IMG/VR virus record: IMGVR_UViG_3300043393_000053
Coordinates: 1 to 41,375 of that record
DNA: 41,375 bases
Reading direction: 5' to 3' (one strand)
Source: a virus
Lineage: Duplodnaviria > Caudoviricetes
In this document: piece after piece, positions 1 through 41,375 of the stretch
Layout: every line of letters begins with the position of its first letter
Position numbering within the stretch: the first letter of the stretch is position 1
Program-made: the position numbers and the translations under genes
The notes under the pieces: generated by a model
What the model was told of the DNA's origin: nothing
The model's database searches: none
Seen by the model: only the letters and a program-made list of their open reading frames with translations

Positions 1-127
1 GGGACTGCGATCTACGCCGCCTGGTACGCGTTCACCCACTCGGGGAAGATGCCGTGAAGCGCTCGCATGTCTGGCTTGGCATCTGTGTATGCCTTATGTT
101 CATTGCGGCAATCGTTGCCCTGTTCAT
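1..127. repeat. 127-bp terminal overlap identical to 41249-41375 (circular assembly)
   Basis: Exact identity of first and last 127 nt; the overlap cuts through coding sequence. Confidence 0.97.
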
Positions 128-290
128 CGCAGAGCCGCCGACCAGTGCGCGCGAACCGCTGTTCCTCTTGCTTGGATCGCTTTCCAGCGCGTTCGGAGCG
201 GTGGTTTCATACTGGTTCGGCTCAAGCTCGGGTAGCGCTGCGAAGTCTGAAATGATCGCGAAGCTGACTGACAAAGAAGTCTCGCCATGA
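54..290 (+). CDS. Holin-like membrane protein
   Basis: Two hydrophobic segments, YWFGSSSGS motif common in phage holins, upstream of endolysin. Confidence 0.75.
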   Translation: MKRSHVWLGICVCLMFIAAIVALFIAEPPTSAREPLFLLLGSLSSAFGAVVSYWFGSSSGSAAKSEMIAKLTDKEVSP

Positions 291-472
291 AGTGGATGAT
301 TGATGGGCTACTGGCCGGCATGCTTCTTGGTTTGCTGGTTTGGTTCGGCATCCGCTGCTTACGCGACTACCTGCGAAAGAACAAGCGCAGCGCTGACCGC
401 GGGGCGCAAGACCTTGAAGAGTTTGTGAAGCCTCCAGCGTCTTTCACCTGGGATGATCGTGAGCAGCGATGA
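287..472 (+). CDS. Small membrane protein
   Basis: N-terminal TM helix; ATGA overlap with the previous gene. Confidence 0.6.
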   Translation: MKWMIDGLLAGMLLGLLVWFGIRCLRDYLRKNKRSADRGAQDLEEFVKPPASFTWDDREQR

Positions 473-713
473 TGACTTCGAGCGAGCCCGAAATTCAGTG
501 CAGGTTCTGTGCGAGCGTTTCAAGGACCAGCAAGACAAGTACCGCGAAGACAAGAATGGAGCGGGTGCAAATGCCATGACAGTCGCCATGCGGCTGTTTC
601 GCACCTGGTGCCGTCAACTTGGGTTGCTCGGCCATCCGCTCGATGTGAACTTGGACAGCGGTGTAGGGAAATCACTGACACCGGATGTCAGCAAAAACGA
701 GACTCCAAAATGA
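453..713 (+). CDS. Hypothetical protein
   Basis: Overlap-coupled ORF within the operon. Confidence 0.55.
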   Translation: MIVSSDDDFERARNSVQVLCERFKDQQDKYREDKNGAGANAMTVAMRLFRTWCRQLGLLGHPLDVNLDSGVGKSLTPDVSKNETPK

Positions 714-1099
714 GATTCATTTCCTTCCTGCTGTGCGCGTTGGCTGCTTCGGCCGCCGGCCAAGTTCTTCAGCCTGTTGCACCGCCGATCAATCCGCTGC
801 TCGAATACCGCCAATGCGGCGAGCCGGCACGCGATGCCAAGGGCACGATCATCCGCCGCGCAGACGTGCTCTACGCCTACCGCAAGGCCCACCCCTGCCC
901 GGTGACCGGCAAGACGACTGGCGCGTGTCCTGGGTGGTCGATGGATCACATCGTGCCGCTCGCGAAGGGTGGCTGCGACATGGTGAGCAATCTGGCTTGG
1001 ATGCCGAACTCGATCAAGTCGTGTGCCGCGCCGAATTGCATCGACCGGTGGGAACGGACCTACTACGGTAACCCGCACGGCATCGTGGTGCTGCCATGA
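710..1099 (+). CDS. HNH-family nuclease with apparent signal peptide
   Basis: MRFISFLLCALAASAAG leader; HPCPVTG...CPGWSMDHIVPLAKGGCD..SNL HNH motif; start moved to ATG at 710 (ATGA overlap). Confidence 0.75.
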   Translation: MRFISFLLCALAASAAGQVLQPVAPPINPLLEYRQCGEPARDAKGTIIRRADVLYAYRKAHPCPVTGKTTGACPGWSMDHIVPLAKGGCDMVSNLAWMPNSIKSCAAPNCIDRWERTYYGNPHGIVVLP

Positions 1100-1557
1100 T
1101 CGACGAAAAAATCACCCCGGGATTCTGGCTCTCGGAGTTCCTGCAATCGGACACGGCCACGCGGCTCGGACTGGACAACACACCCGACACGGCAGCGCTG
1201 GCGAACATCCGCACGCTGTTGGCGCCGGGCATGCAGTCGGTGCGGGACTGCTTGGGGCAGCCGGTGTTCATCAGCTCGGGATACCGATCGCCGGCTGTCA
1301 ACCGCGCGGTGGGTGGCGCCGCGAACCCGCCGAGCCAGCACACCACCGGCCAGGCGGCGGACTTCAAGTGCCCGGCGTTCGGCCTGCCGATCACGCTGGC
1401 GCGCTACCTGGTGGCGCACGGCGGCGAGGTGCGCTTCGACCAGCTGATCTGTGAAGGCACGTGGGTGCATATCAGCTTCTCCCCGAAGCCGCGTGGCCAT
1501 GTGCTGACGGCGCATTTCGGGCCCGGTGGCACTACGTACACGCGAGGGCTGGCGTGA
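1096..1557 (+). CDS. Endolysin, peptidase M15A (D-Ala-D-Ala carboxypeptidase fold)
   Basis: SSGYRSPAVNRAVGG, SQHTTGQAAD and WVHIS motifs. Confidence 0.9.
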   Translation: MIDEKITPGFWLSEFLQSDTATRLGLDNTPDTAALANIRTLLAPGMQSVRDCLGQPVFISSGYRSPAVNRAVGGAANPPSQHTTGQAADFKCPAFGLPITLARYLVAHGGEVRFDQLICEGTWVHISFSPKPRGHVLTAHFGPGGTTYTRGLA

Positions 1558-1916
1558 GCCTGTACGCCAGCCTTGCCGCAGCCCTTCTATGGGCCGGCTC
1601 TGTCGGTGGAGCATTTTGGTATGGAATCGGAGTCGGTGATGACAAAGTGACCGCTCAGATTGCCCGTGAAGACCGGCTGGCAGAGAAGGTTTCAGAGGCC
1701 ACTGCAACAGCCGCAGCGAAGGCTATCGCTGACATCAAGGTGACGAACACAACCATCCGGCAGACACTTGAAAAGGAAGTCCATGAACGCACGGTATTTC
1801 GTGACTGTAGCTCTGGCCCTGACAGTGTGCGGATGCTCAACAGTTCACCAGCCATTGCCGCAAGGCCCGTCCCCCCTGGTGCTAGCGAGTTGTCCGCTTC
1901 TGGCGCCACTCGCTGA
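1554..1916 (+). CDS. Inner-membrane spanin (Rz-like)
   Basis: N-terminal TM helix, helical body, position after endolysin, GTG start overlapping the stop. Confidence 0.75.
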   Translation: MSLYASLAAALLWAGSVGGAFWYGIGVGDDKVTAQIAREDRLAEKVSEATATAAAKAIADIKVTNTTIRQTLEKEVHERTVFRDCSSGPDSVRMLNSSPAIAARPVPPGASELSASGATR

Positions 1917-2007
1917 CGAAACCTTTGGGGGGTGGGTTTTATGGGCGCAGTACGCGGCCGGTGTGTACGGTGAATGCCTCACTGCAATCGGGATCGTGAA
2001 ACGCTGA
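1783..2007 (+). CDS. Outer-membrane lipoprotein spanin (Rz1-like)
   Basis: Overlaps the Rz-like gene in another frame; lipobox-like LTVCGC; Pro-rich. Confidence 0.75.
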   Translation: MNARYFVTVALALTVCGCSTVHQPLPQGPSPLVLASCPLLAPLADETFGGWVLWAQYAAGVYGECLTAIGIVKR

Positions 2008-2382
2008 CTCGTTGATCCGGTCAGATTCATGACGCTCTTTGCGCGACAGCATGCGCGGCCACAGTTCGGCGACGCGAGCGAGAACCGCAGTGCGCCCCTC
2101 TAGCGCCGCCACCGGCTCACTGTTGATCGCCACAGCGAACTGATCTGAGCGCACCCGCCGAATGCCGCGCTGCGCCGGGATGCTGGCGCTGATCGTAGTC
2201 GATCCATACCGCGTGGTGACTATGATGCTCACCCACTCTTCGCCCACTGCCGGGTCAGCCTGGCGTTCTGGCAGGGCAACACGTCGCGCAAGATCAGCCG
2301 CAAAGTGCGCAGCCATCGCCTCGTGATAGGCAGGCGGCATCACCTTGCGGCGTTTGCGGTAGTGCTGAAAATTCGAGCGCAT
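1939..2382 (-). CDS. Hypothetical protein immediately left of the cassette array
   Basis: 147-aa ORF, last gene of the leftward arm; no recognisable motif. Confidence 0.55.
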   Translation of the reverse strand: MRSNFQHYRKRRKVMPPAYHEAMAAHFAADLARRVALPERQADPAVGEEWVSIIVTTRYGSTTISASIPAQRGIRRVRSDQFAVAINSEPVAALEGRTAVLARVAELWPRMLSRKERHESDRINESAFHDPDCSEAFTVHTGRVLRP

Positions 2383-2393
2383 AGTTTTGGAAG

Positions 2394-2419
2394 TAGGCGT
2401 ATTGCCTAGTTAGCCGGCT
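2394..2419 (+). other. Left junction of the array (attI/attG-like G|TTAGCC site)
   Basis: GTTAGCCGGCT (2409-2419) is the exact reverse complement of AGCCGGCTAAC at attC1 R''; no attC hairpin upstream; preceded by inverted repeat TAGGC-N5-GCCTA. Confidence 0.7.
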
Positions 2420-2858
2420 CGTAGTCCTGGACCACTTCGTCTCTCAGGGCGTCAATCGCATACTGCGGCACCACGTATCCAGCCGCGCGCAATTGCTCAA
2501 GCCGGTCGGCGCAGTCGGTCGGGCTTGCATCGTTGAACGAGTCGCCGTCGAAAGCGAGGCCAATCGGCCGCAGCGGGATCAAGTGCAGCGAGGCCATGTG
2601 CACGCGGTTGTGCCAGAAGGCCGCGAACCCAAACACGATGCGAGCGCCCAACTCGTGCCAACGGCTTGGGTACACCATGCGCCGCTCGGTGCGGTTGTAT
2701 GTGCCGCCAAAACTCGGCAGGCGCATTACCGGCACGTCAGGTATAGGCGGCACGCGGCGGCGGCTACCGGCAACGTGCGTTGCCCATCCGCCGCCAACAT
2801 CGGCATACACGTACACGTCGCAGCGCCAATTCATGCTGCTCCATCTGCAATAACTCAT
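2406..2858 (-). CDS. Cassette 1 hypothetical protein
   Basis: 150-aa ORF filling the cassette; stop codon lies just outside the crossover G. Confidence 0.8.
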   Translation of the reverse strand: MSYCRWSSMNWRCDVYVYADVGGGWATHVAGSRRRVPPIPDVPVMRLPSFGGTYNRTERRMVYPSRWHELGARIVFGFAAFWHNRVHMASLHLIPLRPIGLAFDGDSFNDASPTDCADRLEQLRAAGYVVPQYAIDALRDEVVQDYEPAN

Positions 2859-2892
2859 GCTCTCGCCCTTACCTTTGTCGCTTCCATCAGCC

Positions 2893-2946
2893 GGCTAACC
2901 CCGTTTTCGAGCGGACTGAGTACAGCCGCTCAAAACAACGTTAGCC
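2893..2946 (+). repeat. attC-like site 1 (54 bp)
   Basis: GGCTAAC...TTT(C)GAGCGG(A)CTG/CAGCCGCTCAAA...GTTAGCC; two extrahelical bases (G and T on the bottom strand). Confidence 0.92.
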
Positions 2947-2981
2947 AGACACCAAATACCTGCATGCCTGGCGCCGTAGAG

Positions 2982-3374
2982 TTAAGCCGTGTGGGTGCCT
3001 TCCACACCACGAGCCATACGCGCGCGAGTGCGGCGCTGCAAGGCGGCTTGCGCTCGCTCCATGCACGTCAGCGCTTCGGCGTTGTCGGCGCTGGCATAGG
3101 GTCCGGCTTGGAAGCCACGCATGCGGTCGCACAGAATCGCCAGCAGGGCCTCGTGCGTTACGCCGTTCACGCCCACCTCGTTGATCGGCCCGTTCTGAAA
3201 CAAGATCAGGCAGGTGTTGGGGTCTTGGTCGTCGGGGTCCGATGGGTTCGTCGTGTTGTCAAACCCGGAAATCAGGTATGCGTGGTTCGCGTTGCCGCTG
3301 CCGGGCTCATCCATCACGCGCACGGCCAGCGTGTCGTTTGCGGGGTTCACTTTGTGGTCGTCGAGGTATCGCAT
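2982..3374 (-). CDS. tad1: Cassette 2: Tad1-family anti-Thoeris/anti-CBASS nucleotide sponge
   Basis: PGSGNANHAY...FQNGP...GV..EALLAILCDRMRGFQAGPYAS.DNA.AL...RR...R..RGVEGT follows the recalled Tad1 sequence pattern over the full length. Confidence 0.85.
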   Translation of the reverse strand: MRYLDDHKVNPANDTLAVRVMDEPGSGNANHAYLISGFDNTTNPSDPDDQDPNTCLILFQNGPINEVGVNGVTHEALLAILCDRMRGFQAGPYASADNAEALTCMERAQAALQRRTRARMARGVEGTHTA

Positions 3375-3408
3375 CGCTATCCTTCTGTGTGCCAGCGTCA
3401 CGGGTGCT

Positions 3409-3504
3409 GGCTAACCCTTCCATCGAGCCGAAAACCCCGGCTTACGGGTGGTCCATCTGTCACGTCTGCACGGCCGGGTTTTCGGCTCATGTCAAACGTT
3501 AGCC
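3409..3504 (+). repeat. attC-like site 2 (96 bp)
   Basis: GGCTAAC-CCTTC-CAT(C)GAGCCGAAAACC...GGTTTTCGGCTCATG-TCAAAC-GTTAGCC. Confidence 0.92.
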
Positions 3505-3514
3505 AGACACAAAC

Positions 3515-3793
3515 TCACGGCGCGTTCCGCATGTCATGGCTCATCGCGGTGCTGCCGCAGCGCGAACAAGTTGTGCTCCATGCGCAGCCGTCTTCGCTCT
3601 CCCACGGTTCGCCGTCCCACTTGTGCTCGCACGGGCCGCCCGTGCCGCACGCGCAGTAGCACGCGAACGGCTTGGCTGTCGTGCGCAGGGTTTGCAATGG
3701 CACTCCCCACGCATCGGCCATCTTCTGCAAATGCTCCTGCACCTCCGCATTGCGGCGGGCGCGCAGGGCCGCGAAGTCGGGCGCTGCATCCAT
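3515..3793 (-). CDS. Cassette 3, second gene: Cys/His-rich putative zinc-binding protein
   Basis: CYCAC, CEH and CSRC motifs; starts 2 nt after the acb2 stop. Confidence 0.7.
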   Translation of the reverse strand: MDAAPDFAALRARRNAEVQEHLQKMADAWGVPLQTLRTTAKPFACYCACGTGGPCEHKWDGEPWESEDGCAWSTTCSRCGSTAMSHDMRNAP

Positions 3794-3795
3794 GC

Positions 3796-4053
3796 TCAAA
3801 AGGTGGTGGGCTGTGCAATGCCGCGAATCACGGCCATGAAGCCGCGTTGCAGGTCGGTCGAGCCAATGCTGATCCAGCGTTGGTCGAGCGAAAGGCCAGG
3901 TGCAGGCCCATCCGGCGAGCCGCCGACTGCGCGCAGCTTGGCGACGTAGGCGCCGCACTGCTCGGCCAGCGACTTGCCTTCGTTCATCAGCTCCACCTCG
4001 GCCTCGCTCAGTTGACGGTAACCTGTGATCTTCGGTTGAATCATCGTTTCCAT
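3796..4053 (-). CDS. acb2: Cassette 3: Acb2-family anti-CBASS cyclic-oligonucleotide sponge
   Basis: KITGYRQLSEAEVELMNEGK...RWISIGSTDLQRGFMAVIRGIAQPTTF follows the recalled Acb2 pattern (KIKGYRDLS..EI..MN..K...RWLAIG.TD.Q.G.MA.IRAIAQP..F). Confidence 0.9.
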   Translation of the reverse strand: METMIQPKITGYRQLSEAEVELMNEGKSLAEQCGAYVAKLRAVGGSPDGPAPGLSLDQRWISIGSTDLQRGFMAVIRGIAQPTTF

Positions 4054-4091
4054 GTCATTCCTTCCGGTTGTGCGCCAGCGTTCCGGGTGCT

Positions 4092-4186
4092 GGCTAACCC
4101 TTCCATCGAGCCGAAAACCCCGGCTTACGGGTGGTTCAAATCAACGCCTGAGCGGCCGGGTTTTCGGCTCATGTCAAACGTTATGC
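4092..4186 (+). repeat. attC-like site 3 (95 bp)
   Basis: Arms identical to site 2, different central loop; R' GTTATGC. Confidence 0.92.
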
Positions 4187-4357
4187 GCCTTGCTCGTCAT
4201 CGAAGATTGGGAGCCATTCGCGGCGCTTCACATCCCAATGCTGCGTAGCAAACATCGTCGCTAGCGAATAGAGCGGGTGGTGCGGCTCGCACACGACCCA
4301 TTCGCCGTCATCCTTTTGGTGCCGAACGGTGCCGGCTGCGTGTTCTTCGTTCTTCAA
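4181..4357 (-). CDS. Cassette 4, second gene: 58-aa hypothetical protein (not in ORF track)
   Basis: AGGAG RBS, TTG start overlapping the upstream TGA, stop TAA inside R' of attC3. Confidence 0.6.
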   Translation of the reverse strand: MKNEEHAAGTVRHQKDDGEWVVCEPHHPLYSLATMFATQHWDVKRREWLPIFDDEQGA

Positions 4358-5067
4358 GTTGCACTCCTAGCTATAGAAAGCAGCAGGTCGCGGAAAGGCT
4401 CCGGCGTGGCGTTCCTGATCGCAGTCTTGTTCTTCCCGCCCACCATCGCCACCACGCCGATGCGCCTGGCTTTCTCGTAGCCGTAGCGGTCGATCATCCA
4501 TTGCGGCAGGCGCTGCTCAGTCTTGCCCCACTTCAGGTTGGGCAAGTCTTCGCGCGCAATGCGGTTCGCGTACAACCATGTCGCCTTACCACTTGCGTGT
4601 CCGTAGTGGCCTTGGTACACACAGCACGTCCACCCGCCCAGGCCCGCCGACACCCAGCCGCCACTACGCGGGGGCTTCTCGATGCCATGTGCGTCCCACG
4701 CCTTGCTGTCGGCCGGGTGTTCCAGCACGCCACCGAACGCATCCACGCACGCAAGCGCCGCGCGGAAGCACCCGCCATCGTCGCCCAGCTTGTACTGGTG
4801 CGGCTTGCGCGTGCTGCCGTGCCAGAACCTGCCCCAACGCTGGCAGGGTGGGTGCGCCACCACAGGGTGCGGCCCCGCGTACTTCCTGGCGTCGCGCGCT
4901 TCGTCCCACGGCTCAACTCCTGGCACGCCCACATAGCAGCCCTTCGGCTCCACGTAGAGGGCCGCCACGGTTGCTCGCACATCCACCGGCCGCACAACCC
5001 CTCGGTCGAGCGGACAATGTCCGGCGTTCACCGCTGGCGCATCTGCAAAAAGGTCGTAGCCGGTCAT
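4354..5067 (-). CDS. Cassette 4: DNA cytosine-5 methyltransferase-like protein
   Basis: AHPPCQ (motif IV-like) and VLEHP (motif VI-like); motif I degenerate; start codon lies inside attC4. Confidence 0.6.
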   Translation of the reverse strand: MTGYDLFADAPAVNAGHCPLDRGVVRPVDVRATVAALYVEPKGCYVGVPGVEPWDEARDARKYAGPHPVVAHPPCQRWGRFWHGSTRKPHQYKLGDDGGCFRAALACVDAFGGVLEHPADSKAWDAHGIEKPPRSGGWVSAGLGGWTCCVYQGHYGHASGKATWLYANRIAREDLPNLKWGKTEQRLPQWMIDRYGYEKARRIGVVAMVGGKNKTAIRNATPEPFRDLLLSIARSAT

Positions 5068-5091
5068 TGCCTCTCACCTCAAACGTTAGGC
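4992..5091 (+). repeat. attC-like site 4 (100 bp)
   Basis: GCACAAC-CCCTC-GGT(C)GAGCGGACAATG...CATTGCCTCTCACC-TCAAAC-GTTAGGC. Confidence 0.88.
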
Positions 5092-5388
5092 CCCACGAGC
5101 AATACATGCCTCGCAAGAACAGAATGGTTTGAACCACTTTGTCTCCGTACTTGCTCGCTCCGCATTCTCTTCGCGCATCGCTATCTGACCGTCAATGAAG
5201 CCACGCCGAAATTCATGGTCAAGGGTGGATTGGTTATGAATCCGAAGCCTGTCAACTTCATCCAGTGCAGCAAGTAGCCCGTCGCAAATCGTGCGCTCAG
5301 GCATACCGTGGCTGTGAAGTGCAGCGCCTTCCTCTGCCAGTTCGCGCAGGTATTCGGCGCGCTCCGGCTCCAGGCCTAACCCTTCCAT
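5086..5388 (-). CDS. Cassette 5 hypothetical protein
   Basis: ORF starts within attC5 (ATG at 5388 or 5418) and stops at TAA in R' of attC4. Confidence 0.65.
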   Translation of the reverse strand: MEGLGLEPERAEYLRELAEEGAALHSHGMPERTICDGLLAALDEVDRLRIHNQSTLDHEFRRGFIDGQIAMREENAERASTETKWFKPFCSCEACIARGA

Positions 5389-5740
5389 CGAGCGGGACTG
5401 CCTTCGGCATCCCCTCATTTCGGACGTTAGGCGTCTTGCTGCGGATCATGGAGTCAACAAATGAAGTAACTTGACGCACGCATTCATCACTAAATTGCGT
5501 ACCTATGCGAATGTCGCCAACATGATCGCGCCATTTATCGCCAAAAAGTTGAAATGCCACACCCCTTTCGGCTTCAAAGCATCGCTTTAGGAGTTTGTAT
5601 TTCAAGACATTTTTGTCACGCCAGCCATGAAAAACAAAATTGACTTCTTTTGAGAAGTATTGCCCTTCATTCTCAAAAAATAGCCCGAACGATTGGCCGT
5701 CTCCACGTCTTGCAAGTTCCATGATGTTAAGAAGTTTCAT
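5297..5740 (-). CDS. Cassette 6 hypothetical protein (AT-rich; reads through attC5)
   Basis: ORF MKLLNIMELARR...; no stop before the crossover, so it continues PNV... into cassette 5. Confidence 0.65.
   Translation of the reverse strand: MKLLNIMELARRGDGQSFGLFFENEGQYFSKEVNFVFHGWRDKNVLKYKLLKRCFEAERGVAFQLFGDKWRDHVGDIRIGTQFSDECVRQVTSFVDSMIRSKTPNVRNEGMPKAVPLDGRVRPGAGARRIPARTGRGRRCTSQPRYA
5374..5432 (+). repeat. attC-like site 5 (59 bp)
   Basis: GCCTAAC-CCTTC-CAT(C)GAGCGGGACTGCC TTC GGCATCCCCTCATT-TCGGAC-GTTAGGC. Confidence 0.92.
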
Positions 5741-5766
5741 TCTTGGCCTTTTGTGTTTCGTCAGGC

Positions 5767-5823
5767 GCCTAACCTGCAATTCAAGCCGACGCCTGACGGC
5801 GCGGCTTAATTGCAACTTTAGGC
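5767..5823 (+). repeat. attC-like site 6 (57 bp), crossover G replaced by T
   Basis: GCCTAAC...AATT(C)AAGCCG(A)CGCC/GGCGCGGCTTAATT...TTTAGGC; arms closely resemble classical 59-base elements. Confidence 0.92.
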
Positions 5824-6273
5824 CGGGAGCGGCACCGTGGCGCCCGTGAAAGTGTCAATCAGCGGCTTGCCAGCAGCACGCACTTCGTCCACCGTCATGA
5901 ACTTGGCGCAGGCCCCTTCTGGCAAACCGTCATCCACCAGCAGGCCATAGCGCACGGTCTGCACTTCCAGCGTGGTGCTGCATCGGCAGCCCAGGCTCCA
6001 GCCCCAGTTCTGTTCGCCGCAGGCATCGCACTTCGTGCCCTGGCACACCATGCCAATTGCTTCGCCAGCACGGACGCGGCACTTCGCATTACCGAAGTCC
6101 CATCCTTGCACAGCCTGCGGCGGTTCTGTCGGGCGCGGCTCACCAGCCATTGCGGCTTCGGCGGCTTGCTCAAATACGTTTGCGGCGTCCTGCGCGGCCC
6201 GGCCTAACCCCTTGTTGCAGCCGAGCCCCAACGGCGGGATACTTGCGTTGTCAGGCTGTGAATCTGTAGTCAT
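5818..6273 (-). CDS. Cassette 7 Cys-rich hypothetical protein
   Basis: AGGAG RBS and ATG inside the attC7 loop; stop TAA in R' of attC6. Confidence 0.75.
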   Translation of the reverse strand: MTTDSQPDNASIPPLGLGCNKGLGRAAQDAANVFEQAAEAAMAGEPRPTEPPQAVQGWDFGNAKCRVRAGEAIGMVCQGTKCDACGEQNWGWSLGCRCSTTLEVQTVRYGLLVDDGLPEGACAKFMTVDEVRAAGKPLIDTFTGATVPLPA

Positions 6274-6321
6274 CTTTCTTCTCCTTGCGCCGTTGGTGCC
6301 GGCTGAACTCGAACGTTCTAC
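6202..6321 (+). repeat. attC-like site 7 (120 bp)
   Basis: GCCTAAC-CCCTT-GTT(G)CAGCCG...CCAACGGCG/CGCCGTTGG...CGGCTGAAC-TCGAAC-GTTCTAC. Confidence 0.88.
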
Positions 6322-6667
6322 GGCAATTCAAGCACTTCAGCCCAGCTCCCGCCTTGTTCCACTGCATCGGCCATTCGGTAGCGAGTCGGCGCATCGATGT
6401 CCTTCCACAGGCAACAGTCAGCGGCTTCGCGGTGAGCTGAATACTTCTCGGCACATACCGGGCATGCTGCCGAGTCGGAATCGGCCGCTTTCCCTTGGCA
6501 GCACTCTTCGGCCTCGGTTTCCTCGTCTTCGTCGAATCGTTCGCCACAGACAGGGCAGCCCAGTTGATGAGTTCTCTGGCACTCTTTCGCTTGCCGTCTG
6601 GCACACCAGCGTCTCGTGCTCTGGCGTTCGCAATGAGGCCGCTAAGGTTGAGCGGTGAAAGTTGCAT
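6318..6667 (-). pseudogene. Cassette 8: frameshifted Cys-rich (CPVC x2) protein
   Basis: N-terminal frame MQLSPLNL...ELINW; the shifted frame continues GCPVCGERFDEDEETEAEECC...CPVCAEKY...DCCLWKD...VLELP* and has no start of its own; one G appears missing at about 6559-6561. Confidence 0.65.
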
Positions 6668-6692
6668 GTTCTCTCCGTGCCTTCGTTGTGCC

Positions 6693-6778
6693 GTCGAACC
6701 AGTTAATCGAGCGGACCTCGGGCGGCAGGGCGCATCTGCACCGGTACTGCCTCGGCCCGCTCACCCTAGACGTTGGGC
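6693..6778 (+). repeat. attC-like site 8 (86 bp)
   Basis: GTCGAAC-CAGTT-AAT(C)GAGCGGACC...GGCCCGCTCACC-CTAGAC-GTTGGGC. Confidence 0.85.
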
Positions 6779-6788
6779 AGACGTGTTG

Positions 6789-7100
6789 TCACTTGCTCGC
6801 CATAGCGGCAGCAGCGCGAACGATGGCGTGTCGGGTGGCCTCGTTGGCGTCGTTGCCGAGCATGATCTCTTCCCACGCACCATCCCCCGCCGCGGTCACG
6901 TAGTCGGCACCGTTCCAGCGCAGTTCAATGCGGCATTTCACCGCCAGCCGCAGCGCGTCACCGTCGTCTGTCAGTGGATTCCACAACCTGTGGTCTCCAT
7001 CATCGGCAAAGAGCCAATGTGTGTTCGACGAACGTTTCCACTCGCCAATCTTGTGGCCCACAGCCTTCGCCGCAGCCTCAAGAAGTTCTTTGTCTGTCAT
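6789..7100 (-). CDS. Cassette 9: conserved phage protein, NinX/ABA-sandwich-like
   Basis: MTDKELLEAAAKA...WNPLTDDGDALRLAV...ATRHAIVRAAA pattern. Confidence 0.7.
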   Translation of the reverse strand: MTDKELLEAAAKAVGHKIGEWKRSSNTHWLFADDGDHRLWNPLTDDGDALRLAVKCRIELRWNGADYVTAAGDGAWEEIMLGNDANEATRHAIVRAAAAMASK

Positions 7101-7133
7101 TGTTTGACCCTCGTTCATCGAATCGGTAGCGCT

Positions 7134-7222
7134 GCCCAACCCTTCGCTCAGCCGGACCTCGGGCAGCGTGGCGCTTTTCGCCATTCGCCAAAGCCTCGGC
7201 CCGGCTAGCTCAAACGTTGTGC
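7134..7222 (+). repeat. attC-like site 9 (89 bp)
   Basis: GCCCAAC-CCTTC-GCT(C)AGCCGG(A)CC...GGCCCGGCTAGC-TCAAAC-GTTGTGC. Confidence 0.88.
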
Positions 7223-7235
7223 AGCTTGCGACCTG

Positions 7236-7382
7236 TCAGCATCCCGCACCGATCAACTCGGCGGCGAGTTTGCGACAGGCATCCTCCCAATATGAGGCGC
7301 GGCCCGCGTTGATGCTGCCGGCCCGTGCCCGCTCCAGCCAAAACATGCACTGGTACGTCAGGTGGTGCGCCTTTTTGCTCAT
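7236..7382 (-). CDS. Cassette 10, gene 3: 48-aa hypothetical protein
   Basis: ATGA-coupled to the upstream gene; GGAG RBS. Confidence 0.55.
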   Translation of the reverse strand: MSKKAHHLTYQCMFWLERARAGSINAGRASYWEDACRKLAAELIGAGC

Positions 7383-7552
7383 GGTTGTGGCTCCTTGATC
7401 TTGAGGATCGCGGCCTCGACCGCCTCGGTGCCCACGCGCGCCACCTTGGCCGCAACCTCGGGGTACGTCCGCATTTGCAGCCGTGCCGTGCGCCGCAAAT
7501 CGGGCGGCAGCGCGGGCCGCCCCATCCGCTTGGTCGTTAGGACGGTAGCCAT
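7379..7552 (-). CDS. Cassette 10, gene 2: 57-aa putative DNA-binding protein (ribbon-helix-helix-like; not in ORF track)
   Basis: MATVLTTKRMGRPALPPDLRRTARLQMRTYPEVAAKVARVGTEAVEAAILKIKEPQP; GRP followed by a strand-helix-helix pattern; TGATG coupling. Confidence 0.65.
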   Translation of the reverse strand: MATVLTTKRMGRPALPPDLRRTARLQMRTYPEVAAKVARVGTEAVEAAILKIKEPQP

Positions 7553-7737
7553 CACTCGGTTTCCACGACCTCAAAAGAGCCAATCGGCCCCATATCGCCG
7601 TCCGCAAAGAGTTCGGCCTCTTCGCGGCTCTGAAACGTGCAAGCCAACTCTGTGTCTGTCCAGCAGCGGTCCCCGGCCGGACTGGCAAACCAGAATCCAT
7701 TGTCTTCGGCCGACTTGATTTGGTACTTAGCGCTCAT
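7552..7737 (-). CDS. Cassette 10, gene 1: 61-aa acidic protein
   Basis: AGGAG RBS downstream of the internal promoter. Confidence 0.7.
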   Translation of the reverse strand: MSAKYQIKSAEDNGFWFASPAGDRCWTDTELACTFQSREEAELFADGDMGPIGSFEVVETE

Positions 7738-7781
7738 CTTGCTCTCCTGTTGCGGGCCGCACCTTGCTGCCCATGAGCATT

Positions 7782-7830
7782 AATGTACTCCGCAAATGTC
7801 GGTGCGTCAAACAGTTTATGTACTCCGCAA
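7782..7830 (-). promoter_or_regulatory. Sigma70-like promoter inside cassette 10 with a 13-bp direct repeat
   Basis: TTGACG-17-TACATT on the minus strand (7810-7782); ATGTACTCCGCAA at 7783-7795 and 7818-7830. Confidence 0.7.
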
Positions 7831-7859
7831 TTGTAAAGTTCAGCGTTTCGGAACCGGCT

Positions 7860-7917
7860 GCACAACTGGTTTATCGAGCGGACCGCTTTCAGCGGTCCGC
7901 TCATTGCCAATTTAGGC
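7860..7917 (+). repeat. attC-like site 10 (58 bp), crossover G replaced by T
   Basis: GCACAAC-TGGTT-TAT(C)GAGCGGACCGCT TTC AGCGGTCCGCTCATT-GCCAA-TTTAGGC. Confidence 0.88.
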
Positions 7918-7927
7918 CTCCAGAAAC

Positions 7928-8065
7928 TCACTTTTTGTTGCTGCCCGGGCGTTTGTAGCCCGTCGCATCACGGTGGCAATCCGCGATTTTCGGCTGTGAA
8001 ATCATGCGCGAATAGTCTGCGCGGCGGCGCTCCAAATTGCGCGCCAGTTTTTTGCTTCTCTTCAT
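7928..8065 (-). CDS. Cassette 11: 45-aa basic protein
   Basis: GAGG RBS; MKRSKKLARNLERRR... Confidence 0.6.
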   Translation of the reverse strand: MKRSKKLARNLERRRADYSRMISQPKIADCHRDATGYKRPGSNKK

Positions 8066-8089
8066 TTGCTTTCCTCTCTGTTCACCAAG

Positions 8090-8190
8090 GCCTAACCATT
8101 CGGTCGAGGCGAAATCCCACGGCAAGCGGCCGTGTTGCGCTTCGGTAAGGCCGCGCCGCCGTGGGCTTCGCCTCACCTCAAACGTTAGGG
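8090..8190 (+). repeat. attC-like site 11 (101 bp)
   Basis: GCCTAAC-CATTC-GGT(C)GAGGCGAA...CCCACGGC/GCCGTGGG...TTCGCCTCACC-TCAAAC-GTTAGGG. Confidence 0.9.
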
Positions 8191-8403
8191 CTCTTTCACG
8201 CATGCCATCGCTGCGTCGTATCGCGCCAGGTCGGCCTGCATCTGCGCCTTCGCAATCTTGATGATTTGCGAACTCGCTTTGTAGTAGTTCTTACTTGGTC
8301 CGCTCAGCAGTCCGCTTTCCAGCAGCGCGATCACGGCGCCCCAGGTGTTAAGGTTTGCGTTGGCAGTTGCGGCCTCTTTGGCTGCGGCTTCTTTGGTGCT
8401 CAT
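8185..8403 (-). CDS. Cassette 12 hypothetical helical protein
   Basis: 72-aa ORF, stop TAA in R' of attC11. Confidence 0.7.
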   Translation of the reverse strand: MSTKEAAAKEAATANANLNTWGAVIALLESGLLSGPSKNYYKASSQIIKIAKAQMQADLARYDAAMACVKEP

Positions 8404-8428
8404 ACATTCCCTCGGTTTTCAACCAGCG

Positions 8429-8529
8429 CCCTAACTCTTCGGTCGAGAGGACCCACCCCGGCGTCGCTGTTCGGTTCTTCTGTCATCGTTGTGCCCGCCG
8501 TGGCGGTCCTCTCACCTCAAACGTTCGGC
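8429..8529 (+). repeat. attC-like site 12 (101 bp)
   Basis: CCCTAAC-TCTTC-GGT(C)GAGAGGACC...GGTCCTCTCACC-TCAAAC-GTTCGGC. Confidence 0.9.
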
Positions 8530-8879
8530 CCCAATGCATCGCGCAAGCACTCCATGCGCTCTTGCATCATGCCGTCGTGTGCTTTCGGCAGCACGGTCCC
8601 GTCCCACGCCACCAGCGCACGCAGAGCGGCGTGGGGCAGATCGCGGCTGCGGAGGCTCTTGTATGCCCCGTCCAGCAGTTCGCGTAGGCGCTTGCACTCG
8701 GCCTCGGCATCCTGTTTCTGCTGCACCACATGCCCGAACGCTTCTTTCGCGCCTTCCTCGGCTAACTTGAGCGCCTCGATCTCGTCGCACAAAGCCGAGA
8801 CTTCGCGCATGCGAATCGCCGGCCACCCGTCAGGAGTGTGGTCAACCTCAAAGACGCGCATCTGCTGTACCAAATCCAT
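8517..8879 (-). CDS. Cassette 13 coiled-coil hypothetical protein
   Basis: GGAG RBS; ends PNV* using a stop supplied by attC12. Confidence 0.7.
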   Translation of the reverse strand: MDLVQQMRVFEVDHTPDGWPAIRMREVSALCDEIEALKLAEEGAKEAFGHVVQQKQDAEAECKRLRELLDGAYKSLRSRDLPHAALRALVAWDGTVLPKAHDGMMQERMECLRDALGPNV

Positions 8880-8898
8880 TCTGTCGCTCCGTGTTGAG

Positions 8899-8986
8899 GT
8901 CGAACCAGTTAATCGAGCGGACCGCCACCGGCAGTCAGCGTTTCGTGTCGGTTTGAGCAGCGGCCCGCTCATTGCCAACGTTAGGG
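8899..8986 (+). repeat. attC-like site 13 (88 bp)
   Basis: GTCGAAC-CAGTT-AAT(C)GAGCGG(A)CCGC...GCGGCCCGCTCATT-GCCAAC-GTTAGGG. Confidence 0.9.
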
Positions 8987-8999
8987 CGACACAAAATGC

Positions 9000-9497
9000 C
9001 TACGCGATCTGCACCCGAGCAATTGCCACCAGCCGAGGATCGGCCCGCGTCAAAACGTCGAGCAACAGGCGCTTCTCTTCGAGGTACATGACCGCGAACT
9101 TCGGGTCGTGCAGAACGATGCCGGCGGTGTTGCTTATGATGTCGGCGACTTTGATGGTTTGCACCCAGGCCCACGCCTTTGAAAGCCGTTCACGCGAAGC
9201 GGCCTTTCGCTCGGCGCGGTTGCCCGCCTCCATGTCGCTCAACTGCTCCACCGCATATGCCACGACGCCGCCAAACTTGGCTTCGAGCGTGTCCAGTGTC
9301 ACGACCTGATCTTCCGTGCAATCGTGTAGCCAGCACACTTGCGCCATCACGTCGTAACACAGTTGCTCGGGGCAGGCAGTCATGGCAATGCCAACCACTT
9401 CGGCCAGGTGGTCGGTATACGGGTTGCCCGTGTACTTGCGCCGCTAGTCCTTGTGCACCTCGCGGGCGAACATCATTGCTTCAAATGCATTCATCAT
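9000..9497 (-). pseudogene. Cassette 14: HD-domain protein (RelA/SpoT hydrolase, Mesh1-like) with an in-frame TAG
   Basis: FAREVHKD*RRKYTGNPYTDH...WLHDCTED...IKVADIISN; amber codon at 9444-9446 where the family has Q. Confidence 0.8.
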
Positions 9498-9517
9498 TTA
9501 GGTTCTCCACCAGTGCG

Positions 9518-9537
9518 CCCTAACCCTTCCATCGAGG
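9518..9537 (+). repeat. Truncated attC-like site 14 (R'' and L'' only)
   Basis: CCCTAAC-CCTTC-CATCGAG matches the start of sites 2, 3 and 5; no correctly spaced L'/R' follows. Confidence 0.7.
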
Positions 9538-9611
9538 TCAGGACGCCCAACTGCGTGCCGCTTTCGTTCATTGGATTTGCAGCGATTTGTGCTGTTCAAT
9601 GTGGGTACGGC

Positions 9612-10490
9612 TCATGGCTCAACCGGCGTTGCTTGCGGAGCGCTCATAGCGGCCATTGCTGCATCGCGCTTTGCAATTTCATCGGCGGTTTTCTTGAGCG
9701 ATGTTCGGAGAGCGCTGTGCGGCTTCAGGATCGACCAGAGGGCGAGCTTTTCATCGTTGTCCTCTAAACTTGCCTCCTCAAACGCACCGACATCGTCACC
9801 CTCGTTGAACTTTTGCAAAGCAGCACGCGCCGCATTCCGAACAACTATTGCTCGTGCGGGCGTCAGGCCAAAATTCTTCGGCTGATTCAACGGGTCATGG
9901 TCATCAATGTCGTTGATCGCCTTGCCTTCCATCTCTTCGGCGGTGTATTGAGCTGCGATTTCCGGGAATGCACTGCGCAGGGCCTGGGCAGACGCGCACT
10001 TTGCAATCTGGCCTTTTGGGCGCTTTGTCCACATCGCATTGGGAGCGATAGACTTCTCTTTCCCACCCTTCACAGCGTAGTTCTCAGTCCAATATTCTTT
10101 GGCCGTGAAGTCGCAGATTTCACCAGATGCGAGCCGGCGCTTTGCAGTGACGCGGCACCACTCGGGATAGGTGATTTCCTGCCCGCCGATAACCGTAACC
10201 ACGTCGGGACCGAACTCGGGTTCCGTGATCCCGGCGAACTGTTGCGAGCGCGACGCCTGGATGCGGTACAGGTTGATGCCTGGCATGATGACATCGCGCA
10301 TCGATCCTGAATTGCGGTCCCACATGGGCACGATGTGCACCGGCTTTTGCATCGGGTCAAGCCCGGCTGCGCGGCAGTACTCAATCACCAAGCCGATGGA
10401 TTGCAGCGATGCGCCGGGGTACAGCGATGTTTGAAGTACGGCCAGCATGGTTTCGTTGTTCGGCTGGAGTTGATGCACTACGGCGTTCAT
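9612..10490 (-). CDS. bet: Bet/RecT-family single-strand annealing recombinase
   Basis: GLDPMQKPVHIVPM...PGINLYRIQA...EPEFGP...MWTKRPKGQIAKCASAQALRSAFPE. Confidence 0.88.
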   Translation of the reverse strand: MNAVVHQLQPNNETMLAVLQTSLYPGASLQSIGLVIEYCRAAGLDPMQKPVHIVPMWDRNSGSMRDVIMPGINLYRIQASRSQQFAGITEPEFGPDVVTVIGGQEITYPEWCRVTAKRRLASGEICDFTAKEYWTENYAVKGGKEKSIAPNAMWTKRPKGQIAKCASAQALRSAFPEIAAQYTAEEMEGKAINDIDDHDPLNQPKNFGLTPARAIVVRNAARAALQKFNEGDDVGAFEEASLEDNDEKLALWSILKPHSALRTSLKKTADEIAKRDAAMAAMSAPQATPVEP

Positions 10491-10504
10491 AGGTTTCCTT
10501 TAGG

Positions 10505-10870
10505 CAAAGATTCAGCAGGGTGACAGGTGGTCTGCCACTTTCTCCACACGGGCAGCGCTTCTGTCTGCTCCGTGCCAAGTTCCTTTGAGGGGTGCTTCAT
10601 CGCTTTCCTGCTGCTCAGTCACATTCAGGAATTCAGCTTGTTCCGGTCGAACACCATCGCCGGGGCGGCTTGCTTCGCTGGGTGAGCGACAGCCGGTGTT
10701 TGCTTCGGTGCGCCCATGCAGGCACTTGACTCGTTCACCACAGCCCGACCGAAGGCTAGAACGCAAAAAGCCCCTTGCGGCTGCGTTCTGTTGTGGTGTC
10801 AACATGCCTTCCGGCGTGAACGCATGAGCAAGGGGCCTCATGACATTACCAACTGACACCACAGTGGATA
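10505..10870 (-). ncRNA. Candidate structured RNA/leader upstream of bet (c4-antisense-like 5' part)
   Basis: About 380 nt without a credible ORF; long hairpin 10770-10836 followed by U5; 10-nt complement pair 10792-10801/10854-10863; further stems. Confidence 0.45.
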
Positions 10871-10876
10871 CAAGAA

Positions 10877-11071
10877 TCATACCGCAATACCTCTTTGTTG
10901 CAAGGCTTTTTTGAGATCGGCAGTGCGCACAATGTGCGTCTTCAGTCCACGTTTCAAATTTAGGCGAGCAATGTTTTTTGCTTCGGCTTTCAGCATTGAC
11001 AAAGGGCCTGCGACCCATGCGCCGCTTGGCTGTTGCACAAGCACGATGTACCGTGTTCGCGGTTCGTTCAT
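10877..11071 (-). CDS. Hypothetical protein
   Basis: Abuts the upstream gene in the leftward operon. Confidence 0.55.
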   Translation of the reverse strand: MNEPRTRYIVLVQQPSGAWVAGPLSMLKAEAKNIARLNLKRGLKTHIVRTADLKKALQQRGIAV

Positions 11072-11341
11072 TCAGCAATCTTTAGCACAAACGCCATTGA
11101 ACAGCGAAAGGCTCGGCATCTTCTCGTCACCTGCCCAGCCCTTGTTTGCATGCGCCACACCGTCGCAAAACGCTTCGAGTTGCAAAGCTGCGGCAGAGTC
11201 AATCAAGTGTGCGCGGAGTTCGTCTCGGCTTTGCAGGTACGGGGCAACGCCCATGGAATGTGCTGTGGCAGCATCTTTTGCCAACTTGTCAGCAAAGGCC
11301 ATCGTCATGTGGACAAACTCGTCAGCAGTGATTTTGCTCAT
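11072..11341 (-). CDS. Hypothetical protein
   Basis: ATGA-coupled; GGAG RBS. Confidence 0.6.
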   Translation of the reverse strand: MSKITADEFVHMTMAFADKLAKDAATAHSMGVAPYLQSRDELRAHLIDSAAALQLEAFCDGVAHANKGWAGDEKMPSLSLFNGVCAKDC

Positions 11342-11499
11342 GCCAGCCACTCCCAGATTTTCGGAGCCCATAGAAGGCCCATGAACATGCCAACCGACAC
11401 GCCCCAGCACAGCCCATCAACAAATCGATCGGAAGACCGTACAGGCCCCTCCATGGGGATTGCGTAGTCGGCGCCTGTTTCGAGGAATGAGCCTTTCAT
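11338..11499 (-). CDS. Small membrane protein
   Basis: C-terminal TM helix; ATGA-coupled. Confidence 0.6.
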   Translation of the reverse strand: MKGSFLETGADYAIPMEGPVRSSDRFVDGLCWGVSVGMFMGLLWAPKIWEWLA

Positions 11500-11651
11500 T
11501 CGAGCACCATCGTGATAACAGCAGCCCAGAAGGCGACGCCAGCCAGGGTGACGAACCAAAACACCAGGTTGTCGATTGGTGTTGCAGAGCGCATATCGGC
11601 TGGGCAGTCGCGGCCTTGCCGGCATTCCCCATGACACGGAGGGCAGCTCAT
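11496..11651 (-). CDS. Small membrane protein with CPPCHGECRQGRDCP motif (not in ORF track)
   Basis: Cys cluster common in proteobacterial phage early genes plus a TM helix. Confidence 0.65.
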   Translation of the reverse strand: MSCPPCHGECRQGRDCPADMRSATPIDNLVFWFVTLAGVAFWAAVITMVLE

Positions 11652-11652
11652 T

Positions 11653-11817
11653 TCAGTGCCCATCACGCATCACCTCCGGGGGAAAGTCGGGGCCATCGTC
11701 GCGCTCACGCTCAATCGGTTCATCTTCGATGATGCGAATCGAAACCTGCTTTGCAATGGCTCGAAACTCCGGGTCAAGGTTTGGGTCTTCGGCGAGCATT
11801 TCCCAAAAGCTGACCAT
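11653..11817 (-). CDS. 54-aa acidic hypothetical protein (not in ORF track)
   Basis: MVSFWEMLAEDPNLDPEFRAIAK...; TGATG coupling. Confidence 0.55.
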   Translation of the reverse strand: MVSFWEMLAEDPNLDPEFRAIAKQVSIRIIEDEPIERERDDGPDFPPEVMRDGH

Positions 11818-12062
11818 CACAGCCCCCCGAAATCTGTCATTGCGGCGCCAGTGAATCGCCGTGACCGGTGCGAGCCATGGGCGCGGGCCAACAGCGTTTT
11901 GGCTGCATCAACTTGACGCTGGCCGAAATTGGCGGCGTTCTCGCGATCGGCGACTTGCTGCGCCAGGTGTTCGGCATGGCGGGCACGGCTCAGCGCAAGC
12001 ATGTCGCGGTTTGCCTGTTGAATTTCATGAAGTTGCGAAGGCGTGAGGCTGGTGTAATTCAC
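11817..12062 (-). CDS. First gene of the leftward early operon, hypothetical
   Basis: GGAG RBS, GTG start downstream of the PL-like promoter. Confidence 0.65.
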   Translation of the reverse strand: MNYTSLTPSQLHEIQQANRDMLALSRARHAEHLAQQVADRENAANFGQRQVDAAKTLLARAHGSHRSRRFTGAAMTDFGGL

Positions 12063-12102
12063 TTTAGCTCCAGGGCGCCGAGACGTTCAGCGCATGGAAG
12101 GA

Positions 12103-12131
12103 ACTATAGGCATTGCCGATTGCATTGTCAA
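12103..12131 (-). promoter_or_regulatory. PL-like sigma70 promoter
   Basis: TTGACA-17-TATAGT. Confidence 0.85.
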
Positions 12132-12208
12132 CGGCATTGCCTATTATATTTTCGACTGGCAGCACAAATAATTAGCAGTGCGCTTGCGGTAAGCATCGGC
12201 AATGCCTA
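12107..12208. promoter_or_regulatory. Three 13-bp palindromic operators
   Basis: TAGGCATTGCCGA (12107-12119), ACGGCATTGCCTA (12131-12143), TCGGCAATGCCTA (12196-12208), overlapping both promoters. Confidence 0.85.
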
Positions 12209-12212
12209 TCAT
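12184..12212 (+). promoter_or_regulatory. PR-like sigma70 promoter (probably a leaderless cro mRNA)
   Basis: TTGCGG-17-TATCAT with ATG 7 nt downstream. Confidence 0.7.
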
Positions 12213-12219
12213 GTCGAGT

Positions 12220-12477
12220 ATGAACCCGATCACTACCGCGGCATCGATCCTTGGCAGCCAGGAATTGCTGGCGCGCTGCCTGGGAGTCAAGCAGCCAACC
12301 ATCAGCGAGTGGGCGCGCCAAGAGCGCCCGATCCCAATTGAGCGGTGCGTCGACATTGAGCGAGCGACCGGGAGGAAGGTCATGCGCTGGCACTTGCGTC
12401 CCAATGACTGGCATCGCATCTGGCCGGAGCTGGTCGGCACCGAAGATGCTCCGAAGGTCGAAGAGAAGGCGGTGTGA
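12220..12477 (+). CDS. cro: Cro/YdaS-like HTH regulator
   Basis: GSQELLARCLGVKQPTISEW...IERATG..V....LRP.DW..IWPEL. Confidence 0.85.
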   Translation: MNPITTAASILGSQELLARCLGVKQPTISEWARQERPIPIERCVDIERATGRKVMRWHLRPNDWHRIWPELVGTEDAPKVEEKAV

Positions 12478-12478
12478 C

Positions 12479-12691
12479 GTGCCCCAACTCACAGCGCCCC
12501 GATACAAGCAGCGCCGGCTGCAACGCGAGCGCGAAGCCTTCCGCGCAACAGCCGAGTACGCCGCGCTGCGTGTGAGGTTTGCCGAGACGTTGGTGCGTGC
12601 CATGCCGTCGAGCATCGCCGCCGCTTGGCCCGATTCCTACCCCCAAGGGGGCGAGTGCGCCCCCCATGAATCGCAGGGGGTGGCGGCTTGA
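12479..12691 (+). CDS. Hypothetical protein
   Basis: Fills the gap between cro and the next gene. Confidence 0.5.
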   Translation: MPQLTAPRYKQRRLQREREAFRATAEYAALRVRFAETLVRAMPSSIAAAWPDSYPQGGECAPHESQGVAA

Positions 12692-13218
12692 AGCTCGAAG
12701 ACGTGCTCGCGCTTTGCATTGAAGACGGTGATTGCCTGCTCTGGCAGGGCACTATGGGCACGGGTAAGAACAAGGCGACACCTCACCTCAATTTCATCGC
12801 GCCCGATGGCACGCGTGGCCGGCTGATGATGGCTCGCACGACCTGGGAAGCGCGCAACGGCCGCCCGGTGCCCGCCGGCAAGATCGTGTACCGCACTTGC
12901 TGCAACGAGCGGTGCCTGGAGCATCTGAAACTCGGCGTGCGCGGCGATGCGCACCGGCAGCGCAAACGGCTTGGGCTCACGGGCCACTCGCCCGCCACGA
13001 TCGCCGCGCTGACGATCGGCGCACGTAACCGTGAAGGCATCGTGTGCAGCATCGAGACAGCGCGCGAGGTGCGTGCGCTGCTGTACAGCGGCCTGCGCAA
13101 CATCGACGTGTCCCGCCGCACCGGGGTCGATGAATCGACGGTGAGTTGCATCAAGCGCGGCAAAGCATGGGCGGAATCGCTACCGGCAGCGAGCGTGTTT
13201 TCGTGGGGTGGCCAATGA
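12688..13218 (+). CDS. Degenerate HNH-like protein with C-terminal HTH
   Basis: DCLLWQG...TCCNERCLEHL; SRRTGVDESTVSCIKRGKAW. Confidence 0.65.
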   Translation: MKLEDVLALCIEDGDCLLWQGTMGTGKNKATPHLNFIAPDGTRGRLMMARTTWEARNGRPVPAGKIVYRTCCNERCLEHLKLGVRGDAHRQRKRLGLTGHSPATIAALTIGARNREGIVCSIETAREVRALLYSGLRNIDVSRRTGVDESTVSCIKRGKAWAESLPAASVFSWGGQ

Positions 13219-13793
13219 GTGCGGCGCCGCTGATTGTCGACAACGTGTGGGCGTTCTTGGACCGTGTTGACAAGGACTACGCACGGATGGAGGCGGATCG
13301 ATTTCGGCAAGAGATGCATGCGAACTGCCTGGAGTTGGGCATGCAGTCTCCGATTGAACACCTGTTCTGGATCGCCGCCACGGTGCTGGCGAAATCTCAA
13401 TACACGATAGTCAACCCGGAGCCGTTTGAAGTGCGCGGTGAATGGCACGTTGGCAGCGGTCTTTTCATTTCCCCGCAGCACAAGGTGAGCAAGTACACGG
13501 TTGACTTTTTGTTGTACCAAAACGGGATTGGCCCCGACGAAATTCTTACGCCGGTCGTTGTCGAATTGGACGGCCACGACTTCCACGACCGTGACAAGAA
13601 CCAACGCTCATATGAGAAAGCGCGCGACAGGCATTTGGTGAAGACGGGATTCCGTGTCATTCACTTTACCGGGAGCGATGTCGTTAAAGACCCGTTCGCG
13701 TGTGCTTTTGAGGCGCTTGAGATGCTTGGCGTCTACGCCGGCACGGGCATTCGTTCATACGACAAGAGCAACCCACTGGGCCTCACCGGATGA
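13215..13793 (+). CDS. DUF559/Vsr-like endonuclease domain protein
   Basis: SPIE...YTVDF...VVELDGHDFH...RDRHL..GFRVIHFTGSDV. Confidence 0.8.
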   Translation: MSAAPLIVDNVWAFLDRVDKDYARMEADRFRQEMHANCLELGMQSPIEHLFWIAATVLAKSQYTIVNPEPFEVRGEWHVGSGLFISPQHKVSKYTVDFLLYQNGIGPDEILTPVVVELDGHDFHDRDKNQRSYEKARDRHLVKTGFRVIHFTGSDVVKDPFACAFEALEMLGVYAGTGIRSYDKSNPLGLTG

Positions 13794-14695
13794 AGCGCCC
13801 GGCATTTCAGTTTTACACCGCCGACTGGCGAAACAATGCCAAGCTGCGTCGTTGCAGTGCAGCCGCACGCGGCGTGTGGATGGACGTACTGTGCGTGCTA
13901 CACGACTCGGACGAGTACGGCGTGTGCCGCTGGCCTTTGGCCGACCTGGCGAACAGCGCCAACGCGCCCATAAAACTGGTGCGCGAGTTAGTCGACAAGG
14001 ACGTGCTCAAGGGCGCCGACCGCGGCGCGCAGCCATACGTTTACACGCCGCGCCACGCCGGCAAGGACGGCGATTCGGTCACTTTGGTTGAGGCTGGTGC
14101 CGGCCCGTGCTGGTATTCGAGCCGCTTTGTGCGCGATGAATGGGTGCGCCAAAGGAGGGGTTCTGCTACGCAGTTCAGCGAAGAGAACCAACCACCAAAG
14201 AAGCAACCGAAGGCGCCACCAAAGCACACCATTGGTGATCGGCAAGGTGACGGCCCTACATCTTCATCTACATATCTATCGAAGCCTTCGGCTTCTCACC
14301 CCCCTTCGGGGAGGGCCGACGAGTTCTGGCAGGCGTGGCCGAAGAGTGAGCGCAAGCAGGACAGGGCCAAGGTCTTTGAGCACTGGCGGGCCAAGGGCCT
14401 CGATGCATTGGCCGACGTGATATTGGCTGATGTGCGCATCAAGCGCGGCTCGCAGAAGTGGGCCGAAGGGTTTGTTGAAGCACCCTTGGTGTACCTGCGC
14501 GGAAAGCGATGGGAAGACGGCGTGATGCCAGACGAGGCGCCTCCGAAAGTGCGGGCAATGACCTTCCGAGAGCGCGACGCCGAGGTGTCCCGCGCCACCG
14601 CCGCGAAGTGGATGGGAAGCGTCGCGCCCCTCGCCGCACAACCGGATTTCATCGACATGGAGAGCACGAATGGCACTCGACTTTCGCTGGGTTGA
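13790..14695 (+). CDS. Replication initiator-like protein
   Basis: KRPAFQFY..DW N-terminus; EFWQAWPK...PLVYLRGKRWED C-domain; position in the early right operon. Confidence 0.75.
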   Translation: MKRPAFQFYTADWRNNAKLRRCSAAARGVWMDVLCVLHDSDEYGVCRWPLADLANSANAPIKLVRELVDKDVLKGADRGAQPYVYTPRHAGKDGDSVTLVEAGAGPCWYSSRFVRDEWVRQRRGSATQFSEENQPPKKQPKAPPKHTIGDRQGDGPTSSSTYLSKPSASHPPSGRADEFWQAWPKSERKQDRAKVFEHWRAKGLDALADVILADVRIKRGSQKWAEGFVEAPLVYLRGKRWEDGVMPDEAPPKVRAMTFRERDAEVSRATAAKWMGSVAPLAAQPDFIDMESTNGTRLSLG

Positions 14696-15185
14696 TCTCA
14701 TCCACACCCGCATGCTGGTGCGCTACGGAGCGACCTGGGTGCGGCAGTGGGCCGACGTTGATGCGGCGTTGGTGAAGACGGATTGGGCGAACGAACTGGA
14801 CGGCGTTTCATCGACGGCCATCAAGCACGCGCTTGACCACCTGCCGGCAGAGTTCCCGCCAACGGCCGGGCAGTTTCGGGCGCTGTGCATTCGGGCGCCG
14901 CAGTACGCCACACCACAACTCGCTGGCCCGCGTGCAGACCCGAGGCGGGTGGCTGAAGAAGTTTCCCGCATGCGCGGGTTCCAAGCGGCACGCAAGCCGC
15001 TGCAATGGGCCTATGACCTGCAAGAGCGCGAGAAGGCCGGCGAAGTTTTGACCCTTGGCCAGAAGGCCAGTTGGCGCGATGCGCTGTCGAAGGGGATCGA
15101 CACCACGATCGTCGGCGACTTCACACCTGTCGATCCGCGCTGCTTGCCCCCCGGCATGCACCCAGACGAAAGGGTCTTCGCATGA
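14670..15185 (+). CDS. Replication protein P-like (helicase loader-like)
   Basis: YGATW..QW...W...L...FPPTAGQFRALC; follows the initiator. Confidence 0.6.
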   Translation: MALDFRWVDLIHTRMLVRYGATWVRQWADVDAALVKTDWANELDGVSSTAIKHALDHLPAEFPPTAGQFRALCIRAPQYATPQLAGPRADPRRVAEEVSRMRGFQAARKPLQWAYDLQEREKAGEVLTLGQKASWRDALSKGIDTTIVGDFTPVDPRCLPPGMHPDERVFA

Positions 15186-15397
15186 CCCTCGAACGCGCCC
15201 GCGAAATACTGAACCGCGCCCGCGGCGGCGAGAACATCAGCGCCGGCCTGATCGCCAATGCGCTGCGTGAGACTGGCGACATCGGCCGCTGCGACACCGT
15301 GCAACTCCGTGTGCCTGCTGGCGATTGGGAGCTTGAAGCCGACTTGTCGCCGCTGAAGCCGGCCGAGTGGTTCGATGCGCTGAGGGCTGCCGCATGA
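15182..15397 (+). CDS. Hypothetical protein
   Basis: ATGA-coupled. Confidence 0.6.
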   Translation: MTLERAREILNRARGGENISAGLIANALRETGDIGRCDTVQLRVPAGDWELEADLSPLKPAEWFDALRAAA

Positions 15398-15624
15398 CCA
15401 TCCTCCGCCGCACGATGAAGGCAAACGCCTTGCGGTTCCTGGAAGGCGTTGATTCACTGCCGACTCACGAATTCCGCACCGTGGTCGAGGAAGCCTGCTT
15501 GACCCGAGAGCAAAGCATCCGACTGCGCAATGAGTTGCAGTGCGAGGGCTACATCGAAACCCGTGTGGCCGTGACTGACAAGGGGCGCGCTGCCATCGAG
15601 GCCCTGAAAGGGACCCCCGCATGA
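15394..15624 (+). CDS. Hypothetical protein, winged-helix-like
   Basis: ELQCEGYIE....VTDKGRAAI pattern. Confidence 0.55.
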   Translation: MTILRRTMKANALRFLEGVDSLPTHEFRTVVEEACLTREQSIRLRNELQCEGYIETRVAVTDKGRAAIEALKGTPA

Positions 15625-15824
15625 CCAGCGACGACGCAACCCGCAGCGAGTCGGGCGCCCGTGAGTACGCGCAGCAGATCGTCGGCCCGACGTACTACTG
15701 CAACCACTGCCAGCGGCCCGGCCGTTCAGTGATCGGCCGCCGAAGCAGGTTCCTGCGGATGTGGGGCATCAAGCAACCGGCGTGCACGGACTGCCTTGTA
15801 CGCATCGACAAGGGGAGCGCATGA
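15621..15824 (+). CDS. Small zinc-finger protein
   Basis: CNHC and CTDC pairs. Confidence 0.6.
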   Translation: MTSDDATRSESGAREYAQQIVGPTYYCNHCQRPGRSVIGRRSRFLRMWGIKQPACTDCLVRIDKGSA

Positions 15825-16150
15825 GCACTGACGACGAACTTTTCGACGCGGCGATTCGGCCGTTGCCGGGGCCTCAGACCAGCTACGTGCTCGACGCAGA
15901 GTTGCCCGCGATTTCACTGGTGCTGCACAAGCGCACGCCCTACGTGATGCACAACGTGAGCGCTGGCCAATTGAGCATCGCTCGCCACTCGGGCTTGATC
16001 ATGTTCAACGGCGAAACCTACATCTACTTCGCCGAGTTCGATGAACTGGTGCGGGATGACGTGCTGGCCTTCGTCCACAAGCGGCGCCGGGCGGCCGAAG
16101 CGCTCGACCGCATGGCCGAAGACGCGCGGCAGCTTGGCCTGGAGCTTTGA
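15821..16150 (+). CDS. Hypothetical protein
   Basis: ATGA-coupled; GGAG RBS. Confidence 0.6.
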   Translation: MSTDDELFDAAIRPLPGPQTSYVLDAELPAISLVLHKRTPYVMHNVSAGQLSIARHSGLIMFNGETYIYFAEFDELVRDDVLAFVHKRRRAAEALDRMAEDARQLGLEL

Positions 16151-16599
16151 GCGTGCAAAAGCGCACCGTCATCCTTGCCGGTCCGGTACAGCGTGCCACG
16201 GCGCATCGCTACGTCGATGATTCGCCGATCGGCTACGTCATCACGTTCAGCGAGGCGACCAAGAAGCGCATTCAGGAAGAGAAATACCACGCGCAAATCG
16301 GCGACATCGCACGGCAAACTGACTACGCCGGCAAGCGCTGGGATGCTGACGACATGAAACGCATCCTGATCGACGAATTCGCCGACGACATGCGCAACGC
16401 CGGCACGCCTCTGCACAACGATGGCCGGTTGATCCCAAGCGAGAACGGCCGTCGTGTGATCCAACTTGGCATCCAGTCGCGTGAGTTCTACGTTAAGGAG
16501 GCGTCGCAGTTCATCGAATTTCTGTTTGCTTGGGGTGCTGACCGCAGCGTGGAATGGACTGACCCGGCAATGCAGCGACCCGAGGCTGCGGCGGCATGA
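16147..16599 (+). CDS. ninB: NinB/Orf-family recombination protein
   Basis: QEEKYHAQIGDIARQ...LGIQSREF...SQFIEFLFAWGA..VEW. Confidence 0.8.
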   Translation: MSVQKRTVILAGPVQRATAHRYVDDSPIGYVITFSEATKKRIQEEKYHAQIGDIARQTDYAGKRWDADDMKRILIDEFADDMRNAGTPLHNDGRLIPSENGRRVIQLGIQSREFYVKEASQFIEFLFAWGADRSVEWTDPAMQRPEAAAA

Positions 16600-16805
16600 A
16601 CACGCTGCGCTGCTTCCGCTGCCGCCGCCCGATCAAGGCGGCCACGAAGGTGATTCCGGCGGTCGGTGGCGACTTTCTGTTCGGCCCGCGGTGCGCCGAG
16701 AAAGCTGGCCTGCGCGACCGCGAGCGTGTGAAGGTGGTCCGTGCCAGGCGCAACGGCACCACGTGGCACGACCCAGCGCAGATCGAGCTGGAGCTTCACG
16801 CATGA
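16596..16805 (+). CDS. Small zinc-binding protein
   Basis: CFRC...GPRCA. Confidence 0.6.
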   Translation: MNTLRCFRCRRPIKAATKVIPAVGGDFLFGPRCAEKAGLRDRERVKVVRARRNGTTWHDPAQIELELHA

Positions 16806-17344
16806 AGGCCTGCACCGTGTGCGAAAAGCCATTCGAGCCCCAACGAATGGGGCAAAAGGTATGCGGTTTACGCTGCGCCGCTAAGGTGCCTAAACTTGCA
16901 AAGAAAGCCAAGAGTGCAGAGAAGCGGGCTGACAAGATCAAGCTAAAGCGCCGGGCTGACTGGCTCAAAGACACCGAAAGGGCTTTCAATGCTTACATAT
17001 GTCGTCGGGACGCGCTTCAACCGTGCGTCAGTTGCGGTTGTGTCGAATCACCGGGATGGCACGCATCGCACTATCGTTCTGTTGGAAGCTCCCCGTCCAT
17101 TAGGTTCGACCCTGCCAACGTTCACCGTAGCTGCGTCAAGTGCAACCTTCATCTCCACGGTAACCCCATTCCCTACAGAGTCGAGCTACTCCGCAGAATC
17201 GGACCTGCTGAACTTGAGCGCCTGGAAGGCCCTCAAGAAGCGAAGAAGTACACGCTAGACGAATTGGCAGAGATTCGAGCATGGTGCAGGGCACAAATTA
17301 AGCAGAGCAAATCATCAAAGGAGCAAAATGGAAACCAGCCTTGA
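16802..17344 (+). CDS. ninG: NinG/Rap-family endonuclease
   Basis: FNAYICRRD..PCVSCG...HASHYRSVG...RFDPANVHRSCVKCN...GN...YR..L. Confidence 0.88.
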   Translation: MKACTVCEKPFEPQRMGQKVCGLRCAAKVPKLAKKAKSAEKRADKIKLKRRADWLKDTERAFNAYICRRDALQPCVSCGCVESPGWHASHYRSVGSSPSIRFDPANVHRSCVKCNLHLHGNPIPYRVELLRRIGPAELERLEGPQEAKKYTLDELAEIRAWCRAQIKQSKSSKEQNGNQP

Positions 17345-17483
17345 TCGGAAGATCGAAGCCGCAAAGCGAAGGGCAGAGGCAGAAAATCCAAAGTCTATTG
17401 ATCCAAAGGACTTCGAGCGCTTGAGCTACCCAATGCCAGCCCCGAAGCTCAAAGACAGACCACCGTACAAAGGACCACCATGA
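17328..17483 (+). CDS. 51-aa hypothetical protein (not in ORF track)
   Basis: AAGGAG RBS; ATGA-coupled to the next gene. Confidence 0.5.
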   Translation: METSLDRKIEAAKRRAEAENPKSIDPKDFERLSYPMPAPKLKDRPPYKGPP

Positions 17484-17914
17484 AAAGCATCATTGCAGCG
17501 CTCGCCCTGATTTTGGCTACCCTGGGTGCTCAAGCACAAACAATCGTCACCATGGGGCCGGGCACAGCCCCAGGCGGGGCGATTCCATGCGTCGCCTTCG
17601 GTTGCCAGAACATCCCCAACAGCGCCGGCCTGCCCCTGAGCATCGGCGTCGATCTTGCGGGCTACGGTCAGAACGTGGCGGTGTTGTTCAACGGGGCAAC
17701 CTGGTCGGGCACCTACGTCGTGCCGGTTGTCGTCTCGGGGACCATCGCTATCCGAAGGTATGACACGACGCTGACAAACAGCGCTGACGGCACCGTGGCC
17801 CGCTTGCAGATGACGGTCTATGTGCGCAGCGACCGGTGTAACGTGCGGGTTGCCCACGGCTGCGGCTACTACCGCATCCAGCCAGACCCGGCGCCGACCA
17901 TCACGTTCAATTGA
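17480..17914 (+). CDS. Exported protein with signal peptide
   Basis: MKSIIAALALILATLGAQA leader; beta-rich; four Cys. Confidence 0.7.
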   Translation: MKSIIAALALILATLGAQAQTIVTMGPGTAPGGAIPCVAFGCQNIPNSAGLPLSIGVDLAGYGQNVAVLFNGATWSGTYVVPVVVSGTIAIRRYDTTLTNSADGTVARLQMTVYVRSDRCNVRVAHGCGYYRIQPDPAPTITFN

Positions 17915-18051
17915 TGCGGCCCACAAAAAGTGGCATGATCCATGCATGCTGCACAGAAGTCGAACCTCAACCGCTCCCCGGCAAGGTACAAGCTCCGGGG
18001 GACTTCGCACCAAGGCCCGCTGACCCGCAAAGTCGTCGGGCTTTGTTGTTT
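17911..18051 (+). promoter_or_regulatory. Candidate late promoter with structured leader and terminator
   Basis: TTGATG-17-CATGAT with extended TGn; stems GAAGTC/GACTTC and CCCCGG/CCGGGG; hairpin 18012-18044 followed by a T-rich tract. Confidence 0.45.
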
Positions 18052-18068
18052 GTGGCATAATTCTTGCC

Positions 18069-18350
18069 ATGCCTGCTTTCAAAAAGGGTCAAAAACCCGG
18101 TCCTGGCCGCCCTAAAGGGAGCCTGGCAAAAACCACCATTGCCGCGAAGGATGCAATCGCACTAGCAGCGGATAAGCTAGGCGGCGCAGAGCGGCTTGTG
18201 TCGTGGGCGCAGGAAGACCCGGCGAATGAGCGCGTCTTCTGGGGAAACATTTACCCCAAGCTGTTGCCGCTTCAGGTGACCGGAGAGGGTGGCGGGCCTG
18301 TAACGGTTGCGGAGATTCGATTCATTCGCCCGACGCCCCGTGAAGACTGA
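18069..18350 (+). CDS. Putative terminase small subunit
   Basis: GPGRPKGS N-terminus, LQVTGEGGGPV C-terminus, upstream of terL. Confidence 0.65.
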   Translation: MPAFKKGQKPGPGRPKGSLAKTTIAAKDAIALAADKLGGAERLVSWAQEDPANERVFWGNIYPKLLPLQVTGEGGGPVTVAEIRFIRPTPRED

Positions 18351-18437
18351 GTGCACAGGCGGCCTTGCTACACTACCCATAGCGTGTCGTTGTCAGAAAA
18401 CACGGGTTTAGACCATGACTGACACTACGGGTAGTGT

Positions 18438-19703
18438 GTGAAGATTGCAATCGACCTGCCCGAGTGGGCAGAGGACTTCTGGGCACCGCGCCAGTACAAG
18501 GTGGCCTACGGCGGCCGGAACAGCACCAAGAGCTGGACATTCGCCCGCATGCTGGCCTTCATGGCCGACCAGAAGCCAGAGACTCGGGTGCTCTGTGCGC
18601 GGGAAACGCAGAAATCGATTGAGGAATCAGTCCACACTGTTCTGACCGATCAGATTCGCTCGATGGGGCTTGAGTCTCGGTTCGACATCCTGAACAACGA
18701 GATTCGCCACAAGACGAACGGAAGCCGGTTTGCCTATGCTGGCCTGAAACAGCACACGGTTGCCAATTTGAAGTCTTATGAGAACTTCAATTTCTGCTGG
18801 GTTGCTGAGGCTCACAAGGTCTGCAAAACATCGTGGGACATCTTAGAGCCGACGATCCGCACGCCTGGGCATGAGTTTTGGATTGACCTTAACCCAGAGC
18901 TGGACACTGACGAGACTTACGACCGATTCATCATCAATCCCCCAGATGGGGCATTGGTCAAACATGTCACATGGCGTGATAACCCTTGGTTTACGGACGA
19001 AGAGAATCAGAAGCGCCTGCGAACCAAGCGCCGCGATCCAATTGGGTACGAAAACATTTGGGAAGGCAAACCACGTAGTGCGGTTGAGGGGGCAATCTAC
19101 GCTGCTGAAGTTGACCAGATGCTACGTGAGGGCCGGGTAACGACCGTCCGATATGACCCAATGTTGCCAGTCCACACCGTGTGGGACTTGGGATACAACG
19201 ACCAGACGGTCATCATGCTGGTTCAGCGTGTGGCCTCGGAGCTGCGGGTTATCGAGGTGCTGATACGCAGGTTCACGACATACGACGACGACATTGCAGA
19301 GCTGCGGACCAGAAACTACCAATGGGGCACGGATTGGCTCCCCCACGACGCTCGGCACAAACTCAAAACAGCCAACGGGCGCAGCGCTGAAATGATCGTG
19401 TCAGGCATGGGCCGTACTGTGCGGATTGTCGATCAGGCAGACATCGAGGATGGCATTAAGCTGGCCCGCACAACGATCCGCAGTCTATGGGTTGACAAGG
19501 AAAACGCAAAGGATTGGCTTAACTCGATCAAGCGCTACCGCCGGCACCTGAGCAGTGATGGCAGGCGTACCGGCGCACCCGTTCACGATGATGCAAGCCA
19601 TGGGGCAGATGCGCTTCGATACCTTTCGCAGATAGCCGGTCAACTACAAACGGGGCATAATGCGACACCGACTAGGCCCTATTCAGCTTCCTGGGTGACG
19701 TAG
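18438..19703 (+). CDS. terL: Terminase large subunit (PBSX/Terminase_3-like)
   Basis: YGGRNSTKS Walker A, LEPTIR, NP coupling motif, WDLGYND and HGADALRY nuclease motifs. Confidence 0.93.
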   Translation: MKIAIDLPEWAEDFWAPRQYKVAYGGRNSTKSWTFARMLAFMADQKPETRVLCARETQKSIEESVHTVLTDQIRSMGLESRFDILNNEIRHKTNGSRFAYAGLKQHTVANLKSYENFNFCWVAEAHKVCKTSWDILEPTIRTPGHEFWIDLNPELDTDETYDRFIINPPDGALVKHVTWRDNPWFTDEENQKRLRTKRRDPIGYENIWEGKPRSAVEGAIYAAEVDQMLREGRVTTVRYDPMLPVHTVWDLGYNDQTVIMLVQRVASELRVIEVLIRRFTTYDDDIAELRTRNYQWGTDWLPHDARHKLKTANGRSAEMIVSGMGRTVRIVDQADIEDGIKLARTTIRSLWVDKENAKDWLNSIKRYRRHLSSDGRRTGAPVHDDASHGADALRYLSQIAGQLQTGHNATPTRPYSASWVT

Positions 19704-19719
19704 TCGGTTTGGAGCAAGC

Positions 19720-19974
19720 ATGGCAAAAGCAAAGCCCGTTGAAGTCGAACCGCGCATCCCTGACGCTGAATTCGACATCCCCGAAGGGATTCGGGATGGT
19801 GAAATGGGCTTGAGTAGTAATCGAACATGCCACCCGTGGGCCATGGATCGGTTGTTGGCATTCCTCGGCGCTCACTCTGCCGAAATCATCAATTCTGTAG
19901 CCGTCTCGAATGATGGCAAGTATGCAGAACTGGTGCGTGAAGGCGACAAACTCCAATTGTTCGGGAAGCTGTAA
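19720..19974 (+). CDS. Hypothetical protein
   Basis: GGAG RBS; between terL and portal. Confidence 0.65.
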   Translation: MAKAKPVEVEPRIPDAEFDIPEGIRDGEMGLSSNRTCHPWAMDRLLAFLGAHSAEIINSVAVSNDGKYAELVREGDKLQLFGKL

Positions 19975-22184
19975 TGTCCGAAGATGGTGATTTCGATGAT
20001 GTGTCCGATGACGCTGGGTACGTTACCTGGCTCCAGGAACAACTGAGCGACGCCGAGGCATACACAGACAGCGATATCGTCGCAGACGAGCGCCAGCAAG
20101 CATTGGACTTCTACCTACGCCGCCCTATGGGAGATGAACGTCAGGGCCGCAGTCAAGTCGTGAGCGGTGACGTGTACAAGGTGGTGGAGGGCGTTTCCAC
20201 TGCCATCGCCGATATCTACTGCACTGCAACAGATGCCGTTCAATTCACCCCGCGTGGTGCGGATGACATGGACAAGGCCGAGCAGCGCACAGAAGCGGTG
20301 AACTACACCTTCTGGACGACCTGCAAGGGTTATCTGCCGATGCTGGAATCAATCAAGTCCGGCGTGCAGTTCAAGAGCGGCTACCTGATGTGGTATTGGT
20401 CGCCTGAGAAGCGGCTTACCCGCGAGGTGTACCGAAATCAGACACAAGACGGCCTAGCCTTGATCCAATCGGACAATCCGAACATCAAGGCGGTGAAGGT
20501 TCTGGCCGAAACTCCGCAGCAAGACGGGTCGATTGCCTACGATGTGCAGATCGACATCGTGAAGGACCAGGGGCGGATTGTCGTTGAATCCATCGCCCCG
20601 GAGCACGTGAAGATCAGCCCTCTTGCGAAGAGTGCCGACCTCCAGAAAGCCCCCGCTGTTTTCGTTATCAGCTACAAATCTGAGGCCGATTGCCTGCAAT
20701 GCGGCTATGAGCCCGAAGTAGTTGATGGGATGGACTTCAGCGGGGGAGACTGGCGCGACAGCCTGAACCGTAATGCCGACCGAGCAGTGAGAAACGAAGG
20801 TCAGGCACGCATCATCACGGCCTTCGTCACTGTTGACCGTGACAATGACGATATCGTCGAGCTTCACCGAACGGTTTTCAGCGGAGACACGATCCTCTCG
20901 GATGACATCATCGACGAGGTGAACATCTCCGGGTGGACTCCGAACATTCAGCCTCACGAGTATTTCGGCCGCTGCCCGGCAGATGATGCGATCCAATCGC
21001 AGCGCCTGAATTCCACGCTGTGGCGTCAGGGGCTTGACAGCCTGTATCACGCGACCAATCCACAATGGCGGATCGACTCCAGTGACACGCGGGTCAACAT
21101 CGAGGATTTCTACAATCCAGAGATCGGCCGGCCGCTTCGTGCCCCGCCAGGCAGTGCTGAAGCTGTTGCGCTCCCCTATGTCGGGCAGCATGTGTTCCCG
21201 ATGCTTGAGTACAGCACGGCCGACACCGAGAATCTGACTGGCTTCACGCGCTACAGCCAAGGGCTTGACGCATCGAGCCTGAACAAGACGGCCACGGGCG
21301 TGCGGATGATCACGAACATGAGCCAGCAGCGCATCAAGATGATGGCGCGCAACTATGGTGAAATGTGCTTTGCTCCATGCCTGCGTGGCGTCTCAAAACT
21401 TTTGAGCCAGCACGGCGACAAGGCCCTATCTCTGCGCCTGCGTGGGCAGTACGTGCAGGTTGACCCGCGCGAGTGGTCCGAAGAATACGACATGGTTGTA
21501 AATGTCGGCTTGGGGTCAGTGGACAAGGACCAGCAAGCCATGCACCTTGGGCAAGTCGCCCAAGCTCAGGCGATGGCAGTGCAGGGCGGCGGCATGGGCA
21601 AGCTCGTCACCCCAAAGAACCTTTACAACGTGCAGCGCAAGATGGCTGAGCTAGCTGGCATCAAAGACCCGAGCTTCGCATGGACTGACCCAGACACGGT
21701 GCAAGCCCCGCCCCCAGCACCCCCGCCCGTCGATCCAAAGGTGCAAACCACGCAGATGACGCTGCAAGCAGATCAGCAGAAATTCCAGGCGCAGGCGGGC
21801 ATCGACCAGCAGAACAAAGCAGCTGATCTGCAAGATGCGCAGATGGCACGCCAGCATGACGCCGAGCTGCAATTGGCCCTGGCGCAGATCAAAGAGCAGG
21901 CGGCAACAGACCGCGCGCTGCAACTCAAACAACTGGACGTGATGGCGCAGGCTGGGATGGCACAGCAGGCGGCACGCACTCAAGAAGCGGCCGACGCGAA
22001 CGGCGAAGCACTCGGCGGCATGGCTCAAGTAGCCCCAGCCATTGCCCAAGCTATGCAAATGATGGCCGAGGGCATGAACGCTATGCAACAGGTAGCGCAG
22101 TTGCTTGCGGCCCCGAAGCAAGGCCGTGCAGTGAAGAACAAGGACGGTAGTTTTTCTGTCATTACAGAACCCGTTTTGAACTGA
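19974..22184 (+). CDS. Portal protein (P22-like, with C-terminal helical barrel)
   Basis: 736 aa; GRSQVVS.DV, TGFTRYSQGLD..SLNKTATG; Q/A-rich coiled tail. Confidence 0.9.
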   Translation: MSEDGDFDDVSDDAGYVTWLQEQLSDAEAYTDSDIVADERQQALDFYLRRPMGDERQGRSQVVSGDVYKVVEGVSTAIADIYCTATDAVQFTPRGADDMDKAEQRTEAVNYTFWTTCKGYLPMLESIKSGVQFKSGYLMWYWSPEKRLTREVYRNQTQDGLALIQSDNPNIKAVKVLAETPQQDGSIAYDVQIDIVKDQGRIVVESIAPEHVKISPLAKSADLQKAPAVFVISYKSEADCLQCGYEPEVVDGMDFSGGDWRDSLNRNADRAVRNEGQARIITAFVTVDRDNDDIVELHRTVFSGDTILSDDIIDEVNISGWTPNIQPHEYFGRCPADDAIQSQRLNSTLWRQGLDSLYHATNPQWRIDSSDTRVNIEDFYNPEIGRPLRAPPGSAEAVALPYVGQHVFPMLEYSTADTENLTGFTRYSQGLDASSLNKTATGVRMITNMSQQRIKMMARNYGEMCFAPCLRGVSKLLSQHGDKALSLRLRGQYVQVDPREWSEEYDMVVNVGLGSVDKDQQAMHLGQVAQAQAMAVQGGGMGKLVTPKNLYNVQRKMAELAGIKDPSFAWTDPDTVQAPPPAPPPVDPKVQTTQMTLQADQQKFQAQAGIDQQNKAADLQDAQMARQHDAELQLALAQIKEQAATDRALQLKQLDVMAQAGMAQQAARTQEAADANGEALGGMAQVAPAIAQAMQMMAEGMNAMQQVAQLLAAPKQGRAVKNKDGSFSVITEPVLN

Positions 22185-22192
22185 GGCGACCT

Positions 22193-24067
22193 ATGTCAAC
22201 CATCGACAGCACTACCATTATCAACATCACCGCGAATAGCACTAGCGGCGGGCAGGGTGTTGATTTCAGCGGGTTTTCTGGTGCATCTGCACTGCTTATC
22301 AACGACTTGGCTGGTGTTCCTATCCAGTACGCAGTCGATGGGGTGACGTGGAACACTTTGGCAGCCGGTTCGACCGCGACGATTAGCGTAGCCGTCCCCA
22401 ATATGCTGAGATTCCGTAAAACTGTGGAAGACAATTTCCCAGTTCCGCTTTCAGTTGATTTTGACCTATTGGATAAGAGCCTCTCTCCTGAGCAAGTAGC
22501 GGCGGTGAATGTACTCGGGCAATTCACGATCACGCCGCAGATGTACAAGGCCAATGCTGGTATGACAAATGGCACGGAAGATGACGCGGATGCGTTGCTG
22601 GCGTGCGTTGCACTGACTCAAGTTGACGGCGCAACTCGTATCAAGATCGACCTTGGGTCAATGCCGTATCGATGCTCGAAGCCAATCTGCACATTGGCGA
22701 AGAAGCCATTCGAGATGGCCGGCAATGGTGCATGGCTGATCTATGACGCCGCCGCCACTGGCGATTTCATGAGCTTCTCGAACTGCTGGTATGGGGCGGA
22801 CACCACGCTTCTTTCCAACGGCGCAACCAATCCGAGCAGTTCGAACAGCGCTGCTGTTACGTGGCCCGGGCAAAGCTCTAAGCGGGCCGGGGTGTCCCTA
22901 AAGGGGTTCACTGTCGTTGGTGATCGCCGCAGTACACAGACCCAGAACGGCATCATTTTCTATGACCGCAACGATTACGCTACGGTGGAGGATGTCGAGG
23001 TTCACTTCATTAAGGGTATCGGAATTTGCCTGAGCGGTATTCCTTCGGTAGCTGGCACTAACAAAGCGACCGTGATGCGAGAGTCATACATTCGTCGCGT
23101 GCAAGCACGCTGGTGCGGGGACCTCATCACGGGGCGCCCGGCGATGATGCTGAACTGCAACTCGCAGACTTCGGTTAGTGCAGACGATGGCGTCAACTAC
23201 ATGAAGCTGATCGACGTGAAAGTTATCTTTCCGAACGGCGTGGGATTCCAGAACAATTGCCATAACCAAAACACAAACCAAGCCAGCAACAATCAAATTC
23301 AGATTCAAATTGATGCCCCGCAGGGCAACACAGGAGCGTCAAATACTTCGGGATTCTCATCGATCACTAGTGGCGTTCTTACGATATCGGCGGGTGGCAC
23401 GATCACCGGAACCTTTAGCGTCGGCCAGTTCATCACCAACGCGAGCGTGCCGCTGGGCACCTACATCATCTCTCTGGGCACAAGCACAGGAGGCGTCGGC
23501 ACGCTCAACCTCGCAAACCGCACCGAAGACATCTCCGCGCTGACCGTCAGCAGCGGAACTCTTGGCACTCTGCGCACCAACGTGCCGTGTATGCAGCACG
23601 GTGGCGGGCACAACGGTGGCGTGTACGACATCACCATCAACGCATCGAACCTTGTCGGCAACGGTGTGGTCGGCATCGAATTCAACCAGAACGTCCTGAA
23701 CGGCAGCACCGCAAAGCCGGCACTGGGTGTGTGGGACCTGTCAATCGGCTCCATTGACGTAGGACTCGAACTCATCACCTTGAGCAGCGCCGCCGTCCGC
23801 TGGAAGATGCGCAATGCGACTACATCGGTGCGCGTTGGCAACATCACCAAGCAAGTCACGATTGACTTGCTTGTGGACGACCCGGCGGTCAACTTCACAG
23901 TCACGGGTGCGGTGACCAACATCACTGTCACGCCGGGCATGCAGGCTGTCATTTACGGTGCCGCGCTTCCATCATCCGCCAAGTACCCGAACGCATTCAT
24001 GGTCTTAAACAACGGCGGGACCATTACGCGCAGCGTATCTATCGCTGGCGCCTGGGTCGCAGCATAA
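22193..24067 (+). CDS. Large beta-rich accessory virion protein (beta-helix/spike-like)
   Basis: G..DDADAL entry motif followed by N/G/T/S-rich beta repeats. Confidence 0.55.
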   Translation: MSTIDSTTIINITANSTSGGQGVDFSGFSGASALLINDLAGVPIQYAVDGVTWNTLAAGSTATISVAVPNMLRFRKTVEDNFPVPLSVDFDLLDKSLSPEQVAAVNVLGQFTITPQMYKANAGMTNGTEDDADALLACVALTQVDGATRIKIDLGSMPYRCSKPICTLAKKPFEMAGNGAWLIYDAAATGDFMSFSNCWYGADTTLLSNGATNPSSSNSAAVTWPGQSSKRAGVSLKGFTVVGDRRSTQTQNGIIFYDRNDYATVEDVEVHFIKGIGICLSGIPSVAGTNKATVMRESYIRRVQARWCGDLITGRPAMMLNCNSQTSVSADDGVNYMKLIDVKVIFPNGVGFQNNCHNQNTNQASNNQIQIQIDAPQGNTGASNTSGFSSITSGVLTISAGGTITGTFSVGQFITNASVPLGTYIISLGTSTGGVGTLNLANRTEDISALTVSSGTLGTLRTNVPCMQHGGGHNGGVYDITINASNLVGNGVVGIEFNQNVLNGSTAKPALGVWDLSIGSIDVGLELITLSSAAVRWKMRNATTSVRVGNITKQVTIDLLVDDPAVNFTVTGAVTNITVTPGMQAVIYGAALPSSAKYPNAFMVLNNGGTITRSVSIAGAWVAA

Positions 24068-24096
24068 CCCCACCCCACAAAGCACAAGAGGCTGAG

Positions 24097-24300
24097 ATGA
24101 CCGACGAACCGCTGATCTACACCAGCAAAGGCAATCTGCCCATTGCATCGCTCGACTACACGACCACCGCCGAGGTGGTGAACATGAACGTTGTACTGGC
24201 CGAGGAATGGCGCCTTGAAGGCGAAATCGTCAAACGCGCGGTGCATGTTGTTCCGCTGGAAGGTCTCAACATTGGCGCAGAACAAGCGCAGATCGGATAA
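24097..24300 (+). CDS. Hypothetical protein
   Basis: GAGG RBS; PLIYTSKGNLP motif. Confidence 0.65.
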   Translation: MTDEPLIYTSKGNLPIASLDYTTTAEVVNMNVVLAEEWRLEGEIVKRAVHVVPLEGLNIGAEQAQIG

Positions 24301-24303
24301 ACC

Positions 24304-24756
24304 ATGGCTAACTCACAAGCAGTCTCCACGTCGTTCAAAGTTGAATCCATGAACGGCATTCACGCATTCGGCACGACCGTAACTCGGGGCGGCACGGGCG
24401 CTGACACGTTCAAGGCGGCTTTGTTCCTTGCTTCTGGATCGCAGGGCGCAGCCACCACGGCTTACAGCGCTACCAATGAAGTGAGCGGCACCGGCTACAC
24501 GGCTGGCGGCGTCACTTTCACTTGGGTTGCTCCGTCAAGCACTGGCACCACGGCGTTTAGCACGCCAAGCGCTTCGTTTGCGTGGACCACCGCCACCCTT
24601 GCAACAGCCTTTGATGCGGTCACGCTTTACAACAGCACGCAATCGAACAAGGCAGTTGCCACCTACACCTTCGGTTCGCAAACTGTCACGGCGGCAAACT
24701 TTACGCTGACCATGCCAACCAACGACGCAACAACCGGCCTACTGCGCCTGGCCTGA
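24304..24756 (+). CDS. Putative virion structural/decoration protein
   Basis: TFKAALF...TTAYSATNEVSGTGYTAGG...FTLTMP, a pattern widespread in phage virion genes. Confidence 0.7.
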   Translation: MANSQAVSTSFKVESMNGIHAFGTTVTRGGTGADTFKAALFLASGSQGAATTAYSATNEVSGTGYTAGGVTFTWVAPSSTGTTAFSTPSASFAWTTATLATAFDAVTLYNSTQSNKAVATYTFGSQTVTAANFTLTMPTNDATTGLLRLA

Positions 24757-24759
24757 TCC

Positions 24760-25563
24760 ATGGCAATCACCACGCTTGACCAAGCGGCGGCCGGGGCAAA
24801 GCCGCCCGGCTACTTTGCCAAGGCGCTGACTGGCACGTTGGTCGCGGGGCGGCCGTTCAACCCGTGGTATCTGGCGGGCATACCCGCTGCGGCCGTGGCC
24901 CCTGCGCCTGGCTTGGCAGGGGCCGCGCTCACCTCCTACCCGGGGCAGCAACCCATCCCAGCGGCCAGCACCAACACGCACCTGCACCGCTTCTCGGGCA
25001 TCAGCTCGGCTCAGGGCGGCCTGCTGCTGCTGTGCGACAGGCTTTGGCACAACTCGGGCCTGGTGGTCACCACCACCACGGCGCAAACCATCACCAGTGC
25101 GGCCTGGCCGGCGCGCGATGCCAACGGCGCAGTGACGGGTGAACAGGTCTTCATCGGCCTGGAAGTCTCTGCCACCACCGGCGCTGGTACAGCCGCACCC
25201 GTCATCAGCTACACCAACACGGGCAGCACGGCAGGCCGCACCAGCACCACGCTGGATGCCTACGCCGCCACCTCTGCGCAGGGCAGCTTCTACCGCCTCG
25301 GCCTGCAGGCTGGCGACACCGGGGTGAAGTCGATCGAAACCTGCACGCTCGGCGTCAGCATGACCAGCGGCTCGATCTCTCTGGTGGCCTATCGCGTGCT
25401 GGCCACGCTTGAACTCTCGGCCGCCGGGCTCCCGAACGCCGTTGACTTTCTCACGGGCGGCGGGCCTCGCTGCTACGACACGACCGTGCCGTTCCTGCTC
25501 TATATCCCGCAGACGACTACGACAACGCAGCTCACTGGCACTGCTGTTTTCACGCAGGGATAA
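24760..25563 (+). CDS. Putative virion structural protein
   Basis: T/A/G-rich; LLCDRLWHNSG, YTNT.G..GRT, LQAGDTGVKSI. Confidence 0.65.
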   Translation: MAITTLDQAAAGAKPPGYFAKALTGTLVAGRPFNPWYLAGIPAAAVAPAPGLAGAALTSYPGQQPIPAASTNTHLHRFSGISSAQGGLLLLCDRLWHNSGLVVTTTTAQTITSAAWPARDANGAVTGEQVFIGLEVSATTGAGTAAPVISYTNTGSTAGRTSTTLDAYAATSAQGSFYRLGLQAGDTGVKSIETCTLGVSMTSGSISLVAYRVLATLELSAAGLPNAVDFLTGGGPRCYDTTVPFLLYIPQTTTTTQLTGTAVFTQG

Positions 25564-25566
25564 CCA

Positions 25567-26538
25567 ATGTCCGGCCAAGGCCAAAAGCACACTGGCCTAT
25601 TTCTTGCGCGGCGGCGGCGGCGGCAAGGTCTAACTGATCTTGTCGTAAAAACTGCTGGCCCGAGTGCGGCCAAAACAGCGGTAGAAGACTGGCTGTTCCC
25701 AGCCAATGCGGGGGGCGGGGTAACCGTTGCCCTGACTGGTCAAGTCTACGCAGCATCCTCGGGGACACTCACAGCGTCAGGCGTTTTGCCTCTGTCTGGG
25801 CAGCTTGCGACATACGGCCAAGGAACCGTAACCCCTTCTGTTGGGGGTGGGCCGATCAGCGTTGCTCTGACGGGGCAGTCAATCAGCTACGCACAGGGCG
25901 TTATCGCTGCTGCTGTTGGCAAGCCGCTGACGGGTCAGGCTGTTGGATATGCACAAGGGGCACTAGCACCAGCAGTTTCTGCGGTGCTGGTTGGGCAAGT
26001 TGCAACTTACTCGCAGGGGACGCTTAGCCAGGTTCTGTCAGCTTCACTCGCAGGGCTCTCAAGCACCCATCCCCAAGGAACGCTAGCCGCAGCCATCGAC
26101 AAGGCGTTAGGTGGGCAATCGGCGGCCTATTCGCAAGGCGACTTAGGGGTTATCAATGAAAGCGCGCCTGTAGGCAGCGGGGGTGGAGGTTCGGCTCCCG
26201 GGGGGATGCTTCACCGCTATAAGCTACTGCAAGCCTTCAAAGACAAGCAAGAAAGAGACGAAGCAGTTAGCAAACTGCCGAAGGCAAGCGAACGTGAGCG
26301 CGTGGTTTTGCGGAAATCAGCTCGCGCACTCATTAAGTCAGAGCCTGTCAATTATAAGGAACTGGAAACTAGGGTATCCAAAGACCTAGAATCTATCGGC
26401 CTTGCGCCCGCGCCGAATCATCTAGATTGGTTGCTGTATTTTCTGCGGGTGGAAGCGCATGCAATCGCCCAAGCACAAAAGATTGCACAAGAAGATGAAG
26501 ACTTGATGCAAGTCCTGTTGATGGCACTCATGGAGTAA
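25567..26538 (+). CDS. Repeat-containing fibre-like protein
   Basis: About seven 20-aa LxGQxxxYxQGxL repeats, Gly linker, helical C-terminus. Confidence 0.65.
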   Translation: MSGQGQKHTGLFLARRRRRQGLTDLVVKTAGPSAAKTAVEDWLFPANAGGGVTVALTGQVYAASSGTLTASGVLPLSGQLATYGQGTVTPSVGGGPISVALTGQSISYAQGVIAAAVGKPLTGQAVGYAQGALAPAVSAVLVGQVATYSQGTLSQVLSASLAGLSSTHPQGTLAAAIDKALGGQSAAYSQGDLGVINESAPVGSGGGGSAPGGMLHRYKLLQAFKDKQERDEAVSKLPKASERERVVLRKSARALIKSEPVNYKELETRVSKDLESIGLAPAPNHLDWLLYFLRVEAHAIAQAQKIAQEDEDLMQVLLMALME

Positions 26539-26540
26539 CT

Positions 26541-26834
26541 ATGGACGATATCGACAAGATCACTCGGGGTCAGGCCGCAGAAAGATTGCTCGCTGATCCA
26601 CTGTTAGTCGAGTGCTTGACCGCGCTTGAACTGAATGCAACGGCTCGCCTTCGGGCATCCGATGTGAATGACACGCAACTACTGCAAACCCTGGCAATCA
26701 GTTTGCAGGCGATCAGTGGGTTTCGCCGTCAGCTAGAAATGGTTGCCAGAGATGGCGCCAGCGCGCTCGAAAAGGAGTCGCAAACGTCGTTTGCATCACC
26801 TAATCGGCGCAATTTTGCGTCTATTGGCGCTTGA
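26541..26834 (+). CDS. Conserved small head-module protein
   Basis: RGQAAERLLADPLLVE motif; GGAG RBS; precedes the scaffold. Confidence 0.7.
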   Translation: MDDIDKITRGQAAERLLADPLLVECLTALELNATARLRASDVNDTQLLQTLAISLQAISGFRRQLEMVARDGASALEKESQTSFASPNRRNFASIGA

Positions 26835-26860
26835 AATCAACCTAAAAGGGGTTTACCATC

Positions 26861-27826
26861 ATGGCACTTGAACTCGCAACCCAGCAGGCAGCCGGCAACG
26901 CCGACAACTCGCCAGCGGACGAGCCCGAATATGCGTCCCTTTTGGACGAGTCAGACGGGCTGGATATTGCAGACCCGAACGACCAGACCGAGCAGGACGC
27001 CGCCGACGCGGACCCTGACGCGCCCGACGAGGGTGATGATGGCAAGACGGACGGGCGAGATGCGATTAGCGTCACTGACGATGCAACGCTCAAGCTAGAC
27101 GGAAAGGACGTGACTGTTCGAGAGTTGAAAGAGACTTTCACCACGTTCCAGCGCAAGACACAGGAATACGCGGAAGCGGATGTGCAGCGCGAAGTCCAGG
27201 CTCGAAGCGCAATTGCAGCGGTGCAGGAAGAGGCGGCCCAACGTGTGGCCACCATCGCGAATTCCATCAATGACTTGGTTCTGCCAGGTGTGGACATGAG
27301 CGTGATTTCGCGCTTGCGTCTTGAAGACCCAGCGAAAGCCGGGGAATTGCTGACGAATCTGCAAATTGTCGAGCGTTGGAAGAATGACATGATGGCCAAA
27401 GCTAACGAGCTTTGGAATCAGTCGCAAAACCAGCGAACGGCGGCCGACCAGAAACGGATGCAGGCTCAGAATGAACTGCTTCAATCGGAAGGCGCAAAGC
27501 TAGCCGATGCCAAGTGGTTTAACGACGACTTCAAGATCAAAGCGAAATCGTTTCTCAAGTCGCACGGTGTGCCTGAGGCGTTTGCAAGTCAGATTCCGTA
27601 TGCCGGTGGAATGGAGATCATCCGCAAGGCCATGGCATACGACAAGGCCCACGCAGACCTGAAGGCTGGTAAGCAGCCGAGTCAGTCCCCACAAGTCCCG
27701 GCCTCCGGCAAAGCCCGCGAGGCCACTGCCCGACAACGCGCGGCGCAGGCGTTTGATGCCGCAACCAAACCCTCGGCTACCAAGCGTGACACTGCCCGCG
27801 CCTATGCCTCTCTTCTGGGGGGCTGA
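26861..27826 (+). CDS. Capsid scaffolding protein
   Basis: Acidic N-terminus, LKLDGKDVTVREL...FQRKTQE, coiled coil. Confidence 0.85.
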   Translation: MALELATQQAAGNADNSPADEPEYASLLDESDGLDIADPNDQTEQDAADADPDAPDEGDDGKTDGRDAISVTDDATLKLDGKDVTVRELKETFTTFQRKTQEYAEADVQREVQARSAIAAVQEEAAQRVATIANSINDLVLPGVDMSVISRLRLEDPAKAGELLTNLQIVERWKNDMMAKANELWNQSQNQRTAADQKRMQAQNELLQSEGAKLADAKWFNDDFKIKAKSFLKSHGVPEAFASQIPYAGGMEIIRKAMAYDKAHADLKAGKQPSQSPQVPASGKAREATARQRAAQAFDAATKPSATKRDTARAYASLLGG

Positions 27827-27838
27827 AGGAAATGAGAA

Positions 27839-28816
27839 ATGACTGCACCTACCAATACCTACACCACGTACACCTCGCGTGGTCAGGCCGAAGACGTTGA
27901 CAACAAGATCTACAACCTTGACCCGGAGGAAACGCCGTTCGCATCGGCGGCTGACTCCGAGCAGGTTGTCTCGAAAAGTCCTCAGTGGCAGGAAGACACC
28001 TACTTCACGCCGAACAAGGATAACGCTGCGGTTGAAGGCGACGACTTCTCCGGTCGCGCCATCACCCCGACGACTGTTCTGACGAACACGATGCAAACGA
28101 TCCGTGAGGACATCGTTACTTCGGGCATCAACAACGCTATTAAGAAGTACGGCCGCGGCCAGGGCGCCGACAGCGAGCAGGACTATCAAACCCGCAAGGC
28201 GATGATTGCGATCAAGCGCCACGTCGAAGCCGCGATGCTGTCCAACAACATCGGCGTTGTGGGCAACACCACTACGGCGGCGAAGATGGCAGGTTTGGAG
28301 CTGCTCACCGACATCAACCCCTCGCACGGCGCCGGTGGTTCTACGGTGGCGGTTGTCAACGGCACCTTGCCGGTGGTTGCTCCGACCGATGGCACGACCC
28401 GCGCGCTGACCTCGGCCATCTTCACGGCTGGCCTGCAAGCCATGTGGCAGAACGGCGCGAAGCCAAAGATCACCTATCTGTCAATGGGCCAAAAGGCGGT
28501 GGTGAACACGTTCACTTCGGTGGCTTCGCAGCGCAATGACACCCCGCCGAGCGGCATGGCGAAGATCATCGGCGCAGTTGACGTGTACCAGTGGGAAACC
28601 GGCCCGGTCGCCTTCGTCCCGATCTACAACACGCAGATTCGTTCGCGCACGTTGTTCATCACCGATGGCGATTCGATCAGCCGGAACTTCATCCGCCCGA
28701 TCAAGAAGTCTCGCATGGGCACCACGGGTGACAGCACGAAGGACATTCTGATCACGGACGTGACCCTGAAGGTCAAGAACCGCCGTGGTGTGCTGAAGAT
28801 CGCCGACCTCACCTAA
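27839..28816 (+). CDS. Major capsid protein (SU10-like/DUF5309)
   Basis: EDV...IYNLDPEETPF...WQED...NAAVEGDD...N..Q...TGDS.K. Confidence 0.9.
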   Translation: MTAPTNTYTTYTSRGQAEDVDNKIYNLDPEETPFASAADSEQVVSKSPQWQEDTYFTPNKDNAAVEGDDFSGRAITPTTVLTNTMQTIREDIVTSGINNAIKKYGRGQGADSEQDYQTRKAMIAIKRHVEAAMLSNNIGVVGNTTTAAKMAGLELLTDINPSHGAGGSTVAVVNGTLPVVAPTDGTTRALTSAIFTAGLQAMWQNGAKPKITYLSMGQKAVVNTFTSVASQRNDTPPSGMAKIIGAVDVYQWETGPVAFVPIYNTQIRSRTLFITDGDSISRNFIRPIKKSRMGTTGDSTKDILITDVTLKVKNRRGVLKIADLT

Positions 28817-28838
28817 TCTCTCCTGGGTGAAGTGTGTT

Positions 28839-28864
28839 GGGGTGGGCTTCGGCTCACCCCTTTT
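28839..28864 (+). terminator. Intrinsic terminator after the capsid gene
   Basis: GGGGTGGGC-TTCG-GCTCACCCC-TTTT. Confidence 0.8.
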
Positions 28865-28875
28865 CTGGAGGAAGC

Positions 28876-29211
28876 ATGGCATTCCAGCAAACGCGACAAA
28901 CCGCCTACGGGTTCGAGACTTTCCACGAGAACCCGGATCGCCCGGGCGAGTACGTCATTCAGAAGACTTTCGACCGCGACCCGATCATTGAATCTTGCAC
29001 TCAGATTCGTAATGAGGTGGACCAGCGCGGGCGTGAGCTTCGATTAGCAATGCGCATCCCGCCGACCTTGTTTTGGCAGTGGCTGCAAGATGGCACTTTG
29101 ACGGACGAGGACTACACCTCTGTGAATGGTGGTGGCATCGCCATCAAGCCGGAGAAGCTACAGCAGTGCATGCGCGAGTACAGCAAGCTCGCGTGCATGG
29201 ATAGCCTGTAA
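28876..29211 (+). CDS. Hypothetical virion-module protein
   Basis: GGAGG RBS; follows the capsid gene. Confidence 0.7.
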   Translation: MAFQQTRQTAYGFETFHENPDRPGEYVIQKTFDRDPIIESCTQIRNEVDQRGRELRLAMRIPPTLFWQWLQDGTLTDEDYTSVNGGGIAIKPEKLQQCMREYSKLACMDSL

Positions 29212-29834
29212 TGGCAATCACCACGTACAGCGAGCTTCAAACCGCAGTTGCGTCTTGGACGAACAAGACGAATCTGACTGCGCGCATTCCTGAATTCATC
29301 GCGCTTGCAGAAGTGCGGATTTGGGCGAAGTTGCGTGCGAAGTCGCTCACTAAAGACATGTCAATTGCATATGTCGCGGCCGATACGGCAAAGGCGCTCC
29401 CGTCTGACCTAATCAGCGTGGTGAGCCTGCGCGATACCGCTACTGGACGAAGCGGAGTGTGCGAGGTGGTGAGTTATGACCGCTTCCAAGAGCTGCAATC
29501 GAACAGCGTGCTTTTGATCAACTCAGCGACACAGTTGTGCGTGACTGGCCGACAACTTCTGTTCGTCGTCCCCCCGACAGTTTCAGGAACCATCGTTGGG
29601 CGATATCTTGCCAAAGAGCCAGCATTGTCCACTGTGGCGACGAATGAAATTCTGACGCAGTACCCAGACCTCTACCTCTTCGGCTCGCTCTGCGAAGCAT
29701 ACGACTATCTCCATGATGATCAGAACGTCATGAAGTACACCGCGCGCTTTGAAGCCGCGATGGATGCCGCGAACACGCAGCACGCTTATATCGGCGAGCG
29801 CGCGTATCGCTCACCGCGCATGACGGTGGTTTGA
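29211..29834 (+). CDS. Head-tail adaptor / tail tubular protein A-like
   Basis: MAITTYSELQTAVASW...IPEFIALAE...YPDLYLFGSL.EA. Confidence 0.8.
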   Translation: MAITTYSELQTAVASWTNKTNLTARIPEFIALAEVRIWAKLRAKSLTKDMSIAYVAADTAKALPSDLISVVSLRDTATGRSGVCEVVSYDRFQELQSNSVLLINSATQLCVTGRQLLFVVPPTVSGTIVGRYLAKEPALSTVATNEILTQYPDLYLFGSLCEAYDYLHDDQNVMKYTARFEAAMDAANTQHAYIGERAYRSPRMTVV

Positions 29835-31297
29835 TGATAGAGCTACTCGGATTCCTGCCCGACACCGACCCGGCTAACCCGGGCGTGTTGACGAACTGCG
29901 CGAATCTGATTCCGACCGAGCGGGGAATGATGGGCGCCCCCTCACCTGCTACGGCCGTGGTTGGCCTTGCAGCCCTGCCTGCTGAATGCCGTGGGGCTGC
30001 TGTGCTTGTGGACACCGCAGGAACTCTCCGAAACTTTGCAGGTACGCAGACCAAGCTCTATGAACTGAGCGCAGCAACATGGACCGACCGTAGCCGAGCC
30101 GGCAATTACACCGGGTCAAGCGATAACCGCTGGTCGTTTGCTCAATTCGGGAATGTGGCCCTTGCAAGCAATCTTACCGAGGTGATTCAAGCCAGCGCAT
30201 CCGGCGCGTTTGCCGATGTGGCAACAGCCCCCAAGGCGAAGATCATCATTTCGGCAAAGGATGTGGTGATCGCGCTAGGAACGAATGATGGAACCTTCGG
30301 CAATCTGCCCGATGGGTGGTGGTGTAGCGCCTTCCAAGACTATTCAAGCTGGACGCCGAGCGTGACCACCTCCGCAGCCCGAGGGCGTCTTGTGGGCGTT
30401 CCTGGGGGGCTTACTGCGGGGGCAATGCTAGGCGCCTATGTGGTTGCTTACAAAGAGCGCGGCGCCTACCTAGGGCAAATCCAAATCGGCACGCCAGGTA
30501 CGATCCAATGGGACCAGGTCCCGGGTGAATTTGGGTGTGTCGGGCAAGATGCCGTAGTCGATATTGGCGGCGCTCATTTCATTGTCGGGCCGGATAACTT
30601 TTGGCTCTTTGACGGAACTCGCCCAATTGCCATCGGAGTGAATGAAGTTCGGCAGTGGTTTTACAACGACTCAAGCCCGACCTATCGCTATCGAACCATC
30701 GTCTATTTTGACCGGCAGAATTCTCGTGTGTGGGTGCACTATGCATCGTCTGCATCCGCTGCTGGGCAGCCGGATCGGGCGCTTGTTTACAACATCCTGT
30801 CCAAGAAATGGGGCCGGGCTGATCGTTCGATTGAAGCGGTGTTCCAGTTTGTCACGCCAGGCCTGACGTGGGACACGCTGGACACCATCGCGGCCACTTG
30901 GGACACGCTCCCCAATGTGTCGTGGGACTCACAGTATTGGCAGGCAGCCGGTCGGGCGCTGGGCTACTTTGACACCTCGCACAATCTCTACACGCTGACC
31001 GGGCAAAGCACTGGGTCTAGCTTTGTCACTGGTGACATTGGGGATGACATCGTTTCGAGCTACACGAACCGGGTGAAGGTGCATTACATCACTGCCCCAT
31101 CGACCAGCGCAACAGCCACGGGCTACAGCAAAGAGACCTCGGGTGAAGGCCTGACGACTAACGACACCCAGCCCTATGCGGACGGGAAATTTGACCTCCG
31201 CCAATCGGGCCGCTGGCACCGCTATTCGGTAACCCATGTGGGCGATGCCGAGGTGCGGGCCTATGACCCGCAATTGAAGCCAGAAGGAGTACGGTAA
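29834..31297 (+). CDS. Tail nozzle / packaged-DNA stabilisation protein
   Basis: Beta-propeller-like, W-rich; position after the adaptor. Confidence 0.75.
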   Translation: MIELLGFLPDTDPANPGVLTNCANLIPTERGMMGAPSPATAVVGLAALPAECRGAAVLVDTAGTLRNFAGTQTKLYELSAATWTDRSRAGNYTGSSDNRWSFAQFGNVALASNLTEVIQASASGAFADVATAPKAKIIISAKDVVIALGTNDGTFGNLPDGWWCSAFQDYSSWTPSVTTSAARGRLVGVPGGLTAGAMLGAYVVAYKERGAYLGQIQIGTPGTIQWDQVPGEFGCVGQDAVVDIGGAHFIVGPDNFWLFDGTRPIAIGVNEVRQWFYNDSSPTYRYRTIVYFDRQNSRVWVHYASSASAAGQPDRALVYNILSKKWGRADRSIEAVFQFVTPGLTWDTLDTIAATWDTLPNVSWDSQYWQAAGRALGYFDTSHNLYTLTGQSTGSSFVTGDIGDDIVSSYTNRVKVHYITAPSTSATATGYSKETSGEGLTTNDTQPYADGKFDLRQSGRWHRYSVTHVGDAEVRAYDPQLKPEGVR

Positions 31298-31632
31298 TGG
31301 CTCGCCTTGGTGATCCGATCCTGCCGATCAGCCCCGAATCGGCCTATGACGCGCAGTTGAATCGCAAGCTGTTGGACTTCTTCCGCGTGCTGGTCAACAA
31401 GGTGAACGGGCTGGCTTCGGGGGTGTTCACGCACTCTGCTGACAATGCGTTGCCTTCCATCCCGACAAGCGGGACATACGCGCGTGATGACTTCGTGCCC
31501 AAGTCAAGCAGGGTCGAGGCAGGTGTAGCAACACAGAAATATGTCGTGCTTGGCTGGCTCCGGTTGACAGGTGGATCGGCTCATGTCGCTAATGTCGATT
31601 GGGTCGAAGTCAGGATTTTGACAGGCAACTAA
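31297..31632 (+). CDS. Small tail-associated protein
   Basis: Coupled ORF in the tail module. Confidence 0.6.
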   Translation: MARLGDPILPISPESAYDAQLNRKLLDFFRVLVNKVNGLASGVFTHSADNALPSIPTSGTYARDDFVPKSSRVEAGVATQKYVVLGWLRLTGGSAHVANVDWVEVRILTGN

Positions 31633-32039
31633 TGGACCTCTTCGTCTGCCAACCTCACGAAATTGATCGCGCATGGCGGGACGGCGCAGACACGCTCGGC
31701 GAGGCAGTGAAGCATGCGCAGCGCGAGGTGACGCTCGATCAATTGAAGATGCTTCTAAGCCGCAACGAACGCACCCTGATCGGCCTGCGTGAAGGTCAAG
31801 ACGTGAAGGGCTGGGCAGCGGTAGGCGTGCAGCAACTTCCCAACATCCGCGTCATGTACGTCTATGCGATGGCAGGCAAAGGAATCTGCACGATTGAAGG
31901 TTTCGACTTGCTCAAAAAGTACGCAGAGGCAAACGGCTGTAGTTCAGTCCGTGGTGCTGTTCGCGCATCCGTCATGCGCATGATGCAACAACGATTCGGG
32001 GCGCAGCCTCTGTACCAAACCTTTGAATGTGAGGTCTGA
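31632..32039 (+). CDS. GNAT-like protein of the podovirus tail module
   Basis: Position before ejection proteins; YAEANGCSSVRG motif. Confidence 0.55.
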   Translation: MDLFVCQPHEIDRAWRDGADTLGEAVKHAQREVTLDQLKMLLSRNERTLIGLREGQDVKGWAAVGVQQLPNIRVMYVYAMAGKGICTIEGFDLLKKYAEANGCSSVRGAVRASVMRMMQQRFGAQPLYQTFECEV

Positions 32040-32040
32040 A

Positions 32041-32856
32041 ATGTCAGGCGGCAGCGATACCACAACGACTAGTCAATCCATCCCGGATTGGATGCGGCCC
32101 TACGCCGAGAACTATATGCAGGCTTCCACGCAAGTGGCGAACCTGCCATATCAGTCTTATGGTGGGCAGACCACGGCGCAACTCAACCCGTACCAGACGG
32201 CGGGTTACAACGCGCAGGCACAGCGAGCAATTCAAGGCTCGGGGGTGAACGATGCCGCGTCAGGCCAGTTGCAGGACACCTTGAACGGGAAGTATCTCAA
32301 CAACAATCCGTATCTTGACCAGACGATCAACGCCGCGCAAAGCGACGCCATCCGTGGGTATAACCAATCCATTGTGCCGAGCCAGAATGCAGCGATGGCC
32401 CGAAGTGGCAGTTTTGGGAACTCGGGAATTCAGCAATCCATCGACAACCAAAACCACGACTTCGGTCAAACCCTTGGGAACATCGGTTCGACCATCCGAG
32501 CGAACGACTACGGCAACGAACGCAGCCGGCAAATGAGTGCGATTGGCATGGCCCCGAGCATTGCCAATCAGGATTACGTCGATGCTTCTGCCTTGCAAAA
32601 CGCTGGGCAGGGTTTCCAGTCGCAGGAACAAAAGAACCTGACCGACCAATACGGCCGCTTCCAAGAAGCGAACAACTACCCGCAGACTCAATTGAACACG
32701 CTTGGCAAGGGCCTGGGGTTCAATTTTGGGCAGAACAGCAGTAGCACCGGCCCCGGAACGAACGGGTGGGCGCAAGGAGTTGGCACGGCCGCGACGATGT
32801 ACGGCCTGAGCAACTACGGCAATAACTCGACCACGACCAGTGGAGGTGGGAAGTGA
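32041..32856 (+). CDS. Internal virion/ejection protein
   Basis: SGGSDTTTTSQSIPDWMRPY; Q/N/G-rich. Confidence 0.75.
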   Translation: MSGGSDTTTTSQSIPDWMRPYAENYMQASTQVANLPYQSYGGQTTAQLNPYQTAGYNAQAQRAIQGSGVNDAASGQLQDTLNGKYLNNNPYLDQTINAAQSDAIRGYNQSIVPSQNAAMARSGSFGNSGIQQSIDNQNHDFGQTLGNIGSTIRANDYGNERSRQMSAIGMAPSIANQDYVDASALQNAGQGFQSQEQKNLTDQYGRFQEANNYPQTQLNTLGKGLGFNFGQNSSSTGPGTNGWAQGVGTAATMYGLSNYGNNSTTTSGGGK

Positions 32857-33602
32857 ACGATACCGGCCAATCTCAACCGATGCGCTCAGGCGCAGGCGGG
32901 CAATTCGGTAACCGCGTATCCACCGGCCAGATGGGCGATGGCAACACCCTGCCAAACATGATGGTCCCCCAGGGTCAGCAGTACCGCAACAGCGGATTGG
33001 CTCGATTTGGTGCGAATCAAGGCAACTACACGCCCACCCCATACAATCCGCAGCAATTCACCCCGCGCACGTTCACGAGCGGAACCACTCCAGTCGGCCA
33101 GCAAGGGCAGGGCACGCAACAAGGCGGGCGGATTGGATTCACTGACCCGAGCGGGCACGGAACAGGCGGGCAGGGATCACCCTACAGCATTCCAACGGGT
33201 GGGTCTTCCTCACTCGGCAATGGGCAGACGATCTACTATGGAGATGGCAGCAACAAGGGGCTATCTCCCGGGATCGCGCGTGGAATCGGAATGATTGGCG
33301 GTGGGCTTATGGGGTCCCCAATTGCGGGTGGGGTACTCGGTCAAGTCATGTCGGGTGCTGGTGCATCGACGGCCGGAAACATGGGGACTCAGCCCTATAG
33401 CGATGCCCGCAATAGCGGGGGCTATACCGACCCAAGTGGAAGCGGGAATGGCATGGGAACGACCTACGGAAACTTAGGCGGCGGGCAAGGTACGCACTTC
33501 AGCGATGCGGCGACCAGCGCCCCAAGCGCTCCGACATCATCGCCGGATGCCTACCGTGGTGACCGCCGAACTGCACAAACCACGTCCAATGGAGGCAAGT
33601 GA
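32853..33602 (+). CDS. Gly-rich low-complexity protein (putative ejection protein)
   Basis: GGAGG RBS; glycine-zipper-like segment. Confidence 0.6.
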   Translation: MNDTGQSQPMRSGAGGQFGNRVSTGQMGDGNTLPNMMVPQGQQYRNSGLARFGANQGNYTPTPYNPQQFTPRTFTSGTTPVGQQGQGTQQGGRIGFTDPSGHGTGGQGSPYSIPTGGSSSLGNGQTIYYGDGSNKGLSPGIARGIGMIGGGLMGSPIAGGVLGQVMSGAGASTAGNMGTQPYSDARNSGGYTDPSGSGNGMGTTYGNLGGGQGTHFSDAATSAPSAPTSSPDAYRGDRRTAQTTSNGGK

Positions 33603-34093
33603 TGGGCCTCAGCAAGTCCGAATTGTGTGCCGTACTTTCATATGATTCGACAACAGGCATTTTTGTTTGGATAAAATCACTATCTAATGTTGTTAAAGTC
33701 GGCTCTATTGCCGGGAAAATTGGCAAAGATGGGCGCAGAGATATTTGCGTAGCGCGCAAGATTTACAAAGCCCACCGGCTGGCTTGGCTTTATGTTTATG
33801 GTGTTTGGCCGACAAACGTAATTGACCATATTGACGGAGACAACGGCAACAACCGGATTGATAATCTTCGTGATGTTGTTCAATCGACAAATATGCAAAA
33901 CATGCGCAAAGCCCGCATGGATAGCAAATCACAAAGCCTTGGCGTGCACTGTATAAAAAGCAGCGGTAAATTTAGGGCGCAGCTAAAGGTAGACGGCATG
34001 ACTCGGCACATTGGATGTTTTGATAGCAAAGATGACGCGCATGCTGCGTATATTTCTGCAAAACGCCTATTTCATGAAGGTTGCACGCTATGA
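33602..34093 (+). CDS. HNH homing endonuclease (HNH + AP2-like)
   Basis: YKAHRLAWLYVYG.WP...IDHIDGD..NNRIDNLR; AT-rich. Confidence 0.9.
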   Translation: MGLSKSELCAVLSYDSTTGIFVWIKSLSNVVKVGSIAGKIGKDGRRDICVARKIYKAHRLAWLYVYGVWPTNVIDHIDGDNGNNRIDNLRDVVQSTNMQNMRKARMDSKSQSLGVHCIKSSGKFRAQLKVDGMTRHIGCFDSKDDAHAAYISAKRLFHEGCTL

Positions 34094-35406
34094 GCGGCTT
34101 GCTTGATCTACTCCAGTCTGATGATCCCGCAGTAAAGCAGGGCATCCTGCAATTCGGCCTTGGCCTCCTGAGCAGCAAAGGAAACTTCGGCAACGCGCTT
34201 GGCAATGCCGGGCAACAGGGCCTAGCGGGGGCATTGCAGTACGGGGACCGGCAGCGGGCAAACAAGCGCGCGGGGTTGCAGGATCAACTGACGCAGGGGC
34301 AAGTGCAGCAAATGCAACGTCAACAGGACTTGCAAGCCCTGCCCGGGCAGTTCATGCAACCCGCCATGAAGCCAGCAACGATGGATAACCGCGACGTGGG
34401 CCAGCCCGGCGAACAAGCGGTTAACCCTGCTTCGTTCGATACGCAGGGCTACCTGACAGCACTGCAAGGCAAAGACCCGATGGCAGCGCTGCAATTCCAG
34501 CAGGCAATGGCAAAACCGCTTTCCAAGTTTTCATCGAAACAAGAATACGACCAAAACGGTCGCGCTTATCTCACTGATGAACAAGGCAACGTCAAGTATT
34601 TGCAGGGTCCAAATGGGCCAATTTCTGCCCGTGAAAAAGCTGAATTTGTCAATGGAGTTGCAGTTAATCCGTATGCCGTCAAGCCAGGCACTGTCGGCCC
34701 CGCAAACCCAAATCAACCGTTCAATCTCGGCGCTGATGGCAAGCCAATCGCAAACAAAGCTTATCAAGACTACGTACTAAACAACTCGCGCGCGGGGGCA
34801 TCTAGCACGAACGTCAGTTATGGTGCGCCAATAGCCGGGGTTGATGAATCCGGGAAGTCTGTTTTCTTCCAACCGGACAAAGGCGGAGGCAGGCCCGCAA
34901 TCGTTGCTGGCGTTCGCCCTCCAAAAGACCCGAACGCTGACAAGCCGCTTACTGAGTCTCAAGGAAACGCTACCTCATTTGCGGCTCGCATGCGTGACGC
35001 CTCGGCGGTACTCGTGCCGTTGGAAGAAAAGGGAATCGGATCGGGCGATGCGGCTGTGATGGCGGCGAATAGCAACTTAACGAATTGGGCATCCAACCCC
35101 GAAGCGCGGCAGTATGCACAAGGCGCCCGGAATTGGGTTAGCGCTAATCTTCGCAAGGAATCAGGCGCAGCAATTCCAGACTCTGAAATGGCGGCGGAAC
35201 TCAAGAAGTATTTCCCGCAGCCAGGAGAAGATGCGGCGACGCGGAAGCAAAAGGCGCAGGCACGCGCAGTAGCGGAAGAGGGCATGCTTGTGCAAGCTGG
35301 GCCAGGTGCAAAACAAGTTCCCGGTATTCTTTCGCGCGGCGGCTCGAAGGCGGCCAAACCAACCGATATCCACAGCCAAGCGGATGCAATCCTTCGGGGT
35401 GAATGA
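34090..35406 (+). CDS. DNA ejection protein
   Basis: LTESQGNA..FA.RM, LRKESGAAI..SE.....KYFPQPGE motifs. Confidence 0.75.
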   Translation: MSGLLDLLQSDDPAVKQGILQFGLGLLSSKGNFGNALGNAGQQGLAGALQYGDRQRANKRAGLQDQLTQGQVQQMQRQQDLQALPGQFMQPAMKPATMDNRDVGQPGEQAVNPASFDTQGYLTALQGKDPMAALQFQQAMAKPLSKFSSKQEYDQNGRAYLTDEQGNVKYLQGPNGPISAREKAEFVNGVAVNPYAVKPGTVGPANPNQPFNLGADGKPIANKAYQDYVLNNSRAGASSTNVSYGAPIAGVDESGKSVFFQPDKGGGRPAIVAGVRPPKDPNADKPLTESQGNATSFAARMRDASAVLVPLEEKGIGSGDAAVMAANSNLTNWASNPEARQYAQGARNWVSANLRKESGAAIPDSEMAAELKKYFPQPGEDAATRKQKAQARAVAEEGMLVQAGPGAKQVPGILSRGGSKAAKPTDIHSQADAILRGE

Positions 35407-37481
35407 TGGCAACAGCCGACGAATACGCAGCATGGATCGTCCAAAACGCCGACAAGAAGGGCACGCCAGCCTTTGATACTGTCGCGGCTGCGTACAAGGA
35501 TGCGCGGGCCAGTGCGGAGCCGCCTGCGGGCGATGCAAAAGCAAAGGGCACGGGCAGTGTCGCGCTTGACTCCGGGAACGCCATCGGCACCGGCTACATG
35601 CGCAGCTTGGCTGGCCTCGCTGGCTTACCCGTGGACACGGCTGCAAACGTTATCGACCTTGGCAAAGCCGGCCTGGGCACGGCTTACACCGCGGCCACCG
35701 GCAAGCCTGCGCCAGACATGCTGCAACTTGGTGACCGCAGCAACGTTCCTGGCACCTCCGCATGGCTGATGGACAAGGCGCGCAAGACGGAAACCGGCCG
35801 CACTTTGCTTGACCCTGCGAACCCTGACTATGAAGGCGGCTATCTCCAGGCTGCGGGCGGTGGCGCGGGGGCGATCATGAACCCATCAAGCGGCGGGCAA
35901 GCAGTCAATCAAGGACTCCTAGGTATCCTTGGGAACCTGTTCGCAAAAGGCACCAAAGACGTGACCGGCAATGATGCGCTGGCAGTGGCGGCCAGCATGC
36001 TGCCGCTCGGCGCGCAACGCGCAGTGACCGAAGGCGGACGGCACATCATTCGCGGAGGTGAGGAAGGGCGCGCGGCAATGGCACAGCGCATCCAAGACCT
36101 CAAAGCGGCGGGCATTGACCATCCGACGCTCGGGCTGGCCTCTGGGAACGGCACGATTGGAGCAACCGAAAACCTCCTGTCAAATGCTCCCGGTGCAGTT
36201 GGCATCATGCGCAATGCACGCGAGCAGGCTATTACCGGGCTGCAAAACAAGGTAGGCGAGGCGGCGGCGTCAGCATCGCCAAACCGTGGCGCAGTTGCGG
36301 CAGGGCAGGGCATCCAATCTGGATTGAACGGCACATTCAAGGATGCCTTTAAAGCGAAGCAGGGCGCGCTTTACAACAACCTTGAAAGCCAGATCGGCAG
36401 CAATACGCCGATGCAGACGCCTGCAACGCAAAACGCGCTGGGCCTGTTGAATGCAGATATCCCGGGGGCGCCAGCTCTGTCGCAGTTCTTCAAGAATGGG
36501 AAGATCCTTTCCCTTGAAGATGCGTTGCACAACGACCTGAACGCACGGCCGGCGTACACACCATCGCAACTCCGTGCGGCGCTGGCCACGAACCCCGCAG
36601 GCCCGCAGGCGCTTGATGCCGCGCTTGGTGGCGGCCAATTGCCATTCCAGGCGATCAAGCAAACGCGCACATTGGTCGGCAATGAAATTGCGGACAATTC
36701 GCTCTTGAGTGATGTCCCGCGCAGCAAGTGGAATCCGCTCTATGGCGCGTTGTCGGAAGACATGCAGGGGGCCGCGCAGAAGTCAGGCCCTGGCGCGACG
36801 GCGGCATTTGATCGTGCGAACAACTACACGCGCGCAGGCATCGACCGCATGGAGCGGGTCGCACCGTTTGCTGATCGGCCTGCACCAGAACAGTCGTTTA
36901 CCTCGCTGGCCAGCACGCTTGGTGAAAACGTCTCGACTTTCCAGGCTGTCAAGAAGTCGCTGCCGGAAGGTGCCCGCGGGCAAATCGCTGGGACGGTGAT
37001 CGAGCGACTCGGCAGAGCAACCAACGGGGTGCAGAACGATACCGGCACGGCGTGGAGTCCCGAAACCTTCCTGACCAACTGGAACAAGATGACGCCGACC
37101 GGGCAGCGTGAATTGCTTTCGGGGTTCCCCAATTCTTCGCAGGTTGCCGCCGATGTAAACGCCGCAGCTAAAGCGGCAAGCTTGATGCGCGACAACTCCA
37201 AGCTGTGGGCTAACCCGTCGGGCACTGCGGCGAACCTGACGGCCCGAGGCACCATCGGCGGCATCGGCCTGGGCACGGTCGGATCGCTGCTGGGCCTTGT
37301 GCCGTGGGCTATCCCGGCTGCTGCTGCGGGCGCAACGCTGGGCAGCAACCTCGCGGCCCGCGCATTGACAAGCGACCGACTCGTGAACTATGGAGCTACC
37401 AAGTCTGGCGACCCGTCAGCCCTTAGTGCAGCACAGGCAAGAACATTGTTCGGTCTGCTATCGCAGCAGCAAGGCAACTAG
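35403..37481 (+). CDS. Large DNA ejection protein
   Basis: 692 aa, A/G-rich, NPSGTA motif and hydrophobic C-terminus. Confidence 0.75.
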   Translation: MMATADEYAAWIVQNADKKGTPAFDTVAAAYKDARASAEPPAGDAKAKGTGSVALDSGNAIGTGYMRSLAGLAGLPVDTAANVIDLGKAGLGTAYTAATGKPAPDMLQLGDRSNVPGTSAWLMDKARKTETGRTLLDPANPDYEGGYLQAAGGGAGAIMNPSSGGQAVNQGLLGILGNLFAKGTKDVTGNDALAVAASMLPLGAQRAVTEGGRHIIRGGEEGRAAMAQRIQDLKAAGIDHPTLGLASGNGTIGATENLLSNAPGAVGIMRNAREQAITGLQNKVGEAAASASPNRGAVAAGQGIQSGLNGTFKDAFKAKQGALYNNLESQIGSNTPMQTPATQNALGLLNADIPGAPALSQFFKNGKILSLEDALHNDLNARPAYTPSQLRAALATNPAGPQALDAALGGGQLPFQAIKQTRTLVGNEIADNSLLSDVPRSKWNPLYGALSEDMQGAAQKSGPGATAAFDRANNYTRAGIDRMERVAPFADRPAPEQSFTSLASTLGENVSTFQAVKKSLPEGARGQIAGTVIERLGRATNGVQNDTGTAWSPETFLTNWNKMTPTGQRELLSGFPNSSQVAADVNAAAKAASLMRDNSKLWANPSGTAANLTARGTIGGIGLGTVGSLLGLVPWAIPAAAAGATLGSNLAARALTSDRLVNYGATKSGDPSALSAAQARTLFGLLSQQQGN

Positions 37482-37581
37482 AGTCGCAATGCACACGACC
37501 CACACCAACACCGGCAGAAAGAACCGGAACGCTGACCCAAAATCCTGTGTTTCCTGATCGTCATCCAAAGGTTTCAATCTC

Positions 37582-38406
37582 ATGCCCGTCCCTTCACTTA
37601 TCACCGACCTCTCGACTGTAGCCGCAAGCAACAGCCCTGACGGTGCGAGCGAATCCCCAAAGCTAGGGGATGACTACATCCGCACCTATGGGGCATTCAT
37701 TGCTCAGATTCGGGACATGCTGAATGGCACGTCAAATAGCGGGACGATCAAGAACCCGGTCTTCAGTGGCACCAGCACAGGAACGATCACCATTGCTGGC
37801 GCTACCCTGCCCAGCCCGACGATCAGTGGCACGCCAGTTATCAGCAGCGCGGCAGTTACGTGGAGCGGGAACCCGACGCATAGCGGAAATCACACTTGGA
37901 GTGGGACTCAGACGTTCAATGGAGCAGCGACATTCGGTGGAGCCGTAACATTTTCTTCATTACCGCGCGGGTTTGCCAATGTTGCAGGTAAAGCAACTAC
38001 TACAAGCCGCGCAAGTAATACTTCATTCACAAGCGATCCTGATTTATACGTTACCCTGACGCCCGGTTCATATGCCCTTGATTTGTACATTCCTTTATGG
38101 TCTGCATCCTCTGGGACAGGTGGGTTCAAGTGGCAATTTGCTTTCAGCGGAACAACTAGCGCACCAACTTCTTTCGGAATTACTGGCGCTCTAAATAATA
38201 ATGCAGTTGCCACGAACATAGTGGTTACTAGTGCAGGGTATACAAACCTATCAACTTCAGCATACTTAGACTATTTGTCTTTCCGAGGAATAATTGTTGT
38301 CGCAACAGGTGGCCTTCTCGAATTCCAGTGGGGGCAATTTTCGTCAAGTGTTGGGGCAACAAATGTTGGTGCGGGTGCTTGGCTAGTTGCAACTAAGTTG
38401 ACCTAA
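37582..38406 (+). CDS. Short tail fibre / receptor-binding protein 1
   Basis: ITDLSTVAASNSP...GDDYIR anchor; S/T/G-rich shaft. Confidence 0.7.
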   Translation: MPVPSLITDLSTVAASNSPDGASESPKLGDDYIRTYGAFIAQIRDMLNGTSNSGTIKNPVFSGTSTGTITIAGATLPSPTISGTPVISSAAVTWSGNPTHSGNHTWSGTQTFNGAATFGGAVTFSSLPRGFANVAGKATTTSRASNTSFTSDPDLYVTLTPGSYALDLYIPLWSASSGTGGFKWQFAFSGTTSAPTSFGITGALNNNAVATNIVVTSAGYTNLSTSAYLDYLSFRGIIVVATGGLLEFQWGQFSSSVGATNVGAGAWLVATKLT

Positions 38407-38882
38407 AAATGTTGCTCAATCATCAAATGCAAAGCAGCATCTTTGACCCCAACCCTAGGAATAAGCCCCAGACGCACGGCATATTCGCCCGCATGGATGG
38501 CGATGCTAGGGGCTATGAGAAAAGCCAATGCTCGGCCATCTCGATAGCAGATGATGTTGGGGTTGGTAGAAGCCTCGGCGCGCTCGCAATATTGAGGGCC
38601 AAATACTCTGCCATAGCCTGTGATTGCCCCAACGGTCAGTGCAGCGCTGAACCCATGCACTTGGTCAGTCTCGAAGGTTTCGGCCGCGTAGACACTCTGG
38701 CGCCCGTAGCTGTTGCGGTAGGTGCCGAGAGTCAAGCCGCTGTCAAAGCGAGCATAGATGCCGGGGTTGATGCCGTTCAGCCCACCGTGTTGATGGGCAG
38801 ACACCAAATGCAGGCCGACCGTTTGGGCGCTCGCTGCAAGGTGGAAGAAAAGCGCGAAGAGTGCGAAGATACGGGTAACCAT
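38403..38882 (-). CDS. Exported beta-barrel-like protein (PagP-like moron)
   Basis: Signal peptide; GLHLVSAH...NGINPGIY...GTYRNSYGRQSVY...GAITGY; C-terminal Phe; opposite strand. Confidence 0.65.
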   Translation of the reverse strand: MVTRIFALFALFFHLAASAQTVGLHLVSAHQHGGLNGINPGIYARFDSGLTLGTYRNSYGRQSVYAAETFETDQVHGFSAALTVGAITGYGRVFGPQYCERAEASTNPNIICYRDGRALAFLIAPSIAIHAGEYAVRLGLIPRVGVKDAALHLMIEQHF

Positions 38883-38990
38883 GTTGGACTCCAATCAGTT
38901 CAGTGTGGCCAGAAGCGGGGCGGTGTTGATAGCACCTGTCCCGCTTCGTCATTGTTGCGCCAGATGGCACAGAAAAGCAAGGGGGCCTAA

Positions 38991-40892
38991 GTGCCGATTC
39001 CCGCGACTAGAACCGATCTAAACGCTGTTGCTGCGTCAAATTACCCAGCGGGTAATGAAAACCCCATCCAGGGTGATGACCACCTGCGCGTTCATGCGGC
39101 ATTCATCCGGCAGAACTACGATGACATCCTGCTACGCACGGTAGCCGCAGACCTTGCAGACACTGCCAATGCAGCCAAGGGCTCCGCATTAGTCAAATCA
39201 AACCCAACATTGAACTACGCCGTTCAAACCATCGGCGCGCAGTTCATTGATGATGGCGTGAATTTGCTGTGGTTTGTTACCACCGATGCAGAGCGAAATG
39301 CGATCAAGGCCGGTACCAGCACCACTGATCACACAGCACTTATGACAGCCGCTTTGGCAGTGTCATCTGACATCGTCCTTCCGGTCGGTCGAATGAATTT
39401 CGGTGACGTCGTGATCAGCAAGCGCGGAACACGAATTCGCGGGAAGGGCAAGCGGTCTGCCTGGGTGCATACGGGCTCAGGAATCGCAATTGACTTTCAG
39501 GACACATCGGCCGGCCCGGTGTTCCCATCCGCTCGCAATGCCTACGTTCAAGATGGCGACTACTACCTCGGCGACTTGAGCCTGTATGTCAGCGGCACGA
39601 CGGGCCTTGACCTTGGGAAGTATCGAAGCACAGGAACGGTGATTGAGCGCGTCTACATGATGCCGTTTACCTATTACAACTCCCTTACCAGCAGCACATA
39701 CGCAGCCGGGAAGGTTGCGATCTCATGCAATAACGTAGTGTGGACTGGTGCAAGTGAGTCAACCTATGGAATCAAGATTCGAGACTGCACGATCAGCGGA
39801 TTTGAGGATGTTTGTTACCTGAACGAGGTAGTTAATTTTTGGCAGATTTCAGGTTTTTACTGCATCGATAACCTGCGGCACATCAACCTTGCATCGGCGC
39901 CCGGTGTTCAACCCGGAGTCACTGGAATTCGTGTTCACGACTGCTATTTCGAGAGTGGGGTAGCGGCAGCTCGTGGCGTTGTATTTGGCTCAGGCGGTGG
40001 AAATTTCATCACCATCACTGACAGTGCATTTGAGTTCACCAATGTCGCAGCGACACAATATGTCTATGACTTCAGTGCAGGCGGGGTGTGGGCTGATATT
40101 AATGCACGCGATAACAAGTACCTTTTGCAAGGCGACGGGGGCGCTGTAAATAGCAAACGCATCATTGGTACAGCTCCGCTCAGTTTCATTGAATCCGGAC
40201 GGAGCTACAACAGCGCAGCACTCGGAACATTGCCAATGACCTGGGCACCCGGAACCCTTCCGGCAACACCTTGGCAGTATCCAGCGAACATGCGATTTGG
40301 CGGCTATCAGCAAGGTGTCGGGTATGTCCGTCTTGGCCGAAATGATACCGATGGTGCTGACTCTTTGCTTTCGCAAGATGGGTCCGGGAATCTTGGCTTC
40401 AGTGCGTACAACGATGTATTGTTGCAGACGGGAGGAACGACTCCAGTAACCCGATGGACGATTTTGAACGGTGGGACTCTTCAGCCGTTCGTGGACAACT
40501 CCTATGCATTTGGGCAGGCATCGAAACGCTGTTCTGTCGTTTACTCGGCGACGGCTGCGATCAATACATCTGATGAAAATAGCAAGGAACAGATCGAAGA
40601 CATTCCAGTCGAATGGCTGGGCGCCTGGGCTGATGTGAAGTGGCAGCGGTTCAAGTTTCGGGACGCTGTTTCAGTGAAGGCAGATGGTGCACGTTGGCAC
40701 ATCGGGCTTATCGCACAAAAAGTTCATGGTGTTTTCAAGGCGCACGGAATCGATGCGCTGAAAATTGGCTTGCTGTGCTTTGACGAATGGATCGATGAAA
40801 GCGGGGTTAAGCAATCGCGCTACGGCATTCGGTATGAAGAGGCTCTGGCTTTGGAGTCAGCGTATATCCGGCACATCATTGGAAATCGATGA
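38991..40892 (+). CDS. Tailspike / receptor-binding protein 2 with C-terminal peptidase S74 chaperone
   Basis: Beta-helix-like body; TSDENSKEQI...HIGLIAQ...RYGIRYEE. Confidence 0.88.
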   Translation: MPIPATRTDLNAVAASNYPAGNENPIQGDDHLRVHAAFIRQNYDDILLRTVAADLADTANAAKGSALVKSNPTLNYAVQTIGAQFIDDGVNLLWFVTTDAERNAIKAGTSTTDHTALMTAALAVSSDIVLPVGRMNFGDVVISKRGTRIRGKGKRSAWVHTGSGIAIDFQDTSAGPVFPSARNAYVQDGDYYLGDLSLYVSGTTGLDLGKYRSTGTVIERVYMMPFTYYNSLTSSTYAAGKVAISCNNVVWTGASESTYGIKIRDCTISGFEDVCYLNEVVNFWQISGFYCIDNLRHINLASAPGVQPGVTGIRVHDCYFESGVAAARGVVFGSGGGNFITITDSAFEFTNVAATQYVYDFSAGGVWADINARDNKYLLQGDGGAVNSKRIIGTAPLSFIESGRSYNSAALGTLPMTWAPGTLPATPWQYPANMRFGGYQQGVGYVRLGRNDTDGADSLLSQDGSGNLGFSAYNDVLLQTGGTTPVTRWTILNGGTLQPFVDNSYAFGQASKRCSVVYSATAAINTSDENSKEQIEDIPVEWLGAWADVKWQRFKFRDAVSVKADGARWHIGLIAQKVHGVFKAHGIDALKIGLLCFDEWIDESGVKQSRYGIRYEEALALESAYIRHIIGNR

Positions 40893-41305
40893 TTCCAACC
40901 TTGCACGACGCCATGTCTCAAACCGACTTCTCCCCCTTCTCCCATGAAGACAGCATCCCGACCCAGCTCGACGCGATTCGCGCCAGGCTTGATGAGGATC
41001 GCGACATCATTCGGGATCGCTTCACCAAAGGCGACTTGCGCATGTCCACGATTGAGGGCGGCCTGCGCTCCGTCGAGCGGGCGGTGGCCGAGAACACGGT
41101 CATCAGCCGCGAGAGCGCCGACACCTCTCGCGCGAATGCTGATGTGCTTGCAGACATCCGCGATGCGCAGGTGGTTGGGCGATCCATCATCAAGGTAGCC
41201 CGCTGGCTGACGCGACCGGTGCTGTGGCTTGGCACGTTGGCGGGGGCAGGGACTGCGATCTACGCCGCCTGGTACGCGTTCACCCACTCGGGGAAGATGC
41301 CGTGA
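40889..41305 (+). CDS. Coiled-coil membrane protein at the start of the lysis module
   Basis: C-terminal TM helix; continues across the circular junction into the holin. Confidence 0.7.
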   Translation: MIPTLHDAMSQTDFSPFSHEDSIPTQLDAIRARLDEDRDIIRDRFTKGDLRMSTIEGGLRSVERAVAENTVISRESADTSRANADVLADIRDAQVVGRSIIKVARWLTRPVLWLGTLAGAGTAIYAAWYAFTHSGKMP

Positions 41306-41375
41306 AGCGCTCGCATGTCTGGCTTGGCATCTGTGTATGCCTTATGTTCATTGCGGCAATCGTTGCCCTGTTCAT

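Follow-up and report, generated by a model that had tools for sequence, protein, structure and literature searches.

A reversed-polarity attC cassette array in a complete phage genome without an integron integrase

The cassette array and its attC sites

The window, by which we mean the whole stretch of 41,375 nucleotides analysed here (IMG/VR record IMGVR_UViG_3300043393_000053), holds a complete phage genome, a circle of 41,247 bp, of which a cassette array takes up 17.3%. The array forms the 3' end of the phage early leftward operon, with its genes on the minus strand, and consists of 14 units running from a head crossover at G|TT 2409/2410 (head region 2385..2415, + strand) to a 5' half site at 9518. 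The 13 closed units measure 273-905 bp each, in agreement with the initial annotation (14 cassettes, units of about 270-900 bp, about 17% of the genome), and 13 of the 14 cassettes have a phage-like GC content of 0.57-0.64. The head crossover was placed from the start of cassette 1, which equals R'' of site 1 over 11 nt; the left flank of the head may be a decayed attC 3' half or a secondary site. The decayed terminal site (9518..9630, +) keeps R'' and L'' intact, with a possible L' (9610-9616) that overlaps the stop of RecT, and lacks R'; it scores 14.6 bits over model positions 2-52 and has no match by the covariance model built from bacterial attC sites. Directly upstream of the array, in the same operon, lies a RecT/Bet-like annealing protein (9612..10490, -). 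Leftward sigma70-like promoters at 12131 (11/12 consensus matches) and 10903 (10876..12131, -) are predicted, from consensus matches only, to drive the operon into the array, and a consensus scan found no Pc-type + strand promoter near 2409.

The array has 13 full sites of 54-120 nt, with R'' and R' boxes and spacers of 5 and 6 nt, every one with its top strand on +. R'' ends in AAC in 13/13 and R' begins with GTT in 11/13 and with TTT in sites 6 and 10, while the unpaired L'' base is C in 12/13 and G in site 7; the co-oriented full sites, the half site and both exceptions are as initially described. L'' and L' form 85/91 pairs with + as the top strand vs 55/91 when reversed. An attC covariance model run on the contig, a check that the initial annotation had proposed, was built by us (rather than taken from IntegronFinder) from 35 bacterial chromosomal attC sites only, and it matched 13/13 sites full-length on + with 26-58 bits; elsewhere in the genome it gave nothing but a 12-bit mirror hit of site 1. 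A heuristic attC caller tuned on the window sites gave 0 hits in 5 shuffled genomes and in 545 kb of shuffled loci. The array is thus a CALIN in the sense of at least two attC sites with intI absent nearby, having 13 sites in a complete genome without intI.

The sites, all on +, are site 1 (2893-2946, 54 nt, 42.3 bits), site 2 (3409-3504, 96 nt, 56.1 bits), site 3 (4092-4186, 95 nt, 51.4 bits), site 4 (4992-5091, 100 nt, 48.7 bits), site 5 (5374-5432, 59 nt, 48.8 bits), site 6 (5767-5823, 57 nt, 39.1 bits), site 7 (6202-6321, 120 nt, 41.7 bits), site 8 (6693-6778, 86 nt, 36 bits), site 9 (7134-7222, 89 nt, 48.5 bits), site 10 (7860-7917, 58 nt, 26 bits), site 11 (8090-8190, 101 nt, 58.3 bits), site 12 (8429-8529, 101 nt, 45.5 bits) and site 13 (8899-8986, 88 nt, 48.3 bits). 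Most of their cores are unrelated (49% mean column identity), and the core of site 2 is 89% like that of site 3. The minus strand of site 6, compared by eye, has two 15-nt blocks in common with the attCaadA7 oligo listed in Table S3 of Qi et al. L pairing per site (6.5, or 6.54, of 7) equals that of other groups. When the integrated forms were folded and compared with shuffles, predicted z was below -2 in 10/13 sites, and sites 4, 8 and 13 folded no better than shuffles (-0.1, -0.2 and -0.7). The circular-form bottom strands are predicted to fold better than the integrated ones in 12/13 sites, and to be stabler than the top strand in 11/13.

Cassette genes and their reversed polarity

The cargo consists of phage gene families, and every recognisable cassette gene lies on the minus strand, antisense to the attC top strand. 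Cassette 1 (2406..2834) encodes a phrog_13573 protein whose stop lies just across the crossover. Cassette 2, which recurs in locus L080, carries a Tad1 homologue (2982..3374; PDB 8kbb/7uav, E about 1e-12) that is predicted to be an immune-signal sponge. Compared with Tad1 structures (PDB 7UAV, 8KBB), it retains a Phe, an Asn and two Arg aligning with the gcADPR pocket and a Thr matching T95 of CmTad1, and has Ala in place of R88 of the trinucleotide site (residue roles as given in PMC10680739). Its best PDB hit is a chain named gp184 (8y6v, E 1.5e-20), and a Pfam search gave zero matches. Cassette 3 holds a Cys-rich 92-aa protein (3515..3793) accompanying an Acb2 homologue (3796..4053; PF24729 at 51.5 bits against a cut-off of 27; PDB 8h2j, E 3e-11), likewise a predicted immune-signal sponge. 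Across loci, Acb2 occurs inside cassettes alone or with three different partners, and is uncassetted in most other loci.

Cassette 4 (4181..5067) contains a 58-aa ORF whose stop TAA is formed by R', and a phrog_12600 protein whose ribosome-binding site and start lie inside site 4; a PPCQ motif makes this protein a possible cytosine methyltransferase, which we offer only as a lead. The cassette 5 gene (5086..5388) starts inside site 5 and stops in R' of site 4, and that of cassette 7 (5818..6273) has its ribosome-binding site and start inside site 7 and its stop in R' of site 6. Between them, the cassette 6 ORF (5427..5740; GC 0.45) continues in frame through site 5 to 5297, and a homologue search for it came up empty. 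Cassette 8 (6318..6667) encodes a Cys-rich product in two overlapping frames and is probably frameshifted. The phrog_5086 gene of cassette 9 (6789..7100) belongs to the same family as the first cassette of the IntI-bearing locus L383. Cassette 10 (7236..7850) has three small ORFs (7236-7382, 7379-7555 and 7552-7737); ahead of them lies a sigma70-like promoter (-35 at 7810) that comes with two direct repeats. Cassette 11 has a small, basic ORF (7928..8065). The 72-aa gene of cassette 12 (8185..8403) stops in R' of site 11, and a leader ORF from site 12 overlaps its start; the cassette 13 product (8517..8879) has the C-terminus PNV and its stop inside site 12. Cassette 14 (9000..9497) encodes an HD-domain phosphohydrolase; codon 18 of the gene is an in-frame stop. 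Signs of decay are the two degenerate array ends, the two TTT R' boxes, the stop in cassette 14, the probable frameshift in cassette 8 and the read-through of site 5 by cassette 6.

Polarity was scored with a codon model trained on the window phage. It called 8 antisense and 0 sense among the 12 window cassettes scored, 49 antisense and 5 sense among 77 other viral cassettes, 37 antisense and 0 sense among 55 cassettes of IntI-bearing viral contigs, and 0 antisense and 42 sense among 95 bacterial cassettes, leaving 23/77, 53/95 and 18/55 of the other viral, bacterial and IntI-bearing sets uncalled; it was wrong at least once, since L388 has a promoter-bearing module in sense orientation. The usual layout, with the gene on the top strand and ending at R'', was not found in the window. 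These data bear on an origin by wholesale capture, in which the phage would have taken up a segment of a host chromosomal integron intact. The same attC family adjoins IntI in Burkholderiales chromosomes, and Vibrio prophages are reported to have captured chromosomal arrays (PMC9892861); however, all 42 called bacterial cassettes are sense where the window is antisense, and its cargo and GC are phage-like, so that this origin is largely refuted already and highly improbable.

Integrases, attI and cassette movement among phages

Four family searches of the complete genome found no tyrosine, serine or integron integrase, with positive controls in 14, 13, 6 and 14 of 14 genomes, in keeping with the claim that the array stands without one. 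The attI-like motif of IntI-bearing phages, the one attI type covered, was absent at the array head. Lacking an attI site, cassettes would have to enter at attC or secondary sites, and the genome, which has no integrase, probably relies on one from the host or from IntI-carrying phages. Such phages exist: 67 viral contigs encode IntI relatives, 23 of them with adjacent cassettes. In these other phages the early genes come first, then the reversed cassettes, the attI-like site, intI and a phage integrase, with lysis or tail genes last. All five phage IntI tested pass TIGR02249 and have a phage integrase and lysis or tail genes behind them, and 37/49 phage IntI form a phage-only clade (98/90) in a tree with only 8 bacterial rows. 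A second integrase is present in 30/55 IntI-bearing viral contigs with enough DNA, and the attI-like motif in 29/65 of the IntI-bearing loci, the same loci from which it was derived. Cargo families in common with the window are phrog_12600 (L379), phrog_5086 (L383) and Tad1 (L416). The window phage resembles a phage integron of this type that is without intI. A close whole-phage relative was not found (best RecT 67% aa, best endolysin 57%), and the loss of intI is therefore argued from gene order and not from a sister genome. A betaproteobacterial label on 44/79 listed genome loci gives an indirect basis for the host.

In the array, R'' matches the start of its own cassette at 53/56 box positions (permutation mean 34.8, p<1e-5) and, outside the box, at 38/70 positions (permutation mean 24.1, p about 1e-4); the adjacent R', as a control over the same nine positions, matches 53/117. 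We read this end-to-own-start complementarity as the mark of former cassette circles. Cassette 3 also occurs in phage loci L162, L165 and L171 (80-84% aa for the Cys-rich protein). There the 43-nt core on its R'' side is identical and the neighbours on either side differ, and its breakpoints across these phages fall at G|TT between unrelated cores, which is where the initial annotation expected gains and losses to fall. Among 49 viral site pairs with cores at least 88% identical, 17 share the R''-side flank only (10 of these being one cassette family), 1 the R'-side flank only, 5 both and 26 neither. Sequence comparison thus places the crossover at R', the core moving with the cassette on its R'' side. 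Window cores are 94-96% identical to sites in loci L136 and L137 that carry other cargo (96% for site 2 in L137), so one core occurs on unrelated cargo. The window Tad1 and Acb2 cassettes have cores differing from those of homologous cassettes, which bottom-strand exchange alone does not explain.

Boundary sequences and the PeSL elements of T4 are precedents for homology linkers. The sites might accordingly serve the adjacent RecT in a Red-type system without IntI, given the position of RecT directly upstream, the 89% likeness of cores 2 and 3, which could recombine by homology, and the 26/49 near-identical core pairs with neither flank in common. We consider this improbable: the cores are mostly unrelated, breakpoints lie at G|TT between unrelated cores, own-start complementarity is unexpected under homologous exchange, and arrays occur in only 8/79 RecT-relative loci. 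Even less probable is that phage sites recombine on the other strand, leaving the genes effectively normally oriented. Stops do frequently fall within the R' box, as in a mirror image of the usual layout, and some attC sites recombine the top strand at a low rate (PMC5027507), but the core goes with the R'' side in 17 pairs against 1, and the attI-like site of IntI-bearing phages meets the array in the usual geometry, at G|TT on the top strand.

Origin of the array and its significance

We favour, at a probability of about 60%, a genuine reversed-polarity array that was likely built by IntI at G|TT on folded attC bottom strands and is likely still edited only when IntI is available in trans. 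The genome would descend from a phage integron by losing its attI-intI-int block, and a betaproteobacterial host or another phage would supply the IntI for present-day shuffling. Cassettes would be read from phage early promoters rather than from Pc, with attC cores often supplying start signals or stops. Reversal would silence host cassettes once they are in the phage, and phage cassettes once they are in a host integron; at the leftward fork, it would also make the bottom strand part of the lagging-strand template. Tad1 and Acb2 would come and go as hosts carry Thoeris/CBASS or Panoptes. Ongoing shuffling in this phage is unproven because neither intI nor an attI-like site is present, and an unlikely but serious alternative is that the array, built by IntI in an ancestor, has since the loss of attI-intI changed only by mutation, slippage and homologous exchange. 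This would suit the missing intI and attI-like site, two probably broken genes, the degenerate ends, the three sites with weak integrated folds and the lower complementarity beyond the box (0.53 in the window vs 0.70 in other viral arrays). Yet L-box pairing and the R''/own-start match (0.94) are as good as in other groups, the 94-96% identical cores on other cargo suggest recent traffic, and one run gave a weak hint of head variation.

Phage CALINs, integrons as bacterial tools and, lately, integrons as stores of anti-phage defences are already known. The initial annotation overstated CALINs as non-phage elements, since Qi et al. 2023 (PMC9892861) had published 17 phage CALINs, attC clusters without intI as in the window, and recombination of five phage attC sites by IntI1. 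Those arrays have 2-4 sites each in its Table S1 vs 13 in the window, and its available text leaves reversed polarity, phage-own intI/attI and anti-defence cargo unremarked. The initial annotation was likewise silent on the reversed polarity, the Tad1/Acb2 cargo and the phages whose complete integrons share this polarity. The closest case, ctTUS972 (MW202573), has 4 sites by our model, flanked by a gp157-like gene and by an M15 peptidase and, like the window, on the strand opposite the annotated genes, whereas TJE1 has normal polarity. With classical integrons (class 1, and chromosomal integrons of betaproteobacteria such as Rhizobacter L245-L248) the window shares attC boxes, the unpaired base, bottom-strand geometry, the G|TT crossover, circular-cassette complementarity and one core reused on different cargo. 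It differs in lacking intI, the attI-like motif and a consensus Pc, and its genes are bottom-strand phage early genes with starts within cores and stops in R'. Integrons described as anti-phage defence banks (bioRxiv 10.1101/2024.07.02.601686, 10.1101/2024.07.02.601719) also serve the phage-host arms race, the window standing on the phage side with predicted counter-defence cassettes.

A wider proposal, to which we give somewhat less than even odds, is an integron system run by phages, with an IntI clade and attI of its own, a reversed pool insulated from host integrons, cassettes newly minted out of ordinary phage genes, integrase-less phages such as this one tapping the pool to pick up and shed counter-defence genes on demand, and arrays that expose how attC cassettes are created. 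Panoptes is reported to punish phages carrying Acb2 (PMC12657218), a reason for phages to keep such genes in excisable form. As uncassetted homologues of the cargo exist in other phages, how cassettes arise becomes testable by comparison, and reversed arrays may mark candidate anti-defence genes for screening. If true, integrons would extend across the arms race to a counterpart on the phage side, which has reversed genes, an IntI lineage of its own and sponge-type counter-defence cargo.

Anatomy of the attC array and its genome

The array comprises 13 full attC sites (54-120 nt) in the interval 2893-8986, whose R'', L'', L' and R' boxes follow the arrangement described in the initial annotation; it also has a G|TT at its head (2409) and, at 9518, a 5' half site. 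As the heuristic site caller was tuned on these very sites, an independent covariance model was built from 35 sites of bacterial arrays, excluding those that matched the window-derived pattern (90% of cells paired, 86 double changes). It recovered 13/13 sites full-length on the + strand at 26-58 bits, in line with their earlier assignment to integrons, and its only other match in the genome was a 12-bit mirror of site 1. A first loose scan had missed 4/13 sites and returned weak scattered matches, and was superseded. A sequence-only model from the window's own sites, being circular, was applied to the half site only. The Rfam gathering scan of the window, in a database not expected to include attC, gave no match. 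The L boxes pair in 85/91 positions with + as the top strand and in 55/91 the opposite way, and this geometry fixes the polarity of the sites. On the minus strand of site 6, two 15-nt blocks common to the attCaadA7 oligo listed in Table S3 of Qi et al. were recognised by eye, and a distant-mode search of this site against plasmids gave no match.

The contig is complete and circular, its start sequence recurring at 41248, and the record carries direct terminal repeats at 100% completeness. PHROGs and Pfam identified lysis genes at 1-2 kb, RecT (9612-10490) within the leftward early arm, and O/P-like replication, NinB, NinG, terminase, portal, head and tail genes. Four nuclease-like ORFs of HNH types and DUF559 were also present (710-1099, 12688-13218, 13146-13793 and 33599-34093). 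The genome encodes no integrase, as had been claimed from the sequence, since searches for the families PF00589, PF00239, PF07508 and TIGR02249 and with a real IntI protein were all negative (0/1). The stretch thus represents a real CALIN (an attC cluster without intI) of 14 cassettes and not a complete integron. The region 12100-13000 is a lambdoid early region in which promoter-like sites stand back to back near 12125-12131. PHROGs and Pfam recognised no repressor in it and the genome lacks an integrase, so the phage may be lytic and derived from a temperate one.

Cassettes move between phages with a crossover at R'

In integrons the R'' box is expected to match the first bases of its own cassette and not the adjacent R'. 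Across the 14 units, R'' agreed with its own cassette start at 53/56 box positions (permutation mean 34.8, p<1e-5), and the next five bases beyond the box also matched at 38/70 (mean 24.1, p about 1e-4). Besides, the reconstructed circular forms folded better than the integrated forms in 12/13 cases. The units are therefore cassettes and more than hairpins.

Cassette 3, which carries gene a and Acb2, was also found in three other phage contigs (L162, L165 and L171) that share 86-90% identity in it among themselves, 78-80% identity with the window and an R''-side core of 43 identical nucleotides. The copies have differing neighbours on both sides and break at G|TT, the point at which the initial annotation had placed the exchange, and in the Tad1 cassette of L080 the homology runs from G|TT to AAC. 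Among 49 viral pairs with near-identical cores, the R''-side flank only was common to 17 (10 of which belong to one family) and the R'-side flank only to 1, while both flanks were shared in 5 and neither in 26. This linkage of the core to its R''-side flank (17 vs 1) places the crossover at R', which is the behaviour of bottom-strand recombination (PMC5027507). The cores of sites 2 and 3 sit on unrelated cargo in L136 and L137, a placement that calls for top-strand or homologous exchange, or for the formation of new cassettes.

In the cassettes of L178, L174, L175, L196 and L162, Acb2 is either the sole gene (331 bp) or is accompanied downstream by one of three different partners (531-801 bp), and the cassette ends are complementary in every case. 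A Pelomonas array (L290:3484-6256) holds three 270-bp cassettes that are 83-92% alike and contain no called gene.

Reversed polarity, predicted expression signals and cargo

All recognisable genes of the array lie on the minus (bottom) strand. Using one caller for all loci, with a codon model trained on the window phage, 12 window cassettes (all but 1 and 14) were scored, giving 8 antisense, 0 sense and 4 uncalled. The corresponding counts were 49, 5 and 23 among 77 cassettes at other viral loci and 0, 42 and 53 among 95 at bacterial loci. At loci of RecT relatives, at least two sites occurred in 8/79 and 33/35 sites face against RecT; the arrays at 8/80 Acb2 loci all face against Acb2. The R' box supplies the stop codon of four genes, and the stops of two more fall immediately beyond the crossover. 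In-frame start codons within cores were seen for five genes, and leader ORFs overlapping the next start arise from three cores. Among ten homologues of the cassette 4 protein from databases, several carry N- and C-terminal words that, judged by eye, agree with attC bottom strands. Promoter-like sites facing leftward were located at 12131 and 10903, with another within cassette 10 (7810). The cassette 10 module (7236-7850: promoter, small gene and regulator-like gene) recurs in an IntI-bearing phage contig (L388:8605-9950) in sense orientation, as an exact tandem duplicate beside attI.

The gene of cassette 2 codes for a homologue of Tad1 (E about 1e-12 to solved Tad1 chains, the best match being a chain named gp184) in which the residues aligned with the gcADPR pocket are kept and Ala replaces the trinucleotide-binding Arg, residue roles being those given in PMC10680739. 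Cassette 3 encodes an Acb2 homologue, and the two cassettes are nearly identical in ends and core; only 1/53 Tad1 loci has at least two attC sites. The other cargo comprises a PPCQ protein, phrog_5086, phrog_13573, an HD hydrolase with an in-frame stop at 9444-9446, a probably frameshifted gene in cassette 8 (6318-6667) and orphans. Cassette 6 (5427-5817) has a GC of 0.45 vs about 0.6 elsewhere, and a homologue search with its ORF found none. Atlas gave no name for the cassette 1 gene and only a 12% DNA-methylase lead for the cassette 4 protein, which had no match in PDB.

Known phage CALINs comprise 17 in 10,705 phages, with five sites recombined by IntI1 (Qi et al. 2023, PMC9892861); Table S1 of that study lists 14 phages with 2-4 sites each, whereas the window holds 13 full sites. 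With our model, its phage TJE1 has normal polarity, unlike the window, and ctTUS972 (L436, MW202573; 2069-3738) has four sites opposite to the annotated genes, like the window, a reversal not remarked in the available text of the paper. Within a literature coverage that left most subscription journals outside, Qi 2023 was the only report found on reversed or phage-own integrons, and neither reversed arrays nor a phage IntI clade nor cassettes with anti-defence genes were found to be described. From the known phage CALINs as described in print, the array stands apart by polarity, size and cargo.

Phage integrons and the origin of the array

A 22-nt pattern of the window's attC family matched about 200 genome stretches; among the matches listed, 44/79 loci bear a betaproteobacterial label and several adjoin an IntI. 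With a Rhizobacter IntI as query, 67 viral contigs were matched. Of these contigs, 23 have called cassettes, which lie upstream of intI and co-directional with it and were scored as 37 antisense, 0 sense and 18 uncalled of 55; the promoter-bearing module of L388, in sense orientation, was miscalled by the polarity caller. All five viral IntI tested are true IntI, downstream of each of which come a phage integrase and genes for lysis or tail, and a second integrase occurs in 30/55 IntI loci having 4 kb downstream. An attI-like motif, derived from these same viral loci, lies upstream in 29/65 of them and in 0/14 bacterial ones, and is absent from the window. In a tree with only 8 bacterial rows, a phage-only clade holds 37/49 phage IntI rows (support 98/90), and the IntI of L380 groups among the host enzymes. 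Phages with a complete integron of the window's polarity thus exist. The viral contigs L368-L434 (IntI on +) combine reversed cassettes with an attI-like site, at a distance of 60-200 bp from intI, and a separate phage integrase; one of them carries a reverse transcriptase gene (L398:18919-19917).

The gene order of the window equals that of the IntI-bearing phages, with early genes, array and then lysis genes, and window cargo families occupy first or second cassettes of three of them (L379, L383 and L416). Where attI, intI and int would stand, left of the array head, an ORF (1939-2382) encodes a 147-aa orphan with four unnamed homologues and no likeness to IntI. The window phage would then descend from a phage integron by loss of attI-intI-int. 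Possible stages of such loss are seen in L174 (5505-5717), where a fragment of intI sits within a cassette of the array, and in L429 (4594-5026), where intI is split and lies downstream of RecT and a single site.

Several features speak against present activity: the array ends are decayed, two genes are damaged, three sites fold weakly, and neither attI nor a sister genome was found. An endolysin search returned 16 loci, 0 with two attC sites, so no sister genome was found, and among 50,697 phage records the array matched 11 in single-gene pieces only, with no array among them. No RNA run was listed with the phage, and one DNA run, possibly its source, was. Of the contigs of that run, about 52/100 were covered by the analysis; they leave much of the array uncovered, which is no evidence either way. 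Listed joints were rejected as excision junctions because their 20-45-letter sides fit repeated or foreign attC sites. At the head site (2413-2415), one contig of 9.4 kb from this run terminates at 2415, and a variant contig of depth 2.6 matches the window over 2217-2413 and leaves 21 letters unaligned; together they hint weakly at a different first cassette.

An IntI supplied in trans may edit the array, by attC x attC recombination or at secondary sites (attG insertion: bioRxiv 10.1101/2022.09.11.507474), and its cassettes would be expressed from phage promoters. With reversed genes, host cassettes (defences included) could stay unexpressed in the phage, as could phage cassettes placed behind a host Pc. 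A second possible gain from reversal concerns replication: the lambda origin lies in the O gene, and if that of the window phage lies in its O-like gene, the bottom strand would be the lagging-strand template, a placement that favours excision (PMC5371416). Phages escape Panoptes by loss of Acb2 (PMC12657218), which gives a reason to keep the predicted immune-signal sponges excisable.

What the first reader, a model, noticed from the sequence alone, without database searches (positions are those of the whole stretch)
2409..9524. Each R'' box pairs with the previous crossover site: footprint of cassettes inserted as circular units
Seen, previous R' versus reverse complement of next R'': GTTAGCCGGCT (11/11); GTTAGCCAG (9/9, twice); GTTATGCG/GTTGTGCG; GTTAGGCC (8/8); GTTAGGCGTCT/GTTAGGCGCCT; tTTAGGCCGGG/GTTAGGCCGGG; GTTCTACGGCA/GTTCGACGGCA; GTTGGGCAG (9/9); GTTGTGCAGC (10/10); tTTAGGCCT/GTTAGGCCT; GTTAGGGCTCT/GTTAGGGCGCT; GTTCGGCCCCAA/GTTCGACCTCAA; GTTAGGGCG (9/9). 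All 14 cassettes obey this rule, while many sites mismatch their own R' (site 7 GCCTAAC/GTTCTAC; site 9 GCCCAAC/GTTGTGC). Established: this is expected when an attC is complete only in the excised circle and crossover occurs between G and TT. Terminators or REP-like repeats would not show it.
Basis: seen in the sequence. Interest (0 to 1): 0.88.

Follow-up and report, generated by a model that had tools for sequence, protein, structure and literature searches.

The report
Backwards integron cassettes carry phage counter-defences
A complete phage genome keeps fourteen integron-type gene cassettes, two encoding relatives of the anti-immunity proteins Acb2 and Tad1, whose genes all face the opposite way to bacterial cassette genes, so they are likely read from the phage's early promoter and likely swapped by an integron enzyme that this phage does not itself encode.

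Summary
Observation confirmed. Across the 14 cassettes R' matches the next R'' at 90 of 112 positions. Own-site matches are 52 of 104; shuffles average 56.6, best 80 of 200,000. The rule is ordinary for integrons: it beats own-site pairing in 121 of 146 bacterial intervals.

The unusual part lies elsewhere. The window is a complete 41-kb phage with no integrase. The attC bulge makes + the top strand, yet every cassette gene is on the - strand, downstream of bet in the early operon. Other phages agree: 128 inverted, 7 normal, 23 unclear; bacteria 67 normal, 9 inverted, 53 unclear. Five of the 7 normal phage cassettes bring their own promoter (post-hoc pattern).

Some phages carry a true IntI and attI at the array's end, with relatives of four of this window's cassette genes. 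Cargo here includes Acb2 and a Tad1 relative; both cassettes recur as units in other phages. Two minor contigs in one run show other sequence starting at the array's first crossover.

Ten literature searches found no description. This scan reported the inverted layout before on other DNA; anti-defence cargo was not among those notes.

The parts
1939..2382 (-). 147-aa ORF of no known family, at the position where intI lies in complete phage integrons
   Evidence: 4 homologs besides itself; no PHROG; position compared
2390..2415 (+). Docking site of the array: crossover G|TT at 2409|2410 with no attC in front; does not match the phage attI consensus
   Evidence: two minor contigs diverge after 2413; score -8.9, no better than 55% of 552 GTT sites
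2410..2940 (+). Cassette 1; gene 2406-2858 on -, stop codon supplied by the docking site; attC1 2893-2946
   Evidence: phrog_13573
2941..3498 (+). Cassette 2; Tad1-like gene 2982-3374 on -; attC2 3409-3504
   Evidence: PDB 8kbb E 6.4e-13; same unit in L446
3499..4180 (+). Cassette 3; two genes on -: Acb2 3796-4053 and Cys-rich 92-aa gene 3515-3793; attC3 4092-4186
   Evidence: PF24729 51.5 bits over cut-off 27; PDB 8h2j E 3e-11; same two-gene unit in L368, L369, L370, L373, L379 (three aligned)
4181..5085 (+). Cassette 4; gene 4354-5067 on - (possible C5-methyltransferase-like), with SD and ATG inside attC4 4992-5091; small ORF 4181-4357
   Evidence: phrog_12600; Atlas lead only, PF00145 on 12% of one cluster at rank 29
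5086..5426 (+). Cassette 5; gene ending at 5086 on - (stop in R'); attC5 5374-5432
5427..5817 (+). Cassette 6; low-GC gene from about 5740 on - that reads through attC5 to 5297; attC6 5767-5823 (aadA1-like body, R' reads TTT)
5818..6315 (+). Cassette 7; gene 5818-6273 on -, SD and ATG inside attC7 6202-6321
6316..6772 (+). Cassette 8; gene 6251-6667 on -, running into attC7; attC8 6693-6778
6773..7216 (+). Cassette 9; gene 6789-7100 on -; attC9 7134-7222
   Evidence: phrog_5086
7217..7911 (+). Cassette 10; own sigma70-like promoter (7810-7782 on -) and three genes 7552-7737, 7379-7552, 7236-7382 on -; attC10 7860-7917 (R' reads TTT)
   Evidence: 80% homolog of the first gene in L535
7912..8184 (+). 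Cassette 11; 45-aa ORF 7928-8065 on -; attC11 8090-8190
8185..8523 (+). Cassette 12; gene 8185-8403 on - (stop in R'); attC12 8429-8529
8524..8980 (+). Cassette 13; gene 8517-8879 on - (stop in attC12 spacer); attC13 8899-8986
8981..9537 (+). Cassette 14 (distal end); MESH1-like HD hydrolase gene 9000-9497 on - with one internal stop; only R'' and L'' of its attC remain
   Evidence: PDB 3nr1 E 2.2e-10 read through with X
9612..10490 (-). Bet/RecT single-strand annealing protein, directly upstream of the array in the early operon
   Evidence: TIGR01913 137.5 bits over cut-off 77
12103..12131 (-). Strong sigma70-like leftward promoter (11 of 12), the likely driver of the early operon and the array
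   Evidence: consensus match only

Best explanation
The region is an integrase-less phage integron array: 14 attC-bounded cassettes with all genes on the attC bottom strand, likely transcribed from the phage's early leftward promoter after bet and likely gained, lost and reordered by an integron integrase (IntI) supplied by a co-infecting or ancestral phage or by the host. Shown: attC anatomy, the R'/R'' rule, inverted genes, no integrase in the genome, cassettes 2 and 3 as bounded units in other phages, and complete IntI-attI-array phages with the same polarity. Inferred: IntI folds the bottom strand and cuts at G|TT. Cassettes leave as circles with the hairpin in front of their gene and insert at the 2409 site, so the newest cassette sits last in the transcript. 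Inferred: the polarity is kept by selection for expression from the early operon. Inferred: the array serves as a swappable store of early accessory and counter-defence genes (Acb2 and Tad1 are cyclic-nucleotide sponges against CBASS and Thoeris; recalled).
For: Complementarity and folding statistics. L''/L' pair at 5-7 of 7 with one unpaired base, C on + in 12 of 13 sites. The same detector puts the aadA1 attC top strand on the coding strand of R100, and finds 11 sites on + and 0 on - in 41 kb. No PF00589 or IntI match in the complete genome. Orientation: viral 128 inverted, 7 sense, 23 unclear of 158; bacterial 67 sense, 9 inverted, 53 unclear of 129; 5 of those 9 lie in two loci with phage genes. 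Own top-strand promoter in 5 of 7 sense viral cassettes and 0 of 128 inverted. 369 viral stretches encode an IntI relative; 8 of 8 tested pass TIGR02249; their cassettes are 14 inverted, 2 sense, 4 unclear. Relatives of cassette genes 2, 4 and 10 lie within 0.9 kb upstream of intI in L523, L510, L512, L535. Body travels with the R''-side cassette. Two minor contigs share the docking site and continue into other sequence after GTTAG.
Against: No recombination was observed and no read joint removes a cassette exactly (half of one run, contigs only, possibly the source sample). The docking site scores no better than random GTT sites against the phage attI consensus. Two sites lack the conserved G and the last is truncated, so part of the array may be fixed. 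attC bodies differ in 5 of 16 close pairs and 28 of 32 pairs at 80-90%, including cassettes 2 and 3 against their relatives, which plain G|TT recombination does not produce. Only 10 of 80 Acb2 loci and 1 of 51 Tad1 loci have a neighbouring attC, and 89 of 113 cargo proteins have no Pfam hit, so 'counter-defence store' rests on a minority. Viral loci were found with queries from this window and deduplicated only by exact sequence. The promoter pattern was chosen after viewing four sense cassettes.
Confidence: 0.75

Rival explanations
1. The cassettes were made and first assembled by IntI, but in this integrase-less phage they now move mainly by Bet-driven homologous recombination between similar attC arms of co-infecting phages; circles are no longer involved.
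For: bet lies directly beside the array. No IntI. attC bodies are often replaced while the R'..R'' unit stays. Such exchange keeps the R'/R'' rule. attC2 and attC3 share 70 nt at 94%.
Against: The first position has no attC body to recombine in, yet minor contigs change sequence within 4 nt of G|TT there. In close pairs the body follows the R''-side cassette 11 of 16 times against 1 of 6.
Confidence: 0.15
2. The array is a frozen relic inherited from an IntI-bearing ancestor and no longer rearranges.
For: No attI consensus at the docking site. An unrelated ORF stands at the intI position. Two TTT sites, a truncated last site and a broken last gene.
Against: 11 of 13 sites keep GTT and 10 of 13 have L boxes pairing at 6-7 of 7... 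all at 5 or more. Relatives 92-97% identical just upstream carry other sequence from the first crossover on.
Confidence: 0.07
3. A bacterial cassette array was captured whole and happens to lie backwards, or the repeats are terminators or REP-like elements.
For: Phage capture of bacterial integron segments is described (PMC9892861, passages).
Against: Capture keeps gene-to-attC polarity, but here it is reversed gene by gene. Cargo homologs are phage genes. Terminator-like sites are not enriched (8 found, 12.1 expected). REP or terminator repeats give no cross-cassette rule.
Confidence: 0.03

Closest known systems
Integron gene cassettes and attC sites (class 1 and sedentary chromosomal integrons; Nivina et al. 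2016, PMC5027507, passages read)
   Same: R''-UCS-L''(bulge)-VTS-L'-R' anatomy, conserved AAC/GTT, bottom strand folding better, R'/R'' rule as in bacterial arrays.
   Different: Genes lie on the bottom strand and face the docking site. [quoted passage not shown] No Pc-type reading; some genes start or stop inside attC.
Phage-borne CALINs and integrons (Qi et al. 2023, PMC9892861; part 2 of 7, section 3.4 and a term search read; supplements not seen)
   Same: attC clusters without integrase in phage genomes; MTase cargo suggested to counter restriction; five of six phage attC sites tested recombined with IntI1.
   Different: 17 CALINs, described as typical of bacterial arrays or mixed; the passages read do not mention gene-to-attC inversion, phage IntI at the end of an early operon, or Acb2/Tad1 cargo. 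Their gene-to-attC polarity was not re-checked here.
CALIN elements in bacteria (Cury et al. 2016, PMC4889954, passages read)
   Same: [quoted passage not shown]
   Different: Here a whole phage is the replicon. Their 'inverted integrase' group concerns intI orientation, not cassette genes. They note that the mechanism creating cassettes is unknown.
Anti-defence islands of phages (AntiDefenseFinder, PMC11370490, passages read) and integrons as anti-phage biobanks (10.1101/2024.07.02.601686, listing and start of abstract only)
   Same: Small counter-defence genes clustered in an early region; integron cassettes as stores for the phage-host conflict.
   Different: Here the store is on the phage side and built of attC cassettes.

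Membership tests
attC site / integron cassette | R'' (RYYYAAC) and R' (GTTRRRY) boxes with conserved triplet | tested here: met
   13 of 13 R'' end in AAC; 11 of 13 R' start GTT, 2 TTT
attC site / integron cassette | L''/L' pairing with one extrahelical base (G on the bottom strand), 5-nt and 5-6-nt spacers | tested here: met
   5-7 of 7 pairs in 13 of 13; unpaired base is C on + in 12 of 13
attC site / integron cassette | Bottom strand folds into a hairpin more stable than the top strand | tested here: met
   Array junctions: bottom lower in 12 of 13; circle junctions: 11 of 13
attC site / integron cassette | Cassette unit runs G|TT to G|TT and carries its attC body | tested here: met
   11 of 16 versus 1 of 6 close viral pairs, not independent; R'/R'' rule
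attC site / integron cassette | Gene coded on the attC top strand, upstream of its attC | tested here: not met
   All genes on - while top strand is +; R100 control normal
attC site / integron cassette | Recombined by IntI as a folded bottom strand | not testable with these tools
   Needs the attC x attI assay
Complete integron | intI gene | tested here: not met
   0 matches to PF00589 and to an 8-row IntI profile in the complete genome
Complete integron | attI site at the head of the array | tested here: inconclusive
   A crossover site without attC exists and takes other sequence in relatives, but does not match the 21-site phage attI profile
Complete integron | Pc promoter reading into the array from attI | tested here: not met
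   No + strand promoter-like site before 2409 in 1800-12400; strong - strand promoter at 12131
CALIN | Two or more attC sites, no intI nearby | tested here: met
Acb2 (anti-CBASS sponge) | Family profile and similarity to solved Acb2 | tested here: met
   PF24729 over cut-off; 8h2j 'p26' E 3e-11 (that p26 is Acb2 is recalled)
Acb2 (anti-CBASS sponge) | Binds cyclic nucleotides and blocks CBASS | not testable with these tools
   Needs binding and plaque assays
Tad1 (anti-Thoeris sponge) | Similarity to solved Tad1 | tested here: met
   Five sequences named Thoeris anti-defense 1, E 6e-13 to 6e-12; no Pfam hit at E 0.01
Tad1 (anti-Thoeris sponge) | Binds gcADPR and blocks Thoeris | not testable with these tools
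   Needs binding and plaque assays

The most novel reading that the evidence does not exclude
Tailed phages run their own integron network: IntI-encoding phages make and trade reverse-polarity cassettes out of phage early genes, including anti-CBASS, anti-Thoeris and anti-restriction genes, and integrase-less phages such as this one plug into the pool, mirroring the bacterial use of integrons as anti-phage stores. Because the same genes occur both as plain phage genes and as cassettes, and cassettes 2 and 3 share both ends around different cargo, these arrays may be a place where cassette genesis can be watched.
Probability: 0.45. Interest if true: 0.88.

Novelty: new variant of a known kind. 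Interest (0 to 1): 0.72.

Why it matters
Integrons are seen as bacterial devices whose cassette genes face away from attI, and they were recently described as stores of anti-phage genes. A phage-side version with reversed genes, its own IntI lineages and counter-defence cargo would give phages a site-specific way to swap anti-immunity genes. It would supply a mined list of small unknown early genes to screen for new anti-defence functions (89 of 113 cargo proteins have no Pfam hit). It would also open the question of how cassettes are made, since cassette and non-cassette forms of one gene (Acb2: 10 of 80 loci with attC) can be compared directly.

Tried and rejected
BLAST of attC6 against plasmids: no match, so R100 was fetched as the control instead. 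BLAST of the array against GenBank phages: 11 records, all short single-gene matches, no array. ORF 1939-2382 as a hidden recombinase or conserved partner: 4 homologs, no family, no loci in viral or metagenome scans; rejected as a system part. Docking site as a typical attI: not supported. Read joints (four, sides 20-43 nt, between attC repeats) were not taken as excisions; they probably come from other organisms' attC sites. The phage's own contig stops at 2415, where cassette 1 and cassettes 2/3 diverge; its continuation was not among the records read, so this is a hint only. No RNA holder listed. Look-alike stretches among earlier findings: none; words with Acb2 and Tad1: none. IntI tree: only the quick tree finished; phage IntIs with inverted cassettes need at least 2-3 label changes, so one origin is not shown. 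Literature: ten searches found no description of inverted phage cassettes. I found no paper stating the R'/R'' cross-cassette rule outright; that it is established is recalled and backed by the bacterial control. Subscription papers are not in the library.
Full report
OBSERVATION. With the invariant GTT left out, R' of one site matches the reverse complement of the next R'' at 90 of 112 positions (4-11). It matches its own site's R'' at 52 of 104. 200,000 shuffled pairings gave mean 56.6, sd 4.6, maximum 80. In-silico circle junctions fold better on the bottom strand than array junctions in 12 of 13, with one tie, and 0 of 100,000 permutations reached the summed energy; this repeats the same signal in energy terms. 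There are 13 complete sites of 54-120 bp, a half site at 9518-9537, and a first R' at 2409 with no attC before it. Two R' boxes read TTT.

THE RULE IS ORDINARY. I wrote an attC detector that finds 11 of the 13 sites and none on the other strand of the 41 kb. I ran it on loci fetched with a generic attC motif from bacterial genomes (2 of 64 parts scanned, flanks for 80 loci) and viral contigs. Cross-cassette pairing beats own-site pairing in 121 of 146 bacterial intervals (6 the other way) and 148 of 191 viral ones (14 the other way). So the rule identifies real cassettes but is no novelty. It is also symmetric, so it gives no polarity and does not prove circles: exchange inside attC bodies would keep it. 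A direct test of the cut point is which neighbour the attC body stays with. In viral pairs with a flank at least 90% identical and a different other flank, the body is the same in 11 of 16 when the R''-side cassette is shared and in 1 of 6 when the R'-side cassette is shared; random bodies match in 19 of 1500. Six of the 11 come from four related phages. At 80-90% identity the body is kept in only 4 of 32, so bodies are also replaced over time.

CONTEXT. The window is a whole virus record with direct terminal repeats, 100% complete. It has terminase, portal, capsid, tail spike, endolysin, a Cro-like regulator and replication genes, and no tyrosine recombinase or IntI. The array lies between bet (9612-10490, -) and the convergent lysis genes. 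A promoter matching 11 of 12 consensus bases points leftward at 12131-12103.

POLARITY. L'' carries the unpaired base on the + strand (C in 12 of 13), which makes + the attC top strand; Nivina et al. place the extrahelical G on the recombining bottom strand (PMC5027507, passages). In R100 the detector puts the aadA1 attC top strand on the coding strand. In the window every cassette gene is on -. Using a codon model to pick the best ORF per cassette: viral loci 128 inverted, 7 sense, 23 unclear (33 of 191 intervals dropped for weak R match, mostly missed sites); bacterial loci 67 sense, 9 inverted, 53 unclear (17 of 146 dropped). Five of the 9 bacterial exceptions are in L268 and L290, which carry a phage integrase and SSB, or a phage methyltransferase and cassettes shared with a viral contig. 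Five of the 7 sense viral cassettes have a promoter-like TTG-N20-TAnnnT in their first 130 nt, against 0 of 128 inverted; I chose that pattern after viewing four of them. The first gene of cassette 10, which has its own promoter here, has an 80% homolog in L535 in a promoter-bearing cassette of normal polarity. This fits selection for expression (inferred): promoterless genes must run with the early operon, self-promoted ones need not. Consequences seen in the sequence: genes 4 and 7 have SD and ATG inside their attC (18 of 128 viral inverted cassettes, 0 of 67 bacterial sense ones), and genes 1, 6, 8 and 13 take their stop from the neighbour. Viral loci are not independent samples: they were found with window-derived queries and deduplicated by exact sequence only.

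THE ENZYME. Eight of eight tested pass TIGR02249. Of 58 non-class-1 loci with at least 1.5 kb upstream, 24 gave a first-cassette boundary near the intI start, most with a shared attI-like motif. Their cassettes are 14 inverted, 2 sense, 4 unclear. In the nine loci mapped (output partly cut), intI sits in or at the end of a run of small co-directional phage genes, often next to lysis genes. Relatives of window cassette genes 2 (L523), 4 (L510, L512) and 10 (L535) lie just upstream of intI. The window has the same layout with an unrelated 147-aa ORF where intI would be. Its docking site does not fit the attI profile. In run X1 (labelled freshwater metagenome, possibly the source, half read) two minor contigs match the DNA before 2409 (15 differences in 197 nt; 1 in 40) and continue into other sequence after GTTAG. 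That is what another first cassette at the same site looks like; no exact cassette deletion was seen.

CARGO. Cassette 3 encodes an Acb2-family protein and cassette 2 a Tad1 relative; their sponge function is recalled, not tested. Cassette 14 is a broken MESH1-like hydrolase; cassette 4 is at best a methyltransferase lead. The two-gene Acb2 cassette recurs at 77-79% identity in L368, L369, L370, L373, L379 and the Tad1 cassette at 82% in L446; the four pairs aligned share the R' and R'' boxes and differ in neighbours and attC bodies. Ten of 80 Acb2 loci and 1 of 51 Tad1 loci have an adjacent attC, all inverted. I scanned 113 cargo proteins: 111 of 128, leaving out 16 from Acb2/Tad1-selected loci and one duplicate, plus two first-cassette genes. 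Nine are DNA methyltransferases, one Lar, one NADAR, one sub-threshold Acb2/Tad1; 89 have no Pfam hit.

MECHANISM. Shown: anatomy, unit, polarity, missing integrase, recurrence of units, IntI-bearing phages of the same plan. Inferred: IntI from a co-infecting or ancestral phage or the host excises bottom-strand circles and inserts them at G|TT; the hairpin travels in front of its gene; the early promoter reads the array toward the docking site, so the newest cassette is last and the decayed cassette 14 is oldest. Main rival: Bet-driven exchange between attC arms now does the shuffling (0.15); both may act.

KNOWN AND NEW. Phage CALINs are known and five of six tested sites work with IntI1 (PMC9892861); the passages read do not describe inversion. 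Cassette genesis is stated as unknown (PMC4889954). Ten searches found no account of inverted phage cassettes; subscription papers and supplements were not seen. This scan noted the inverted layout before in other genomes (unchecked notes, not counted as support). What this window adds: Acb2 and Tad1 cargo, the own-promoter exceptions, and the alternative sequence at the docking site in a natural sample.

Noticed in passing
window 2940-2956 vs 3498-3514 and 3386-3455 vs 4069-4138: Cassettes 2 (Tad1-like) and 3 (Acb2) share both ends: the same R' start, a leader hairpin before the ribosome site and a near-identical attC, around different cargo. This looks like one scaffold reloaded with another gene.
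   Followed up: partly
window 5374-5432; L538 5519-5836: Gene 5 begins MEGLGLEPERAE inside attC5, like the attC-encoded leader of an L538 cassette gene; its short attC body may have replaced a longer one that held the start.
   Followed up: no
window 7782-7835: The promoter of cassette 10 overlaps two direct copies of a 13-nt motif, and the cassette has a small basic 57-aa gene (7379-7552): possible self-regulated module.
   Followed up: no
window 2390-2410: The docking site holds a short inverted repeat (TAGGC-N5-GCCTA) ending at the crossover; it could be a collapsed cassette remnant.
   Followed up: no
L499-L578 IntI tree: In the quick tree, nine phage IntIs with inverted cassettes fall in one branch (SH-aLRT 97) with class 1 IntI1 and three betaproteobacterial IntIs, so phage IntIs are among the near relatives of IntI1. 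The careful tree did not finish.
   Followed up: partly
L118, L128, L383, L370, L114, L126, L094, L112, L101: Many integrase-less phage arrays keep a clear attI-like head (G-Y-C-T/G-A, six bases, GTT), unlike the window.
   Followed up: partly
L105: One phage locus has cassette arrays on both strands, one with a Tad1 relative (62%).
   Followed up: no
L512 9141-10130, L538 9127-10419: These phages carry an ordinary phage integrase right after intI, so some complete phage integrons are on temperate phages.
   Followed up: partly
window 12109-12156: Two tandem 24-nt copies overlap the leftward promoter beside the Cro-like gene; no CI repressor or integrase was found, so the phage seems to lack a lysogeny module.
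   Followed up: no
window 38403-38894 (-): PagP-like lipid A acylation gene (phrog_3600, E 9e-13) inverted among the tail genes.
   Followed up: no

What the first reader, a model, noticed from the sequence alone, without database searches (positions are those of the whole stretch)
2406..9497. All cargo genes are inverted relative to attC polarity and driven from the phage side
Seen: attC polarity (position of extrahelical bases, spacers, R''/R' pairing) defines + as the top strand, yet every credible ORF is on the minus strand, co-directional with bet and the PL-like promoter. Established: bacterial cassettes mostly point toward their own attC and are read from Pc near attI. Inference: these are phage-specific cassettes in which the recombinogenic bottom strand is also the mRNA-like strand. 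If captured by a host integron they would be antisense to Pc and silent, which would give a pool useful to phages and neutral to hosts.
Basis: partly seen in the sequence, partly recalled or inferred. Interest (0 to 1): 0.82.

Follow-up and report, generated by a model that had tools for sequence, protein, structure and literature searches.

The report
Phage integron array with backwards genes
This phage keeps 14 gene cassettes, two of them relatives of known anti-immunity proteins, between integron recombination sites but coded on the strand opposite to bacterial cassettes, so they are likely read from the phage's own early promoter and likely shuffled by a borrowed integrase.

Summary
Confirmed and extended. 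The window is a complete 41-kb phage with no tyrosine recombinase. At 2410-9620 lie 14 cassettes with attC sites of + polarity, checked against a class 1 integron. No + strand gene is credible, and 13 of 14 cassettes score as coding on the minus strand. Cargo includes Tad1 and Acb2 relatives.

Inversion is the rule in phages for this attC family: 155 of 156 called inner cassettes, against 18 of 126 in bacterial arrays. Blocks shared between phages often end at G|TT of R'. Two phage-type inverted cassettes sit in a complete host integron, one 88% identical to a phage cassette. Related phages encode a true IntI as the last gene of the same operon.

This phage has instead, at that slot, a small unknown protein behind a fixed attI-like dock. 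That family occurs in 18 of 48 IntI-less array records and 0 of 42 IntI-bearing ones.

Transcription, silence in hosts and recombination are inferred, not shown. Phage CALINs are published. I found no paper on the inversion. This scan noted inverted phage arrays before, on other DNA.

The parts
1939..2382 (-). Dock-adjacent small basic protein (147 aa, conserved core about 110 aa), in the slot that intI holds in related phages; no known family
2390..2415 (+). attI-like dock; crossover G|TT at 2409/2410; first cassette starts here
   Evidence: R' flank matches own R'' in 8 of 9 bases; near-same dock in an unseeded prophage piece L565; not of the IntI-phage attI family
2406..2858 (-). Cassette 1 gene (phrog_13573, unknown); its stop lies just beyond the crossover
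2893..2946 (+). attC1 (54 nt, one-base-short spacer)
2982..3374 (-). Cassette 2 gene: Tad1 (Thoeris anti-defence 1) relative
   Evidence: PDB 8kbb E 6e-13, 7uav E 4e-12
3409..3504 (+). attC2
3515..3793 (-). Cassette 3, second gene (Cys-rich, unknown)
3796..4053 (-). Cassette 3, first gene: Acb2 relative
   Evidence: Pfam PF24729 over cut-off; PDB 8h2j p26 E 3e-11; the name Acb2 for p26 is recalled
4092..4186 (+). attC3, near copy of attC2
4181..5067 (-). Cassette 4: gene 4354-5067 (phrog_12600) starting inside attC4 with a ribosome-binding site, and small ORF 4181-4357 ending in R'
4992..5091 (+). attC4
5086..5418 (-). Cassette 5 ORF (weak coding score), stop in R'
5374..5432 (+). attC5
5297..5740 (-). 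Cassette 6 ORF (43% G+C), reads on through attC5
5767..5823 (+). attC6, aadA1-like; T in place of the G of R'
5818..6273 (-). Cassette 7 gene, start inside attC7, stop in R'
6202..6321 (+). attC7
6316..6692 (-). Cassette 8 cargo: no frame scores positive; a Cys-rich frame without a start codon suggests a frameshifted gene
6693..6778 (+). attC8
6789..7184 (-). Cassette 9 gene (phrog_5086), possible start inside attC9
7134..7222 (+). attC9
7236..7810 (-). Cassette 10: promoter-like site 7810-7782 and three small genes (7552-7737, 7379-7555, 7236-7382)
   Evidence: homologs of the middle gene lie in other inverted cassettes
7860..7917 (+). attC10 (degenerate R', short spacer)
7928..8065 (-). Cassette 11 short ORF (weak)
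8090..8190 (+). attC11
8185..8403 (-). Cassette 12 gene; a leader from inside attC12 ends over its start; stop in R'
8429..8529 (+). attC12
8517..8879 (-). Cassette 13 gene
8899..8986 (+). attC13
9000..9497 (-). Cassette 14: HD-domain gene broken by an in-frame stop at 9444-9446; a leader from inside attC14 ends over its start
   Evidence: Pfam HD_4
9518..9620 (+). attC14, right arm degenerate and overlapped by the end of bet; no R'
9612..10490 (-). bet/RecT single-strand annealing protein
10876..10903 (-). Promoter-like site (9 of 12) upstream of bet
12103..12131 (-). PL-like promoter (11 of 12 consensus)

Best explanation
The phage's leftward early gene block ends in 14 integron-type cassettes whose genes lie on the bottom strand of their attC sites, so they are likely transcribed from the phage's own early promoters and likely excised and inserted by an IntI supplied in trans. 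SHOWN: attC anatomy and polarity; minus-strand cargo; the same layout in nearly all phage arrays of this attC family; the unit of exchange (cargo plus its right-hand attC, cut at G|TT); a fixed dock at 2409/2410; no recombinase in this genome. INFERRED: (1) The enzyme is the host's chromosomal IntI or the IntI of a co-resident phage. (2) New cassettes enter at the dock, the promoter-distal end, so capture does not push older genes away from the promoter, the reverse of Pc logic. (3) Starts inside the attC loop let ribosomes load on or read through the hairpin that now precedes each gene. (4) The layout descends from phage integrons in which intI is the last gene of the early operon, which makes bottom-strand coding the only way to share that transcript. 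(5) The small dock gene is a platform accessory that took intI's slot. (6) The cargo serves early infection, partly counter-defence (Tad1, Acb2 relatives). In a host integron such cassettes face Pc and would mostly be unexpressed.
For: Polarity. Rule in phages: inner cassettes 155 inverted, 1 canonical, 5 uncalled of 161 in viral loci; 18 inverted, 108 canonical, 83 uncalled of 209 in bacterial loci; by overlap cluster 84 of 86 against 9 of 74. Built inverted: an in-loop start with ribosome-binding site fused to the gene in 63 of 254 phage cassettes against 7 of 158 canonical bacterial ones, p 1e-8; the stop is the TAA of R' in 63 of 154, mirroring the TAA of R'' in 32 of 105 bacterial ones. 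Crossover: of 38 ends of near-identical blocks shared between phages, 21 lie within 40 nt of a called site, 16 of them at R'; one 394-nt block is exactly one cassette with different neighbours. Operon: 50 of 53 arrays continue co-directional genes; promoter at 12131. Host IntI handles them: complete integron in G001 with two adjacent inverted phage-type cassettes, one 88% identical over 738 nt with the same ends. Phage IntI: 45 of 47 phage-contig integrases pass the TIGR02249 cut-off; in all 24 loci with attC upstream the sites face away from intI, and cargo is 37 inverted, 2 canonical, 2 uncalled. Dock: the platform is conserved up to G|TT and differs after it. Dock gene in 18 of 48 IntI-less and 0 of 42 IntI-bearing records, p 2e-6.
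Against: There are no transcript or recombination data. The strand caller is my own: 82% right on raw held-out fragments and 96% after cleaning, which is optimistic; it leaves 40% of inner bacterial cassettes uncalled. 5 of the 21 block ends lie at R''/L'', and the Tad1 cassette here and in L016 (91% identical proteins) has unrelated attC bodies, so bodies also swap by another route. The window's dock ranks only 891 of 1199 GTT sites against the IntI-phage attI matrix and in the top 7% in a leave-one-out test. attC6, attC10 and attC14 have damaged R' boxes and two genes look broken, so part of the array may be frozen. Coupled leaders are not enriched (13 of 254 against 15 of 158). Named counter-defence cargo is rare in the survey: 30 of 150 cargo proteins hit PHROGs, mostly unknown families, and none hit the Acb2/Tad1 Pfam model. 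30 of 48 IntI-less records show no dock gene, though many are fragments. The survey covers one attC family, found with three patterns.
Confidence: 0.72

Rival explanations
1. The cassettes were once placed by IntI, but in this integrase-less phage they now move mainly by Bet-driven homologous recombination between similar attC arms, and the dock is a relic.
For: bet sits directly beside the array. attC2 and attC3 are near copies. 5 of 21 block ends lie at R''/L'', and attC bodies swap between homologous cassettes. Three damaged R' boxes. No recombinase in the genome.
Against: Most ends fall within a few bases of G|TT. The platform is conserved exactly up to G|TT with different first cassettes behind it. 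Extrahelical base and spacers are kept in 11 of 13 sites. The dock gene is kept and excludes IntI.
Confidence: 0.14
2. The small dock protein is itself the recombinase, or a subunit of a new one, and these arrays do not need IntI.
For: It holds intI's slot, is basic, and is never found with IntI. In the loci with upstream sequence it follows a dock and an array.
Against: About 110 aa. Only two glycines are nearly invariant in 126 rows, with no fixed catalytic residue. The sites keep IntI-type attC anatomy, and related cassettes sit in a host IntI array.
Confidence: 0.06
3. Polarity is reversed in function: the top strand is the recombined one, so the genes are canonical relative to the working site.
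For: Stops often use the TAA in R', as canonical stops use R''. Some block ends lie at R''.
Against: All three strand marks and the match to aadA1 attC say + is top. Starts inside the right-hand attC tie the gene to that site. A 99%-identical cassette keeps its right attC and changes its left. In the host array the left attC is host type. In IntI phages attI and intI stand in the normal place.
Confidence: 0.05
4. The array is a piece of a host integron picked up by chance, and its genes are host cargo.
For: The attC family is that of Burkholderiales-type chromosomal integrons. Such captures are reported for Vibrio prophages (PMC9892861).
Against: Host cassettes are mostly canonical. Cargo hits phage families; Tad1 relatives lack a nearby attC in 44 of 47 phage loci, so there they are ordinary phage genes. 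attC lengths here vary from 54 to 120 nt, unlike the uniform host arrays.
Confidence: 0.03

Closest known systems
Phage-borne CALINs and integrons (Qi et al. 2023, PMC9892861; I read parts 1-4 of 7 of the text, i.e. all but most references, and part 1 of 2 of the supplement)
   Same: attC cluster in a phage without intI; small unknown genes; DNA methyltransferases as frequent cargo; phage attC bottom strands recombined by IntI1 in their assay.
   Different: They list 17 CALINs, those tabulated with 2-4 sites, and do not describe antisense cargo (word search). Their model case TJE1 is canonical: genes and attC top strand on the same strand. Their complete phage integrons are captured host or plasmid pieces. 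Here there are 14 cassettes, all inverted, with a dock and a dock gene, and relatives with a phage-clustered IntI inside the early operon.
Sedentary chromosomal and class 1 integrons; attC anatomy after Nivina et al. 2016 (PMC5027507, passages read)
   Same: R''/L''/L'/R' boxes, extrahelical base, unpaired spacer, bottom-strand folding bias, crossover at G|TT, cassettes of one or a few genes; same soil/freshwater attC family.
   Different: Genes run against attC polarity; no intI; no Pc needed; the newest cassette would be farthest from the promoter; starts often lie inside the attC loop. Nivina's 'wrong orientation' turns gene and attC together and cannot give this layout.
Inverted-integrase integrons of Treponema (Cury et al. 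2016, bioRxiv 10.1101/030866, passages read)
   Same: intI and cargo genes read in one direction.
   Different: There intI is turned relative to attC. In the phage integrons seen here intI and attC keep the usual geometry and the cargo is turned.
attG insertions and SALINs (bioRxiv 10.1101/2022.09.11.507474, passages read)
   Same: IntI can place cassettes at non-att sites, which could seed an array in a phage.
   Different: The dock here is a fixed, reused platform with a linked gene family, not a scattered secondary site.
Reverse-facing toxin-antitoxin cassettes of chromosomal integrons (recalled; examples seen)
   Same: Genes against attC polarity.
   Different: Those are a minority with their own promoter. 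Here inversion is the rule, and most cassettes have no promoter-like site (10 of 155, no more than shuffles).

Membership tests
attC site | R'' and R' boxes ending in AAC / starting with GTT | tested here: met
   11 of 14 intact; attC6 and attC10 have T for G; attC14 lacks R'
attC site | L''/L' pairing with an extrahelical base, 5/6-nt unpaired spacer | tested here: met
   + model better in 11 of 13; two sites have a one-base-short spacer
attC site | Bottom strand folds better than top | tested here: met
   12 of 13, 1 tie
attC site | Recombined by IntI as a folded bottom strand | not testable with these tools
   Indirect only: block ends at G|TT, related cassettes in a host integron
CALIN | Two or more attC sites on one strand, less than 4 kb apart | tested here: met
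   14 sites, largest gap under 1 kb
CALIN | No integron integrase nearby | tested here: met
   No TIGR02249 match at E 0.001 in the complete genome; the model rings on all 14 control genomes
Complete integron | intI gene | tested here: not met
   met in relatives
Complete integron | attI site | tested here: inconclusive
   Behaves like one in relatives, but does not match the IntI-phage attI matrix
Complete integron | Cassette genes on the top strand, read from Pc | tested here: not met
   No + ORF with positive coding score; no promoter-like site on + before the dock
Tad1 sponge proteins (cassette 2) | Sequence relation to solved Tad1 chains | tested here: met
   E 6e-13 to 6e-12 with six Tad1 entries
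Tad1 sponge proteins (cassette 2) | Binds the immune signal and blocks Thoeris/CBASS | not testable with these tools
   Needs an assay
Acb2 sponge proteins (cassette 3) | Acb2/Tad1 hairpin domain and relation to solved p26 | tested here: met
   PF24729 51.5 bits, cut-off 27; E 3e-11
Acb2 sponge proteins (cassette 3) | Binds cyclic oligonucleotides | not testable with these tools
   Needs an assay
Tyrosine recombinases (dock protein) | Profile match and conserved catalytic residues | tested here: not met
   No TIGR02249, Pfam or PHROG match; no invariant catalytic residue in 126 rows
Tyrosine recombinases (dock protein) | Fold | tested here: inconclusive
   Best Z 3.8 (rmsd 2.5, 48 aligned) against 48,161 chains

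The most novel reading that the evidence does not exclude
Phages run their own mirror-image integron system with two platform types. One encodes a phage-clade IntI at the end of the early operon. The other, as here, has swapped intI for a small dedicated adaptor that recruits a borrowed IntI to a phage-specific dock. Ordinary phage early genes such as Tad1 are turned into cassettes, shuffled among phages and parked antisense in host integrons, which makes the host's defence-collecting machine a library of counter-defence genes.
Probability: 0.3. Interest if true: 0.92.

Novelty: new variant of a known kind. Interest (0 to 1): 0.8.

Why it matters
Integrons are known as stores of resistance and anti-phage genes (listings of bioRxiv 2024.07.02.601686 and .601719 seen). 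This shows phages using the same sites for their own early and counter-defence genes, with the expression logic reversed. It gives a precise way to mine phage accessory genes: small ORFs between attC sites on the bottom strand. It bears on the open question of how cassettes are made, named as outstanding in PMC8618304 (passage read). Tad1 relatives occur both as plain phage genes (44 of 47 loci) and as cassettes (3 of 47, plus this window), and in cassette genes start and stop codons are often built into the attC boxes in mirror image. It also means that cassette catalogues which assume top-strand genes will misread these arrays, and that inverted cassettes in host integrons may be of phage origin.

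Tried and rejected
Rfam: no match at E 1.

Named phages: no close relative of the array among 50,697 records, only single-gene pieces.

RNA: no RNA holder listed. The one DNA run may be the source sample; about half of it was read and most of the array was not covered. Two contigs end at 2413-2415, at the dock, which is only a weak hint of a branch point; the listed joints have short sides within attC repeats and I did not use them.

The window's own cassettes in host arrays: none among 336 bacterial cassette regions.

Dock protein: two metagenome scans found no relative. No Pfam, PHROG or PDB sequence match. The Atlas hit scored 0.75, a lead only. No fold match by Foldseek or VIA-align; this does not show that the fold is new.

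Stop-codon reassignment as the cause of the stop in cassette 14: rejected, as 5 of 53 called genes end in TAG.

Idea that the Sulfuritalea prophage sits at the host integron: rejected, as the host intI is on another contig.

Translational coupling by in-loop leaders as a general rule: not enriched. One search had an offset error and is superseded.

IntI tree: only the quick search finished. The 35-row phage group has SH-aLRT 94, phage rows were gathered by likeness to one phage query, and hosts come mostly from one family, so a single origin is not shown.

Literature: 8 searches found no paper describing antisense cargo as the rule in phage arrays, a phage IntI in the early operon, or the dock gene. 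Subscription-only papers are not in the library. The Dryad GenBank file and the figures of PMC9892861, which I could not see, may show inverted ORFs in some of their other CALINs.

Full report
WHAT THE WINDOW IS. The window is a whole virus record of 41,375 bases with direct terminal repeats. PHROG hits give a lambdoid order: lysis genes at the left end, the array, bet, a Cro-like regulator, replication, nin genes, terminase, portal, head and tail. The integron-integrase profile, which rings on all 14 control genomes, finds nothing, so no tyrosine recombinase is detectable. I saw no cI gene between the divergent promoters.

THE OBSERVATION. Thirteen full attC sites and a fourteenth without R' lie on + between 2893 and about 9620; shuffled sequence gives none. 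Four tests fix polarity. First, attC6 aligns with the aadA1 attC of class 1 integrons on the strand of the aadA1 gene. Second, a matrix from the window finds all four cassette sites of that integron on the gene strand, and a matrix from 322 bacterial sites finds 8 window sites, all on +. Third, the extrahelical-base model fits + in 11 of 13 sites. Fourth, the bottom strand folds better in 12 of 13. Each cassette's R' flank matches its own R'' better than the previous one's in 12 of 13, the mark of cassettes joined at G|TT, and the first cassette starts at 2409/2410. A codon-pair model scores no + ORF above zero and 13 of 14 minus ORFs above zero; it calls all four class 1 cassettes correctly. 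Cassette 2 is a Tad1 relative, cassette 3 holds an Acb2 relative, and cassette 14 holds an HD-domain gene with an in-frame stop.

IS IT GENERAL? I gathered 237 viral loci (three attC patterns and one Tad1 search) and 167 bacterial loci (one pattern, 6 of 64 parts of the collection). Inner cassettes were 155 inverted, 1 canonical, 5 uncalled in viral loci and 18, 108, 83 in bacterial loci. First or single cassettes were 99, 3, 13 and 11, 50, 66. By overlap cluster, 84 of 86 viral and 9 of 74 bacterial clusters were inverted. Clusters are not genomes: some related phages merge and some short loci of one contig count apart. The caller is home-made (82% raw, 96% after cleaning) and leaves many host cassettes uncalled, but the contrast is far beyond that error. 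The rule is not universal to phages: the published TJE1 array is canonical.

THE CASSETTES ARE BUILT INVERTED. A start with a ribosome-binding site inside the attC loop, in frame with the gene, occurs in 63 of 254 inverted phage cassettes against 7 of 158 canonical host cassettes. The stop is the TAA of R' in 63 of 154, mirroring the use of R'' in 32 of 105 host cassettes. In the window attC4, 7 and 9 hold such starts. attC hairpins hinder ribosomes moving to downstream cassettes (review PMC8876359, passage read), so a start in the loop is a plausible way round this; that step is inference. Top-strand insertion would turn gene and attC together (PMC5027507, passages) and cannot make this layout.

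THEY MOVE AS CARGO PLUS RIGHT-HAND attC. Of 38 ends of near-identical blocks shared between phage loci, 21 lie within 40 nt of a called site: 16 at R' (14 within -11 to +14 of G|TT) and 5 at R''/L''; 17 lie further off. One 394-nt block, 99.5% identical, is exactly one cassette between different neighbours. Against a clean picture: the Tad1 cassettes of the window and L016 share their ends but not their attC bodies, so bodies swap too, perhaps through Bet.

DRIVEN FROM THE PHAGE SIDE. In 50 of 53 arrays the first three genes beyond the last attC run with the cargo. In the window these are bet and the early genes under a promoter-like site of 11 of 12 at 12131 and one of 9 of 12 at 10903; cassette 10 has its own. 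These are consensus matches only (8 found against 2.6 expected), and no RNA run holds the sequence.

CAPTURE BY HOSTS. In genome G001 a complete chromosomal integron (IntI 466.7 bits, 14 called attC sites) holds two adjacent inverted cassettes about twelve places from attI. One is a DNA methyltransferase cassette 88% identical over 738 nt to a phage cassette in L016, with the same ends; the other is 74% identical over 236 nt to a cassette in L145. A short Rhodanobacteraceae contig holds another pair. The other inverted host calls include what I read from their translations as toxin-antitoxin genes, transposases, one intI, one prophage and weak calls (labels recalled). So capture antisense to Pc happens. 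Silence and neutrality are untested, and none of this window's cassettes was found in a host.

WHO RECOMBINES? Of 50 viral records with arrays, 46 had no match to the integrase profile, 2 had weak ones and 2 passed the IntI cut-off. In those two proviruses intI is the last gene of the early block, on the cargo strand, followed by further phage genes. Searching with them gave 84 loci, of which I examined 65. Of 47 distinct proteins, 45 pass the IntI cut-off. All 24 loci with upstream attC sites have them facing away from intI, with cargo 37 inverted, 2 canonical and 2 uncalled, and a conserved attI lies about 45 nt before intI. In a quick tree phage and host rows separate with 2 changes against 25 in shuffles, with sampling caveats. 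This offers a reason for the inversion: with intI inside the early operon, the array's top strand points against transcription, so only bottom-strand genes are read.

THE DOCK AND ITS GENE. The window's junction does not match that attI (rank 891 of 1199). Instead a 147-aa ORF starts 27 nt past it, where intI would be. Related small ORFs follow the junction in many IntI-less arrays. For one subgroup I examined 16 of 18 loci. All 12 with at least 1.4 kb upstream have an array on the other strand (5 were seeds, 2 were contigs already held, 5 were new), and the platform is conserved up to G|TT and then differs. A profile finds 175 clusters at 50% identity. The family is in 18 of 48 IntI-less array records (one more marginal) and 0 of 42 IntI-bearing records, p 2e-6; part of the 18 helped seed the profile, and records are related and often partial. 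In 201 bacterial genomes only 5 matched. One of the two strongest hits is a prophage piece with a dock nearly like the window's, an inverted array before it and a phage integrase after it; the other lies too near a contig end to judge. The model is confident (pLDDT 93: basic helix, four-strand sheet, two short helices), has no fixed catalytic residue and no fold match. My best guess is a DNA-binding or IntI-binding accessory of the dock, about 0.35; an early regulator that merely travels with the dock is about as likely.

COMPARISON AND NOVELTY. It works like an integron and qualifies as a CALIN, but it fails two defining features of a complete integron: there is no intI, and the genes are not on the Pc strand. 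Phage CALINs are in print (PMC9892861). The inversion rule, the phage IntI placement and the dock gene were not found in 8 literature searches. Earlier AI notes of this scan report inverted phage arrays and phage IntI on other DNA; they are not independent support. I had made the polarity survey and found the host capture candidates before the first look-up, and the IntI result before the look-up that names it. What this window adds is the counter-defence cargo, the near-identical cassette in a host integron, and the dock gene that excludes IntI.

VERDICT. Real, general and apparently undescribed in print: a new variant of the integron. Interest 0.8.

Noticed in passing
window 12063-12201: Divergent promoter region with two 24-nt repeats and a Cro-like gene on the right, but no cI-like repressor gene and no integrase in the genome: a lambdoid layout that may have lost lysogeny.
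   Followed up: partly
window 9518-9625: The last attC has no R'; the final codons and stop of bet overlap its right arm, which would lock the promoter-proximal end of the array.
   Followed up: partly
window 7236-7859; L016 3330-3460; L097, L107, L129, L139, L160, L174: Recurrent cassettes with a bottom-strand promoter-like site and a small gene with a Gly-Arg-Pro motif; they could act as relay promoters inside arrays.
   Followed up: partly
L425:12378-14225 (G049): A block of cassettes is duplicated in tandem inside the array of an IntI-bearing provirus, a sign of recent integrase activity.
   Followed up: no
L423 (G030): A Mu-like transposable provirus carries a complete inverted integron in its early operon, so the layout crosses phage groups (the Mu label is recalled from the translations).
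   Followed up: partly
phage intI loci L429-L512 against host loci L513-L541: No LexA-like box was found near phage intI starts, while 19 of 33 host loci had one; the stretches searched were of unequal length.
   Followed up: partly
L291:4211-7263 (Sulfuritalea MAG): A prophage with inverted cassettes between recombination and lysis genes, the same place as in the window; the genome has an IntI on another contig.
   Followed up: partly
L445-L448, L470, L473-L475, L479-L482: Several phages carry intI with no attC called upstream, some in loci too short to judge; possible empty phage integrons.
   Followed up: no
window 5427-5766: Cassette 6 is the only low-G+C cassette (43%) and has no stop before its end, so its frame runs on through attC5 into cassette 5.
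   Followed up: no
window 33599-34093, 710-1099, 12688-13218: Three HNH-type endonuclease genes, one of them inside the virion gene block.
   Followed up: no
L004:2939-3196: The one canonical inner cassette among the phage arrays, beside a small Gly-Arg-Pro gene also on the top strand in the same array.
   Followed up: no

Follow-up and report, generated by a model that had tools for sequence, protein, structure and literature searches.

The stretch of DNA analysed here, referred to as the window, comprises 41,375 bases; it makes up an entire viral record, which has direct terminal repeats and an estimated completeness of 100%. Its layout is lambdoid, with lysis genes, a leftward early region containing RecT, a cro-like gene, NinB, terminase, portal, and major head protein. 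A gene of the Tad1 family lies on the minus strand between two attC-type hairpins, within an array of integron-type cassettes (Table 1).

Table 1. Positions of the tad1 locus, the cassette array, and neighbouring features in the window
Feature	Position	Strand	Basis or remark
Tad1-family sponge gene, 130 aa	2982..3374	-	sequence and structure matches
tad1 ribosome-binding site AGAAGGA, 5 nt before ATG	3380..3386	-	sequence
Tad1 cassette, 558 bp	2941..3498	+	between G/TT crossovers 2940/2941 and 3498/3499
attC of Tad1 cassette	3409..3504	+ (top strand)	5' of gene as transcribed; extrahelical base at L'' position 4
attC of neighbouring cassette	2893..2946	+	its R' box bounds the Tad1 cassette on the left
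Acb2-family sponge gene, 85 aa	3796..4053	-	sequence match and PF24729
Cys-rich ORF, 92 aa, no known family	3515..3793	-	second gene of Acb2 cassette
attC of Acb2 cassette (cassette 3499-4180)	4092..4186	+	near-identical to Tad1 attC
Array entry site G/TTAGCC	2409..2415	+	no attC before; attI-like or attG-like; no clear L box
Whole array	2409..9530	+	14 segments; attC sites: 13 complete, plus a half site at 9518
Complete attC sites (starts)	2893, 3409, 4092, 4992, 5374, 5767, 6202, 6693, 7134, 7860, 8090, 8429, 8899	+	
Sigma-70-like promoter, 9/12	7782..7810	-	inside cassette 10, in direct repeat, toward acb2 and tad1
RecT/Bet-like annealing protein	9612..10490	-	just upstream of array, leftward early region
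PL-like promoter, 11/12	12103..12131	-	head of leftward early region

The tad1 gene and the cassette array

The motifs by which the 130-aa protein had initially been annotated as Tad1 are all present (G25-x-G-x-A-x-H31-x-Y, FQNGP, DRMRGFQAGP, and RxxRxVEGT). In a phmmer search of the PDB the protein matched the CbTad1 and CmTad1 chains with E values from 6.4e-13 to 5.8e-12, and the best match was phiKZ gp184 (E 1.5e-20). The structural role suggested by this top match was rejected since gp184 is itself called Tad1 (10.1101/2025.11.23.690004). An AlphaFold2 model (pLDDT 86, from 34 sequences) predicts a Tad1-type N-terminal beta-sheet along with a pair of long C-terminal helices. With this model Foldseek returned 20 matches at E≤0.001, and among the matches listed 13 of 13 were CbTad1 or CmTad1; the best one, a Tad1, had an E value of 3.8e-8 and a TM score of 0.69, and the next family followed at E 0.43. 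Membership in the Tad1 family is thus borne out by the sequence comparison as well as by the structure comparison. Pfam (E≤0.01) and NCBIfam scans gave no family; PF24729 is nonetheless present as a precomputed record for the protein, and its PHROGs matches are three unnamed families.

The reading frame was compared with two homologues. Between the window and L001 the tad1 frame shows 34 synonymous and 12 nonsynonymous differences (open antisense frame: 7 and 39), and between the window and L156 it shows 41 and 15 (antisense: 13 and 43). By this pattern the plus-strand open reading frame 2493-3659 was rejected as the gene of the cassette. A 91% identical protein from contig L155 is included in the Tad1 homologue table of PMC12393519. 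The ORF on the minus strand encodes a member of the Tad1 family; considered by itself, the protein adds one more ordinary member to a family already known.

The attC sites of integrons are described by the boxes R''/L''/L'/R', a convention which agreed here with the class 1 integron locus L054. Our own scan script identified sites with these boxes, spacers of 5-6 nt, an extrahelical base, and a stable bottom-strand hairpin. Both sites flanking tad1 are fully paired in the L box; the hairpin at 2893-2946 has a z score of -7.8 (0 of 200 shuffled sequences as stable) and that at 3409-3504 of -5.0 (1 of 200). The first 8 bases of the Tad1 cassette pair with its own R'' side. The two hairpins confirm the initial reading of tad1 as the gene of an attC cassette.

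A relaxed scan of the window yielded 34 candidates with the top strand on the plus strand and 26 on the minus strand. Complete L-box pairing (7/7) together with an extrahelical base at position 4 was found in 10 of the former and in none of the latter, and all ten are situated within 2893-8986. With strict settings nine sites were found, all of them in the same interval and with a plus top strand, compared with one site in 10 shuffled windows together. The strict scan recovers 9 of the 13 complete window sites; the script found full L-box pairing in ten sites and 6/7 in the site at 4992, and those at 5374, 6693, and 9518 were assigned by eye. In the 14 segments the bases following G/TT pair with the R'' side of the same cassette at 76 of 84 positions, against a mean of 46 in permutations, none of which (0 of 100,000) reached 76; pairing inside the sites as they now stand amounts to 46 of 78. 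This cassette-wise complementarity of the ends suggests that the units were once circles closed at their own attC.

The entry site shows no clear match to the attI-like sites of two related loci (G004 and L071) when compared by eye. Insertion at short GWT sites has been described (10.1101/2022.09.11.507474), and the site at 2409 could have originated in this way. In the likely source sample, two contigs of low depth depart at 2413 from the sequence of the window, which weakly hints that other cassettes enter at this site. At the opposite end, the last cassette (9000-9494) carries a gene like an HD-domain phosphohydrolase with an in-frame TAG at codon 17, and the half attC lies beyond it. The array may be decaying, as its entry site is weakly attI-like, its distal attC is broken, and the gene of its last cassette contains a stop.

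No tyrosine recombinase was found in the complete phage, since PF00589 gave no match at E≤1 and a tblastn search with IntI1 gave nothing better than E 0.6. The phage genome thus carries at least two attC within 4 kb on one strand and no integrase, as is characteristic of a CALIN, and it does not have the intI in cis of a complete integron. Of the initial annotation the cassette hardware stands; the array belongs to a complete integrase-less phage and not to a bacterial integron, and its genes are inverted relative to attC. In the control region at 12062-12202, which is of the lambdoid type with divergent promoters and a cro-like gene, there is no space for a cI-like gene; with the integrase also absent from the genome, the phage is possibly temperate-derived and obligately lytic. 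No cultured phage was found to carry the array, and eight records match 8% of it or less. Among the sequencing runs listed, one DNA run, possibly the source, contains the sequence, and no RNA run does.

The cassette next to tad1 contains a gene whose product matches Acb2 at E 3e-11, with PF24729 above its cut-off. Y11, K26, R67, and T74, named as key residues of Acb2 (PMC10312549), all have equivalents in the window protein when it is compared with PaMx33 Acb2. The 92-aa ORF follows Acb2 in seven of the fetched loci with 72-84% identity. In attC and leader the Acb2 and Tad1 cassettes are identical at 115 of 137 columns. The adjacent Acb2 cassette supports the earlier suggestion that the cassette hardware stocks counter-defence. 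Recognisable anti-defence genes are present in only 2 of the 14 cassettes; most of the others gave no match or unnamed PHROGs. A 237-aa cassette gene at 4354-5067 belongs to phrog_12600 and has relatives in Pseudomonas phage Persinger, in Caulobacter phages, and in several arrays. The cassette at 5427-5767 is low in GC and has an open minus-strand frame matching no known family.

Gene polarity and expression

As the top strand of attC is the plus strand and the identifiable genes lie on the minus strand, the cassette genes of the window are inverted with respect to attC. The strand assignment was checked against a control: the site at 5767-5823 resembles attC sites of class 1 integrons, and the matching qacL attC of L054 lies on the same strand as the cassette genes there, qacL among them. 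Our own scan likewise puts all three L054 sites on the strand of the cassette genes. In gene cassettes the ORF is usually, though not obligatorily, on the attC top strand, which is not the case for the Tad1 cassette. In 13 fetched Tad1 or Acb2 loci with at least two strict sites, the sponge gene runs against the attC top strand at every site (52 of 52); this count includes the overlapping contigs L001 and L155 and one L072 site that overlaps another.

A leftward early transcript starting from the PL-like promoter at 12131, boosted by the promoter cassette at 7810, would enter the array at its far end and run toward the attI side. Given this presumed direction of entry, only inverted genes would be expressed and kept. 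The Tad1 and Acb2 cassettes each have their own ribosome-binding site. The promoter cassette (7217-7911) also contains small ORFs, one of them like a DNA-binding repressor, and similar cassettes combining a promoter with small genes were seen in L001 and L207. The ORFs at 4354-5067, 5818-6273, and 6789-7184 can start within attC (4992-5091, 6202-6321, and 7134-7222, respectively), reading through the R'' box; for the first of them the L' arm provides a sequence like a ribosome-binding site.

Predicted ligands of the Tad1 protein

Eleven residues of CbTad1 contacting gcADPR have been defined (10.1101/2022.05.03.490397). Mapped by one pairwise alignment, eight of these are identical in the window protein (H29, G55, R78, F82, N92, R109, R113, and G120), and three differ (R57 to I64, F87 to Y93, and N122 to H128), two of them conservatively. 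The letter of the window protein at each contact position recurs in 99-120 of the best 120 homologues; I64, Y93, and H128 are the majority letters among these, and GPI at the R57 position also occurs in CmTad1.

At the trinucleotide site of CbTad1, T97 is kept and R90 is replaced by A96; the Met and Trp of the hexamer interface are replaced as well (M104 to A110 and W105 to A111). Only 9 of the best 120 homologues have Arg at the R90 position, so this site is altered across the subclade. The exchange of R90 for Ala in CbTad1 markedly reduced binding of cA3 and not that of gcADPR (10.1101/2023.11.15.567273), and the R90 site was not needed for anti-Thoeris activity (10.1101/2023.11.15.567273; PMC12393519). 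Because of the three alanines, the trinucleotide site and the hexamer interface are likely to have been lost in the window protein. With Ala in place of the cyclic-trinucleotide arginine, it is likely to act against Thoeris first, and activity against CBASS is uncertain. The CBASS part of the Tad1 repertoire, which the initial annotation had included, should not be assumed for a protein with Ala96 and Ala/Ala at the hexamer positions.

Homologues have been tested in plaque assays. Among 17 Tad1 rows considered from Table S2 of PMC12393519, 11 blocked type I Thoeris and 6 did not; the rows with the layout G.G.A.H.Y / FQ.G[PA][IV], as judged by eye, all blocked it (6/6). Rows 49, 50, and 65 lack the R90 arginine and also blocked type I Thoeris; one of these three blocked cGAMP CBASS in addition, the other two did not. 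Across the sponges of that study, 19 of 84 blocked nothing. Taken together, the pocket residues, the changes of R90, Met, and Trp, and the homologue results of Table S2 make anti-Thoeris activity likely and binding of cyclic trinucleotides unlikely.

We considered whether the protein could be a sponge with the Tad1 fold whose ligand has shifted from gcADPR to a cyclic dinucleotide or another signal. Three of the 11 contacts differ, the trinucleotide site is changed throughout the subclade, and Tad1 homologues are reported to vary in specificity (10.1101/2023.11.15.567273; PMC12393519). However, the residues stacking on adenine and binding phosphate are kept (F82, N92, R109, R113, R78, and H29), and the homologues of the same layout blocked type I Thoeris with R90 present or absent (PMC12393519), so that we regard such a shift as unlikely. 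The preferred reading is that of a gcADPR sponge: Tad1 made early in infection would dimerise and trap gcADPR, so that ThsA is not activated. Without R90 and the hexamer Met and Trp, binding of cyclic trinucleotides is improbable; CBASS signals early in infection would fall to the adjacent Acb2, both of whose sites are intact.

Recurrence of the cassettes and source of the integrase

Metagenome and genome scans yielded at least 101 Tad1 loci and at least 80 Acb2 loci, counts which are lower bounds. Among the matches listed, a strict attC was found within 150 nt of the gene in 6 of the 101 Tad1 loci and in 10 of the 80 Acb2 loci; most of these relatives of Tad1 and Acb2 are not cassette-borne. 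Five of the six Tad1 loci (78-91% identity) are inverted, and the sixth, L044 (47% identity, a single site), has its site on the gene strand. Among the matches listed, all 10 of the attC-flanked Acb2 loci are inverted. The attC flanks of L156 and L159 were seen only by eye, and L146 was found through a DNA pattern.

Several of these contigs differ in what surrounds the cassettes. The Tad1 cassettes of L001/L155, L146, L157, and L158 have different neighbours, and Tad1 cassettes in different contigs bear different attC sites, with one site common to L001 and L146. An identical 52-base Acb2 attC is shared by five contigs, whose sequences cease to match inside the R' box or immediately beyond it, at the GTT crossover. 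Joints with sides of 20-43 bases were set aside, as they probably come from attC sites of other organisms. In the arrays of L001 (1543-2424) and L155 (8604-9620), cassettes resembling DNA methyltransferases by motif were observed alongside Tad1.

A tree of Tad1 was calculated by a quick method from 68 rows, with rows of fewer than 100 aligned residues, with stops, or duplicated being excluded. Eight cassette-borne genes fall into one clade of 14 rows together with six non-cassette genes. The cassette label needs three changes on this tree, from which a single origin is not demonstrable.

In relatives an integrase is found beside such arrays. The complete 39.8-kb viral record G004, a related phage, encodes an intact integron integrase (TIGR02249, 411 bits against a cut-off of 265) and has an attI-like site with about three inverted cassettes (L203 and L207 1-1937). 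Its IntI gene is situated behind the last R' box, as is the IntI remnant in L071; ORFs that by eye look xis-like and integrase-like come after it. At the two ends of G004 the same attI-like site is joined in one case to cassette 1 and in the other to what lies behind the last attC; at the assembly level only, these two junctions are the loaded and the empty form of attI. In L071 (5334-5760) an inverted array which includes Acb2 ends with an attI-like site, and the N-terminal remnant of IntI comes immediately behind this site; as in normal integrons, the remnant is on the strand opposite to the attC top strand. Three further cassette-bearing viral records (G001-G003) were searched over their full length and showed no IntI; only one of them is more than 90% complete. 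In the window, a 147-aa ORF (1939-2382) starts just past the array entry site, which is the position where intI starts in L071 and G004; for this ORF neither Pfam nor PHROGs nor the fetched loci gave a match.

IntI1 has been shown to recombine five of six phage attC sites, which came from integrase-less arrays (Qi et al. 2023, PMC9892861). Strict sites with the arms of the Tad1 attC are present in 2 of the 401 bacterial genomes that were sampled from the order of Chitinimonas, which makes a host IntI a plausible source of the activity. An IntI from the host chromosome or from a co-infecting IntI-bearing phage would fold and recombine the bottom strand of attC at G/TT and, acting in trans, would add, remove, and reorder cassettes.

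Three other explanations of the array were weighed. The hairpins could be elements of the transcript (terminators or RNA stabilisers) or crossover repeats for RecT instead of integrase substrates: they lie between genes of one operon, would fold in the mRNA, RecT adjoins the array, and the Tad1 and Acb2 sites are near-identical. We find this scarcely credible in view of the fixed extrahelical base, the spacing of the R boxes, the likeness to class 1 attC, the end complementarity, which follows the cassette rather than the site, the breakpoints at GTT, and the IntI genes beside such arrays in relatives.

The array might also be a captured segment of a bacterial chromosomal integron in which Tad1 serves the bacterium or hitch-hikes. 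The attC type is common to bacterial genomes, and phage capture of chromosomal integron segments has been described (PMC9892861). However, the genes run opposite to attC and in the direction of the phage early region, the named matches are phage families, and none of the Tad1 loci in bacterial genomes (at least six loci, and also those in 2 of 401 order-level genomes) has a flanking strict attC. Such a capture is therefore very improbable.

According to the third explanation the cassettes are real, but the array is a frozen relic that has lost intI and attI and is reached by no integrase, with Tad1 now fixed as an early gene. The lack of an integrase in the genome, the weak attI likeness at 2409, the half attC and the stop in the last cassette gene fit this, as do the six non-cassette genes within the 14-row Tad1 clade, which would be expected if attC sites decay. 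On the other hand, the attC sites flanking tad1 are fully paired in the L box and the cassette ends are still complementary, the two contigs continue differently at 2413 (weak evidence, from the same sample), and IntI1 recombined phage attC from integrase-less arrays (PMC9892861). We consider a relic to be improbable on balance, with a real chance of being correct. We hold with good confidence that the Tad1-family gene, coding for a predicted gcADPR binder, is an attC-bounded cassette of a 14-unit inverted array and is likely moved by an external IntI.

Relation to known systems

With the Tad1 proteins of known structure (CbTad1 7UAV/7UAW/8SMD, CmTad1 8KBB-8KBD, and phiKZ gp184) the window protein shares the fold (TM about 0.69), 8 of 11 contacts, and the C-terminal R-R-G tail; unlike these it has alanines at the R90, M104, and W105 positions and is encoded as an attC cassette. 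The window Acb2 keeps the Y11/K26/R67/T74 equivalents of PaMx33 Acb2/p26 (8H2J, 8IXZ), from which it differs in being cassette-borne and paired with the 92-aa ORF. As in the phage CALINs of PMC9892861, an integrase-less attC cluster is situated in a phage. DNA methyltransferase cassettes are described in those CALINs and suggested to help against host defence (PMC9892861), whereas the present array, with 13 complete sites, is larger than the clusters in the figure legends of that paper and has signal sponges as cargo. Its genes are uniformly inverted relative to attC; no such inversion was found in the accessible text of PMC9892861, which mentions divergent attC sites in one phage. For IntegronFinder, the accessible description mentions inverted integrases and not inverted ORFs (10.1101/030866).

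Defence cassettes of bacterial integrons are known (10.1101/2024.07.02.601686; 10.1101/2024.07.02.601719). Like them, the window array stocks small arms-race genes on attC hardware; in contrast to them it represents the counter-defence side, with reversed gene polarity and no integrase in cis. Transcription of bacterial integrons proceeds from Pc at attI, whereas that of the window array is predicted to come from the far end. The abstract of AntiDefenseFinder counts integrons among the elements holding anti-defence systems; no system located in integrons is named in the accessible passages (PMC11370490). As in the anti-defence islands (PMC11370490), anti-defence genes stand side by side in a phage, but each such gene of the window is predicted to be a separately excisable unit. 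Tad1, Acb2, and phage CALINs are all known. In the open-access literature, no paper was found that describes sponge cassettes of phage arrays or a systematic inversion.

Since Tad1 and Acb2 sit as neighbouring integron-type cassettes, phages are likely to swap counter-defence genes by the recombination system that bacteria use for stocking defences. Two characterised counter-defence families are thus found on integron hardware on the phage side, and the reversed polarity fits reading from the early operon. This offers a concrete route for phages to gain or drop anti-defence genes, and the 12 other cassettes are a neighbourhood in which new ones may be found. The natural variants, with one Tad1 lineage on several attC sites and an R90-less Tad1 beside an intact Acb2, bear on the origin of cassettes and on a division of labour between sponges.

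More tentatively, and as a generalisation that we consider possible without favouring it, phages may run an integron system of reverse polarity, in which inverted cassettes form a common pool, are read from the early operon, and are reshuffled by phage- or host-encoded IntI, as a counter-defence library mirroring the defence libraries of bacterial integrons. If this is true, the uncharacterised cassettes next to Tad1 and Acb2 would be a productive place to find new anti-defence genes. One Tad1 lineage with unrelated attC sites, and Tad1 and Acb2 sharing attC and leader, would then indicate that cassettes are built by swaps of attC and gene modules, and cassette genesis would become testable by way of such module swapping.

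Follow-up and report, generated by a model that had tools for sequence, protein, structure and literature searches.

Several phage proteins are known to act as sponges for the nucleotide signals of bacterial immunity, among them Acb2, Acb4, Tad1, Tad2 and Sequestin. The Acb2 family is large; the Hadary study counted 4,204 homologues, some with other specificities (PMC12393519). In PaMx33 Acb2 the ligand residues are Y11, K26, R67 and T74 (PMC10312549). Such residues do not guarantee binding, as T4 Acb2 with the change D61R still failed (PMC10312549). Acb2 is active alone in published assays (PMC10312549, PMC12393519), and known sponges often occur as fusions (Tal et al.). Sponges can also set off a response. 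Panoptes fires when a sponge removes its decoy nucleotide, and it has been reported to be triggered by Acb2, Tad1, Tad2 and Acb4 (PMC13712596). Genes next to sponges may have activities of their own. For example, the genes beside acb4-sequestin in phage Ab09 (the Bes1/Bes2 hotspot) are themselves anti-signalling (10.64898/2026.06.04.730250). Clusters of attC sites lacking an integrase (CALINs) are known in phage genomes, and attC sites of this kind have been recombined by IntI1 (Qi et al. 2023, PMC9892861).

The window analysed here is the whole stretch of 41,375 bp, a complete phage record with direct terminal repeats. Like the described phage CALINs, it holds an attC cluster without an integrase; unlike them, its cassettes, about 14 in number, have ORFs that run against their attC and carry immune-signal sponges, neither of which is described in the available part of that report (PMC9892861). 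As in the Ab09 hotspot, an uncharacterised gene, here termed ORF2, lies directly beside a sponge gene (acb2), but ORF2 is unrelated to gp61 (Bes2) and gp58, the two proteins compared (hhalign probability 0.0 and 0.1). It resembles Sequestin, Lockin, Acb5, Acb4, Tad1, Tad2 and TadIV-1 in being a phage accessory protein of small size (<100 aa) and in occurring among such genes. It differs from them in its predicted helix plus zinc domain, in matching no Pfam sponge model or PDB entry, and in that no fusion was found. The Acb2 is of a known kind; what looks new is the inverted sponge cassette with a sponge-companion gene.

The inverted cassette array

The array lies with lysis genes on one side and a RecT-like gene on the other. 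Its features are as follows.

2410..9530, + strand: CALIN-type array, about 14 attC-bounded cassettes and no integrase
2409..2415, + strand: left array junction, with a GTTAGCC core complementary to R'' of the attC at 2893
2893, 3409, 4092, 4992, 5767, 6202, 7134, 7860, 8090, 8429, 8899: attC sites found by script
5373, 6693, 9518: attC sites read by eye
12103..12131, − strand: strong sigma70-like leftward promoter, 11/12 matches (consensus match only)
7782..7810, − strand: sigma70-like promoter within a cassette, flanked by two 20-nt repeats (consensus match only)

Nine sites were found by the script in 2801-9700, compared with a mean of 0.14 and a maximum of 1 in 100 Markov controls; two further sites came from the script with relaxed settings, and three were added by eye. 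No integron integrase was detected in the complete genome with the TIGR02249 profile or by tblastn with an IntI query. The genome thus has no intI, and no attI was found in it, the site at 2409 being just a core site. In integrons the ORF of a cassette is usually co-oriented with its attC, and the relative orientation is not needed for recombination. All attC top strands of this array are on the + strand and all cassette ORFs on the − strand; the ORFs of the acb2-ORF2 cassette likewise run against their attC, which is not the usual arrangement. In 36 related loci with at least three sites, some of them duplicates, the anchor gene runs against 203 of 204 attC. Joints that contigs show between attC sites were set aside, the sides being short and probably from other attC-bearing DNA.

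Leftward promoters are predicted at 12131, 10903 and 7810 by consensus only (8 sites, with 2.8 expected). Given their direction, the cassette genes would be read from the right, with the Tad1 and Acb2 cassettes the most distal. The promoter at 12103..12131 would serve both the early region and the cassette ORFs; the one at 7782..7810 is the nearest predicted promoter aimed at acb2 and is 3.7 kb away. Because the cassette ORFs are inverted, the 'entry' (left) end of the array is the end farthest from these promoters. The first-pass annotation had placed acb2 close to an attI-like end where new cassettes would enter. Its cassette is indeed the third from the left junction; the rest of that proposal found no support, as neither attI nor IntI was found, the rank of the cassette varies between arrays, and its position is promoter-distal.

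Other parts of the array and its surroundings have features of their own. The cassette at 7218-7860 contains a sigma70-like promoter of its own, flanked by two 20-nt repeats, and ORFs of 61, 58 and 48 aa come next; the 58-aa ORF looks by eye like a ribbon-helix-helix repressor and has no Pfam match. In two attC sites (5817 and 7911) the crossover is TTT, not GTT, and this may fix those cassettes in place. The cassette at 9000-9497 encodes an HD-domain phosphohydrolase, a possible nucleotide-degrading anti-defence gene, with its ATG at 9497 and an in-frame TAG near 9446 by which it is apparently interrupted. At 12060-12480, read by eye, there are divergent early promoters and a Cro-like ORF with no obvious repressor gene between, a layout suggesting that this is a lytic phage derived from a temperate one.

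Some relatives carry an integrase. A phage-like contig of 38 kb (L036, JAJYXG010000126.1, the same as L152) has a complete integron at 4060-7375. Its IntI, at 6335-7375, scores 440 bits with TIGR02249 (cut-off 265), an attI-like junction is found just before the IntI start, and four attC are antisense. The first cassette contains an unnamed 80-aa gene and ORF2. This IntI points the same way as the cassette ORFs, and a separate phage integrase lies convergent to it. IntI-like fragments have also been detected at the same end of inverted arrays in L035 (1555-2013) and L064 (5403-5717); L035 runs on into a tRNA-like stretch.

The acb2-ORF2 cassette and its two proteins

The cassette and its immediate surroundings are made up of the following.

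3499..4180, + strand: integron-type cassette of 682 bp, from one G|TT crossover to the next, with two genes running antisense to its attC
4092..4186, + strand: attC of the acb2-ORF2 cassette
3409..3504, + strand: attC of the Tad1 cassette, which supplies the left crossover
3796..4053, − strand: acb2, 85 aa, short-loop form
3515..3793, − strand: ORF2, 92 aa, N-terminal helix (7-29) and Cys/His domain
4059..4065, − strand: GGAAGGA, likely the ribosome-binding site, 5 nt ahead of the acb2 start
2982..3374, − strand: sponge gene of the adjacent cassette, tad1-like, 130 aa

Both attC sites show the R and L boxes and the extra base, and their bottom strands fold with z scores of -5.0 (3409 site) and -4.2 (4092 site). 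Past the left crossover, the first nine bases complement the R'' box of the cassette itself (9/9). The acb2-ORF2 unit is found with other neighbours in L003, L005, L006, L008, L128 and L129, and the downstream attC and neighbours differ around it in L003, L005, L006, L008 and L035. L128, with 12 attC, has nothing in common with the array studied here except this cassette. Structure of the attC, complementarity of the core and movement as a unit thus all mark the pair as a cassette, as the first pass had supposed in stating that the two genes travel together. The attC and flank of the Tad1 and Acb2 cassettes (3386-3501 and 4069-4183) are 94% identical over 70 nt; the near-identity extends through about 25 nt of upstream flank, as if both were built on one chassis. 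The Tad1 assigned to the neighbouring cassette was recognised again as a Tad1 relative (E 4e-12 to 6e-13). An acb2-ORF2 cassette also occurs in the genome of a cultured isolate, Aromatoleum anaerobium LuFRes1 (L038:5673-6300).

The 85-aa protein is very probably an Acb2. It scores 51.5 bits with Pfam PF24729 (cut-off 27) and matches PaMx33 Acb2 (PDB 8h2j) with E 3e-11. The predicted fold is a two-helix hairpin (helices 17-45 and 58-80, pLDDT 83), for which Foldseek ranks Acb2 in the first six rows (E 2e-4 to 1e-3, TM 0.59-0.66) and T4 Vs.4 in the next three. The motifs from which the first pass had named this protein are therefore at the right place, and profile and fold agree with the name. 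Like PaMx33 Acb2 (8H2J/8H2X; PF24729) and T4 Vs.4 (7UQ2), it combines a helical hairpin with both motif blocks. The four ligand residues are kept as Y12, K27, R59 and T66 (PaMx33 Y11, K26, R67 and T74), and the equivalents of L14, I71 and P90 are retained as well. Thus the cyclic dinucleotide pocket (Y11, K26) is retained as Y12 and K27; in the cyclic trinucleotide pocket R59, T66 and I63 (I71) are kept and A70 is replaced by S62. Unlike PaMx33 Acb2, the protein has a shorter first helix and a Gly/Pro loop, and it is encoded in an attC cassette beside a companion gene. The ligand residues are kept in 50-51 of the 52 Acb2s that adjoin ORF2. A 74-aa relative with the same motifs, Acb2_26 (Table S2 of Hadary, PMC12393519), blocked both CBASS systems but not type I Thoeris. 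Judged by its sequence, the Acb2 of this phage is an ordinary new member of a known family, and since some homologues bind other signals, the ligands given for it here are predicted ones.

ORF2 begins 2 nt past the acb2 stop (3515-3793, − strand, as first annotated), and translation of the two genes is likely to be coupled. Overlapping frames of 147 and 94 aa were rejected because the first codon of the homologues is the ATG that follows the acb2 stop. ORF2 contains 7 Cys and 3 His. In 99/99 non-redundant relatives C45, C47, C49, C55, E56, H57, G53 and G61 are invariant; C76 is conserved in 98/98, C79 in 97/98 and H86 in 95/96. Thus almost no variation is seen in six Cys and two His, in keeping with the zinc-binding role first suggested for this ORF, or in R11, R14, R78 and R89. 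The conserved Cys/His ligand set makes zinc binding likely, with two zinc sites predicted. There are 183 homologues of similar length and 286 representatives at 50% clustering, and dN/dS is 0.13-0.28 in 10/11 pairs, one pair being saturated. ORF2 is a real gene under purifying selection, and the doubt attached to it at first, that it might not be conserved, falls away.

ORF2 is not named by Pfam, PHROGs (0/70 alignment members as well), NCBIfam or PDB sequences, and these searches with Pfam, PHROGs and NCBIfam gave no HTH, RHH or other regulator match. It has no tblastn match in 50,697 INPHARED phage records, and its clusters in the Atlas are unnamed and mostly viral. No sequence match to Acb2, Tad1, Tad2, Acb4 or Sequestin was found with the Pfam sponge models and PDB chains. 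The predicted structure (pLDDT 90) consists of helix 7-29 and the Cys/His domain. Foldseek against PDB and BFVD gave no match at E 0.001, and a VIA search gave none that was significant. The best Z was 3.8, with rows covering mainly residues 1-61; such a lack of fold match does not show a new fold. The Cys/His domain is also found alone or appended to unrelated phage domains or protein ends. For example, it is fused to DUF4031 in P0127, and in P0195 to an N-terminal domain that has no Pfam match and that, from its motif, we take by eye to be SLOG-like. No ORF2-sponge fusion was present among 271 homologues; the search took in 4 longer homologues (7,996 candidates scored) and 53 longer representatives, none with a sponge domain. 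In the available supplements of Tal et al., whose longer cells are cut, a search for the ORF2 motifs gave nothing, a weak absence. ORF2, sponge cassettes in phage integron arrays and the term 'anti-Panoptes' were not found in the literature covered; subscription papers and supplements outside it may hold them.

Sponge neighbours of ORF2 and what they suggest

ORF2 was examined at 129 loci (33 viral, 16 from genomes, and the best 80 of 123 from metagenomes, a choice that leans the set to close relatives). With these best 80 included, a known sponge directly adjoins ORF2 in 61/129 loci and none stands beside it in 68/129, where most of the distant relatives belong. By family the 61 are 52 Acb2, 7 Acb4, 1 Tad1 and 1 Sequestin. 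The 52 Acb2, the Tad1, the Sequestin and 1 Acb4 are upstream of ORF2, and 6 Acb4 are downstream. One more of the 129 loci (best 80 of 123 metagenome loci included) has a Tad1 within 3 kb, non-adjacent, and two loci with an Acb2 cut at the contig edge were left uncounted. The same set, again with the best 80 of 123, has the sponge link in 31/37 cassette loci and 30/92 loci without attC. These loci are not independent, and include duplicate contigs and one spreading cassette. The Acb4 (PF13876) and Sequestin (PF21825) neighbours were confirmed by Pfam, with the mapping of Pfam to sponge names taken from Tal et al.; the Tad1 neighbour was called by tblastn and a below-cut-off Pfam match. A 'LEAKDCAVR' family upstream of ORF2 in L032 and L047 was not counted as a sponge, because it was screened by Tal et al. 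and was negative on the systems for which a result is given.

Control loci, built on three other cassette genes of the window, had an adjacent sponge in 0/150 (0/80, 0/68 and 0/2), with three sponges nearby. The sponge profiles for this comparison were seeded from the surveyed loci themselves; a Pfam re-check covered the first control set and found no sponge in 135 of its 146 neighbours (11 duplicates left out). A second inhibitor, one of the two roles offered for ORF2 at the outset, thus has the support of gene neighbourhood, and more of it than the sequence by itself could offer. The difference holds after clustering. At 80%, sponge-adjacent clusters are 12/53 against 0/106 controls (nominal p 7e-7), or 6/53 for non-Acb2 sponges alone (nominal p 1e-3); at 70% they are 5/34 against 0/81 (nominal p 0.002), or 3/34 without Acb2 (nominal p 0.024), all p-values being nominal because the clusters are related. 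Cassette intervals with ORF2 hold a sponge in 8/8 cases and other intervals in 0/100.

Sponges can be exchanged around ORF2. L149 and L162 have common flanks and near-identical ORF2, with Acb4 in one and Sequestin in the other swapped start-to-stop. The ORF2 matches of L037 and L158 are identical and their upstream genes differ. A tree was made of 94 ORF2 rows over 92 columns, with one long-branch row and short matches taken out and no label on 5 rows that had no room upstream. On it, adjacency to a sponge changes 11 times, or 16 times by family, with low support; in the case of Acb2 adjacency the starred branches require no more than 2 changes. Genes of 80-96 aa with no Pfam name occupy the slot before ORF2, elsewhere filled by sponges, at L011:2600-2851, L037:30-320, L036:5756-5998 and L151:4756-5004, and are candidates for anti-signalling.

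From the Acb2 side the association looks different. Among the best 80 of 124 Acb2 loci, ORF2 is present in 7 and absent from 73, and the remaining loci have some 37 other neighbour groups. A co-occurrence survey is therefore strong when started from ORF2 and weak when started from Acb2. One of the other companions is a conserved gene with a helical product of 62 aa, located 7 nt downstream of acb2 (L055, L062, L064, L065 and L077; e.g., L062:6287-6475), with several examples in attC cassettes and no Pfam match. Genes for Tad2, Sequestin or a Tad2-Sequestin fusion are located at or near acb2 in L058, L083, L100, L103, L113, L119 and L125, showing tight sponge clustering.

Several explanations can be given for these neighbourhoods. 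That ORF2 is a binding partner specific to Acb2, the other role first proposed for it, is very improbable. Most sponge adjacencies are to Acb2 and always with Acb2 directly upstream (52/61, best 80 of 123 metagenome loci included), and pairs persist down to an ORF2 identity of about 57% (L023). However, few Acb2 loci have ORF2, Acb2 works alone in published assays, other Acb2 cassettes contain the different 62-aa gene, and Tad1, Acb4 or Sequestin, the last two structurally different sponges at L149/L162, can take the place of Acb2. ORF2 might instead serve sponges in general, tuning the expression, stability or turnover of whichever one is in its operon, much like an Aca protein. Spacings of -1 to 2 nt behind members of four sponge families indicate tight coupling, and a small predicted zinc protein with conserved arginines would suit the role; the lack of any regulator match and the occurrence of ORF2 both before and after sponges make it improbable. 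A role in shielding sponge-carrying phages from decoy-sensing systems such as Panoptes is slightly more improbable still. It would explain the pairing with several different sponges, of which Acb2, Acb4 and Tad1, like Tad2, are Panoptes triggers, but Sequestin is not reported as one in the available part of that work (PMC13712596), and many ORF2 loci are sponge-less.

The main rival, which we consider unlikely and yet the most serious of the four, is that ORF2 has an unrelated phage function and was captured once beside acb2; selection for the sponge then spread the pair, and other sponges were swapped in via shared flanks. The loci with no known sponge neighbour (68/129, best 80 of 123 metagenome loci included) would be expected, the common flanks of sponge cassettes would favour swaps, and one main clade has many of the Acb2 pairings, which may still go back to a single origin. 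Among the 271 homologues, moreover, ORF2 is not fused to a sponge, although known sponges often fuse. That its Cys/His domain occurs in the manner of generic modules counts against the reading preferred below. Slot swapping, however, fails to explain the Acb4 genes downstream of ORF2 in 6 loci without attC, which represent 4 changes on the tree, and a chance rider fits poorly with the absence of adjacent sponges from the controls and with purifying selection on ORF2 within pairs.

The reading preferred here, tentatively and at a little less than even confidence, is that ORF2 may be an independent second inhibitor of nucleotide-signalling immunity and not an Acb2 subunit. The Bes1/Bes2 precedent, where sponge-adjacent genes have a separate anti-signalling activity, lends support to it. 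The region would then be a mobile anti-signalling module, with two genes in one attC-bounded phage cassette, presumably read as one message from leftward early promoters. Conserved residues and the tested short-form relative suggest that Acb2 would form the usual hexamer and bind cGAMP/cUA and cA3, so as to sequester the cyclic di- and trinucleotides of CBASS. ORF2 would cover signals or steps missed by the neighbouring sponge. It might bind a signal nucleotide in a small homo-oligomer via R11, R14, R78, H86 and R89, or it might bind a host immune protein, as the non-sponge Bes proteins do; the two are favoured about evenly. The cassette would be moved in trans by the integron integrase of a host or co-infecting element, acting on the folded attC bottom strand.

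Implications for phage counter-defence

An Acb2 alone would be one of thousands, and the lead here is its companion gene. ORF2 is a possible entry to a new anti-signalling family, and the slot before it lists further candidates by position. A bolder proposal is rather doubtful as a whole: ORF2 would found a new phage counter-defence family that travels with whichever sponge is present, either as a zinc-scaffold signalling inhibitor or as the first antidote to Panoptes-type guards; sponge-plus-companion modules would be traded in the form of inverted integron cassettes, of which some bring an integron integrase of their own; and the slot genes of L011, L036, L037 and L151 would be more undiscovered anti-signalling genes. 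If it is true that ORF2 blunts Panoptes-type guards, this would explain how phages can carry sponges by which such guards are triggered. The format of the cassettes suggests that phages shuffle counter-defence genes by the recombination system that bacteria use for defence genes.
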